The notes under the pieces: model-generated
Databases searched by the model: none
What the model was told of the DNA's origin: nothing
The model's input: the letters and a program-made list of their open reading frames with translations, nothing else
Program-made: the position numbers and the translations under genes
Source: Mobula birostris
Taxonomy: Eukaryota
Reading direction: 5' to 3'
Length of the DNA stretch: 64,000 bases
Assembly: GCF_030028105.1 (NCBI RefSeq)
Contig: NC_092371.1
Location: 15,087,884 to 15,151,883 of the forward strand
In this document: positions 1 to 64,000 of the stretch, in pieces
Layout of the letters: every line of letters begins with the position of its first letter
Numbering within the stretch: position 1 is the stretch's first letter

Positions 1-1319
1 GGAAAACTGTTGGAAAAGATTCTTAGAGATAGAATCTATGGGCATTTGGAGAATCATGGTCTGATCAGCGACAGTCAGCATGGCTTTGTGAAGGTCAGAT
101 CGTGTCTAACAAGCCTGATAGAGTTCTTCAAGGAGGTGACTAGGCATATAGATGAGGTAGTGCAGTGGATGTCATCTATATGGATTTTAGTAAGGCATTT
201 GACAACGTTCCACACGGTAGGCTTACTGAGAAAGTCCGAAGGCAAGAGATCCAGGGAAGTTTGGCCAGGTCGATTCAGAATTGGCTTGCCTCTAGAAGGC
301 AGAGGGTCGTGGTGGAGAGGGTACATTCAGATTGGAGGATTGTGCCTGGTGGTGTCCCACAAGGATCTGTTCTGGGACCTCTACTTTTCGTGATTTTGTT
401 AACGACCTGCATGTGGGGGTAGAAAGTTGCGTTGGCAAGTTTACAGACAACAAAAAGGTTGGTGGTGTTGTGGATATTGTAGAGGGTTGTCGAAGAATAC
501 GGAGACGCAGAAGTGGGCTGAGAAGTGGCAGATGGAGTTCAACCCGGATAAGTGTGAGATGGTACACTTTGGAAGGACAAACTCCAAGGGAGAGTACAAA
601 ATAAATGCCACAGGACTTGGTAGTGTGGAGGAGCAGAGGGATCTGGGGGTACATGTCCACAGATCCCTGAAGGTTGCCTCACAGGTAGATAGGGTAGTTA
701 AGAAAGCTTATGGGGTGTTAGCTTTCATAAGTCGAGGGATAGAGTTTAAGAGTCGCTAAGTAATGATTCAGCTCTATAAAACTCTGGTTAGGCCACACTT
801 GGAGTATTGTGTCCACTTCTGGTCGCCTCACTATAGGAAGGATGTGGAAGCATTGGAAAGGGTACAGAAGAGATTTACCAGATGCTGCTTGGTTTGCAGA
901 GTATGAATTATGATCAGAGATTAAGGGAGCTAGGGCTTTACTCTTTGGAGAGAAGAAGGATGAGAGGAGACATGATGGAGGTGTACAAGATATTAAGAGG
1001 AATATATAGAGTGGACAGCCAGCGCCTCTTCCACAGGGCACCACTGCTCAATACAAGAGGACATGGCTTTACGGTAAGGAGTGAGAATTTCAAGGGGGAT
1101 GTCAGAGGAAGGTTTTTTACTCAAGTGTGGTTGGAGCGTGGAATGCATTTCCTGAGTCAGTGGTGCAGGCATATACAATAGAGAAATTTAAGAGCCTACT
1201 AGACGGGCATATGGAGGAATTTAAGGTGGCGGGTTATATGGGAGGCAGGGTTTAAGGGTTGGAACAACATTGTGGGCCAAAGGGCCTGTACTGTGCTGTA
1301 CTATTCTATGTTCTATGTT
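1..1319 (+). mobile_element. CR1 LINE 3' part (RT to 3' tail), degenerate
   Basis: RT fragments DVIYMDFSKAFD.VPH, GVPQGSVLGPLLF and KWQMEFNPDKC; (TCTATGT)-type tail at ~1300-1319; frameshifts and stops. Confidence 0.92.
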
Positions 1320-1529
1320 AAATGCCTCACTAAAATCCAAGTAGACAGCATCCACAGTTCCACTTTCGTGAATCACGCTCGTACCTCTTCATGAAACCGT
1401 CAAGTTTGTAAGACACGGCCCTAATGCTCTTAACGAGACCGAACACGGCCTCCATTTTATCTCGAAATGCCCTGTAATATCAACTTGCTTAGAACTGATC
1501 TCTCTGTCCTCCACGTCCTTCTACTTGGT

Positions 1530-1830
1530 AAGTGGTGCATTTATGTCTGCAGGGCACTCTAGGGCATATCAGGCCAGGACACAATCAGTCCGTATGCTCT
1601 CTTCTTCAGGCATCTGTAGAAGTTTGTGAAAGTTTTAGATTACATGGCAAACGTTTAAAAACTTCTAACAAAGAAGGGACGCTACCGTGCCTTCTGTGTA
1701 ATGGCAGTTTTGCGCTGGACACAGGACAGATTCTCTGAAATGGCAACGCTTAGGAATTTAATGTCGCTGACGGCGTCTACCTCTGATACCCCGATAAAGT
1801 CTGACTCATCTCCTTGTTCTAGCTGACATT
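1530..1830 (-). mobile_element. Rex1/Babar-like LINE fragment (paralog ~34590-34890)
   Basis: The minus strand resembles the decayed FKFLGV.ISE.LSW...ITKK...RLYFLR.L..F C-terminal region of Rex1/Babar ORFs; recognised by eye. Confidence 0.55.
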
Positions 1831-2267
1831 GAGTGGGACGCTGTTTTTGTTACACCATTCAACCGGCTAAGCTCCCGACCGTATGGGTCAGGCCTATGAA
1901 CGAGGGAAGCAAAAGGTACACGATCAGCATTAGGAATTATATTCGAAGGACAGTGGTGGGTAGGTTTAGTGAGTTGCTAGGCTTAGCGGTGGACTCGGGT
2001 AAAACTGCGCAGTTTAGAAGACATTGGGGCAGGTTCAAGGGTGTGAAAAACATGGGTGACATAAGCGAAATGCAAGGAAGTGGGCTTAGCACAGGTAGGC
2101 AATTTTATCGGCATGGACATATTGGCAACAATTCCGCGCTGTGTAACTACGTAAAATTAAGTGCCGGATTTTGTAACAAACAGGGACAGGGTTTTAGTCT
2201 CTGTCGTTAACCCGGGGTAGGATGAACAACTATGACCTGACCCACTCATTCAGAGGCTGTGGAGAAA

Positions 2268-2309
2268 TCTCTCTCTCTCTCTCTCCCTCTCTCTCTCTCT
2301 TTCTCTCTC
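2268..2309. repeat. (CT)n microsatellite (longer paralog ~35326-35407)
   Basis: Direct reading. Confidence 0.9.
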
Positions 2310-3389
2310 GGGATCCATTCAAAGCTGTTATTTCACACTCTTTACATTAAAACAACTTAATTGCCGGCAGCAAAAAAATCAAATTGTGAAAACGATTTTT
2401 CAAAGATTCAGTTTCATAATTTGTGTCTTCCGGTTATTGTACTTTCTAACTTTTAAAGTTTTTTAATATGTTCACCGTGTCTTCCACACCCGCCCCTCCA
2501 CGTAAGTGTCCACCATTACCAAGGGGCTCAACGACCGCTCCACCTGCACGGCTTCATAAACAAAACAGGAACAGCAGCAATTTGCGTACATTTGCTAAAT
2601 AAAGGCTCTGCCAGCACCGCTCGGTCCCCATGGGGAGATGAAGTGGATCGCAGCTGCATCAGTAACGCTCAGAGTCATGGGCTGCTTCACTCTGTGGACA
2701 ATCTTGAGGGAGGGATTAACTGGACAGAACAGTGTCTGATGGTCAGGTTGGCTTGAAGGAAACGTCCCGGTTCATTGCCCACTGATTTTCCAGATCCCAT
2801 TCCCCGTTCCCCATGCCGAATAAGAGCATTTACATTTAAAAGACGCCTTACACAGCGTAAAACTGCAGGACATTATGAGGTAACGTTTCCGAAATAAAAA
2901 TGAGCGGCGTTATTGGACAAACGTTGAGACCGAGTCACATAAGCAGAATATTTATTTGGAAGAAACCTTCTCATCCCGTATCCAATATCCGCCCAATATC
3001 CCTGAGGAGATGGGAGCTGAACGGGGGGTGGGGGGGGGGGCTGGGTGGTGATGAACTAAAACACAGACAACAGAAGCCAGGGGTGAGGTCTGACAGTCCA
3101 CTGTCAGTAACATCTACCTTTAGAAAGAAGTTCAGAATCTGAATCCGACTGATGTCTATAATCGCCAGCGAATGTGGTTGTTGTTTTTTTTTATTTTGTG
3201 GTTTTGTATTTATTTATTCTAAAAGTACATTGTACGTGTAATTTATTTATCTATATACAGTATATATAATTTAATAAATACAGTATACATTGTCAGTTTA
3301 GAAATCTAATGATGAATTGGAACAAGCTGTTCTTTAAACGCTAGTTTGTTTATTTATTTATTTATTTGTTTGTTTGTTTGTTTGTCTTC

Positions 3390-6300
3390 AGGCTTTTTCC
3401 TTCCAAAGTGGATGACCTCTCATTTACCAACATTGTACTCCATACTCTATCTGCCAGACCCTTGCTCAATCACTTAACCTATCTATACCTAACTGCAGAT
3501 TCTTCGTATACTCTGCACAGTTTGTTTTTTGACTCAATTTAGTTTCATCTGCAAACTTACATACACTGCACACGGTCCCCTCTTCCAGACCTTTAACGTG
3601 TATCTTGAACAGTTGAGGGCCCAGTACCGACCTCTGCGCCACACCATGCACCACTGATTGCCACCCAGAGAAACATGCATGTATCCCAACTCGCTTCTTT
3701 CTATTGGTTAACCAATCATTAATCAATGCTAAAAATCACTCTCAACACTATGCATGGTTATCTTTATATGTGGCACCTTATCGAACGTCCTAGAAACATA
3801 GCAACATAGAAAACCTGCAGCACAATGCAGGCCCTTCGGTCCACAATGTTGTGTCGAATATGTACTTACTTCAGAAATTACCTAAGGTTATCCATAGCCC
3901 TCTATTATTCTAAGCTCCATGTACCTATCCAGGATTCTCTTAAACTACCCTATCGTATCCGCTTCCAGCACCGTCGCCGGCAGCCCATTCCACGCACTCA
4001 TCATTCTCTGTATTAAAAAAAAAACCTCCCTTATCTCTCCTCTGTACCTACTTCCAAGCACCTTAAAACCGTGCCCTCTCATGCTAGCTATTTCAGCCGT
4101 GGGAGAAAGCCTCTGACTATCCAGACAAACAATGCCTCTTATCATCTTATAGACCGTTATCAGGTCACCTCTCATCCTCCACCGCTCCAAGGATGAAAGG
4201 CCGAGTTCACTCAACCTGATCTCATAAGGCATGCTCCTTGTAACATCCTTGTAAATCTCCTCTGCGCCCTTTCTATAGTTTCCTCAATCTTCCTGTAGTA
4301 TGGTGACCAGAACTGAGCACAGTGCTCCAAGTGGCGTCTGACCAGCATCCTATATAGCTGCAACATTACCTCTCGGCTCTTAAAATCGATAGTGCAGTTG
4401 ATGAAGGTCAATGCACCGTATGCTTTCTTAAACACACAGTCAACCTGCGCAGCAGCTTTGAGTGCCCTATGGATTCGAACCCCAAGATCCCTCTGATCCT
4501 CCACACTGCAAATTAATACTACATTCTGCCATCATATTTGACCTACCAAAATGAACCACCTCACATTTATATGGGTTGAACTCCATCTGCCAATTCTCAG
4601 CCCAGTTTTGCATCCTTTCAATATCCCGCTGTAACCTCATTGGTCATCGACATCTATACAGAATTTGACCGCACTTTCCCTTCTGTGGACAAGTCAATTC
4701 AGTATCCACAAACCAAGGTCCCTTTGATTCACTTACCTCCTTACTTTCTCAGTAATCCTTGTATCGGGCACCTTATCAAATGTCTTGCTGAAATCCATAT
4801 ACACTACATCTACTGTTCTACCTTCATTAATGTGTTTAGTGACATCTACCAGGCTTGTAATATATAACCTGCCTTTGACAAAGCTATGCTGGCTATTCCT
4901 AATCACATTATGCCTCTCCAAACGTTCATAAATTCCACCTCTCAGGATCTTTTCCATCAACTTACCAACCACTGAGTTAAGACTCACTGATCAATAATTT
5001 CCTGGGCTATCTCTACTCCATTATTTGAATAAGGGAACAAGATATGCAAGCCTCCAAGCCTCCAGAACCTCTACCATCCTCACTAATGATGCAAAGATCA
5101 TTGCCAGTGACTCAACAATGTTCTCCTTCGCCTCCCATAGTAGCCTAGGCTATATTTAGCTCTTAATGTCTATATGCTCAAGCTTTTCAGACCGCTGTAA
5201 GTCGTCCCTGCAATCGCCAAGATACTTTTCCGTATTGAAAGGTAATTTACGTCTGGAAATTGAAGTAAGTAACGTCCATCTGTCCACCCTATCCATTATG
5301 TTGTTATATCCTCAAGGAACACCAGTATGCTTGAGAAACAGGATCTGCTTTTCTTTAATCCATTCTGCGACTGCGTGATAGATGTATTTCTTTCCATACT
5401 GCCGCGCTGTTTGTTCTTTAATGATAGCTTCAAGCATTCTCCCAGCTACGAAGGTTAGACGAACTGCCTTTTGCCTACAACCTTTTTTTTTATCACTGGG
5501 GTAACATTCTCCTTCTTTCAATCCACGGGGACCTGCCCAGACTCCAGGGAATTTTGGTAACTTATCATCAAAGCCCCAACTATAATCTTTCTCATTTCTT
5601 TCATTATCCTGGGCGGCGTTCTACCAATTCCAGGGGACTTGTCTGTCTTTGGCCCACATATTTACTTAACTCTACCCCTTTAGCGGTAGTATTTGTATCG
5701 AGGTTCTCACTTCCCATCGCATCCATTTCATCTCTCTTCGGCATGTTAGACGTGTCCTCCACTGACACAAAATTGTCATTCAAAGCCTCGGCCATTTCCT
5801 CAGTACCCAATATCAATTCCCCCCTCTCGTCCTTCAAGGAACCTACATTCAGTTAGGTCACCTTTTTCCGTTCTATATAATTGTAAGAAATATTATGCGT
5901 TTTTATGTTAAGTGCTAGTTTATTTACATAATCTACCTGCTCTTTTTTATTGCTTGCTTAGTGGCTCTTTGTTGCTTTTTAATTTTTTCCCAGCCTTCCA
6001 GTTTCACACTACTCTTGGCGACTTTGCAGACACAAGCTTTCAGTTTGATATTTTCCTTTATTTCCTTCGTTATCCATGGCTGGTTTTACCCGCCCTTACT
6101 GTCCTTGCTTTCAACGTTGGTTGAGCATCGTGAAAAATATCTTTGACAGTCTTCCACTGTTCCTTAACCGACCAGCCATCTAGCTTCTCTTCCCAATCTC
6201 CCCTATAGAAATTCTCCCTCATCCTGTTGTAGTCTCCCATGTTTTGGTACTGGTTTTAGATCGAACTATTGCATCCGCCATTTGTATGAGAAAATCAGTC

Positions 6301-7610
6301 ATAATGTGATCATTCTTTTCAAGATGCTGCGTACCTATAAGAATGCTAATTCTACCTGTCTCATTGCACAAGATCAGATTTAAGAAAATATGTTTCCTTG
6401 TAGGTTCAGCAACATGTTGTTCAAGAAAGTTATCCATATGCATTCTATGAAGTCCTCCTTAAGACTATCTCGACTAATTTGGTTCATCTCGTCTACCTAG
6501 TTGATATCTCGCACGATAACTGCTGTTACACTCTTACATACCTGAGATATTTCGCGGTTCATTGCCTGTGCCAATGTAATGTTATTATTCAGTGGCCTAA
6601 AGATAACTCCTAGCAGTATTTTCCCTAAACTGTTTCTAATCTCTACCCAGATAGATTCAATGTTCTGCTCCTTAGATCTTCTATCGTCTCTCTCTGTCGC
6701 CCTGATCTCATTCTTGATTAAGAGGGCTACCCCATCGGCCTTACCACTCTGCCTATCGCTCCATACTACCTGATATCCTTGGACATTTAATTACTAATCC
6801 TCTCCTCCCTGCAACTCCGTTTCTGTAATGGCCAGTAAGTAATACGCCTTTATTCTGATTTGTGCCACAGGTTCACTGGCCTTGTTAGAAATGCTACGGG
6901 AAATCAGATTAACTGCCTTTACACTCGTTGTGCCTTTAAAATCGAGTAATCTTTGTCTCTTACACACTGGAATTTTCTGCACTCCGCCTATACTTTTCTC
7001 TTTTTTATCGTTTCCTTTTACGTTACCTATATGCACACGTTCCTCTTTTACATTATCCATACTTCTCCAGTCTGTTGAGCCTACCCCTGCTATTTAGTTT
7101 AAAGCACTACCCAGAACCCCAGTTATGTGATCCACCAGGATCCAGGTCCCATCACGGTCCAGGTGGAACCCGTCCCAATGGGACAGCTCCCGTCTTCCCC
7201 AGTGCTGCTGCCAGTTTCCCGTGTATTTTAAGCCACTTCTCCCACACCAAACCTTGAGCCACGCATTTAACTCTTTAATCTTCTTAACCCTTTTCCAATT
7301 TGCACTTGGCTCACGCAGTAGTCCAACTTTTTGTTTCTACTTTTTAATTGAATCCCGAACAGTTCAAATTCCCTCAGTAAAACCTCTTTCCTCGTTCCAC
7401 CTACTTCGTTAATACCCACATGGATCTCGACACTGGATCTTTCTCTTCGAACCGCAAATTCCTCTACAGGTCAGATAGGATGTCCCGAACCCAGGCATCA
7501 GGCATGAAACACAGACTTCGGGACTGTGGTATCAATGGTTGCATTTCCAGGAATGTAGATACTCAAACTTTGGACATTTTCGTGGATATGGAGGGGGATA
7601 TCAATAAATT
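3390..7610 (-). mobile_element. Older near-complete CR1 (esterase-APE-RT remnants) interrupted by a nested CR1 (paralog ~36480-40750)
   Basis: Minus-strand remnants: WLTNRKKRVGI...SVLGPQLF...KFADETKL (3466-3726), the VDV.YF.FQ region (~5260), APE-like VESIWVEIRN (paralog ORF 39356-39829) and esterase-like WDGFHL (paralog 40229-40555). Confidence 0.8.
3790..5248 (-). mobile_element. 5'-truncated CR1 nested inside the older CR1 (paralog 36884-38378)
   Basis: CR1 3' tail (tagaaacatag...) at 3790, RT pieces (LEHCAQFWSP, SLNSVVGKLMEKIL), flanked by ACGTC direct repeats at 3785-3789 and 5249-5253. Confidence 0.8.
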
Positions 7611-8082
7611 TCCAGATTGCTAAATATGTTAGACGTCTCTACTTTCAAGGTGCAGAAACCGAACGGTACCAATTTTAACTATTGCGTGAAAAAAAGAGTT
7701 AGGGAGAGAGAGACAGAGAGAGCTCGATTGCTAGTGATAGTTGTGTATCACAGTGCTGTGGCTTTACTTGTTTCCCATGAGAAATGTTAGTGTATTGCCC
7801 GACTATTTCCCTTTATTTCTGCAGATTCAAACTGAATTGGTTGCAGAGTGATTATCCTTCAAATCCCTAGTCCTGACCAACGAATGGGAGAATATGTTTG
7901 TAACTGAGCAAAACGCGATTGGGGCCGCCTTGAGTATATCCTCAAATGATTAATCTCCGATGATAACCACCACAAGGAATTATCCTAATCTTTCAATTTT
8001 CAAAGGAAATACATCTCAGCACACCATGTATGTCTGGAAGGAACGGACAGTCCACATATTCAAAGGTAGTAACTTCATCATA

Positions 8083-8086
<4 letters not shown>

Positions 8087-8159
<73 letters not shown>

Positions 8160-8170
8160 AAGAGAGAGAG
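8087..8170. repeat. (GA)n microsatellite (paralog ~41224-41310)
   Basis: Direct reading. Confidence 0.9.
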
Positions 8171-8299
8171 GAGGCAGGGCTACAAAAATACTGTTTTTCT
8201 GATCTTCCTTTTAGAGGGTTGGCGAAATCCATTATTAATCCCTCAGAACACTCAGGAAATAAGGATAGGTCGTAAGAGTGTGGAAAGAGCTACCATGGA

Positions 8300-9290
8300 A
8301 ACTGAAAACTACAGGTTCTATTTCAACATTAAGAGGAAATTTGGGTAGAGGCATTGATAAGAGCAATAAGGAGCGCTAAGTTCCGGGTGCAGGTCGATAG
8401 GACCAGGCAGCATCATAGTTCAGCTTGGAATAGTTGAGCCGAAGGGCCAGTTTCTGTGCTGTAGTAATTCAGGAATCTAGTTCTCTGTGGCCCTAATGAC
8501 AGCACTGTTGATGTATTGTACTGAGGTCCGATTTTTGAGTAATAGAAGAGCAGGCAACTGATGGAGGAATTGTCAGAATATAGAGTCATAACGTCGTACA
8601 ACACTGAAGCAGGCCCTTTGACTCAACCAATCGATATCGAACTAGAAGGCCACACAATCTAGTACAATTTGCTACCTTTTCTCCCTTATCGCAACAAATC
8701 TTTGCAATACATGTCCAAATACCTATATACAAGCCGGTTAAATGTTGTAAATGTGTGTGCAACTAACAACTCATCACGTAGCTCATTACGTATGTGCCTG
8801 CCATCTCTTGAAAAGAATTGCTCCTCAGAATCCTATTAAATCTTTTTTTTTCTTACTTACGGTAAACCTATACACACTCGTTCTTCATTCCCCAACCTTG
8901 GGTAAAAGAAGACTAAATGGTCACCTCCGTTTGCTATTTGCGTTTATCTACTCTTTTCTAGGGTGACCTTTCAATCTCCTACGCTCCAAAGAAAAAAGTC
9001 CAAACCTATATGGCCTATCCTTATCACTCAGTTCCTCGAAACCTACACATATCTTCATAAATATTTGCTGCAAAATTCCCTACACAATGGTATTTTTTTC
9101 TGAATGCAACGTGACTAATACTGAAGACAATATCAACGGCGGCCTGATTAACGTCTAATACATATGCAACATTGTATCCCATCTCCGAAAGTAAGTGCTC
9201 TGGCTGATGCAGGTCATTTTGCCAAAAGATTCTTCACCGCATTACATACCCATGACTTCACTTCGGGGATAGAATTTTCGACGTGAATGG
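8300..9290. mobile_element. Short decayed CR1 3'-end fragments in both orientations (paralog ~41440-42430)
   Basis: CR1-type 3' UTR segments (gggccagtttctgtgctgta; aggccctttgactcaac) and antisense RT-tail similarity; no usable ORF. Confidence 0.55.
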
Positions 9291-10254
9291 AATGGACAAT
9301 TAAGAATTTAGTGCAGGAAGTTGGGTGACAAGTTCTATTTCAATAGAAAAGGGAGAAAGTGCGAGAGGCTAATAAAGGCAAAGCTACCCCGGCCTTATTT
9401 TTTCATGGTCCACAGTGCATTCCCGTTAAACCAGTGGAAAAGAGAATACTTTTTAGGGTGGTGGTGGGATGTTTTCCGGATTTTGCAGAGCAGCGGGAAT
9501 TATGTCCAGATAATTGCACAGCTTTTTTTAATGTCATCGAAGGATTTATAGGATCAGATACGTGTCCAGTCTCCTGAATCAGACTTGATAACTTCACTCA
9601 ACTAAGGAACAGACCGATTCCATAAAATATAGATTCACGTTCAAGGAATCTAGAACCCATGTTATTTAATGATATCCATCTATCTGTCTGTTTGTTTATT
9701 TAATTATTTTCATGTTTGCACAGTTTGTATTATTTTCTGCATTAGCGGATTGTCCGTCTTTATGTGTAGTCTTTTATTGATCCCGTTGTATTTCGTAGCG
9801 TTTACTGTGGATGCATGCGCGAAAATAAGTCTGAGGAAGGGTTTTTTTCGATTTTTTCTTTATACATTGAATCTTATGATCCCCAACCATGGGCTACGTT
9901 CTAATTTGTACCATAATTTAATAAGTACAGTGTTTTTTGGACAATGGTCAGCACTGGATGCTGATAGCGAAGGCATCAACCAGGTACGGGACGTGCATTG
10001 GGTCATTCTGACGATTTGGTAAGTGTGACAACGAATAATTTTGATCTCATTAGCAACTTGGGCAGAAAAAAATGCGCCTAATGGTCCCCAGTTTGTTTTT
10101 CTTTCAATGAATATCTGCTGATATACTTGCCTAAATCAGTTTACTTTGAGTACTTGTCAAACACATCCATATATGACACAACTGAAGATGAAACATTTTT
10201 GAAATTAATGGGTAAATTTAAAGATCGTCATTCATAGATACCAACGGCTGGGTG

Positions 10255-10429
10255 ATCAGTCCCCGCCCTTCCTTTCCCTGGCGCCTCCCATTTATTAACA
10301 CCCCGGTTAATAAACAGATCACGGGGCTGCGATTTGCAGAATCTGGAACCGGAGTCGCTCCCGGTGTTTGCAGAACAGCACGGTTCGGTCGGAAAATTGA
10401 GCGCTCGCTGTCTCCACCTGTCCGCAGTA
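10255..10429 (+). promoter_or_regulatory. Putative IgL V promoter, cluster 1
   Basis: GC box CCCCGCCC 10261-10268, AT-rich TTAATAAA near 10307, octamer-like ATTTGCAG 10332-10339 and E-box CACCTG 10415-10420, all directly upstream of the leader ATG. Position and motif types fit Ig V promoters; function is not shown. Confidence 0.6.
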
Positions 10430-10478
10430 ATGTCCCGAGTACTCCATCTCCTGTGTGCTCTGCTGGTCCATTTATCAG
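10430..10478 (+). CDS. Ig light chain cluster 1, leader exon (MSRVLHLLCALLVHLS-G)
   Basis: ATG at 10430, hydrophobic 16-codon signal peptide, phase-1 donor CAG|gtaag at 10478/10479. The 124-nt intron ends ttgttgcag at 10602 and splices in frame to the VJ exon. Confidence 0.93.
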
Positions 10479-10602
10479 GTAAGAGATATATTACGGATTA
10501 TCCGTGAAAATTGCAATTACTACTCATTTTAACGCGTATTTATCAATTGGTGAGCCTTCTGTTAGATCCAAGTCACCCAATGGTTTCATTGTTTTGTTGC
10601 AG

Positions 10603-10956
10603 GTATCCTAACGGCCCCAGTCCTCAATCAGACACCAATGTCGGGTCCCGTCTCCGCGGGACAGACCGCCCGCTTAGAATGTCGGATGCAGAACGGTAAC
10701 GTTGGAAGTTACTACATGTACTGGTACCGACAGCGTCCCGGGGAGAGACCGGAGTGGGTGATTAGACATGATACTGATGGTGATATATTTCGAGGGACAG
10801 GGATCACAAATCGATTCCAACCGTCCAGAGACACCTCCAGCAACAGTCACGTCCTGACCATCGGCAGATTGGAGCCCCGAGACTCCGCTGTTTATTACTG
10901 TCAAACGTGGGATAATGGAGTTATCTTCGGTCCAGGCACTATCCTGGATATAAAAA
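10603..10956 (+). CDS. Ig light chain cluster 1, germline-joined VJ exon, sigma-cart (type I/NS5)-like
   Basis: Translates GILTAPVLNQTP...LECRMQNGNVGSYYMYWYRQRPGERPEW...DSAVYYCQTWDNGVIFGPGTILDIK. Contains both V-set Cys, the WYRQ motif, YYC and the J motif FGPGT in one reading frame, then donor A|gtaagt at 10956/10957. APVLNQTP, MQNGNVGSYY and FGPGT..DI match my recollection of shark NS5/skate type I chains, as does the long (11-residue Kabat) CDR2. Confidence 0.95.
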
Positions 10957-12291
10957 GTAAGTGACTCCCTCATTCCTTTCCAAGCAATTCCCATCACAGC
11001 CGGTCTTATTTCCCACCACTATAGAAATCCCTATATCCAGGCAATTCTGGTACCGTCTTAAAGCTGTGGCGGAGTACGACCTATCTCCTATCGGGACATG
11101 AGGACATTCCGTTCCACTAAAGAACCATGACTGAATTTAATGAATTTTTTTACACCATGTACATGCCGGCATTCAATCGCCTCAGTCTGATGTGGTAAAA
11201 GCCCAGACCGATCAGAAATTTTCGGAATTTAATCTACTGACCCCTTGTCCAGAACTGACGAAATCGGAGACAGCACAACTCACCCTTATACTTTCCCTAA
11301 GATATGCTCATGGATTTTTTTCCGATATTTCGAAGTGCTGTAAATGGTGGTTGTCGCATTCAGAATTGACTGCTTCAAATTAAAACCTTTAACGAGGTGG
11401 CAAACAAGGAAGGGAAAATGCCAATTTTTAAAGTTACATTGCAGGACAGCGGCTGAGTTCGCAGAGAGTGGGGCGGCAATAGGAGGGGTTCGTTTATGTC
11501 CGGGAGTTATTCTCGGTCTGAATTGGACGGCTCCTTGTTTCCTCGCCCATCTCCGCCCCATAGAACTGCTCGTATATTCCGCTATTTCCTCTGCCATCAC
11601 TGGGCGGACGAATTTGGCCATCCTGAAGAGATGTTCACAAAATCAGGGACGAGCGAATTCGATATCTGGGTGTTACCGCAATTCAGTGCGGAATTCCACT
11701 CAGCCAAGTGACCAGTAACAGGGTCGTACCGGCTTTTTCGTGGTGGTGGGTGGGTGGGTGCTGGGGGGTCGTATTTGAGTAATTCTTAACCCGAATCGGA
11801 AATCTCTGTTAGAGAGAAAAGTCGATTCGAACTCCAGAATTTGCTGAGCTCCTTTACATAGCTGAAAGGGTCAATTCCGTCAATTCGTGGCCCAATTAAA
11901 GATCTAAGGAAATATTGCAGACAGGCAGTAAACACAAATTTACCGACAGACTAATAACCAGAAAGCACCGCGTGCAGGGTATAGATAGGTGGAATGAGTG
12001 AGGCTATTTCCTCCTCATTTTTGGCGCACGTGATTCCCCGCTCGGAAAGATAATGAAAGTTATAAGCGCACTTCGGAGTTGTGATTAACCTGGGAAAATC
12101 TTCACGGACATTATCATTCACCGAAACAATGACTGTATAACCGCCAGACATTTCACTCTTTGCCGTAATATTCGGTGGCTTGTGGTTTTTTTTTCCGTAG
12201 TAGAGTTGTTTTTTTTATTAATTCCGAGTTTCAGTCATCCCTAACACTAATATTTTTTTCTGTTCCCATCCGTCTAATCTCTCTCACACAG

Positions 12292-12620
12292 GCAGCGAGT
12301 CCCGGAGACCTTCAATTCTACTGCTCCCTCCCTCTCCGGAGGAGACAGCCACGGGTTCGGCTACTCTCTCCTGTCTGGTGAGTGGTTTTAAGCCGGGCTT
12401 GGTAGCGCTGCGCTGGAGCGTGGATGGAGTCGAGACTGAGAGTGGGGTGACCACAGGCGCCGTGTCGGCAGGCACCGACCAGACCTACAGGCTGAGCAGT
12501 TACCTGCGAGTACCCGCCGATGTCTGGAAAAAGGGTTCAAGCTATGCCTGCAGCGTGAGCCACAGCTCGTTGAGCTCGCCTTTGCGGAACACCATCTCTT
12601 CGTCGGCTTGTGCGCAGTAA
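12292..12620 (+). CDS. Ig light chain cluster 1, constant (C1-set) exon
   Basis: Acceptor ctctcacacag at 12291. Phase 1 continues as SSESRRPSILLLPPSPEE...ATLSCLVSGFKPG...RW...YACSVSHSSLSSPLRNTISSSACAQ*. Both intradomain Cys, the Trp and the terminal inter-chain Cys are present. Spliced CDS is 49+354+329=732 nt = 243 aa plus stop. Confidence 0.95.
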
Positions 12621-13357
12621 GAACGCGGCGTCTGGCAGCACAGTCGGATTGTTAGCTCCTGCATAATGCAGTGAAACTCTCACTGGGACTGTGCAGCGAC
12701 CTTGTGCAATGTAATTGTGCAGTAATATTTTAACGCAAACAATCAACCGTATAATAAGTTTGGAAATCACGGGATGATTGTCTGTCTTTCGCGACGCGTA
12801 CTTCTCTGTAGAATTGTAACTGCTGTGCTATGTCTGAAATTCCACTATGTATAAAATGGGTAGATCTGCGTGTAGAAGGTGACCGTGTTGTGATTGGATT
12901 TTGTGATAAACACAGCTCGTAATAGAAAAGCAACTGCGGGTGGGTTATCCGTCCTCTGTCTTTACTCGGCTGTCCACAGTACGTCGGGAGTTTGCTAGCG
13001 TGTACCGTGCCATCTCAAAGTCGACTCACATAGAATTACACTCAAATCCACTGAAATATCCTATCCCGCCGTTCCTGCAGAATACTGATGTCTGTGTCCT
13101 ACGCTGGCCTCATCGCCTTCGCTCGCCTCTCCACCATCACCGGATTCTTCATTTCCTCGCTGTCCTGCACCTTTGCTCTTCATTTCCAACCTTCTCAGTG
13201 GGAAGTACATCAATATTCTCACTGCCTTTTAGCGGTATTCTGACCACCACTGGGAGTGTTATACTGTCAGCTTTGTTTCACCGTGACGTTGGCATTCTGT
13301 CCATATGAAATTTTAGATTCTCTTCGTTCCTCCACAGAGACCAAACGGCCTCACAAA

Positions 13358-13364
<7 letters not shown>

Positions 13365-13389
<25 letters not shown>
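13365..13389. repeat. (CA)n microsatellite (paralog ~46502-46550)
   Basis: Direct reading. Confidence 0.9.
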
Positions 13390-13392
<3 letters not shown>

Positions 13393-13937
13393 CACAAACA
13401 TATAATCTTCCAGGAAACACTTCTGAGAATCTACTGCCGATGGCTATATTAATCCAGGCGAAAGTATCTGCTCTATTACCAATGTGATGCATTTTTTTTC
13501 GTTCCGTCACAGGAATGATTTAAAGCTGTGGGGAGGAGAATAGTATAACGTAACAAACAGACACCAGAGCAGTTTATTCGGCCATTTTCTCCCACTACAT
13601 CTTTCAATGCAATCACGGGTGACCTTCATTGCAGTTGCTGTTTGCTGCACTAATCCTTGATCCACTAAACTCTGAATATCTAAACATCTCTCAGTCTGGA
13701 ACTCCCCAACAGTTACTGTGACGTCCGCTTCAAAGTCCAATGTAAATCTACTATCGAAGTATCTATATGTCACTATATACTACCTGGCGATTCATTTTCT
13801 CGTGGGCCTTGGCAGTAGAACAAAGAATTACTTTTCACGATAAGATCAATGATGAACAGATAAGCAACCAATGTGCAAAAGGAGAATAGTTGCACATAAA
13901 TAAATAGATTAATAGATGGATGATAGATATATAAATT

Positions 13938-13965
13938 GATTGATAGATAGATAGATAGATAGATA
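13938..13965. repeat. (GATA)n microsatellite (paralog ~47065-47113)
   Basis: Direct reading. Confidence 0.85.
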
Positions 13966-14230
13966 TATTATTTGATAAATAACTAATACATATAGCATGA
14001 GTTACAGTTACTGAAAGGGACTGCATAGGTTCTGGAATCAGTTCAGAAATTTGGCTTTTGAAGTCGCATGCGCTTTGTCAGCAGATTGCTATTTGAAAGC
14101 CCACACTGGATGATGTAGGGCCCAAGGCTTCTGTATTTGTCACATGGGATCGAGCTGCTAAACAAGGAAACAGCTGATGAGTGCATGTGAACGAAGGGAT
14201 CTCATCGAGTTTGGTTCGAAGCGGGGAGAC

Positions 14231-14399
14231 ATAGAAACATAGAAACATAGAAAATAGGTGCAGGAGTAGGCCAGTCGGCCCTTCGAGCCTGCACCTCCAT
14301 TCAGTATGATTATGGCTGATCATCCAACTCAGAACTCTGTACCAGCCTTCCCTCCATACCCCCTGATCCCTTTAGCCACAAGGGCCATATCTAACTCCC
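14231..14399 (-). mobile_element. 169-bp CR1 3'-end insertion present only in copy A
   Basis: Starts with the (atagaaac)n tail complement. Copy B reads through the empty site (ggagac|gacgagcagg at 47396/47397). Confidence 0.8.
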
Positions 14400-16039
14400 G
14401 ACGAGCAGGAAAGACTAAACGGCAGCTGGATTAGTAAAACACACACAATTCAGGAGGAAATAAGCAGGTCAGGCGACATATATGGACACCCACTGCTGAA
14501 AGTAGAGTGGTGCTCCACAAACATCCTCCCAATCCCCAAAAAAAACACACAAGGAGAAGGGCTACTACCCAGTGATCTCTACGCTGGTGTTCTCCCAATA
14601 TCCACGGGGAAGAAACGGAAGGGTTCATTCCAGGTTGTGAACAGTTGACTAATGGGCTTGTTCAGAAGTAAAAGAGCTTCCAACCAGAGATGCAGTGTTT
14701 GTAAACTGGCTGATGTTTGACAAGTGTATTTCACTGTTGAGGGTTGTGCGGTATTCCCGGTCGTATCCGGTCCCGCTTTTACAGTGGCGACCATGGCACA
14801 GATTTGCCATCGCCTGCTCAAAGCAGAAACGTCATCAACTGAAGAGATTCTGCAGAGTAACACATACAAAATGCTGGAGCAATTTAGCAGGTCAGGCAGA
14901 GTCTTTGGAAGCGATTAAAGAATCAACATACCAGGCAGAGTCTCGTCATCAGAACAGGAAGGGTCTCGGCAGGAAACATCGATTCTTTATTTCGTCACAT
15001 TAACATTTCGTGACCTGCTGAGTTCCTCCAGGATTTTGCGTAGAAACCTCATTTGTCCTTGATGAGGTTTCTACGATGTTGGGGATGTGTCAACATGTGC
15101 CCTGACTTTCAAGAACCAGTAGTACCACATTAAGTCCTCTGATTCTGGAGCATGTGGACAACCGTACGCGACGTATGAAAATAAATTATGTCCATACGAT
15201 AGGAATCAAATGAACAGTCGTGTATACGACGCCCTCACCTGTTTAGTTCAAATGATTAATATTTTTAACATTCGAAAACATCTGAGAAAATGCTGAGACA
15301 GTCAAAAGCCTTTCAACACATTCAAGGAGAGGATTTAGTACAAATGGGGAGGACGCTGTTGAGAGCACGGTCTGTGGTTTTGACCTCCATGTTTATGAAA
15401 GGGTATACTCGCATTGGAGGCAGTGTAGCGACGGTTCGCATTGTTGGCTCTGGAATAAATGATTGAATATAACAGAGGGGTTGGATAAGTAGTTCCCCCC
15501 TCCCCACACACACACACACACACAATAAAATCTCCAGCTTCAGCTCAGTTATAAGAAGCCGAGTTGGCGAATTCTCTCGGATTCGTCATCTTTACCTCCG
15601 CACACAGAGGTAGTAACACTGTGCAACTCAGGACTGCATTGCACAATAGAAATCCCCTGGCAAATGGACGGTACCGTATAAAACACACACGATGATTTCA
15701 AAAAAGAGGGATTGCACCCCGTGAGTGTACCTTCAGTCCATATTTCTCTTATTCCATTTTGCACTAAAAAACATTGTAAAACAGTTAGTTAAATACACAA
15801 TATAAATAAAACGCACCAACCTAGCAATTGTCCTGCATGTCCAGAGATAAATGTATTTTCATGTCTGCATGACGTTTTCATGTCATCTACAATGACAATA
15901 AGCAATCTAAGTACAATGGTTTACTAAATTATAAAAGATACTGGGTATAAAACGGTACGATCACCAACTGGAAAGGTGAAGACTAATAATATCGTGGCGG
16001 TAGAGTGAATCGTCCACCATTCAATTAATTAAGAGAATG

Positions 16040-16930
16040 AATGAATCATCCCGGAGGAGGGCATCGGTGGTGGGGAACTGGTGAAGTCTATTATTCAGAA
16101 AGTAGCGAAGGTCTTTGAGGCCTTCTTGATGGGGAATGGAAGTGTATAAGGATTGGACATCCATAGTGAAAATGAAGCTGTCGGGACAAGGGAACGTGAA
16201 GTTATTGAAGAGGTGGAGGGCATGGGATGTATCCCTGATGTGGGTGGGATGGGACTGAACTATGGGTGACAAGATGGAGTCCAAGTAGGAAGATACAAGT
16301 TCGGGAGGGCAGGAGCAGGCAAAAACTATGGGTCTACCGGAACAGTCAGGCATCTGGATCTTGGGGAGGAGGTAAAACAGAGCAGTGCGGGGTGTGGGAA
16401 TTATGGGTTTTGTAGTGAGGATGGAAGGTCTCCGGAGTTGATAAGGGCGATGATGGTACGGAGACAATGGCATGATGTTTTTGGCGGGGTCCTGTTCCAG
16501 GGATAAGTAAGAGGAGGTGTCAGAGAGCTGCCGTTTTGCCTCAGCGAGATAGAGGTCCGTCCACCAGACTACTACGGCACCGCCTTTGTCTGCGGGTTTG
16601 ATGGTGAGGTTGGGATTCGTGCGGAGTGAGTGGAGGGTGGTGCGTTTAGAGGGAATGTGGTAGAACAGGAGAGAGGAGTGGTGAAGGTGAGACGGTTGAT
16701 GTCTCGGCGAAAGTTGCAGATGAAAAGATCTAGTGCAGTTAGGAGGCCCGGGCGGGGTGTCCAGGAAGTGCAGGAGGGTGGAAGACGGGAGAAGGGGACA
16801 TCAGTAGGGGGGAGGGGAATCCTTGCCAAAGAAGTAGGCTCGGAGACGTAGACGACGGAAGAAGAATTCAGCGTCATGGCGGGCACGGTCCTCACTGAGG
16901 GGTGGACGGAGGGGGACAAGAGATGCCAAT
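16040..16930 (-). mobile_element. Penelope-like element RT fragment
   Basis: FYLLPKI...GRPIV.ACSCP.ELVSSYLDSILSP.VQS.PT.IRDT and FTMDVQSLYTSIPH are characteristic of PLE reverse transcriptases. Confidence 0.85.
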
Positions 16931-17439
16931 TCAAATGACTGTGGTCTCCAAGTGAGGAAATCGAGGATGCAATTAAACAAGGAGGTTTGGGGGTGTTTTA
17001 AAGCCTATTTATTAGTTTTGAGGGGATAACAGTATTGAATTCCAAGCGGTATTCAATGAGGAACATCCTGATATATGTATCTTCGCACCCCACATATTAC
17101 AGAATTGAATGAAGAGCCAATGAAATGGCGTCTGTTGTGGTCCTGCTGTAACGTTAAGCAAATTAGGGCGGATCCATGTCGCTTGTCAGGCAGAAATGTC
17201 GAGAGAATTGAGCAGTAGGCTTAGTACGGAACCTGAACGTGAGCCAGCATCGATTGTTACGAAGTGCTGCTAATATCAATACACACCGGAAGTCAAAATT
17301 CCAACATATTTTCAACGTCTCCAAGTACCTGCATGGATGCACTAGAACAGCGGAGTTATCAAGATTGAGAAGGTTCAGAAATGATTTCCTGAACTTCCTG
17401 CAACCTGAGGAGATAGCAGAGTACTCAATGAATACTTTG

Positions 17440-19088
17440 CTTTGGTACAGTATTCACTATGGAAAAAGATTTTGGCGATTATAGGGTGACTTACAGTGGA
17501 TTTAAAAATATGAGCATATAGACATTAAGAAAGAGAATATGCTGGAGGTTTTCGAAAGCATCAAGTTGTATAAGTCTCCGAGACGGGATGAGATGTATGC
17601 CAGGCTACTGTGGAGACGAGGGAGGAGATTGCTGAGCTTCTGGCAATGCTATTTGCATCATCAATGGGGACGAGACAGTTTCCAGAGGATTGGAGGGTTG
17701 CAGATGCTGTTCCCTTATGCAAGAAAGGGAGTAGAAATAGCCTGGGAGATTATTGAAAAGTGAGTCGTACCTCAGTGATGGGAAGTTGATGGAAAATATC
17801 CTGAGAGGCAGGATTTATGAAAATTTGGAGAGGCATGGCTTTGTCAAAGGCACGTCTTGCCTTACGAGCCTGATTGAATTTTTTGAGGATGTGACTAAAC
17901 AGATTGATGAAGGTAGAGCAGTAGATGTACTGTATATGGATCTCAGCAAGGTATCTGTTAAGGTACCGCATGCAAGGCTTATTGAGAAAGTAAGGAGACA
18001 TTGCATCGAAGGGAACATTGCTTAGTGGATCCAGAATTGGCTTGCTCACAGAAGGCAAAGAGCGGTTGAGGACGGGTCAGTGGCCAGTGGTGTGCCTCAG
18101 GGATCTGTTCTGGGACCCCCTGTCTTAGTGATTTTTATAAATGACCTGAATGAGGAAGTAGAGGGATGGGTTAATACATTTGTTGATGACAAAAAGGATG
18201 AGGGTGTTGTGGATTGTGTGGAGGGCTGTCAGATATTAAGTGGAACATCGATAGCATGCAAAAATTGGACTGAGAAGTAGCAGATGTATTCCAAAGCAAA
18301 AGGTGAGGTGGTTCACTTTGGTAGGTCAAATATGATGGCAAAATATAATATTACTGGTCAGACTGTTGGCAGTGAGCAGGATCAGACGGATCTTGGGGTC
18401 CGAGCCCATAGGACACTCAAACCTGCTGCAGGTTGACTCTGTGGTTAAGAAGAGCTACGTTGCAAGGGTCATCATCAACCGTGGATTGAGTTTAAGCGCC
18501 GAGAGGTAATGTAACAGCTATAAATCACCCTGGTCAGGCCCAACTTGGAGTACTGTGCTCAGTTCTCATCACCTCCCTACAGGAAGGATGTGAAATCTAT
18601 AGAAAGGGTCCAGAGGGGATTTACAAGGATGTTGCCTGGATTGGGGAGCTTGCCTTATGAGAAGAGGTTGAATGAACTCGGCCTTTTATCCATGGAGCAG
18701 CGGAGGATGAGAGGTGATCTGATAGAGGTGTATAAGATGATAAGAGGCATTGAGTATCTGGTTAGACAGAGGCTTGTTTCCCAGGGGGACACGAGAGGGC
18801 ATAGTTTTAAGGTGCTTGGAAGTAGGTACAGAGGAGCTGTCAAGGTTACGTTTTTTTGCGCAGAGAGTGGTGAGTGCGTGGAATGGGCTGCTGGGAACGG
18901 TGCTGGAGGCAGATACGATAGGGTCTTTTAAGGGAATCCTGGATAGGTACCTGGAGCTTATAAAAATAGAGGGCTATGTATAACCTTAGGTAATTTCTAC
19001 CTAAGTAGATATTCGGCACAGCAATGTGAGCCGAAGAGCCTGTATTGTGCTATAGGTTTTCTATGTTTCTGCGTTTCTATGTTTCGTA
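17440..19088 (+). mobile_element. CR1 LINE 3' 1.6 kb, degenerate
   Basis: LTSLIEFFEDVTK, SGVPQGSVLGP, EYCAQFSSP; (TTTCTATG)-like tail at ~19057-19088. Confidence 0.9.
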
Positions 19089-19659
19089 AATTATTTAAAA
19101 GTTATTGGAAGCAGTAGACTGTCTCCATTGTACACAGTGCCATCTTTCAAATTTGCTAATTCCTTGGTTGAATGACCGCAGTGACTGCGAAAAACACACA
19201 TCGTTGTGCACCATCCGGTGAAATATTGCAGTGTACCCTCACCAGATAATGCGCAGTCGTCTGAGTCTGCAATTTCAACCTGTTGGCCTAACTGGGAGTT
19301 ACTTGTGGGGCACAGAATCTGTGGGACCGACATCCGGTCGTTTAAACAATTTGCAGGCGGGCTGGCGGAATAAGCAATAAACCTAATGGATTGTGGGCGT
19401 TTGTGGCTACATGTGAACTGGTGAAAATGCAATTGCACTGAAGACGGATCTAGCGACGTCATTTGTCCAACCAGCTTCGTCCTCAGTAGTGGAACCAATT
19501 TTCTGTTATTCGATCTCTTAATTGCTCCATGAGAATGATCGGGTGTCTGCAGTAAACTGCCTTATGTCGGTGCTACTGAGAATATGTGTCAAAATGCCAA
19601 AACGTTGCACTTCTCTCTGTCAAAGACAATAAATAAAACATTGAGGAAAGTCCCAGACA

Positions 19660-19762
19660 CGAGGAAATCTGCAGGTGCTGGAAATTCAAGCAACACAAAA
19701 AAATGCTGGTGAACGCAGCAGGCCAGGCAGCATCTAAAGGAGGAGGTACAGTCGACGTTGTA
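19660..19762. mobile_element. Penelope-type terminal repeat fragment
   Basis: cacgaggaaatctgcag.tgctgg...aaaatgctggtgaacgcagcaggccaggcagcatc is shared with the terminal segment of the PLE at ~26985-27020. Confidence 0.6.
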
Positions 19763-20684
19763 CCAATTCTGGCATACTTGATGATTCGGAGAGATGTGAT
19801 CAACATACATATCACTTTAAGGAGTAATTAAGGAATAATCCCTGAGACCTGTAAAATGTACTGATTAGTCCTGGACCATGAGACATAGCTGCAGCGTTAG
19901 GCCATTTGGTCCAGCAAGTCTGCTCGGCATTCTATCATGGGTGATGTATTATCCCTCTCATGTCAGATGAACAGAATATCCCATCCTATTCCACCATTGC
20001 AGGCCGCAGTGACCAAATCTCTTTGTTACTCCACAGGTAATAGGTCCTCGAATTAACCAAAACCATGTTTGTGTTTGGTTCGAGGGCCTCCATTCCCAGT
20101 GTTGATAACTAGTTTCTTTCAGCTCCTCAGGTTCCGAATGGCTTTCAGCTGCGCCCGTATTGCATCTCTGCACCCGTGTATCTGCTCTGAGTAAGCTTTC
20201 AATTGATTCACGTGAAGTATTAAGGCACGATTATGCTACCAACAGCGATTTAAGTCAGTGAGTTACTGGACGGAAGCAGTAAATAGTGCACTAAGAGAAA
20301 GGCAATGGCAGAGTGGTAATATTAATATGTTTCTGGGAAGTGCACTATTTCGTTGCTGGATCTGACAATTGTACTCAACCACTTACTTTTCTGAGGGAAG
20401 TGAAACATTCTTCCCGGTGACCAAAGTTAGCTAAGCTGATAATGCGGTTTGCCACCAAATGCCCTGTTGAATATATTACTGGAATGACTACATCTCATCA
20501 ATGGGTTCATGGTGTAAACCGCTGGCTGAGCTGTCCGGAATGGCGACAGCCGCCAGCAAAACGCCCGTTGCGAAACTGCTCTGCAACGCCTGGAGTGACA
20601 TCGGTGTCTCTGTACCGCCACCTCATGGTTACTTACGGAAATTGGAGAATACAGGGTTATATTTTCTCAGCATCCGCTCACTTT

Positions 20685-22560
20685 TTAGAACATAGAAGAC
20701 AGAAATTTACAGTACATTATAGACCCTTCGGCCCACAATGTAGTGCCGACCATGTAGCCTACTATAGATTTGTCTGGAATTCCCCTAGCGTATATTCTAC
20801 GCTCTATGTACCAATCTAAGAGGCTCTTAAAAGACCATATTGTATCCATTTCCACCACCACCGCTGTCAGTGCATTCCACACCCCCCGCGCTCGCTGTGT
20901 GAAAAACTTACCCCTGACATTCTCTCGTTACCTATTTCCAAGCAACTTTAAACGATGCTCCATCGTTTTAGCAATTTCAGCCCAGGAAAATTGCCTCTGG
21001 CTATGGAAACGATCAATGCCCCTCATCACCTTATACACCTCTATCAGGTCATCTCTCGGCATCCGTCACTCCAAGGAGTAAAGGCCAAGAACACGCAGCC
21101 TACTCTCATAAGGTACACCCTCCATTCCAGGAAATAGCTTTGTAAATCTTCTCTGCATCCTCTCTATAGTTTCCACATCCTTCCTGTGGTGAGGTGACCA
21201 GAACTGAACACCGTGCTCCACGTAGGGTCTGAACAAGGTCTTATATAGCTGTAACATTACCTCACGGATCTTGAACTCACTCCATTAGTTGATGAATGCA
21301 AACTCACCATATGCCTTCTCAACAACCCTGTCAATATGATCAGCAGGTTTGAGTGTCCTATCGTTAGAACCTTATCATTTATAGTATATTACTTCTTCAA
21401 TTTGGACCTCCGGAAATAAACCACTTCACAGTTATCTAGGTTGAAGTCCATCTGCCACTTCTCGGCCCAGTTCTGCATCCCATCGATGTCCCGCTGTAAC
21501 CTCTAACAACCCTCCAGACTGACAACAACATCCCCAACCTTTCTGTCGTCAGCAAACTTACTAACCCACTATTCTTCTTATTCATTCAGTTCATTTATAA
21601 AAATCACAAAGACGAGGAGTCCCAGAACAGATCCCTGAGAAACACCACTGGTCACCGACTTCCATGCAGAATGTGAACCATCTACAAGCACTCTTTGCCT
21701 TCTTTGGACAAGCCCGTTCTGGATCCTCAAAGCAACGTCTCCTTGCCTCTCAGGATCTTCTTCAACAACCTTCCCACCACTGAAATCAGACTCATTGATC
21801 TACACTTTCCTAGCTTATCTCTGCTCCCTTTCTTGAACAAGGGAACAACATCTGCAACCCTCCATTCCTTCGGTACTTATCCCGTCCCTACTGATGATGT
21901 AAAGACCATTGTAAGAGTCTCAACAATCTTCTCTCTCGCTTCCCACAATAGCCTGGGGTATATCTCATCCGGTCCCGGTGACTTACCTAACTTATGCTTT
22001 TCAAAAGCTCCTGCGCATCCTCTTTCTCAATGTCTCTATGCTCAAGCGTTTCGGTCTGCAGTTAGTCACCTGCACAATTGCCAAGGTCTTTTTCCTTGGA
22101 TAATAGTGATTAGGTACTTCCGCAACCTCGCTGTCTACATGCATACGTTTCCACTATCGCACCTCATTGGTCCTATTCTCACACAGCTCGTCCTGTTGTT
22201 CTTCACATACTTGTAGATGCCTTTCAATTTCCTTTCATCCTGCCCAAGGCCTTCTCATGGCACCTTCTGGCTCTCCGAGTTCCATTCCTATGCCTCATCC
22301 TAGAAATCTTGCAATTTCCTTGATCTTTAATAGTACCTAGTTTCTTGAACCATTCGTAAGCATTTTTTTTTCTTCTTAACTGGATTTTCTACATCCTTTG
22401 TACACCATGAGTCTCTACCATCCTTTCCCTGCCTCAATGGAACATACCCATGCAGAGTTCCATGCAAATGTTCTCTGAACATTTGCCACATTTCTGCCCT
22501 GCATATCCCTGACAACACCTACTCGCAATTTAGGCCACAATTTCCTGCCTAATAGCATCA
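20685..22560 (-). mobile_element. CR1 LINE 3' 1.9 kb, degenerate
   Basis: Minus-strand LQLYKTLFRPYVEHGVQFWSP and related RT pieces; CR1 tail complement (tagaacatagaag) at ~20687. Confidence 0.88.
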
Positions 22561-23924
22561 TATTTTCTCCTGTTACTTTTTGACAGAGAGCTATGTAAAG
22601 CATTGTCATTTTTAAAGTCGCCTTCATCACTCCAGAAGTGAATTGTTTATTGGAAGTACTGGATCACATTCATTGAATAATTCAATACTTGCAAAGTCAA
22701 CAATCTCTTCTGTACCTCATACAGACTTTCAGCATCATAAACCCTTCCGTAAGAGAATTTCAGACCTGTACACCGATGCATTAATTTCCACTCGTTAGCC
22801 TTTTAATCGTTTTAGAAATTACTTTCAATAATTTTTAACCCCCCTGCTAGGTGAAGAGCCATTTATGAAACATCATTGACCCGACTGCCAGTCTTGCTTC
22901 TGAATATCACCGTCAACAAACTTATAGATATCCACATGATGCCACGCTTTTTCTCTAATTATCCATTGATATAATTCTTCAGGAACTCTTTTCATTTCCT
23001 AGTTGCTATTTTGGCCTAGCTTCATAGGATGGACCTAGCGACACAGGATGTATCACACCTGACACGCAAACATGGATAAAATACTCCTGACGCTTTTCCT
23101 GACATTCAAATGAAATACAGAGTACCGAAGACAAAACAGAGATCTTCGCAGCACCCAGCTTATAATGAAATGTCACAGTGACTCGAAATTTCGAAATCCG
23201 GCCTTTAGTGATTCCTCTGTTCCTTCTCATTGATAACTTTACCCCCTTAATAAAAACACTCCAAAATGCTGCCCACAATAAGACATTTCCTATCTTTGGA
23301 ATCACATAGATAATCTGAAGAAAGATATTGAAACGTGGAAACGGTACAACTCAAAGATAAAGAAATTAACCACTATTGAGCGACGGCCACGGATTCAAAT
23401 CACTTTCACCTAATGTCTCAGTTTGCATTTCGCTCTGCCATACGCATAAACTACATTACAGTTGCACGGTATCAGATCCGGCATTTAGAAAGCCATGCAT
23501 TACTGGTTTAATCGGTTTAAAATAAATCTGATCTCTGAAATGGCGTTAAAATCGTGCGATGTCTATAAAGCAGCATCAAGCGATAAGTACTCAGAAATCT
23601 GGAATGGTCCTTGCTTCACGTTTTTCATATCTCCAATCATGAAATCTGGGCAAGACATGTGAACCTATCATTGACTGTATCTATTGCATTTGCATCTGCC
23701 CAAATAATGAAGCGCAGTTTAATACTCGGACAACATTCACCTAAGGCTGGTGGGAGGCAAGCGTCATTCACGCTGCACACTGTAACCGTGGTTTGAATTA
23801 TGATTGTGCTTTCCCTACCAACAGCCATGCCTGAGCAGTGATTCTGGCTAACAGCCTGTAATTGGTCAAACCGCATTTGATAATTGTACTAAATTTTAGG
23901 CTCCATATCGAAAAGATGATGTGT

Positions 23925-25140
23925 TGGCATATCAGTAGGTCAAAAGGGGGCGACTCTCTATTCCCGCAATGGTTTTTATCTATATTTAAACACGTTACCT
24001 ATTTCACTTACTCGGATAAGCATACGGTGTCAAATCAGAAGCAACCAAACAAACTATACCTTGACAAACATTCTATCGATGAACAGTTGGAAATTATAAT
24101 CTCCTTCAGCCGTAAAGCTAAAGCAATTAATTCAAATAGGAGAACTGCTTTCGAAAGATATAAACATAGACTTTTGACAAGATAAGGGCAGAAAATTAAA
24201 CATAAAGAAAGATGTGATAGAGCAGGTAGAATATAAAACAGGGCAGCGGAACACAATACAACCGATGGATGAGTATGAAACCTATAAGTAGCTGGGATGT
24301 CAGCAAAGAAAGAAAATAGATCATAGAGGGTGTGTCTGGGACAGAAAAGACGAGGTTGTAGAGAGTGTACAGTGTGGGGAACGGGTGTTTCATACAGAGG
24401 GTGTGTCTGGAAAAACAGTTCATAGGGATAGAAACAGAAATCGTTCGATAGAATTTATTTCAAATCTTAACAAATTCTGCCGAAGAGCTCGATAGAAAAG
24501 ATATAACCAAGGCAATAATCAATTTCGCTATGGGCATATGAGCAGACTGCATTATTTTAATGATATCCTGCGGCAAAACCAATCTGGACAATTTACATAG
24601 AAAATAAGATCTAAAATTAAGAATTTTAGAAAACGTTACTATTACTCGAAAATATTTAGATCAACACTAACTAGGACAGAAGAAGGAAGAGAAAGAACAT
24701 GCATAAAAATACACAAAAATCATGTAAAACTTCTAAGGATATATTTTCATCAACGAAAACAAGATTCAGTCCTACACAAGAGGATATGCAATTCTGAAAA
24801 GAGGAACACACCACTGAACTTAAATAAAAACATAATTCAGAAAAATGAAGCGAATTTCACCATCAAAGAAAGTTGGTTTACCAATGGAAGTGCAGAGCCC
24901 TCCACGGTTGCTATCCTGACAATCAGTGCAAATTAGATATCCACAAGGGAGCGTCTAAACCCTGACTCAGAGTTGGAGACCTCTTCCTAGAAGCCAAACA
25001 GTTCTTGAGGCAATACCAGCCCAGATGGCTAATACAAAAACATCAAAAATACAGAATAAAATAAAAAGACATTCAAGACGATAAATGCAGAAAATGCCAA
25101 GAAACCAGACACAATCTAACACATCGCAGGACACAGGGAC
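23925..25140 (+). mobile_element. R4/Dong-like (RLE clade) non-LTR retrotransposon, RT C-terminal half to CCHC knuckle, heavily decayed
   Basis: Mixed-frame remnants GDSLFPQWF (cf. QGDSLSPLWF), QPMDEYETYK*LG.QQ.KKIDH, KAIINFAM, TLTRTEEGR (cf. LTLPR.EGGRG) and KCRKCQE...LTHR. Family recognised from memory of R4-clade consensus. Confidence 0.65.
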
Positions 25141-25319
25141 CTTCAGTAGATCAAATCAATTGAATTACTTATTCATGCACATCATGGATCAAACATCATT
25201 TAAGCAATTTAGCTTTAGATTACGAACTCAAGAGAGACAATACGTTACTATAAATTGAAGTCTGATTCAGGTTTAGAACCAGAGTTCTACAAATTATTTG
25301 ACCGATCCAGTATTACTTT

Positions 25320-25685
25320 GATCATAATTCTACCTCCTTTACCATAGCATTGGAGAGGGGTGGTAACAGACAAGTTAGGAAAATGTATAATTGGATTACG
25401 GCAAAATATGAGGCTATCAGGCAGGAATTTGGAAACATAAATTGGAAACAGATGTTCTCAGGGAAACGTACGGAAGAAATGTGACAAATGTTCAGGGGAT
25501 ATTTGCGTGGAGTTCTGCATAGGTACTTTCCAATGATACAGGGAAAGGATAGTAAGGTGCAGGATCCGTGGTGTACAAATGCTGTTGTAAATCTCGTCAA
25601 GAAGAAAAGAAGAGTTTAAGAAAGGTTCGAAACTAGGTAATTACAGAGATCTAGAAGTTTATAAGGGTAGCAGGAAGGAACTCTG
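25320..25685 (+). mobile_element. CR1 ORF2 internal fragment
   Basis: Similar to the APE-RT linker of the CR1 at 32200-32500 (aattgg...gcaaaatatgaggctatcaggcagga). Confidence 0.7.
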
Positions 25686-26984
25686 AACCACTTACTTTAG
25701 CTTCAAGTTAATTTTACAGTATATTTTATGACCCACCACAGAGCACCTCTGTAAAAGTAGCATTCGTTACTTACACCCATTTGAATACAACTTTGAACTT
25801 TCCTCTGGGTCACTTCGATCAGTTGTGATTGTGTAAGACCCAGGACTGATTCTCGCTCTATCGAAGTAATAATTATCTCTCAGTGTTATCCACATTATGG
25901 TCCCTCATTTTGATCCCAGTACCCGTAGTTGTCCCACGCGATCCACGTTTATAGAATGGAGGCTACTGGCTGTCCGCCAGATGGAATTGAGCCTCTTCTT
26001 TTCAACGACTGATTATTTTACCTTGCGATACAGTTTTATAATTCTTTGTCCCTGTTTGATTAATCAGTAACACTGTGTATAGTAACAGGTCTTGGGCAAG
26101 TAAAAAGCACACATCAGGTTTGATGCGGTTGAAGGGAAGGTCTCCATCGCCTGTTCCCTGCACCTGTCCCGAGATTGAAGGGGCTTCGGTGCTTCCGGTG
26201 CAACTTGTTAACTGAACTAAATGTCTCATTCATTTCCTCTGTATAAGCGTTCAGGAGATGTAGCAGTCTCCCTGGGCTGCATAACCTGTTCGTTTATCTG
26301 ACTCGAGGGATTCCGTTACAAGTACCTTTTCTTTGTCTATTGTTTATTCAAGATTTTTGGCGTTACAAATGCTTCCATATTTTAGTTATAGGGTCAACAT
26401 AATGGAATTACCTACCCGTACAGTAGCGAATGCAATGGGAAAACTTTTCATTCCAATTTGAACAGTTTTAGTTCAAAATTAACAATGCACTGAAGTCAAC
26501 ATGAAAGATGAAGGCATCGGGGGCATAATGGAAGGACATTAGTGGAGGGGAGGGTACTGACGCATCCGTAAACACTGTGGTTGTACAACTTGGATGGATC
26601 TCCCATTCAGCCAAGGACCTAACGGCCACACTGATGGATATGAGTACTCTGAGCAGCGCTCGAGGGGATGGACGGAGAATTTGCTCCAGGAAGCAGAACT
26701 GATAGAGATCCCTCAAACGCCTTCACTAAAATACCCTATCCACTCTGCAACTGGCTCTCGTATTCGTTACATCACAGCAGTAACCACAGCTCAACAATTA
26801 ACTCATTAGTCCAGAACTAATTGGGCTGTGTGAAACAATGATAGGCGCTTTGGGAACGCAATCTACCTCTAATTAAATCCGGTGAAATCCTTTGGAAGAT
26901 CTGGTCCGACTCAAACCAATACTTGATGTCTGCTGCCACCTCACGTTCACTTGCGGAAGCTCAAGCAACGGACTATCCTCAGAA

Positions 26985-28010
26985 AATGCTGGTGAACGCA
27001 GAAGGCCAGGCAGCATCGATAGGAAGAGGTACATTCGACGTTTTGGCCCTGGACCCTTTGTCAGGACTAACTGAAAGAAGGGATAGTGAGAGATTTGAAG
27101 GTGGGAGGGGGAGTGGTGAGATCCGAAATGATAGCAGAAGACAGGAGGGGAGGGGTGGATCTAAGAGCTGGAAAGTTGATTGGCAAAAGGGCTAACATGC
27201 TGGAGAAGGACCATGGGACGGGAAGCCTGGGGAGAAAGAGAAGTGGGGAGTGGAGTGGAGCGAAGGCAAGGAGTTATAGAGAGAGAGACAGAGGGAGAAA
27301 ATAGAGAGAGAAAAAAGGGGGGAGAATAAATAAATATATATATATATATAAATATACATAATATAACCAAATAAGGGATGTGGTGTGAAGGCGAGGCGGG
27401 GCATTAACGGAAGTTGGAAAAGTCAATATTCATGCCATCAGGTTGGAGGCATCCCAGACGGAATATAACGTGTTGTTCCTCCAACCTGAGTGTGGCTTCA
27501 TCTTGACAGTAGAGGAGGCCGTGGATGACATATCAGAATGGGAATGGGACGTGGATTTAAAGTGAGTGGCCACTGGGAGTTCTTGCTTTCTCTGGTGGAC
27601 CGAGCGTAGGTGTTTATGGAAACGGTCCCCCAGCTTGCGTCGGGTCTGGCCAATATATAGAAGGCCGCAGCGGGAGCACCGGACGCAGTATATCACCAAA
27701 GCCGACTCACAGGTGAAGTGTCGCCACACCTGAAAGGACTGTCTGGGGCCCTGAATGGTGGTGAGAGAGGTGGTGTAAGGGCATCTGTAGCACTTGTTCC
27801 ACTTACAAAGATAAGTGCCGGGAGGGAGATCGGTGTGAAGGGAAGGGAGGATGAATAGACAAGGGAGTCGACATATAATTCTCCGTGACTTCCGCCACGT
27901 CCAACGGGATCCCACCACCAAGCACATCTTCCCCCACCCCCCCACCCCAACTGCTTTCCGCTGGGATCGCTCCCTACGCGACTCCCTTGTCCATTCGTCC
28001 CCACCACTGC
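26985..28010 (-). mobile_element. Penelope-like element 3' part with GIY-YIG endonuclease and terminal repeat
   Basis: ORF 27430-27945: CKWNKCYRCPY...FTCESALVIYCVRCSRCGLLYIGQTRRKLGDRF..HLRSV is a PLE GIY-YIG domain, followed by a typical terminal segment. Confidence 0.88.
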
Positions 28011-28949
28011 GTTCGGTGCTCCCGGTGCGTTCCGTGATGAACCCTCAGGCAGGAAGGAAGTAAACAGTCACTAAATAGTGAAGGAATATATCGAGGCGGT
28101 GGGCACCTGTTTGGAGTATTATCATTTTGGTAACCTCGAATTGTGTGCTGAACTACCTGTTGTCTATATGAACTATGCGAATCATTAACAAGATTGGGCA
28201 TACTGGACTGGTGAGGAAACTTGGATAAAGGTGCCAGTTGAGTGAGCAATTGTCTATTCAATAAATGCCTGTGTGACATTAGGCGGAGAGTGCTTCTGAA
28301 TTGTCCTTCTTCAGTTTGGAGGACTGTTCCCGCTGGTGTACAGCTGAGACCGATACTTGTTCCACCATTGGAATATTGGGATAAGTAGTTTACATCGTTT
28401 GCAAGTTACACTTGGAGGTAATAATGCAGGACATTGCGTGGCAAGTGGCAGAACCCTGGGGAAAGTTGTAGCATATACAGATATAGGGGCATCGTTTGTG
28501 CAAGGTATGATGCTGGATCACGCTGTGCGAAAACAACTGTCAATGTCACACTGCAAACAGGTCGGGCTCTAAGAATTGATGAGGACCTGAGAGAGAGAAC
28601 TTCGTAAATTGATAATCCCCAACTGAAAAGGGTCACGTCACAGTTACTCATTCTGTCCACTATCACTCATCCCACCAGCATTCAAAAGAGGAATCACACC
28701 TCGCGTCCCCTTTGCTGTTAATTCAGTATCTTCTCATTCAAAGTCATCGCTCTCATTTTCCTAAACTACAGGGAGTTTGGTGACTCTCTCTTTCTCAGCC
28801 CCAAAGTCCAAGTCAAAGCAAATTAATTACCAAAGTACATATATGCGGCATATGTAATCCTGAGACTCGTTTTTGAGAGCATTCGCTGAAAAGAAAAAAG
28901 AATCACAAGAGACTCAATGAAAACCGCACACAACAAGTACTGGCAAGTA

Positions 28950-29378
28950 ACCAATCAGCAAAAGAGAACACAGTGTGGAGAGACATCAAAGAGAAAAAGC
29001 ACGTAATATTCGTGATAAATAAGTAAGCAATAAATGTCAAGAGCAGGATCTGAACAGTGAGCGAAAATGAATCCACGGGTTCAGGAATCCGTTGAGTTTT
29101 GTGGAGAGTGAATTTGGGTGAACGCATCTCCATTGGTTCAAGGCTCTAAGGCTTTAGGGCTAATAACTTTTCCAGAATCTAGTGCTGTGGGATGAATACT
29201 AGAGTACCACTTTCGTGACGGCAGGAGCGAGAAGGGAGCATAACCTGGATGATAAGGCTGATTGACGCTGGATGCTGCTCTCCTGAGACAACACCACTTT
29301 GAGATGTGCTCTGTGGGGGGAAGGGTTCGACGAGTAATGAACTGCGCTGTATGCAATAATTTCTGCAAACTTTTCCAT
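28950..29378 (-). mobile_element. Rex1/Babar-like LINE 3' end
   Basis: HTAQFITRRTLP...CLRRAASSVNQPYHPGYAPFSLLPSRKWYSS matches the Rex1/Babar C-terminal pattern HP.HALFSLLPSGRRYRS. Confidence 0.7.
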
Positions 29379-29379
29379 T

Positions 29380-30320
29380 AGAACATAGAACATAGTACTG
29401 TATTGCAAAGTAACAGGCCTTTCGGCCCACGATGCGGTGTCAAATGAATTTAATGGTTAATCAAAAGGCTAACTGAACTAATCTCTTCTGCGCGCACCAC
29501 GTCCTCGTTTTCTCGTATTCATGCGCCTATCGAAACCTCTCTTAAATACCCTCAATTACTCTGCATTTACCACTCAGGCACCGCATTTCAGCATGCATAA
29601 CACCTCCTTTGAGATTATCTCATCTCACCTGAAATGCATGTCATGTGGTATCAGGCATTTGAAATCTGATCCACAACATCCAAGTAAACCTTTTCTGCAC
29701 CCTCTTCAGAGCCTCGACAGCTTTCTTATAACTGGGGGCCCAGAGCTGTATACAATACTCCCAGTGCGGCCTAACCGGATCTTTATAAGCTTCAACATAA
29801 CTTTCTGTCTTTTGAAATCAATGTATCGGCTTATAAATACAAGCATTCCATATGCTATCTTAACCATTCAGTTAACCCATGAAACCACTTCCAGGGAGTT
29901 CGGAGCTGGACCTGAAGTTCCCTCTGTTCATCAGCATTGTTGAGGATCGCATCCATAACAGTCTACAGTCTCTTTGTTTTTGATCTAGCAATATGCAACA
30001 CTTAATATTTGGCTGCGTTACACTCCGTCTACTATTTCTCCACCCATGACCTCAAATGACAATCTACTATGCTACTCACAACACCAGTTGACTTCATATC
30101 ATCTAGAACCTTACTGAACGACCCATGTACGTTTTCATCCAGGTCCTTCATATTGATCACAAACAGTAAAGGTCCCAGTACAGATCTCTGCAGAACACCA
30201 CTAATCACAGACCTCCGCCTACAATAAGTCCATAGGACTACTGCCCTCTGTCTTCGAAGTGCAAGCCTGGTGTGAATCCAAATGGCCAATTCACTATGGA
30301 TCCGTTGATTCTTCATCTTC
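29380..30320 (-). mobile_element. CR1 LINE 3' fragment
   Basis: ISGVLQRSVLGPLLFVINMKDLDENV; tail complement agaacatagaacatag at ~29380. Confidence 0.85.
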
Positions 30321-30334
30321 TGAAATAGCCAACA

Positions 30335-33300
30335 GACGAGCGCCTGGCTTTGGCGAGAAGAGGCTGAGGACGAGCTTGCTCCCAGTGAGGTAAGGCCGGG
30401 TAAGCTCCTTAAATTAATCTAATTAACTTAGAAGTAGGTAAAGGAGGCAACAGGGCAGTAGAATGCTCCGTTTGTACTATGTGGGAAGTCAGGGCGAGCA
30501 CAATTGTCCCTGATGACTATACCTGTAAAAGGTGCATCCAGTTGCAGCTCCTGACAAACCGAGTTAGGGAACTGGAGCTGGAGCTGGATGAACTTCGGAT
30601 CATTCGTGACCCAAAGGTAGAAATAGACAGGTGTTACAGGGTGATAGTCACCCCTAAAAGTCAGGAGATAGGTAACTGGGTGACTGTCAGGAGAGGGAAG
30701 GGGAATAGACAGAATGAGCAGAGCACCCCTATGGCCGTTCCCATCAATAATAAGTATACCGTTTTGGATACCGTTGGTGGAGACGACCTACCATGGACAG
30801 GTCGCGGTGGTCGCGTCTCTGGCACCAGACGGGACCCTCAGCTCAAAAGGGAAGGTGGGAAAAGAAGAGAGCAGTAGGGGATTCTGAAGTAAGGGGGACA
30901 GATAGGAGATTTTGTTGGAGAGATCAAGAATCCCGGATGGTCTGTTGCCTCCCTGGTGCCAGGTCCGGGATATGTCGGATCAAATTCTCAGTATTCTCAA
31001 GAGTGAGGGTCAGGTGGCAAATGTTATGGTCCATATAGGGACCAATGACGTGGATAGGAAGAAGGAGGAGGTCCTGCAAAGAGAGTTTATGAAGTTAGGG
31101 GCAAAGTTGAAGAACAGGACCTCCAGGGTTTCAGTCTCAGGATTGCTACCCGTGCGACGTGCAAGTGAGGCTAGAAATAGGAAGATAATGCAGTTAAATA
31201 CGTAGCTAAGGAGTTGGTGCAGGAGCGAAGGCTTCATGCTTGTGGACAATTGGGCCTTGTTTCAGGGAAGGTGGGACCTGTTCCGACGGGACGGGTTGCA
31301 CCTGAACTGGAGGGGGACTAACATCCTTGCGGGAAAGTCTGCTAGTTCTGCTCCGGGGGTTTTAAACTAGATTTGCAGGGAGAAGGAAATAGATAGAGCA
31401 GATAGTGTGGTTGAGGAGGGTAAAGGTCAAGCGAGAACTGCAAGTATACTACATGGAGTAAAGCCAGATCTCACATATAAAGAGGTTCTGAAGAAAGAGA
31501 AGCAGAGTAAAGGGTGTAAGGGTAACAAGGTAGAAGGGCTAAAGGGCATGTACTTCAATGCAAGAAGCATCAGCAACAAAGGTGATGAACTTGGATACAT
31601 ACATCGAATTATGATGTAGTGGCCATTACAGAGACTTGGCTGACACCAGAGAAGGAATGGATTTTCAATATGCCTGGATTTCAGTGCTGTAAAAGGGATA
31701 GAGAGGGGGGAAACGGGAGGAGGGGTAGCATTACTGGTCAGTGATACTATTACAGCTACAGAAAGCGTGGATCATGTAGCAGGATTCTCTTTTGAGTCAG
31801 TATGGGTAGAATTCAGGAACAGGAAGGGAGCAGTTGCTCTATTGGGAGTATTCTATAGGCCCTGGTAGCAGCAGAGATACAAGGAGCAGATTGTGAGGCA
31901 GATTTTGGAAAGGTGCAAAAATAACAGGATTGTTTTCGTAGGTGACTTTTACTTCCCTAATATTAATTGGCACCTGTTTAGTTCCAACGGTTTAGACGGG
32001 GCAGAGTTTTTTCAGTGTGTCCAGGATGGATTCCTGTCACAATATGTGGACAGGCCGACTAGCGGGGAGCCATACTAGATCTAGTACTAGGTAACGAACC
32101 GGGACAACTCACAGATCTTTCAGTGGGTGAGCATCTGGGGGACATTGACCACAGCTCCCTGGCCTTTAGCATTATCGTGGAAAGGGATAAAATCTGAGAG
32201 GACAGGAAAATGTTTAATTGGGGAAGGGCAAATTATGAGGCTATAAGGCTAGAACTTGCGGTTGTGAATTGGGATGATGTTTTTGCAGGGAAATGTACCA
32301 TGGACATGTGGTCGATGCTTTCGGATCTCTTGCGGGATGTTTTGGATAAATTTGTTCTGGTGAGGAAGATAAAGAATGGTAGGGTGAAGGAACCATGGGT
32401 GACAAGTGAGGTGGAAAATCTAGTCAGGTGGAAGAAGGCAGCATACATGACGTTTAGGAAGTAAGGATCAGATGGGTCTATTGAGGAATATAGGGTAGCA
32501 AGAAAGGAGCTTAAGATGGGGCTGAGGAGAGCAAGAACGGGGTATGAAAAGGCCTTGGCGAGTAGGGTAAAGGAAAAAAACCAAGGTATTCTTCAACTAT
32601 GTGAAGAATAAAAGGATGACAGGAGTGAAGTTAGTACAGATTAGAGATAAAGGTGGTAAAATATGCCTGGAGGCTGTGGAAGTTAGCGACGTCCTCAATG
32701 AATACCTCTCTTCGGTATTCACCAAACAGATGGAACTTGATGACGGTGAGGACAATAAGAGTGAGGTTTATGTTCTGGAACATGTTGATATTAAGGGAGA
32801 GGAGGTGTTGGAGTTGTTAAAATACATTAGGACGGATAAATCCCCGGGGCCTGACGGAATATTCCCCAGGATGCTCCATGAGGCGAGGGAAGTGATTGCT
32901 GAGCCTCTGGCTAAGATCTTCATGTCCTCGTTGTCCACGGGAATGGTACCGGAGGATTGGAGGGAGGCGAATGTTATCCTCTAGTTCTAAAAAGGTAGTA
33001 GAGATAGTCCGGGTAATTATAGACCAGTGGGCCTTACGTCTGTGGTGGGAAAGCTGTTGGAAAAGATTGGTAGAGATAGAATATATGGGCATTTAGAGAA
33101 TCATGGTCTGATCAGCGACAGTCAGCATGGCTTTGTATAGGTCAGATCGTGTCTAACAAGCCTGATAGAGTTCTTTAAGGAGGTGACCAGGCATATAGAT
33201 GAGGTAGTGCAGTGGATGTGATCTATATGGATTTTAGTAAGGCATTTGACAAGGTTCCACACGGTAGGCTTATTCAGAAAGTCAGAAAGCATGGGATCCA

Positions 33301-34378
33301 GGGAGGTTTGGCCAGGTGGATTCAGAATTGGCTTTCCTGCAGAAGGCAGAAGGTCGTGGTGGAGGGAGTACATGTAGATTGGAGGATTGTGACTAGTGGT
33401 GTCCCACAAGGATCTGTTCTGGGACCTCTACTTTTCGTGATTTTGTTAACGACCTGGATGTGGGGATAGATTGTTGGGTTGGCAAGTTTACAGACAACAA
33501 AAAGGTTGGTGTTGTTGTGGATAGTGTAGAGGGTTGTCGAAGAATACGCAGAGACACTGATAGGATGCAGAAGTGGGCTGAGAAGTGGCAGATGGATTTC
33601 AACCCGGAGAAGTGTGAGGTGGTACACTTTGGAAGGACAAACTCCAAGGAAGAGTACAAAATAAATGCCACAGGACTTGGTAGTGTGGAGGAGCAGAGGG
33701 ATCTGGGGGTACATGTCCACAGATCCCTGAAGGTTGCCTCACAGGTAGGTAGGGTAGTTAAGAAAGCTTATGGGGTGTTAGCTTTCATAAGTCGAGGGAT
33801 AGAGTTTAAGAGTCGCTAGGTAATGATGCAGCTCTATAAAACTCTGGTTAGGCCACACTTGGAGTATTGTGTCCACTTCTGGTCGCCTCACTATAGGAAG
33901 GATATGGAAGCATTGGAAAGGGTACAGAAGAGATTTACCAGATGCTGCTTGGTTTAGAAGTATGAATTATGATCAGAGATTAAGGGAGCTAGGGCTTTAC
34001 CCTTTGGAGAGAAGAAGGATGAGAGAAGACATGATGGAGGTATACAAGATATTAAGAGGAATATATAGAGTGGACAGCCAGCGCCTCTTCCACAGGGCAC
34101 CAATGCTCAATACAAGACGACATGGTTTTACGGTAAGGGGTGGGAATTTTAAGGGGGATGTCAGAGGAAGGTTTTTTACTCAAGTGTGGTTGGAGCGTGG
34201 AATGCACTTCCTGAGTCAGTGGTGGAGGCAGATACACTAGTGAAATTTAAGAGCCTACTGGACAGGCATATGGAGGAATTTAAGGTGGCGGGTTATATGG
34301 GAGGCAGGGTTTAAGGGTTGGAACAACATTGTGGGCCGAAGGGCCTGTACTGTGCTGTACTATTTTATGTTCTATGTT
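30335..34378 (+). mobile_element. Near full-length (~4 kb) CR1 LINE, inactivated
   Basis: ORF1 Cys/leucine-zipper region (DDYTCKRCIQLQLL..RVRELELELDEL), SGNH esterase (VHIGTNDV), APE (YFNARSI, VGDFYFPNINW), RT and 3' tail in the correct order, with several stops and frameshifts. Its 3' 1.3 kb is the paralog of 1-1319. Confidence 0.92.
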
Positions 34379-35322
34379 AAATGCCTCACTAAAATTCAAG
34401 TAGACAGCATCCACAGTTCCACTTTCGTGAATCACGCTCGTACCTCTTCATGAAACAGTCAAGTTAGTAAGACACGACCTTAATGCTCTTAACGAGACCG
34501 AACACGGCCTCCATTTTATCTCGAAATGCCCTGTAATATCAACTTGCTTAGAACTGATCTCTCTGTCCTCCACTTCCTTCTACTTGGTAAGTGGTGCATT
34601 TATGTCTGCAGGGCACTCCAGGGCATATCAGGCCAGGACACAATCAGTCCGTATGCTCTCTTCTTCAGGCATCAGTAGAAGTTTGTGAAAGTTTTAGATT
34701 ACATGGCAAACGTTTAAAAACTTCTAACAAAGAAGGGACGCTACCGTGCCTTCTGTGTAACGGCAGTTTTGTGCTGGACACAGGACAGATTCTCTGAAAT
34801 GGCAACGCTTAGGAATTTAATGTCGCTGACGGCGTCTACCTCTGATACCCCGATAAAGTCTGACTCATCTCCTTGTTCTAGCTGACATTGAGTGGGACGC
34901 TGTTTTTGTTACACCATTCAACCGGCTAAGCTCCCGACCGTATGGGTCAGGCCTATGAACGAGGGAAGCAAAAGGTACACGATCTGCGTTAGGAATTATA
35001 TTCGAAGGACAGTGGTGGGTAGGTTTAGTGAGTTGCTAGGCTTAGCGGGGACTAGGGTAAAACTGCGCAGTTTAGAAGACATTGGGGCAGGTTCAAGGAT
35101 GTGAAAAACATGGGTGACATAAGCGAAATGCAAGGAAGTGGGCTTAGCACAGGTAGGCAACTTGATCGGCATGGACATATTGGCAACAATTCCGCGCTGT
35201 GTAACTACGTAAAATTAAGTGCCGGATTTTGTAACAAACAGGGACAGGGTTTTAGTCTCTGTCGTTAACCCGGGGTAGGATGAACAACTATGACCTGACC
35301 CACTCATTCAGAGGCTGTGGAG

Positions 35323-35407
<85 letters not shown>

Positions 35408-38400
35408 GGGATCCATTCAAAGCTGTTATTTCACACTCTTTACATTAAAACTACTTAATTGCCGGAAGCAAAAAAAAATCAAATTGTGAAAACGATTTTT
35501 CAAAGATTTAGTTTCATAATTTGTGTCTTCCGGTTATTGTAGTTGCTAAGTTTTAGAGTTTTTTAAGATGTTCACCGTGTCTTCCACACCCGCCCCTCCA
35601 CGTAAGTGTCCACCATTACCAAGGGGCTCAACGACCGCTCCACCTGCACGGCTTCATAAACAAAACAGGAACAGCAGCAATTTGCGTACATTTGCTAAAT
35701 AAAGGCTCTGCCAGCACCGCTCGGTCCCCATGGGGAGATGAAGTGGATCGCAGCTGCATCAGTAACGCTCAGAGTCATGGGCTGCTTCACTCTGTGGACA
35801 ATCTTGAGGGAGGGATTAACTGGACAGAACAGTGTCTGATGGTCAGGTTGGCTTGAAGGAAACGTCCCGGTTCATTGCCCACTGATTTTCCAGATCCCAT
35901 TCCCCGTTCCCCATGCCGAATAAGAGCATTTACATTTAAAAGACGCCTTACACAGCGTAAAACTGCAGGACATTATGAGGTAACGTTTCCGAAATAAAAA
36001 TGAGCGGCGTTATTGGACAAACGTTGAGACCGAGTCACATAAGCAGAATATTTATTTGGAAGAAACCTTCTCATCCCGTATCCAATATCCGCCCAATATC
36101 CCTGAGGAGATGGGAGCTGAACGGGGGGTGGGGGGGGGGCTGGGTGGTGATGAACTAAAACACAGACAACAGAAGCCAGGGGTGAGGTCTGACAGTCCAC
36201 TGTCAGTAACATCTACCTTTAGAAAGAAGTTCAGAATCTGAATCCGACTGATGTCTATAATCACCAGCGAATGTGGTTGTTGTTTTTTTTATTTTGTGGT
36301 TTTGTATTTATTTATTCTAAAAGTACATTGTACGTGTAATTTATTTATCTATATACAGTATATATAATTTAATAAATACAGTATACATTGTCAGTTTAGA
36401 AATCTAATGATGAATTGGAACAAGCTGTTCTTTAAACGCTAGTTTGTTTATTTATTTATTTATTTGTTTGTTTGTTTGTCTTCAGGCTTTTTCCTTCCAA
36501 AGTGGATGACCTCTCATTTACCAACATTATACTCCATACTCTATCTGCCAGACCCTTGCTCAATCACTTAACCTATCTATACCTAACTGCAGATTCTTCG
36601 TATACTCTGCACAGTTTGTTTTTTGACTCAATTTAGTTTCATCTGCAAACTTACATATACTACACACGGTCCCCTCTTCCAGACCTTTAACGTGTATCTT
36701 GAACAGTTGAGGGCCCACTACCGACCTCTGCGCCACACCATGCACCACTGATTGCCACCCAGAGAAACATGCATGTATCCCAACTCGCCTCTTTCTATTG
36801 GTTAACCAATCATTAATCAATGCTAAAAATCACTCTCAACACTATGCATGGTTATCTTTATATGTGGCACCTTATCGAACGTCCTAGAAACATAGCAACA
36901 TAGAAAACCTGCAGCACAATGCAGGCCCTTCTGTCCACAATGCTGTGTCGAATATGTACTTACTTCAGAAATTACCTAAGGTTATCCATAGCCTTCTATT
37001 GTTCTAAGCTCCATGTACCTATCCAGGATTCTCTTAAACTACCCTATCGTATCCGCTTCCACCACCGTCGCCGGCAGCCCATTCCACGCACTCACCATTC
37101 TCTGTATTAAAAAAAAACCTCCCTTAACATCTCCTCTGTACCTACTTCCAAGCACCTTAAAACCGTGCACTCTCATGCTAGCTATTTCAGCCGTGGGAAA
37201 AAGCCTCTGACTATCCAGACGAACAATGCCTCTTATCATCTTATAGACCGTTATCAGGTCACCTCTCATCCTCCGCCGCTCCAAGGATGAAAGGCCGAGT
37301 TCACTCAACCTGATCTCATAAGGCATGCTCCTTGTAACATCCTTGTACGTCTCCTCTGCGCCCTTTCTATAGTTTCTGCTCTGCGCCCTTTCTATAGTTT
37401 CCTCAATCTTCCTGTAGTGTGGTGACCAGAACTAAGCACAGTACTCCAAGTGGCGTCTGACCAGCATCCTATATAGCTGCAACATTACCTCTCGGCTCTT
37501 AAAATCAATAGTGCAGTTGATGAAGGTCAATGCACCGTATGCTTTCTTAAACACACAGTCAACCTGCGCAGCAGCTTTGAGTGTCCTATGGATTCGAACC
37601 CCAAGATCCCTCTGATCCTCCACACTGCAAATTAATACTACATTCTGCCATCATATTTGACCTACCAAAATGAACCACCTCACATTTATATGGGTTGAAC
37701 TCCATCTGCCAATTCTCAGCCCAGTTTTGCATCCTTTCAATATCCCGCTGTCACCTCATTGGTCATCGACATCTATACAGAATTTGACCCACCTAAAACC
37801 GCACTTTCCCTTCTGTGGACAAGTCAATTCTGTATCCACAAACCAAGGTCCCTTTGATTCACTTACCTCCTTACTTTCTCAGTAATCCTTGTATCGGGCA
37901 CCTTATCAAATGTCTTGCTGAAATCCATATACACTACATCTACTGTTCTACCTTCATTAATGTGTTTAGTGACATCTATCAGGCTCGTAATATACGACCT
38001 GCCTTTAACAAAGCTATGCTGGCTATTCCTAATCATATTATGCCTCTCCAAACGTTCATAAATTCCGCCTCTCAGGATCTTTTCCATCAACTTACCAACC
38101 ACTGAGTTAAGACTCACTGACCAATAATTTCCTGGGCTATCTCTACTCCATTATTTGAATAAGGGAACTAGATATGCAAGCCTCCAAGCCTCCAGAACCT
38201 CTACCATCCTCACTGATGATGCAAAGATCATTGCCAGTGACTCAACAATGTTCTCCTTCGCCTCCCATAGTAGCCTAGGTTACATTTAACTCTTAATATT
38301 TATATGCTCAAGCTTTTCAGACCGCTGTAAGTCGTCCCTGCAATCGCCAAGATACTTTTCTGTATTGAAAAGTGATTTACGTCTGGAAATTGAAGTAAAT

Positions 38401-41222
38401 AACGTCCATCTGTCCGCTCTATCCATCATGGTTGTTATATCCTCAAGGAAAACCAGTATGCTTGTGAAACAGGATCTGCTATTCCTTAATCCATTCTGCG
38501 ACTGCGTGATAGATGCATTTCTTTCCATACTGCCCCGCCGTTTCTTCTTTAATGATAGCTTCAAGCATTCTCCCAACTACGAAGGTTAGACGAACTGCCT
38601 TTTGCCTACACCCTTTTTTTTATCACTGGCGTAACATTCTCCTTCTTTCAATCCACGGGGACCTGACCAGACTCCAGGGAATTTTGGTAACTTATCATCA
38701 AAGCCCCAACTATAATCTTTGTCATTTCTTTCATTACCCTGGGCGGCGTTCTATCAAATCCAGGGGACTTGTCTGTCTTTGGCCCACATATTTACTTATC
38801 TCTACCCCTTTAGCGGTAGTATTTGTATCGAGGTTCTCACTTCCCATCGCATCCATTTCATCTCCCTTCGGCATGTTAGACGTGTCCTTCACTGACACAA
38901 AATTGTCATTCAAAGCCTCGGCCATTTCCTCAGTACTCAATATCAATTCCCCCCCCCCCCCCACCGTCCTTCAAGGAACCTACATTCAGTTAGGTCACCT
39001 TTTTCCGTTCTATATAATTGTAAGAAATATTATGCGTTTTTATGTTAAGTGCTAGTTTATTTACATAATCTATCTGCTCTTTTTTATTGCTTGCTTAGTG
39101 GTTCTTTGTTGCTTTTTAATTTTTTCCCAGCCTTCCAGTTTCACACTACTCTTGGCGACTTTGCAGACAGAAGCTTTCAGTTTGATATCTTCCTTTATTT
39201 CCTTAGTTATCCATGGTTGGTTTTACCCGCCCTTACTGTCCTTGCTTTCAACGTTGGTTGAGCATTGTGAAAAATATTTTTGACAGTCTTCCACTGTTCC
39301 TTAACCGACCAGCCATCTAGCTTCTCTTCCCAATCTCCGCTATCGAAATTCTCCCTCATCCTGTTGTAGTCTCCCATGTTTTGTTACTGGTTTTAGATCG
39401 AACTATTGCATCCGCCATTTGTATGAGAAAATCAGTCATAATGTGATCATTCTTTTCAAGATGATGCATACCTATAAGAATGCTAATTCTACCTGTCTCA
39501 TTGCACAAGATCAGATTTAAGAATATGTTTCCTTGTAGGTTCAGCAACATGTTGTTCAAGAAAGTTATCCATATGCATTCTATGAAGTCCTCCTCAAGAC
39601 TACCTCGACTAATTTGATTCATCTCGTCTATCTCGTTGATTTCCTGCACGATAACTGCTGTTACACTCTTACATACCTGAGATATCTCGCGGTTCATTGC
39701 CTGTGCCAATGTAATGTTATTATTCAGTGGCCTATAGATAACTCCTAGCAGTATTTTCCCTATACTGTTTCTAATCTCTACCCAGATAGATTCAACATTC
39801 TGCTCCTTAGATCTTATATCGTCTCTCACTGTCGCCCTGATCTCATTCTTGATTAAGAGGGCTACCCCATCGGCCTTACCATTCCGCCTATCGCTCCATA
39901 CTACCTGATATCCGTGGACATTTAATTACTAATCCTCTCCTCCCTGCAACTCCGTTTCTGTAATGGCCAGTAAGTAATACGCCTTTATTCTGATTTGTGC
40001 CACAGGTTCATCGGCCTTGTTAGAAATGCTACGGGAAATCAGATTAACTGCCTTTACACTCGTTGTGCCTTTAAAATCGAGTAATCTTTGTCTCTTACAC
40101 ACTGGAATTTTCTGCACTCCGCCTATACTTTTCTCTTTTTTATCATTTACTTTTACGTTACCTATATGCACACGCTCCTCTTTTACATTATCCATACTTC
40201 TCCAATCTGTTCAGCCTACCCCTGCTATTTAGTTTAAAGTACTACCCAGAACCCCAGTTATGTGATCCACCAGGATCCAGGTCCCATCACGGTCCAGGTG
40301 GAACCCGTCCCAATGGGACAGCTCCCGTCTTCCCCAGTGCTGCTGCCAGTTTCCCGTGTATTTTAAGCCACTTCTCCCACACCAAACCTTGAGCCACGCA
40401 TTTAACTCTTTAATCTTCTTAACCCTTTTTCCAATTTGCACTTGGCTCACGCAGTAGTCCAACTTTTTGTTTCTACTTTTTAATTGAATCCCGAACAGTT
40501 CAAATTCCCTCAGTAAAACCTCTTTCCTCTTTCCACCTACTTCGTTAATACCCACGTGGATCTCGACACTGGATCTTTCTCTTCGAACCGCAAATTCCTC
40601 TGCAGGTCAGATAGGATGTCCCGAACCCAGGCATCAGGCATGAAACACAGACTTTGGGACTGTGGTATCAATGGTTGCATTTCCAGGAATGTAGAAATTC
40701 AAACTTTGGACCTTTTCGTGGATATGGAGGGGGATATCAATAAATTTCCAGATTGCTAAATATATTAGACGTCTCTACTTTCAAGGTGCAGAAACCGAAC
40801 GGTACCAATTTTAATTATTGCGTGAAAAAAAGAGTTAGGGAGAGAGAGACAGAGAGAGCTCGATTGTTAGTGATAGTTGTGTATCACAGTGCTGTGGTTT
40901 TACTTGTTTCCCATGAGAAATGTTAGTGTATTGCCCGACTATTTCCCTTTATTTCTGCAGATTCAAACTGAATTGGTTGCAGAGCGATAATCCTTCAAAT
41001 CCCTAGTCCTGACCAACGAATGAGAGAATATATTTGTAATTGAGAAAAACGGGATTGGGGCCACCTTGAGTATATCCTCAAATGATCGATCTCCAATAAT
41101 AACCACCACAAGGAATTATCCTAATCTTTCAATTTTCAAAGGAAATACATCTCAGCACACCATGTATGTCTGGAAGGAACGGACAGTCCACATATTCAAA
41201 GGTAGTAACTTCATCATATAAA

Positions 41223-41260
<38 letters not shown>

Positions 41261-43392
41261 GGAGAGAGAGAGAGAGAGAGAGGAGGGAGGGGGATAGAGA
41301 AAGAGAGAGAGGAGGCAGGGCTACAAAAATACTGTTTTTCTGATCTTCCTTTTAGAGGTTTGGCGAAATCCATTATTAATCCCTCAGAACACTCAGGAAA
41401 TAAGGATAGGTCGTAAGAGTGTGGAACGAGCTGCCATGGAAACTGAAAACTGCAGGTTCTATTTCAACATTAAAAGGAAATTTGGGTAGAGGCATTGATA
41501 AGAGCAATAAGGAGGGCTATGTTCCGGGTGCAGGTCGATAGGACCAGGCAGCATCATAGTTCAGCTTGGAATAGTTGAGCCAAAGGGCCAGTTTCTGTGC
41601 TGTAGTAATTCAGGAATCTAGTTCTCTGTGGCCCTAATGACAGCACTGTTGATGTATTGTACTGAGGTCCGATTTTTGAGTAATAGAAGAGCAGGCAACT
41701 GATGGAGGAATTGTCAGAATATAGAGTCATAACGTCGTACAACACTGAAGCAGGCCCTTTGACTCAACCAATCGATATCGAACTAGAAGGCCACACAATC
41801 TAGTACAATTTGCTACCTTTTCTCCCTTATCGCAACAAATCTTTGCAATGCATGTCCAAATACCTATATACAAGCCGGTTCAATGTTGTAAATGTGTGTG
41901 CAACTAACAACTCATCACGTAGCTCATTACGTATGTGCTTGCCATCTGTTGAAAAGAATTGTTCCTCAGATTCCTATTAAATCTTTTTTTTTCTTACTTA
42001 CGGTAAACCTATACACACTCGTTCTTCATTCCCCAACCCTGGGTAAAAGAAGACTAAATAGTCACATCCGTTTGCTATTTGCGTTTATCTACTCTTTTCT
42101 AGGGTGACCTTTCAATCTCCTACGCTCCAAAGAAAAAAGTCCAAACCTATTTGGCCTATCCTTATCACTCAGTTCCTCGAAACCTACACATATCTTCATA
42201 AATATTTGCTGCAAAATTCCCTACATAATGGTATTTTTTTCTGAATGCAACGTGACTAATACTGAAGACAATATCAACGGCGGCCTGATTAACGTCTAAT
42301 ACATATGCAACATTGTATCCCATCTCCGAAAGTAAGTGCTCTGGCTGATGCAGGCCATTTTGCCAAAAGATTCTTCACCGCATTACATACCCATGACTTC
42401 ACTTCGGGGATAGAATTTTCGACGTGAATGGAATGGACAATTAAGAATTTAGTGCAGGAAGTTGGGTGACAAGCTCTATTTCAATAGAACAGTGAGAAAG
42501 TGCGAGAGGCTAATAACCGCAAAGCTACCCCCGGCCTTATTTTTTCAATCGTCCACATTTCATTCCCGTTAAACCAGTGAAAAAGAGAATACTTTTCAGG
42601 GTGGTGGTGGGATGTTTTCCAGATTTTGCAGAGCAGCGGGAATTATGTCCAGATAATTGCACAGCTTTTTTTAATGTCATCGAAGGATTTATAGGATCAG
42701 ATACGTGTCCAATCTCTTGAATCAGACTTGATAACTTCACTCAACTAAGGAACAGACTGATTCCATAAAATATGGACTCACGTTCAAGAAATCTACAACC
42801 CATGTTATTTAATGATATCCATCTATCTGTTTGTTTATTTAATTATTTTCATTTTTGCACAGTTTGTATTATTTTCTGCATTAGCCGTTTGTCCGTCTTT
42901 ATGTGTAGTCTTTTATTGATCCCGTTGTATTTCTTAGCGTTTACTGTGGATGCATGCGCGAAAATAAGTCTGAGGAAGGGTTTTTTTTCAATTTTTTCTT
43001 TATACATTGAATCTTATGATCCCCAACCATGGGCTACGTTCTAATTTGTACCATAATTTAATAAGTACAGTGGTTTTTGGACAATGGTCACCACTGGATG
43101 CTGATAGCGAAGGCATCAACCAGGTACGGGACGTGCATTGGGTCATTCTGACAATTTGGTAAGTGTGACTACGAATAATTTTGATCTCATTAGCAACTTG
43201 GGCAGAAGAAAATGCGCCTAATGGCCCAGGTTGTTTTTCTTTCAGAGAATACCTGCTGATATATTTGCTTAAATCAGTTTACTTTGAGTACTTGTCAAAC
43301 ACATCCATATATGACATAACTGAAGATGATACATTTTTGAAATTAATGGGTAAATTTAAAGATCGTCATTCATAGATACCAATGGCTGGGTG

Positions 43393-43567
43393 ATCAGTCC
43401 CCGCCCTTCCTTTCCCTGGCGCCTCCCATTTATTAACACCCCGGTTAATAAACAGATCACGGGGCTGCGATTTGCAGAATCTGGAACCGGAGTCGCTCCC
43501 GGTGTTTGCAGAACAGCACGGTTCGGTCGGAAAATTGAGCGCTCGCTGTCTCCACCTGTCCGCAACA
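43393..43567 (+). promoter_or_regulatory. Putative IgL V promoter, cluster 2
   Basis: Identical to the cluster 1 promoter over about 180 bp; ATTTGCAG at 43470-43477. Confidence 0.6.
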
Positions 43568-43616
43568 ATGTCCCGAGTACTCCATCTCCTGTGTGCTCTG
43601 CTGGTCCATTTATCAG
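43568..43616 (+). CDS. Ig light chain cluster 2, leader exon
   Basis: Same coding sequence as the cluster 1 leader. Donor gtaag at 43617; the 133-nt intron ends ttgcag at 43749. Confidence 0.93.
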
Positions 43617-43749
43617 GTAAGAGACATATTACTTTACTCACGGATTATCCATGAAAATTGCAGTTACTGCTCATTTTAACGCGTATTTATCAATTGGTGA
43701 GCCTTCTGTTAGATCCAAGTCACCCAATGGTTTCATTGTTTTGTTGCAG

Positions 43750-44103
43750 GTATCCTAACAGCCCCAGTCCTCAATCAGACACCAATGTCGGGTCCCGTCT
43801 CCGCGGGACAGACCGCTCGCTTAGAATGTCGGATGCAAAACGGTAACGTTGGGAGTTACCACATGTCCTGGTACCGACAGCGTCCCGGGGAGAGACCAGA
43901 GTGGCTGATTAAACACAATATTGATGATTATATTGCTCGAGGGACAGGGATCACAAATCGATTCCAACCGTCCAGAGACACCTCCAGCAACAGTCACATC
44001 CTGACCATCGGCAGCTTGGAGCCCCGAGACTCCGCTGTTTATTACTGTCAAACGTGGGATAATGGATTGATCTTCGGTCCAGGCACTATCCTGGATATAA
44101 AAA
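43750..44103 (+). CDS. Ig light chain cluster 2, germline-joined VJ exon, sigma-cart (type I/NS5)-like
   Basis: Same length (354 nt) and frame as cluster 1: ...GSYHMSWYRQRPGERPEWLIKHNIDDYIARGTG...YYCQTWDNGLIFGPGTILDIK. Donor gtaagt at 44104. Confidence 0.95.
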
Positions 44104-45418
44104 GTAAGTGACTCCCTCAATCCTTTCCAATCAATTCCCATCACAGCCGGTCTTATTCCCCACCAGAAATCCCTATATCCAGGCAATTCTGGTGCCGTCT
44201 TAAAACTGTGGTGGATTACAGCCTGTCTCCTATCGGGACATGAGGACATTCCGTTCCACTAAAGAACCATGACTGAATTTAATGAATTTTTTACACCATG
44301 TACATGCCGGCATTCAATCGCCTCAGTCTGATGTGGTAAAAGCCCAGACCGATCAGAAGTTTTCGGAATTTAATCTACTGACCCCTTGTCCAGAACTGAC
44401 GAAATCGGAGACAGCACAACTCACTCTTATACTTTCCCTAAGATATGCTTATGAATTTTTTTCCGATATTTCGAAGTGCTATAAATGGTGGTTGTCGCAT
44501 TCAGAATTGACTGCTTCAAATTAAAACCTTTAACGAGGTCGCAAACAAGGAAGGGAAAATGCCATTTTTTAAAGTTACACTGCAGGACAGCGGCTGAGCT
44601 CGCAGAGAGTGGGGCGGCAATAGGAGGGGTTCGTTTATGTCGGGGAGGTATTCTCGGTCTGAACTGGACAGCTCCTTGTTTCCTCGCCCATCTCCGCCCC
44701 ATAGAACTGCTCGTATATTCCGCTATTTCCTCTGCCATCACTGGGCGGACGAATTTGGACATCCTGAAGAAGAATGTTCACAAAATCAGGGACGAGCGAA
44801 TTCGATATCTGGGTGTTACCGCAATTCAATGCGGAATTCCACTCAGCCAAGGGGCCAGTAACAGGGTCGTACCGGCTTTTTTCGTGGTGGTGGGTGGGTG
44901 GGGTTCCGGGGGGGGAGGGGCTCGCATTTGAGTAATTCTTAACCCGAATCGGAAATCTCTGTTAGAGAGAACAGTGGATTCGAACTCCAGAATTTGCTGA
45001 GCTCCTTTACATAGCTGAAAGGGTAATATCCGTCAATTCGTGGCCCAATATAAGATCTAGGGAAATATTGCAGACAGGCAATAAACACAAATTTACCGAC
45101 AGACTAATAACCAGAAAGCACTGCAGGGAATAGATAGGTGGAATGAGTGAGGCTAATTCCTCCTCATGGTTGGCGCACGTGATTCCCCGCTCGTAAAGAT
45201 AATGAAAGTTATAAGCGCACTTCGGAGTTGTGATTAAGACATTTCATTCACCGAAACAATGACTGTATAACCGCCAGACATTTCATCGTTTGCCTTAATA
45301 CTTGGTGGCTTGTGTTTTTTTTTCTGTAGCAGAGTTGTTTTTTATTAATTCCGAGTTTCAGTCATCCCCAACATTAATATTGCTTTCTGTTCTCATCCGT
45401 CTAATCTCTCTCACACAG

Positions 45419-45747
45419 GCAGCGAGTCCCGGAGACCTTCAATTCTCCTTCTCCCTCCCTCTCCGGAGGAGACCGGCACGGGCTCGGCCACTCTGTCTTG
45501 TCTGGTGAGCGGCTTTAAGCCGGGCTTGGTAGCGCTGCGCTGGAGCGTGGATGGAGTCGAGACTGAGAGTGGGGTGACCACAGGCGCCGTGTCGGCAGGC
45601 ACCGACCAGACCTACAGGCTGAGCAGTTACCTGCGAGTACCCGCCGATGCATGGAACAAGGGTTCAAGCTATGCCTGCAGCGTGAGCCACAGCTCGCTGA
45701 GCTCGCCTTTGCGAAACACCATCTCTTCGTCGGCTTGTGCGCAGTAA
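45419..45747 (+). CDS. Ig light chain cluster 2, constant exon
   Basis: Acceptor tcacacag at 45418, 329 nt, open to TAA at 45747. Three amino-acid differences from cluster 1 (A/G, V/A, K/N). Confidence 0.95.
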
Positions 45748-46490
45748 GGTCGCGGAGTCCGGCAGCACAGTCGGATTGTTAGCTCCTGCATAATGCAGTG
45801 AAACTCTCACTGGAACTGTGCAGCGACCTTATGCAATGTAATTGTGCAGTAATGTTTTAATGGGAACAATCAACCGTATAATAAGTTTGGAAAGTCACGC
45901 GATGATTGTCTGTCTTTCGCGACGCGTACTTCTCTGTAGAATTGCAACTATTGTGCTGTGTCTGAAATTCCACTGTGTATAAAATGGGTAGATCTCCATG
46001 TAGAAGGTGACTGTATTGTGATTGGATTTTGTGATAAACACAGCTCGTAATAGAAAAGCAACTGCCGGTGGGTTTATCGTCCTCTGTCTTTACTCGTCTG
46101 TTCGCAGTACATCGGGAGTTTGATAGCGTGTGCCGTGCCATCTCAAAGTCAACTCACATAGAATTACACTCAAATCCACGGAAATATCCTACCCTGTCGT
46201 TCCTGCAGAATACTGATTTCTGTGTCCTACGCTGGCCTGTTCGCCCTCGCTCGCCTCTCCACCATCACCGGGTTCCTCAATTCCTCGCTATCCTGCACAT
46301 TTGCTCTTCATTTCCAACCCTCTCAGTGGGAAGTACATCAATATTCTCACTGCCTTTTAGCGGTATTCTGACCACCACTGGGAGTGTTATACTGTCAGCT
46401 TTGTTTCACCGTGACGTTGGCATTCTGTCCATATGGAGTTTTAGATTCTCTGCGTTCCTCCACAAAGACCAAACGGCCTCACAAACACAA

Positions 46491-46544
<54 letters not shown>

Positions 46545-49099
46545 ACACCACAAGCATATAACCTTCCAGGAAACAATTCTGAGAATCTAATGCCGATGGC
46601 TATACTAATCCAGGCGAAAGTATCTGCTCTACTACCAATGTGACGCGTTGTTTTCGTTCCGTCACAGGAATGATTTAAAGCTCTGGGGAGGAGAATATTA
46701 TAACGTAACAAACAGACACCAGAGTAGTTTATTCGGCCATTTTCTCCCACTACATCTTTCAATGCAATCACGGGTGAGTTTTCATCGCAGTTGCTGTTTG
46801 CTGCACCAATCCTTGATCCACTAAACTCTGAATATCTAAACGCCTCTCAGAGTCTGGAACTCCCCAACAGTTACTGTGACGTCTGCTTCGAAGTCCAATG
46901 TAAATCTACTATCAAAGTATCTATATGTCACTATATACTATCTGGCGATTCATTTTCTCGTGGGCCTTGGCGGCAGAACAAAGAATTACTTTTCACGATA
47001 AGATCAATGATGAACTGATAAGCAACCAATGTGCAAAAGGAGAATAGTTGCACATAAATAAACAGATAGATAGATGGATGATAGATATATAGATTGATAG
47101 ATAGATAGATAGATTATTTGATAAATACGTAATACATATAGCATGAGTTACAGTTACTGAAAGGGACTGCATAGGTTCAGGAATCAGTTCAGAAATTTCG
47201 TTTTTGAAGTCACATCCGCTTTGTCAGCAGATTGCTATTTGAAAGAGCACACTTGATGTTGTAGGGCCTAAGGCTGCTGTATTTGTCACATGGGATCGAG
47301 TTGCTAAACAAGGAAACAGCTGATGAGTGCCGCTGAACCATAATGTGTGCATGTGAACGAAGGGATCTCATCAGGTTTGGTTCGAAGCGGGGAGACGACG
47401 AGCAGGAAAGAATAAACGGCAGCTGGATTAGTAAAACACACACAATTCAGGAGGAAATAAGCAGGTCAGGCGACATATATGGACACCCACTGCTGAAAGT
47501 AGAGTGATGCTCCACAAACATCCTCCCAATCCCCAAAAAAATGCACAAGGAGAAGGGCTACTACCCAGTGATCTCCACGCTGGTCTTCCCCCATTATCCA
47601 GGGGGAAGAAACAGGGACGGGTTCATTCCAGGTTGTGGACAGTTGACTAATGGGCTTGTTCAGAAGTAAAGGAGCTTTCAATCAAATATGCAGTGATTGT
47701 AAGCTGTCTGATGTTTGACAAGTGTATTTCACTGTTGAGGGTTGTGCGGTATTCCGGGTCAGATTCAGTCCCGGTTTTACAATGGCGACCATGGCACAGA
47801 TCTGGCATCACCTGGCCAAAGTAGAAACGTCATCAACTGAAGAGATTCTGCAGAACAACACATACAAATTTTGGAGCAATTTAGCAGTTCAGGCAGAATC
47901 TTTGGAAGCGAATAAGTATCAACATTCCAGGCTCAGATCCTGCAGGATTTTGCTTAGAAACCTCATTTGTCCTTGATGAGAACTTTCAAGAACCAGGAGT
48001 ACAACATTAAGTCCTCTGATTCTGGAGAATATGGACCAACGTACTCGACGTAAGAAAATAAATTCTGTCCATTCGATAGGAATCAAATGAGCAGTCGTGT
48101 CTACGACGCCCTCACCTCGTTATCTCAAATGATTAATATTTTTAACAGTAGAAAACATCTGACAAAATGCTGAGACAGTCAAAAGCGTTTCAATACATAC
48201 AAGGAGAGGATTTAGTACAAATGTGGAGGAGGCTGTTGAGAGCACAGTCTGTGGTTTTGACCTCCATGTTTATGAAAGGAAATACTCGCATTGGAGGCAG
48301 TGTAGCGACGGTTCGCATTGTTGGCTCTGGAATAAAGTGATTGAATATAACAGAGAGGTTGGATAAGTAGTTCCCCTCCACACGCAATAAAATATCTAGC
48401 TTCAGCTCAGTTATAGGAAGCCGAGTTGGCGAATTCTTTCGGATTCGTCATCTTTACCTCCGCACACAGAAGTACTAACACTGTGCAACTCAGGACGTGC
48501 ATTGCGTAATAAAAATCCCGTGACAAATGGTAGGTACCGTATAAATCACACACGCCGATTTCAAAAGAGATGGATTGCGCTCCGTGAGTGTACTTTCAGT
48601 CCATATTTCTCTTATTCCATTTTGCACTAAAAACATTGTAAAAAGCTAGTTAAATGCACGATATAAGTAAAACGCATCAACCTAGCAATTGTCCTGCATG
48701 CCGATATAAATCCATGTTCCATATCTGAATGGCGTTTTAATGTCATCTGCAATCACAATAAGCAATCTAAGCACAATGGTTTACTGAATTATGCAATGTA
48801 CTGGGTATAAAATGGTACGATCCGTGCCATGGTCGCCATTGTGGTGATAGAGTGCAGCCATACACCGGATTTTAGCTAGTTAACCTGGTTGAAAGGCGAA
48901 AGGAAGCGTGATTTGCTTTCCTACAGCAAATATTACCCCTTCTTCCGACCCCCTACCATCAGGCAGGCGATACATTAGCATTAGGACAAGGACTGTCAGA
49001 ATGGGAAACAGCGACTTCACCCAGGCGGAAAGAATACTGGACTACCGATCACCAGCCAGATCTCATCACGTATAAACACCATGGTCAGCAACGTTACAT

Positions 49100-49560
49100 C
49101 CTTTGGTGTTATCATTTGAAAAGATTTGTTCTGAGCCCAGTACGTAATTACAATTAAGAGGAAAGCACCCGTCAATTTCCTTAGAGGTTTGCGGAGATTT
49201 AGTATGGCATCTAAAACTTTGACTTTCACTTTGTTGCAGACATTTGGAGTTTAACAAAAATACTATATTCTATAGACTCAATAAAAACCCGCAAATAAAT
49301 AAATACATAGGTAGCTGCACGGATAAACAGATAGATACATAGATAATACTGATGACAAGATTTGTAGAGTTATTGACATTGATTCCATAGATTTTGGAAT
49401 CAGTTCAGAGTTGTGGTTTTCGAAGTCATCCACACTGCTTCTGCACTCTGATGTTGAAAGGGTAATAACTGTTCCTGAACTTGCTGCGGTGGAGCTTAAG
49501 GCTTGTGTATTTATCAGACTGGATAGAATTACTGACACGGGAAAGATATTGAGATGACTA
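49100..49560. mobile_element. Rex1/Babar-derived fragments
   Basis: cttagaggtttgcggagatttagtatggcatctaaaactttgac resembles 1610-1660; the 49380-49520 segment resembles the Rex1-type tail at 14020-14140 and 29050-29200. Confidence 0.5.
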
Positions 49561-49679
49561 AAGAACCCGTTAGAACAAGTTAGATTCTGCCTGATTAATA
49601 GAGTTTGACAGTAATTTTGCGCAGACTGAAACCACGGGCAGGAGAAATTACAACTGAAAACCGGGCTGAGTTCAGAAGG

Positions 49680-50525
49680 GAAGACAAACTGGAGGAATGG
49701 ACAAAAACTTAGCAGATAGAATACAGTGTTGGGAAATGTATGATAATGCATTTTGGTAAAAGGGACAGTAGTCTGGACAATTATCTAATGGAGAGGCGGT
49801 TCAAACATCAGAGGTGCAGAGGGACTTACGCATCCTCGGGCAAGACTTCCAGAAAGTTAATTAACAGGTTGAGTCTTGGTAAAGAAGGTAAATGTAATGT
49901 TCGTATTTATTTCAAGGAGAATAGAATATAAAACCAAGGAGATAATGCTGAACCTGTATAAGACAATAGTCACGCCGCAGTTGGAGTATTGTCAACGGTT
50001 TTTGGCCCCATGTCTCAAAAAGGATGCGTTGTCATTGGACAGAGTCCAGCGAAGGTTTACGATGATGACTCCGGGAATGAAGGGGCTAACATATGAGGAC
50101 TGTCTGGCAGCTTTAGGCCGATATTCACTGGAATTTAGAAGAATGGGTGGACATCTCATTGACACCTACCGAATGTTGAAAGGACTAGATACAGTGAATG
50201 TTTCCTATATTGGGCGTATGCAGAATAAAAGGGCACAGCCTCTAAATTGACGTGCGACATTTTAGAACAGAGGTAAGGAGGAATGTTTTAGCCAGAGTAG
50301 TGAAACTGTGGAATGCACTGCCATAGACTGCAATGGAGGCCAAGTCCGTGGATATATTTAAGGCGACAGTTGATCGTTTCCTGATCGGTCAAGGTGAGAA
50401 GGATATGTCGAGAAGGCAGGTGCATGGGGTTGAATGGGATCTGGGATCTAGCATGATGGAATGGCAGAGCACACTCGATGGACTGAATGGTCTAATTCTG
50501 CTCCTATACCTTATGGTCTTATGAC
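49680..50525 (+). mobile_element. CR1 LINE 3' fragment
   Basis: MLNLYKTIVTPQLEYCQRF.AP.LKKD..SLDRVQRRFT, ending in a CR1-type 3' UTR. Confidence 0.87.
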
Positions 50526-50574
50526 CTAAGTACAACAGAACAGATATTCAATCTCCCAGTACTGTGCGACCATC

Positions 50575-51650
50575 AGGACATTTCCCATGTGTTCATACAC
50601 TTCAAAAAGGCACTCGATAGGATATGGCATGTTGCACTGTGGGCTCCGATGAAGAGATACAACATGGGCCAAAAGTTGATCCAAACCATCAAGCAGCTCC
50701 ACTTCAAAGCTATCAGTACGGTACTTGTTCAAGACACAGTCAGGCAGTGTTTGTAAACATCAGTTGGAGTTCGACAATGCAGCCTCCTTTCACCCGATGT
50801 TCAATATTTTCCTGGAGCAAATAATGACAGCTGCTCTAGAAGACCATATCGGCACAGTCAGCATCGGAGAACAGATGAGGCTCGCCGATAACATTCATGC
50901 CCCAATAGGAAATGAGGATGAATCGGTCTGCACGATACATCTAGCAGATAAGGCATGGAGATCAGGCTGAGAAAGCCAAACTGATTAGAAATATTGAGGA
51001 GCTAATCACGACAACAATCACAGTCAGTAGACTGTCAAACGGTTCAAGTATCTTGCTGCCATCACCAACCAAGAAGGATCAAAGCCTGAAGTCCTTGCAA
51101 GAAAAGCCCGAACAGCAGCAACGCTGGTTAAACTAAAACCGATCTGGGAATACAATGACATCGCTCTCAGATCCAAGTTGAAACTCTTGCATTTGCTCTC
51201 CATCTTGTTCTATGCATGCGAATATGGACTTTGACAGCAGAACTGCAAAAGAAATTCCAGACAGTAGAAATGAGATGCTTCAAAAGGCTCCTCGGCATCT
51301 CCTATACAGACCATTGTCAGAAGACGAAGTATGAAGAACCATCACTCAGCACATGAGACACTACGAATTTTTGCCGTCCACGGTAAAGAAGAGAAAACTG
51401 AGATGGCATGGCCACGGAAGAAGATCAAGAGGACTCTCAAAGACCATTCTTCAGGGAAAGGCGCGGGAGAAAAGGAAAAGGGGCAGGCAGAGGAAGAAAT
51501 AGGCAGACAACATTTTAGAGTAGACAGGAGATACATTTGCTGCACCCCAGGCACTCGCCCACAACAGTGAGAGATGGAGGCAACTGGCGCAGCACTCATA
51601 TGTTCTGTGTCCTTGCACCCCAAGCGAGCTGCGCGATCGGGAAACGGAAC
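50575..51650 (+). mobile_element. RTE-clade LINE fragment (RT C-terminal half)
   Basis: Decayed F.DFKKA.DR.WH..LW..MK.YN, SVGVRQC.LL.P..FNIFLEQIMT.ALEDH.GTVSIG, and ACE.WTLTAELQK.IQ..EMRC are typical RTE/BovB-like motifs. Confidence 0.8.
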
Positions 51651-51769
51651 AGTAACATCCGTTCATACTCTCACGGCATCCTTTCTGTTCTTCTGTAAAT
51701 ATGTTATGGTTATTTAAGTGAGTAGTGATTAGATGTGAGATGCATGATGTTACAATTTTATATAGAGAT

Positions 51770-53450
51770 TGTAAAGAAGTAGCACGACGACATTTTGTTG
51801 AATCGTTTGTGATTTCTCCTTTAGGTAACAGATATTTTTACATCCTGTGAAAAATTCAGTCACTTTTTCAGGACTTTTAAGAAAATTGCTGATATGTATT
51901 AGTAAGTACGGGTGAATGCAAGAAAATTGTTAGACCAATAATTATGCATATTATCACTGCCATTACTTTTCAAGTTGTATTTTTATAATCACTTTTAGTA
52001 CATCCATTGTAACTTCAGCTATTTGCATTTCTTCATTTCTCCGACTGCATTCATTTTTCTCCTCATCCAGCTTGCTTCTTGATTATGCGTCACCATATTT
52101 GCCCAGCTTTTAGACCAAAAGTTCATTATCTCTGTGTTTGGTGGGAATTCTGTGCTAGAGTATGTGACAAAATCCTTTTTCATTCCTTCTGAACTGGTAA
52201 TTCTGTTTTCTTCATCTGGCGCATTTCATTTATCCTGCTCTTCTGGCTTTGTGTGCACCAAGCTTTCGTTTCAGTGTTCCGATGAATTCTACAATGCTTT
52301 TATTTGATTGACATTATCATGTATGGACCTTATACTTCCTCAGTAAATGCAACTTTCTTGCTCGAGTTGAATTTATTAATATTCCATCTGGCAGGCTAGT
52401 TCCGCTCTAAGTTTTTGATTTTGTTTCTTAATCTCTATACCGTTTAGGTGTTCTCGTTTCATTATTCAGTTTGTGGATATCTATGAATGAGTATCTCTAT
52501 TTTGGAGCCATTGCACTGCACTGCTGTTACTGTTGCACTGTCTGTTATTGGGTGTAGTTCTTCAAATGTTTCAAGTTAAGTATTCCTAAATATTGTTGTA
52601 ATATAATATTGTTGAGACTATAAATAACCTTTGCAAAATTTGATGACGTATTTTGTTTCGGTATGCAGAGTCGTTTTGTTCGGTTAGTGTCTATATATTC
52701 TGTTCCTATGGTGCTAAATATTTGGATAATTTTCTCTGTAAACAACTTCTTCAACAGCATTCTGCGAAGGCTGTACATCTGTGTTATTGCTGTTTCTATC
52801 AGGTTCTAGAGCAAATGAAGTAATTGTATTTTCATCAACGCATCGGCGGATTGCATCTTCGTTACTTACTTGCATAATATTGCTATAGTCTTTAGATTAG
52901 TTTCTTCCTAGGTGTTGTGTAACTGCACGTTTTACTTGGTTTAACATATCTATAGGCATCAAGTTTATTTTTTCAATTAATGCTCCACGCTGATCTGCTC
53001 TTCGTTGTACATTTACTTGCATGAAGGGATATTGTGCGATAAACTGTTGATGAAGTTTCTCCTTGTATGTTATCTTGCCGCCCTCAAGTTTCATTAATCG
53101 ATAACTTATGCGCATTATGAATGTGTTTATGTATAATAACTATTTGCGTGTCTTTCTTCTCGTAACTGCTTGAGGGGATTCAGTTCTAGGTGGCCTGTTC
53201 CATTCAGTAACACCTGCAACAGTCGCAGACTGTGGTGTTGGTGGGCTACTTTGAAAGCTGGCTGAATCTTTTTCGGTATTCCCGGTGCCTGACTGCCTAT
53301 TATAAGTGCACCAGTAACGGTTTGCTTATTGCGCTTACTGTCACGCACAGCGCTAGCTTCAGGCATCCCCCAGCAATCCCCAAGAGGTGACTGCAGTATT
53401 CTATTCAGTGGACATCTCTCCATTTCTAAAGTGAAAGGGTATTCCTTTTT
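51770..53450 (-). mobile_element. R4/Dong-like element 5' half (N-terminus to start of RT), decayed
   Basis: SPLGDCWGMPEASAVRDS (N-terminus), MRISYRLMKLE...YKEKLHQQFIAQYP..QVNVQRRADQR..., KQNYQFRRNEKGF and IHPYLL.HISNFLKSPEKVTEFFTG follow the domain order of R4-clade ORFs. Confidence 0.65.
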
Positions 53451-53474
53451 ATACCTACAGTCAGCAACTCCTGT

Positions 53475-53710
53475 ATAGCCCTAATTGTTTAATGTTATTG
53501 TGTAGAGTCTTTGGGATGACACCATCTGTACATATTACTATTGGGTCAATGTATACCCTGTTTCAATATCCTCTTTTAATTCAGCATATTCTTTGTGTTT
53601 TTCTCTTATTGATTTCGGTATGCTTATATGTGTTTGGAATGGCTATATCTATTAACTGGTTGTTCTTACTGTTTGATATTATTATTGTTATTTTATATTC
53701 TGTAATTTGC
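53475..53710 (-). mobile_element. R4/Dong-like restriction-like endonuclease (RLE) fragment
   Basis: LIDIAIPNT...EKHKEYAELKEDIE...VYIDPIVICTDGVIPKTLHNNIKQLGLY matches the C-terminal PD-(D/E)xK RLE domain. Confidence 0.75.
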
Positions 53711-54499
53711 ATAGTTTGTTGCCTTTTGCAACTTGGTTGCTTGTCCATCCCGTTGAGTGCGGTCTTTCTTTGATTCTCTTGTGTTTCTTGCATTGACTGA
53801 CTATGCTTGCAAGAAAACTCATCTGAAGGTTGCAAATGATAACATGTCTGCCCCTTGGTAATAATTTGACTTAGAACTTCGAGGAAAGGTCATGCTCGAA
53901 GTTCTATAACTGACCATGTGATGGCAGTAGAGACTAGACGGGGCGGGGGGGGAGGGTGACAGTCGGCCTCAAGCTTGACAAACAAGATTCAGCTGTGCAA
54001 AATAGAGGGAGGATTGCGTTTTATGGCGCCTGTCACAATTTGAGACACTCCTAAAATCACTCTAAAGCAGTACCAGTTAATGAATTGGTGAGCTGTATTC
54101 ACCTCTGAAATATTAGGAACAGAGCAGCCAATGTAATTGGGATCATCTGTTTTGTTCGGCGTCTCTGCTCTCTGAAAAAAAAATTCCCTGCTCTCCCCGA
54201 AGAGTGGTGTTAGATTATTCACATCAATCTACGATATAGAACAAGTTTTTCATTGAATGCAATGTCTATCAATGTGGTGCATCAGCAGTGGTGCCGTATA
54301 CCCTCCATGTCCCTTCATTTGTCCCACATCCTGACATTGCTACCTTACTCCCTTCTTCTCTTACCTTCGGCATATTTCTGATTTCTGGGTAAGAAAGCAT
54401 TCCGTACTACGACAATTCAAATGACGCAAATGAAGCAGGGTGACCAGCTCATTTGCACAGGTTCAGGGAGGCAATTATACTCTGTAGATTTTGAAGTGT

Positions 54500-54830
54500 A
54501 TTAATGTTGACGGGTGCAGATAGGATATATGCAAGCAGGCTTTTCCACTGAGTTTGAGTGAGCCCAAAACCAGAGGTCATAAGTTAAGGGTAAGAGGTGA
54601 AATATTTAAGAAGAACATGACGGGGTATTTCTTCATTTAGGGGGAGGTGAGAGTGTGGAAAGAGTTGCCAGCGGAATTGGTAGATTTCAATATTTAAGGG
54701 AAGCTTATATAAGAACTCAGATGGTGGGGGGGGCGTTATGGAGAGCTATAGACCAGGCGCAGGTCCATGGGACGAATTAGAATATCAGTTCGGCACTGTT
54801 TCTGTGCTGCAGTGCTCTGTGAATCTATCT
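54500..54830 (+). mobile_element. CR1 3'-end fragment
   Basis: accagaggtcataagttaagggtaagagg...ggaaagagttgccagcgg...gtttctgtgctgcagtgctct, CR1 tail pattern. Confidence 0.7.
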
Positions 54831-54869
54831 ACTCTATGCCAGAAGACACTGGTAACGTCAGCAGTTTAA

Positions 54870-54940
54870 AGAAACAGGCCACGTCAATAGATACGTAATT
54901 CAGACAACGGAACCTCCTACGTGGGAACATGAAGGTTATT
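54870..54940 (+). mobile_element. Possible BEL/Pao LTR integrase relic
   Basis: RPRQ*IRNSDNGTSYVGT resembles the RG.P..I.SDNGTNFVG integrase motif; very short, so it could be chance. Confidence 0.3.
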
Positions 54941-55099
54941 CAACGACTTGTCCCTGATATACAGGAAATGAAAGAGCCATTCGCTCCGTCACACGCTTTT
55001 CCCAGGCAGCATCGGAAATCATCCAAACCCAAAGTCCGTTGCGTTAAACAGAAGCAGCGGGTCTACGCTATAATCGCATCAAGCCTGACGTTTCAACCC

Positions 55100-57700
55100 A
55101 TTTAGTCCACTCCGAGACCATGTAAACTGCCTACACCCATCGACCTGGACCTCGACCATAGCCTTCCATACTCCTACTACCGATATACCTATCCAAAATT
55201 GGTCGAACTTTGAAAGCGAACTTGCAGGCACTACTTGTGCTGGCAGCTCATTCTTCACTCTCACGGCTCTAAGTGAAGAAGTTCCTCCTCATGTTCCCCT
55301 TAAACTGTTCACTTTTCATCCTTAACACATGACCCCTGTTCGCTATCCCACCAGACCATAATAGGAAATGCCTGCTTGCATTTACTCTATCTGCACTCCT
55401 CATAATTTGCCATACCTCTATAAAATCTCCCCTCATTCTTCTAGGTTCCATGGAATAAAGTCCTAATCTATTCAATCTTTCCTTATAACTGAGGTCCTCC
55501 AGAACTGGCAACATTCTTGTTCTTTTTTCTGCATTTCCTGTAGATAGATGACCAAACCTGCACACAGTACTCCAAACTAGGCCTCATACAACTTATATGT
55601 CTTATACAACTTCAACATAGCATTCCAATCTCCTGCCCTCAGTACCATAATTCGTGAAGGCCATGCGCCAAAAGGTTTCTTTACGGCCCTATCAACCTCT
55701 GACGCCGCTTTCAACAAATTATGGACTTGTATTCCCAGATCGCTTTCTTCCACCATACTCCTCTGGTAAGACCTAACCTGTTTGGTCCTACGGAAGTACA
55801 CAATCTTGCACTTGTCTGTACTAAGTTCCATCTGCTATTTTTCAACCTATTTTTCTAGCTGATCCAGATCCCTCTGGAAGCCATGATAGCCTTCCTCGCG
55901 TCCACTACACCCCGATCTTTGTGTCATCTGCAAATTTGCTGATTCCGTTAACCACATTATCGTTCATATCGCTGATATGGGTGACAAACAACAACGGACC
56001 CAGCGCCTATATCTGCAGCACATCACTCTTCGCAGGCCTCCAGCTAGAGAGGCAACCGTCTACTGACACTTTCTGTCCTCTCCCACAATTCTGATCTTTG
56101 ATCCAATTTACAACCTAATCTTGAATGGCGAGCGACTGAACCATTTGACCATTCGAACATGCAGGACCTTGTCAAATGCCTTGCTACAGTCCATTTAGAC
56201 AGAATCCGTTGCCTTGCCTTCATCCACGTTCTTGCAACCTTCTCGAAAAACTCTACCTACCACGCACGACCGACGAGGAAGTTATTTAAACTCAATGACC
56301 GTTTTATTTTGTGATAAACACAAAGCAGACCGGGCACCAGGACCCGGAGAGAGAACTCAGCCAGTCTCAGACAGACGGAGAGGTAACCATCACACATCCC
56401 GGTTACATTTAGGGTCACCCACAATGACCAGTGTTGATCATTAGAAACGCAGGTGCAGGCTGTCGACCACACCCCCGGAGCGTCACAATACATCCAGTCT
56501 CGAAGAATGCCTTCCAATAGCTTTCCCACGCCGGTCTATACTTTCCAGGTTTATGTTTAGAGCTTTACTTAAACAGTAGAGCAATACTGGCTATTCAATC
56601 CTCTAGTACGTCTCCTGTCGCCAAAGATGTTTTAGGTATCTCTACTAGGGCCACGACAATTTCTCCGCTTACCTCCCGTAGGGTCCGAGGGAATGCCTTG
56701 TCAGGTCCTGGGGGTTTATCCACCCTGATTTGCCTCAGGACAGCAAACATCTCCTCCTCTCTAAACTGTAAAGGGTCCATGAAGTTGGTGCTACTTTGCC
56801 TCACTTTTATATACTCTCTGCCCAGCTCTTCAGTAAATACAAATGCAAAAAATTAAGACTTTTCCCATTTCTTTTGGCTCCACACATGGGCTACCATTCT
56901 GTTCTTCCAGAGGATCAATTTGTCCTTTGCAATCCTTTTGTTCTTAGCATATATGTAGAATCCCTGTGGATTCGCCCTCATTTTGTTTGCTAGGGCATCT
57001 TCTTGTCTTCTTTTCGACCTCCTGATTTTTTTTCTTAAATGTTCTCTAGTAGTTCTTATACTCCATTCGCACGCTATTAGTTCCTACCTACAGATACGTG
57101 CACCTCATTTATTCTTCTGAACAAGAGCCTCAATATCTGTAGAAAATCAAGGTTCCCTACACTTTTTTTCTTTACCTATTATTCTGGTAGGTACGTACAA
57201 GCTTTGTACTCTCGAAAGTTCACTTTTGAAGGCCTCCCACTTTTCAAGTACACTTTTGCCAGAAAACAAGCCAGATCATTTCTCATACCATCAAAATTAG
57301 CCGTTCTCCAATTTAGATTCTCAACCCGCAGACCAGACCATTTTTTCCATCCTTACTTTGAACTTACTGGCGTGGTGATCACGAGCTGCAATGTGTTCCC
57401 CTGCACAAACTTCTGTCGCTTACCCTGACTCATTCCCAAATAGCAAATCAAGTACTGCACAGTCTCTCGTTGGGAATTCAACGTACTGATTAAGGAAACT
57501 TTCCTGAACAAATTTGACAAGCTCTATTCCATCTAGTCTTTTGAAAGCATGGGAGTCCCAGCCGATATGCGGCAAGTTAAAGTCACCTACTCTTGCAACC
57601 TTATGTTTCGTGTAACAGTCTGCGATGTCTCTTCAGATTTGTTCCTCTAAATCTCTCCGGCTGTTGAGTGGTCTGTAATGTAACCCTGTTACTGTGATCA
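55100..57700 (-). mobile_element. CR1 ORF2 remnants (APE-linker-RT), fragmented
   Basis: MLPVLEDLSYKERLNRLGLYS, IRVDKPPGPDK.FPRTLREV and GKLLEGILRD pieces on the minus strand. Confidence 0.82.
56270..56487 (-). mobile_element. Possible solo-LTR-like insert inside the CR1
   Basis: A non-CR1 segment that starts TGTGAC on the minus strand and contains AATAAA. It replaces a short stretch of CR1 RT; no clear terminal CA or TSD. Confidence 0.3.
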
Positions 57701-58789
57701 TACATTTTTTTTATTTCTCAGCTCATCTCACCGCCTGTCCTGCGATACATCTTGCATTGAAATATACGCAGCTCAGGACACTAGTGGCATAGTGCCCAAA
57801 CATTGTCTGAGGTCTTATCAAAATCTGTCTCCACAACCACTCCACTAACTGTTCTGGCACTCGGGTTCCCAAACCCTGCAACTCTAGGTCAAACCTTGGC
57901 ACACCTCCCCCCGTGCAGCAAACCTTCTCTCTCGAATATAAGTTCATATTATGTTATTCAATCATACACATCTGTGAAGCAGAACTAAACATGCGGAACA
58001 TCGCTCCTTTCGGGCCACGGTAACAAAGCACAGTATATATAGTCACACACAGCACGTATAGTTACGATACAGCACAATACAGTCACAAAACAATATTAGC
58101 ACGAGTCCCTGAGTGGCATGGCTTGCCGACTTACGCAGCACGTCCTGCAGCTACGTTTCTATTAGAATAGACCCAGCAGTTCCTCGTCTGATCAGTCGCT
58201 GCTTACTTCATATCTCAGGGAAAAGGGGAAGTTTTTTTAATTGGTGTAATTAATAGATGCTGGTGTTCACAGAGATGTCCTGTACTGACTCATGAACCGG
58301 ATACACATAACATCAGGGTAAGTAAACGGTTCGGAATGCACATATTCACCTTTGGAAGAGCGTTAGATAGTGTGACTGTAGATGCGCTATAACTCAACAG
58401 GTCTTTGCTGAAACAAACTAGCCAGAGGATACGAGACTGTTGTGGGTCGCGACCCGAAGCCTCGAATGTTTATTTCCCTCCGTCGATGCTGCCTGACCTG
58501 CTTAGCTCGGTCTTAGTGTCAGGGGTGACTTGGCAATGCAGATGGCGTGGTCTAGTTTAAGGAGGCTGGCCGGTGAGAAGAGAATGACAGAGAACAGTCA
58601 CACACGCTGGAGTTTGTTAAATTTGAGGTTACCATGCTGAAAGGCCAACTGTGCTTCCTCTGGCTGGGGAGTCCAACGATGGGGGCCAGGATAAGGACTC
58701 CAACGTGACTCAACTCGTTCATTCAGACGATTGTGGGTTCTGGAGTTTCAACGCTTAGTTGATCGCCGAGCAGTCACATTTTGTTTCGC

Positions 58790-59790
58790 TTTGTGTTTTA
58801 ATAGGTTCCTCCGCAAAGTTGAATTCGTTTTGTGAGCAATTTTGATGTTGCGTTTCTGAAGCAGTCTTGCTGCCACCTCCGAGACGTTCTTTACATACCG
58901 CAATACAATTCGCGAATTCGTCCTTCGTGCAGTTTGCATATTCGGGTTTCTGACCTTAAGCACCGTCGGATGAAGTTTCTTGGATGACAGTTCTGTTGAA
59001 AAGTCTTGAAGAGGCGTGTTTCTTTTTTCAGTTTTGTGTTGTGGTGTTGCAATAGGACTCAGTCCTCTTGAATGCAACTTTGAGGAAGAAACTATTAAAA
59101 CTCGAAGTGCAACAGAATGCGACTGATGGAAAGAATGTTATCTACAAAATCCAGTCTAGTCTTTGCAACAAGCAGTACGTTAGTCAAACAGAAAGAAAAC
59201 TATTGCCCAGGCAACACGAGCATCAGCCAGCGAGCAGAAGGCAGCGAGATACTAGCGCACTCTCGCTAGTATCAGCTCATGAAGACGAAGAAGAATACTA
59301 GTTCAATTGGACGACAGCCAGGATCTTGACGCAAGCAAGAACAAGAAAAGAACGAGAATTTCTCGAAGCGTGGTTCTCTACAGAACGAAACCTCAACAAA
59401 CACATCGACATAGATCCGATATATGAACCCTTATGGAGAAAAGAGAACAACGACCTCAGCAATCAACGACTCGCCAGTAATCTCGGGATCTGGACAGCTA
59501 AGCAAACACTTCCAACTGACCTCCCTGGAAGCCAGACAGAATCTTCTACCGCTGAACTGTTCACAGCGTTCTGAACCAGCCAACCAGATCACGACGAATA
59601 ATCAATATCCACCCTGGGGGAAGTATAAAAGCCGCCATTCTGGGGAGACAACACCAACTGCGAGCTTATGAAGGCTTCTCGATTGGAGCCGAGACGACTG
59701 CACACTTCTGCGAAGCTCAGCGATCAAACAACCCTCCAGATAACCAGCCTGAGCAACCATAATTCCGCTAGATTCAAACGTGTTCTGTAT
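58790..59790. mobile_element. Penelope-like (Poseidon-type) element with inverted segment
   Basis: Minus: VLRYVKNVSEVAARLLQKRNIKIAHKTNSTLRRNLLK. Plus: NATLRKKLLK...NVIYKIQ...KQYVSQTERKL..RQHEHQ...REFLEAWFS...NKHIDIDPIYEPL (GIY-YIG), followed by a terminal repeat. Confidence 0.8.
59665..59700 (+). ncRNA. Degenerate hammerhead ribozyme relic in a PLE terminal repeat
   Basis: CTTATGA-A-GGCTTC-TCGATT-GGAGCC-GAGAC: stem II pairs, and the core deviates from CUGANGA...GAAA at two positions. Confidence 0.45.
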
Positions 59791-59989
59791 CACAGAATGT
59801 CCACAAGCGTGACAAACTGGAAATAACGGAAAGGCTTTATCGGCCTTTGTTTCAAGACTACTTGAGTACATAGTAAAGAGATATGACCGCATTTATATTG
59901 GACCCAAGTGGCAGCGCCATTGGAATATTGTGCTTAGAGCTGACCTTTCCAGTCATGGAATGGAGAAATGTTCTAGAGTCAGAGATTCG

Positions 59990-60620
59990 TACAGCAAGGA
60001 AACAGGGCCTTCGGCCTGACGAGTTGCCCATCTAAACCAATCCAATTTGCCTTTGTTTGATCCATATCTCTCCAAATTGTCCTATCCATCTACCTGTCAA
60101 ATGGCTTTTAAGTGGTAGTATCGTACTGCCACAACACCTTGCCCTGGTAGCTCTTTCCATACCCTTTACCCCTCTGTGTGGAAAAGGTTGCTTCTTGAGT
60201 TTTTATTCAATATTTCCCATTCATCTTACGTCTGCGCCCTCTAGTTCTTGATTCTCCAGTCCGGTTTTTAAAAAAAAACTGTCAGCATTCATCCGATCTA
60301 TGCCCCCTCGCGATTTCATACACATCTTTATGACAGCCCTTCAGTCTCTTACGTTCTAAGGGTTAAAGTCATAACCTGCCCAACCTCTCTTCATCACCCG
60401 GTCATCGAGCCCTGGCAACGTTTTCGTAAATCTCGACGGCACCCTTTTCTATAGCAGGGTACCCAAAGCTGAATATGATATTCCAAATTGGACCTCGTCA
60501 ACGACCATGTAAATACAGCCTGGCATCCCAACCCCTGTACTCAATGTCCGACTAATAAAAGCCATCGCGCCAAATGTCATCTTCGTCACCCTGTCTACCC
60601 GTGACGTCACTTTCGGGTGT
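59990..60620 (-). mobile_element. CR1 3'-end fragment
   Basis: acagggccttcggcc tail signature and VTSRVDRV.KM.FG.MAFISR remnant. Confidence 0.72.
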
Positions 60621-61379
60621 AGTTTTCTTGGGAGTGAATTCAATTGATAGTTAAGGGTTTTGCGCCAGAAAGTAGCTCTTGGTTAAGTGATAGCCCAAAT
60701 TCTCAATAGGAAAAAAAGAGAAGACGCCAGATCCGAATAGCCGACAGGAATGCGCCAGTCTGTCTTCTTGCGTAAAAACTCACACTACAAGGCTGTCACA
60801 CCTATGCACGAGAGAATCAATTCCTAGGGTGGTGGAGCAGTTCATATGGTTGGGATTTTGTTGATATTTCAGAGCTGATTTCAAGCAAGTAGGACAAATG
60901 CTGATTTCAACAACGGTTAAGATGGCGACTGCGTACAGCGCTCCTTTGGTCGTCATCTTCTAGATAGATCATGAACCCATCTTTTTCATTTCTTTTGAGT
61001 CTTTTACGCTTGTTTCTCGGCTTGAATCTGATTTCGAAACTGTTGAACCCTGTGTTTTGCAGTTTGGAGATTAATTGGGTGCTTCAGCGCTCATCAGTCT
61101 CCGAAAGGATTCCGGGAGGCAGACCGAAGTTCGTAGCGAGCAGGTTGCAGGACGGAGCGCAAGCCGATATTTGGATCCATTTCGCCGACTATAGCTTCCA
61201 ATCTTCGCAGATTAAACCGACGATGGATATTGAAGCATCGAAGCAAGTGCAGAGGGAGAGCGCCAACTGTTTGCCTTTTGACGATTGCTCTGTCGGAAAG
61301 GGGTGAACCTGCCGCTGCTCCCGTAGAGTGGTACCTTGACTTTTACTCCGTTTTGGATGTGGACTTGGACTGCAGGGGA

Positions 61380-61890
61380 AATGGAAATGTGAATAGGTAA
61401 TCAGCGCAGAGCACCCCTGTGGCTATACCACTCATCAATAACTATACCGTTTTGGATGCTGTTCTGGGGGATGACCACCCACGAGAGTGCCACGCAGACC
61501 AAGTTACCGGCACTGAGCATGGGTCCTTGGGGAAGAGCGGAAAGAGGTAAATGAAAGACGTGGTCGTGATACGGGACTCAATAGTCAGAGGAACAGACAG
61601 AATATTCTGCCGACGTGAACGGGATACGAGGATGGTATTTTGCCTCCCGGGTGCCAGGGTCAAGGATGTCACGGATTGTGTCCACGGCATGTTGGAGGAG
61701 AAGGAAGAGCATCCAGATGTCATGGTATTGGTACCAATGATATAGCAAGGAATGCGAGGAAGTCCTGAAGAGAGAATTTAGAGAGATAGGCAGAAAGCAG
61801 AGAAGCAGGACCTCCAGGGTGGTGATCTCTGGATAGCTATTTGTTTAACGCGCCAGTAAGGGTATAAACAAGATGATCTGGCCGATGAAT
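61380..61890 (+). mobile_element. CR1 ORF1 esterase fragment
   Basis: VVIRDSIVRGTDRIFCRRERDTRMVFCLPGARVKDV; homologous to 30700-31210. Confidence 0.85.
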
Positions 61891-62049
61891 ACGTGGCTGA
61901 GAAGCTTTTTAGAGTAGTTTGTCGTTGAGCCTATAAGGGGTATTAGCTATACTGAACTGGGTGGTGTAACTCGGAGACGATTGGGGAGCTGAATTTCGGT
62001 ACGGTTCCACTGTGTTTTGATGGTCAAAAGCGAGCATAGAAGGCATTAA

Positions 62050-62330
62050 ACTCATCTGGAAGCGAAGCCCTTTTGTCACCTATGTCGTTTGACAGCATTT
62101 TGTAAGAAGTAATCGCATTCAAGCCCTGCTACAGCTTCAGAATGTCCTTCAATAATTGAAGTTTGGTTTGGAATTGCCATTTTGTCCGTCCAGGCAATCT
62201 TGTATCATGGTCACTACAAATCTACCCCTTAGCGGACTGCAGATCTCATGGTTCATCCAGGTCTTCTGATTGGCGCAGTTTCTGAATAATTTTGTGGGGC
62301 CATTATCGTCTACGATTAATTAATTAATGA
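62050..62330 (-). mobile_element. Rex1/Babar-like internal fragment
   Basis: The minus strand gives an NQKTWMNHEICSPLR-like remnant (cf. PNQKPWMN). Confidence 0.4.
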
Positions 62331-62889
62331 TTACTTAATAAATCCAGTAGTTTCTGGTCAATGGTCATCACTGAATGTTGATCGGGGAGAATTCAGCAGT
62401 TCTGCGGAAGCAGAGGTACGGTGGAGTGGGGAGATTATTTAATTTCACAGGATAGTGGCCAGATCTTTGCCGTTGAAAGAGGCCATTCGGTGTCCTCTGA
62501 ATGGCGTGAATGACATTTACTTCTAATAGCCTTCCATGGGTATCACAACATGGAACATAGTAGAGCGATTAACATAGTACAGCATACAACATAGAACACA
62601 GATCATAACATACAACATAGAACTCTACAACGTTGTCCTATGGGTCATTGCCTTGCAGATGGGAAATATTTTGAACACTGTGCAGTATCTTGACTTGATA
62701 TGAGAACTGTCCATTTCGCCCCAAAAGATGCTGCCTGACTCACTGAGCTCCTCCAGCGCTAATTGAGTTCTTCCAGATAACAGTGTCTGCCGTACAATTG
62801 TTAATTAACATCCGGAATTCTGATCCTGTGATGGGAACGGTGATTGGTAACGCCGGAAAATGGCTCGCCCCGTTTCGTTGTCCCCCCAC

Positions 62890-64000
62890 CATAATTTCCT
62901 CCATATACCTGTCTAGATGTCTCTTAAACTTCACTAGTGTATCTGCCTCCACCACTGACTCAGGCAGTGTATTCCACGCACCAGCCACTCTCTGAGTAAA
63001 AAACCTTCCTCTAATATCCCCCTTGAGCTTCCCACCACTTACCTTAAAGACATGTCCTCTTGTATTGAGCAGTGGTGCCCTGGGGAAGAGGCGCTGGTTA
63101 TCCACTCTATCTATTCCTCTTATTATCTTGTACACCTCTATCATGTCTCCTCTCATCCCCCTTCTCTCCAAAGAGTAAAGCCCTAGCTCTCTTAATCGCT
63201 GATCATAATGCATACTCTCTAAACTAGACAGCATCCTGGTAAATCTCTTTTGTACCCTTTCCAATGCTTCAACATTCTTCCTACAGTGAGGCGACCAGAA
63301 CTGGACACAATACTCCAAGTGTGGCCTAACCAGAGTTTTATAGAGCGGCATCATTACATCCCGACTCTTAAACTCTATCCCTGGACTTATGAAAGCTAAC
63401 ACCCCAAAAGCTTTCTTAACTAACCCATCCACCTGTGAGGCAACTTTCAGGGATCTGTGGGCATGTACCTCCAGATCCCTCTGCTCCTCCACACTACTAA
63501 GTATCCTTCCATTTACTTTGTACTCTGCCTTGGAGTTTGTCCTTCCAAAGTGTACCACCTCACACTTCTTCTGGTTGAACTCCATCTGCCACTACTCAGC
63601 GCACTTCTGCATCCTATCAATGTCTCTCTGCAATCTTTGACAATCCTCTACACTATCTACAACACCACCAACCTTTGTGTCGTCTGCAAACTTGCCAACC
63701 CACCCTTCTACCCCCACATCCAGGTCGTTAATATAAATCACGAAGAGTAGAGGAAGCAGAACAGATCCTTGTGGGACACCACTAGTCACAATCCTCAAAT
63801 CTGAATGTACTCCCTCCACCACCACCCTCTGCCTCCTGCAGACAAGCCAACTCGGGATCCACCTGGCCAAACTTCCCTGGATCCCATGTCTTCTGACTTT
63901 CTGAATAAGCCTACCTTGTGGAACCTTGTCAAATGCCTTACTAAAATCCATATAGTTTACATCCACTACCCTACCCTCATCTATATGCCTCGTCACCACC
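62890..64000 (-). mobile_element. Young CR1 RT 3' part (runs off the right edge)
   Basis: ORFs 63592-63999 and 62740-63585 are in the same frame, separated only by a TAG at 63592-63594 (AAG expected). RT motifs including KFADD are intact. Confidence 0.93.

Follow-up and report, generated by a model that had tools for sequence, protein, structure and literature searches.

Divergent CDR1-CDR2 tract in a tandem pair of germline-joined sigma-2 light-chain genes of the ray Mobula birostris

Why two duplicated antibody light-chain genes, which have stayed nearly identical over most of their length, should differ strongly in one short binding loop is the question raised by the locus described here. 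The stretch of DNA analyzed, which is referred to as the window, has a length of 64 kb and is derived from Mobula birostris. It contains two tandem copies of a unit of ~16 kb, located ~33 kb apart: unit A at 1..15960 and unit B at 33048..48820, both on the plus strand. Self-BLAST paired the two units in blocks of 89-96% identity, and MAFFT alignment of unit B with unit A gave 15,703 aligned nt with 4.3% substitutions, i.e., 95.7% identity. Divergence between the units is strongly patchy, ranging from 0.4 to 7% per 500 nt (chi-square P = 3e-24).

Each unit has one gene composed of three exons (leader, VJ, and C), which together span 2.2 kb on the plus strand. In gene A, the leader exon is located at 10430-10478 and is followed by a GT donor, the VJ exon at 10603-10956 (Pfam V-set, E = 1.4e-16), and the C exon including the stop codon at 12292-12620 (Pfam C1-set, E = 4.9e-22); the translation of all three matches P0008 (XP_072132516) exactly. 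In gene B, the leader exon at 43568-43616 has a coding sequence identical to that of A, the VJ exon is located at 43750-44103 (Pfam V-set, E = 3.5e-15), and the C exon at 45419-45747 is paralogous to that of A; its product, again an exact translation, is P0057 (XP_072132524). Both products are annotated proteins of Mobula birostris. No V or C copies besides those of A and B were found by tblastn in the 64-kb window. Pattern search detected an octamer-like ATTTGCA on the plus strand at 10332..10338, ~100 nt upstream of the ATG of gene A, and also at 43470 in B; we take it to be a putative promoter element, as in Ig promoters generally.

The domain order in A and B, according to Pfam, is one V-set followed by one C1-set, in a leader-VJ-C cluster. 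Gene A has 79% identity over 224 aa to the type I chain P0035 of Leucoraja erinacea, and it also groups with type I-like chains of Heterodontus. As judged by sequence similarity to type I chains, A and B are sigma-2 light chains. Sigma-2 is the present name of the isotype also called type I, NS5, or sigma-cart, which has been described as “all joined in skates” (PMC5192425). The J motif FGPGT is continuous with V in the 354-nt exon, and pattern search found no RSS heptamer (CACAGTG/CACTGTG) or nonamer within or beside the VJ exon. Because V and J are contained in one exon and an RSS is absent there, A and B are germline-joined genes. Their junction is identical inside a duplication with ~4% noncoding divergence, and this argues for a germline origin of the joining.

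For examining expression, contigs of two DNA and two RNA-type runs of M. birostris were aligned to gene A at 80% likeness. Depth in the RNA runs X5 and X6 was 10^4-10^5 on exons and about zero in introns; the splice joint 10956>12292, with GT..AG ends, was found in both X5 and X6, and the leader-to-VJ joint 10475>10600 was present in an RNA contig. From this depth and these joints, the light-chain family is transcribed and spliced as modeled. The shares of words found in the RNA-type runs were 0.26-0.30 for A and for B, which we estimate to be ~90% of the words in the exons of each. At position 10780, both the G of gene A and the adenine of gene B, which is also the majority letter of the family, occur in DNA and RNA contigs. 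Both A and B therefore appear to be expressed, and this in individuals different from the one assembled.

The VJ exons of A and B can be aligned without gaps, and they differ at 21 of 354 nt and in 12 amino acids. Ten of these 21 differences are concentrated in a 33-nt patch at 10758..10790 on the plus strand (43905-43937 in B), which covers the end of FR2 and CDR2 and encodes VIRHDTDGDIF in A and LIKHNIDDYIA in B. All these counts agree with the original prediction made for this stretch of DNA, as do the adjacent changes TG/CA (10769-70) and ATT/TGC (10787-89) and the amino-acid changes outside the patch, two in CDR1, one in CDR3, and none in FR1; two replacements in FR3 (V/I and R/S) are to be added to it. 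The differences in the patch are at 10758, 10765, 10769, 10770, 10774, 10780, 10782, 10787, 10788, and 10789. They replace seven of its 11 amino acids, two of which (V/L and R/K) are at the end of FR2, L47 and L49 in our own Kabat numbering. Eight of the 12 amino-acid differences are within Kabat CDRs, which make up 32 of the 117 residues, and two more are those at L47 and L49.

Along the whole aligned duplicate (~15.4-15.7 kb), the patch is the most divergent 33-nt stretch, having 10 differences against seven in the runner-up. When differences were shuffled within 1-kb blocks, a maximum of 10 or more was obtained with P = 0.03, and the local binomial probability of the patch is 8e-7 to 6e-5 for a background of 4.3-7%. 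The patch is real and non-random.

The original prediction regarded the CDR2 differences as mostly non-synonymous. This is correct for the nucleotide count (eight of 10), but 80% of the sites in the patch are non-synonymous, and dN (0.386) is accordingly close to dS (0.396). Nei-Gojobori counts between A and B gave dN and dS of 0.052 and 0.098 for the whole VJ exon, 0.021 and 0.049 for frameworks, 0.135 and 0.285 for Kabat CDRs, and 0.013 and 0.157 for the C exon. The dN/dS ratio is therefore 0.47 over the CDRs and ~1.0 in the patch, and CDR dS is about five-fold framework dS. Positive selection, which had been proposed as one driver of the differences, is not borne out by these ratios for the A/B pair, the one pair to which they apply; synonymous divergence is elevated as well, and this keeps CDR dN/dS from exceeding 1. 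The synonymous excess in the CDRs consists of 4-5 changes (Fisher P estimated at ~0.02-0.05 with pre-defined CDRs), and both synonymous changes in the patch adjoin non-synonymous ones and could be parts of multi-nucleotide mutations. When 23 Mobula proteins are compared, CDR2 is the most variable region, with an entropy of 1.33 bits per column against ~0.3 in FR1, FR3, and C.

Divergence extends beyond the patch. A tract covering CDR1 to CDR2 at 10691..10789 on the plus strand (43838-43936 in B) has 15 differences in 99 nt (15%), five of which are synonymous, and its local binomial P is 2e-5 against the noncoding divergence of 4.3%. The remainder of the VJ exon has only 2/88 and 4/167, in total 6/255 differences, and nearby noncoding DNA differs by 4.3%. 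Raised dS in this tract is not predicted by selection on point mutations alone, while it would be expected if the segment had a separate history or if a mutator acted locally.

A second divergent patch is found in the C exon at 12320..12386 on the plus strand (45447-45513 in B), where 10 differences in 67 nt, nine of them synonymous, are followed by 135 identical nt. Its local binomial P is 5.5e-4; in the whole-duplicate scan it is unexceptional, since noncoding stretches are similarly dense. As an observation on the C exon as a whole, there are 12 silent changes, its dS is far above the noncoding 4.3%, and divergence is ~2% outside 12320-12386. The coding sequence remaining outside both tracts shows ~2% divergence between A and B. 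Each of the two tracts is thus a block of differences including synonymous ones that is flanked by near-identical sequence, as is expected of a conversion tract.

Contigs assigned to other paralogues were compared with A and B at 40 of 406 variant positions. At 12347, 12349, and 12362 in the C-exon patch, nearly all of them carry the letter of B (three of the three listed positions). Toward the 3' end of the C exon, A and B are the same at 10 listed positions and both are unlike these contigs, from which it follows that either A or B is mosaic in the C-exon patch. These contigs differ from A by 16-18% (69/417, 43/241, and 67/363), which is near the ~15% of both tracts. At 80% likeness they stop aligning at 10757-10760, and the comparison of CDR2 with them is limited to position 10780.

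A clear CDR2 mosaic is found elsewhere in the family. In the tree of frameworks plus C, A and B share a clade with M. hypostoma P0058 (support 86/80), and P0019, P0039, and P0032 form a separate clade (support 99/97); the CDR2 of P0058, including a 2-residue insertion, is nevertheless one residue from that of P0019. In P0058, then, an A/B-type framework is combined with a foreign CDR2. Across the family, CDR2 distance tracks C-domain distance (Mantel r = 0.63), and in light of this correlation the sister genes A and B, with seven of 11 residues different, are an outlier. The CDR2 of A has two differences from its relatives P0067 and P0007 and is close even to a Squalus chain. In comparison with family proteins, most positions of the tract are derived in gene B (H, L, K, N, I, Y, and A), and the burst of change is thus one-sided.

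The source of the residues in B was searched for at the protein level. The “YIA” of B is common to P0014, P0016, P0020, and P0022 in this protein-level comparison. B might be the positional orthologue of M. hypostoma P0014, with which it shares “YIA” and the CDR1 His; this is a lead taken from accession order. Among the annotated proteins of a 5.8-billion-protein collection, no exact or near-identical match to the CDR1-CDR2 of B (residues 42-92) was found; the closest in the same collection was Hemitrygon akajei P0020 with 84%, barely above A itself with 82%. The K, N, and I in the CDR2 of B were seen in no annotated family protein. Micro-conversion from other clusters, one of the mechanisms proposed originally, fits best with the raised synonymous divergence, the C-exon patch, and the P0058 mosaic, while a donor is missing among annotated proteins; the possibility that one CDR2 is an exact copy of a third cluster found no counterpart there, the best match being the 84% given above.

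We consider a mosaic history of the CDR1-CDR2 tract of B, with the difference then kept by selection, to be the most likely reading, and give it about an even chance. The uneven divergence along the units, with its 562-nt identical run, the distance of 16-18% to other-paralogue contigs, the outlying CDR2 distance of A and B, and the one-sided burst in B also speak for it. Under this reading, the CDR2 patch would be the core of a tract of ~80-100 nt that has ~15% divergence between A and B at synonymous and non-synonymous sites alike. Either interlocus gene conversion may have copied a short stretch from another cluster into B, or B may have retained a CDR segment of greater age that was not reached by the homogenization through which A and B remain alike. 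The difference would then have been kept by selection favoring unlike binding loops, and purifying selection would hold the frameworks. Here we infer the transfer of a tract, its direction, and its maintenance by selection. In our ranking this mosaic or conversion history comes first; selection on point mutations takes the second place as a possible but clearly less probable account, and a germline AID footprint is unsupported.

The account ranked second involves no transfer of DNA: once the unit had been duplicated, B would have accumulated ordinary point and multi-nucleotide mutations, and positive (diversifying) selection acting on CDR1 and CDR2 would have fixed them. Replacement of seven of the 11 patch residues and the uniqueness of K, N, and I of B among family proteins are in its favor, together with the family-wide peak of variability in CDR2, the intactness of both genes, whose exonic words are found in RNA-type runs, and a precedent in the skate, for which the 1995 report gives CDR replacements in excess of neutral changes (PMC2192082). 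The dN/dS of at most ~1 and the five-fold dS of CDRs over frameworks speak against it, and so does the nearly all-synonymous patch of the C exon, since selection for diversity would not be expected there; we therefore regard it as rather unlikely. A chance cluster, aided by the relaxed constraint of a change-tolerant loop, is less likely again. The permutation over the whole duplicate gave a P of only 0.03, and noncoding stretches reach seven differences per 33 nt and 13 per 67 nt; however, the cluster is located exactly on a CDR within an exon otherwise more conserved (~2%) than introns (4.7%), its local probability is as low as stated above (8e-7 to 6e-5), and the same loop is the most variable one throughout the family.

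Contiguous substitutions are a known product of somatic hypermutation in sharks. Germline hypermutation of the joined VJ exon by an AID-like process, leaving such shark-style contiguous substitutions, had been suggested more speculatively for the patch, and it would explain its contiguous runs of 2 nt and 3 nt as well as the local rise of both dN and dS, as from a targeted mutator. Density alone, however, explains the adjacency: with 10 changes at 33 sites, 2.73 adjacent pairs are expected and three were observed (P(>=3) = 0.57). Tandem runs contain 5/21 of the VJ substitutions and 89/529 of those in the flanks (P = 0.38); for changes at WRC/GYW, the shares are 5/21 (VJ) and 177/528 (flanks; P = 0.48). 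With tandem and WRC/GYW shares matching the flanks, though in tests whose power is low with 10-21 changes, this suggestion was not upheld. In addition, CDR2 is the same or almost so in the pairs P0067/P0007 and P0038/P0066, likely orthologues of M. birostris and M. hypostoma on protein similarity, and therefore CDR2 is not changing fast in the germ line. On this evidence germline hypermutation is highly improbable. An assembly or haplotype artefact, which we consider the least probable of all, may be thought of because repeats with 95.7% identity at a distance of 33 kb, such as A and B, can be mis-assembled. The two products are nevertheless separately annotated (P0008 and P0057), RNA-type runs from other individuals contain, by our estimate, ~90% of the exonic words of either gene, and contigs with G and with A at 10780 are both present in DNA and RNA runs.

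The phenomenon in general has been known since work on skate, and what the A/B pair contributes is chiefly another species and a clearer instance of it. In the little skate, at least 89 type I clusters were characterized in 1995 and all were joined; amino-acid differences were reported to be found preferentially in CDRs, replacements to exceed neutral substitutions, and the joined genes to be expressed (PMC2192082). The manta genes resemble this system (Anderson et al., 1995) in being of the same isotype, joined, without RSS, expressed, and one of many clusters with CDR-focused differences. The manta is a myliobatiform ray, however, and unlike the skate genes as reported, the A/B pair has no replacement excess (CDR dN/dS 0.47). 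The proposal that the repertoire has been rebuilt in the germ line after junctional diversity was lost restates a conclusion that the skate report had already published for type I (PMC2192082). A further difference is that the genomic context is visible in the manta: the tandem units are ~33 kb apart, their divergence is patchy, and the C exon contains a patch of its own. From this context, exchange in patches would seem to be how the A/B difference arose. We found no papers on manta-ray light chains.

Chicken Ig V genes undergo somatic gene conversion from pseudogene donors (PMC2193156). The clustered tracts in A and B, including synonymous changes on a near-identical background, and the CDR2 cassette of P0058 are like germline conversion among V paralogues and like the somatic process of the chicken; unlike in the chicken, the event in the manta would be evolutionary, i.e., in the germ line and not somatic, and there is no donor among annotated proteins. 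One further speculation, which we regard as very unlikely, is that the CDR1-CDR2 and C-exon tracts are templated micro-conversions started preferentially at joined VJ exons by AID-like activity in germ cells. Rays that lost junctional diversity would in this way restore the diversity of their light chains through the germ line, by a process resembling the somatic gene conversion of the chicken. The likeness to shark somatic hypermutation is that a shark-type light chain has contiguous differences, of 2 nt and of 3 nt, within a CDR; in the manta, in contrast, these are differences between germline paralogues, their frequency equals that of the flanks and of chance adjacency, and they have no WRC/GYW bias.

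The A/B pair is of importance in presenting, in full genomic context, a non-rearranging antibody family that keeps its loops different while the rest of the cluster is near-identical. If the tracts are confirmed as conversion, the manta and devil-ray assemblies will become a tractable system for the rates of CDR cassette movement, and the balance of selection and homogenization will also be measurable there.

Several minor observations on the family were obtained. In the framework-plus-C tree, the branch of A is about four times that of B (0.022 vs 0.0054). When compared with the other-paralogue contigs, A is the odd one out at every listed A/B difference, i.e., at 10780, 10851, 12347, 12349, 12362, 12523, 12530, and 12570. 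In the V domain of P0039 of M. birostris, the canonical first Cys is replaced by Tyr (LEYQM) and the Asp before YYC is absent, and the CDR2 of P0039 has the 2-residue insertion of the P0019/P0058 type.

Other observations concern the noncoding part of the units. About 8 kb upstream of gene A, the region 2446-3946 (paired with 35546-37040) has only 13 differences in 1,500 nt between the units and includes a 562-nt run at 2468-3029 that is identical in both. It contains noncoding DNA and a reverse-transcriptase-like fragment, and its near-identity could reflect a recent homogenization tract or a conserved element. Reverse-transcriptase-like ORFs are located within the duplicated unit at 3466-4232 on the minus strand and are probably a LINE fragment; a copy of this element, inverted and 80% identical, is present at ~18250-19080. 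The 5' ends of the units (135-1233 and 33182-34292) recur inverted at 62882-63997 on the minus strand with 88-89% identity, and this recurrence at the end of the window suggests a further inverted unit, or a fragment of one, downstream of B.
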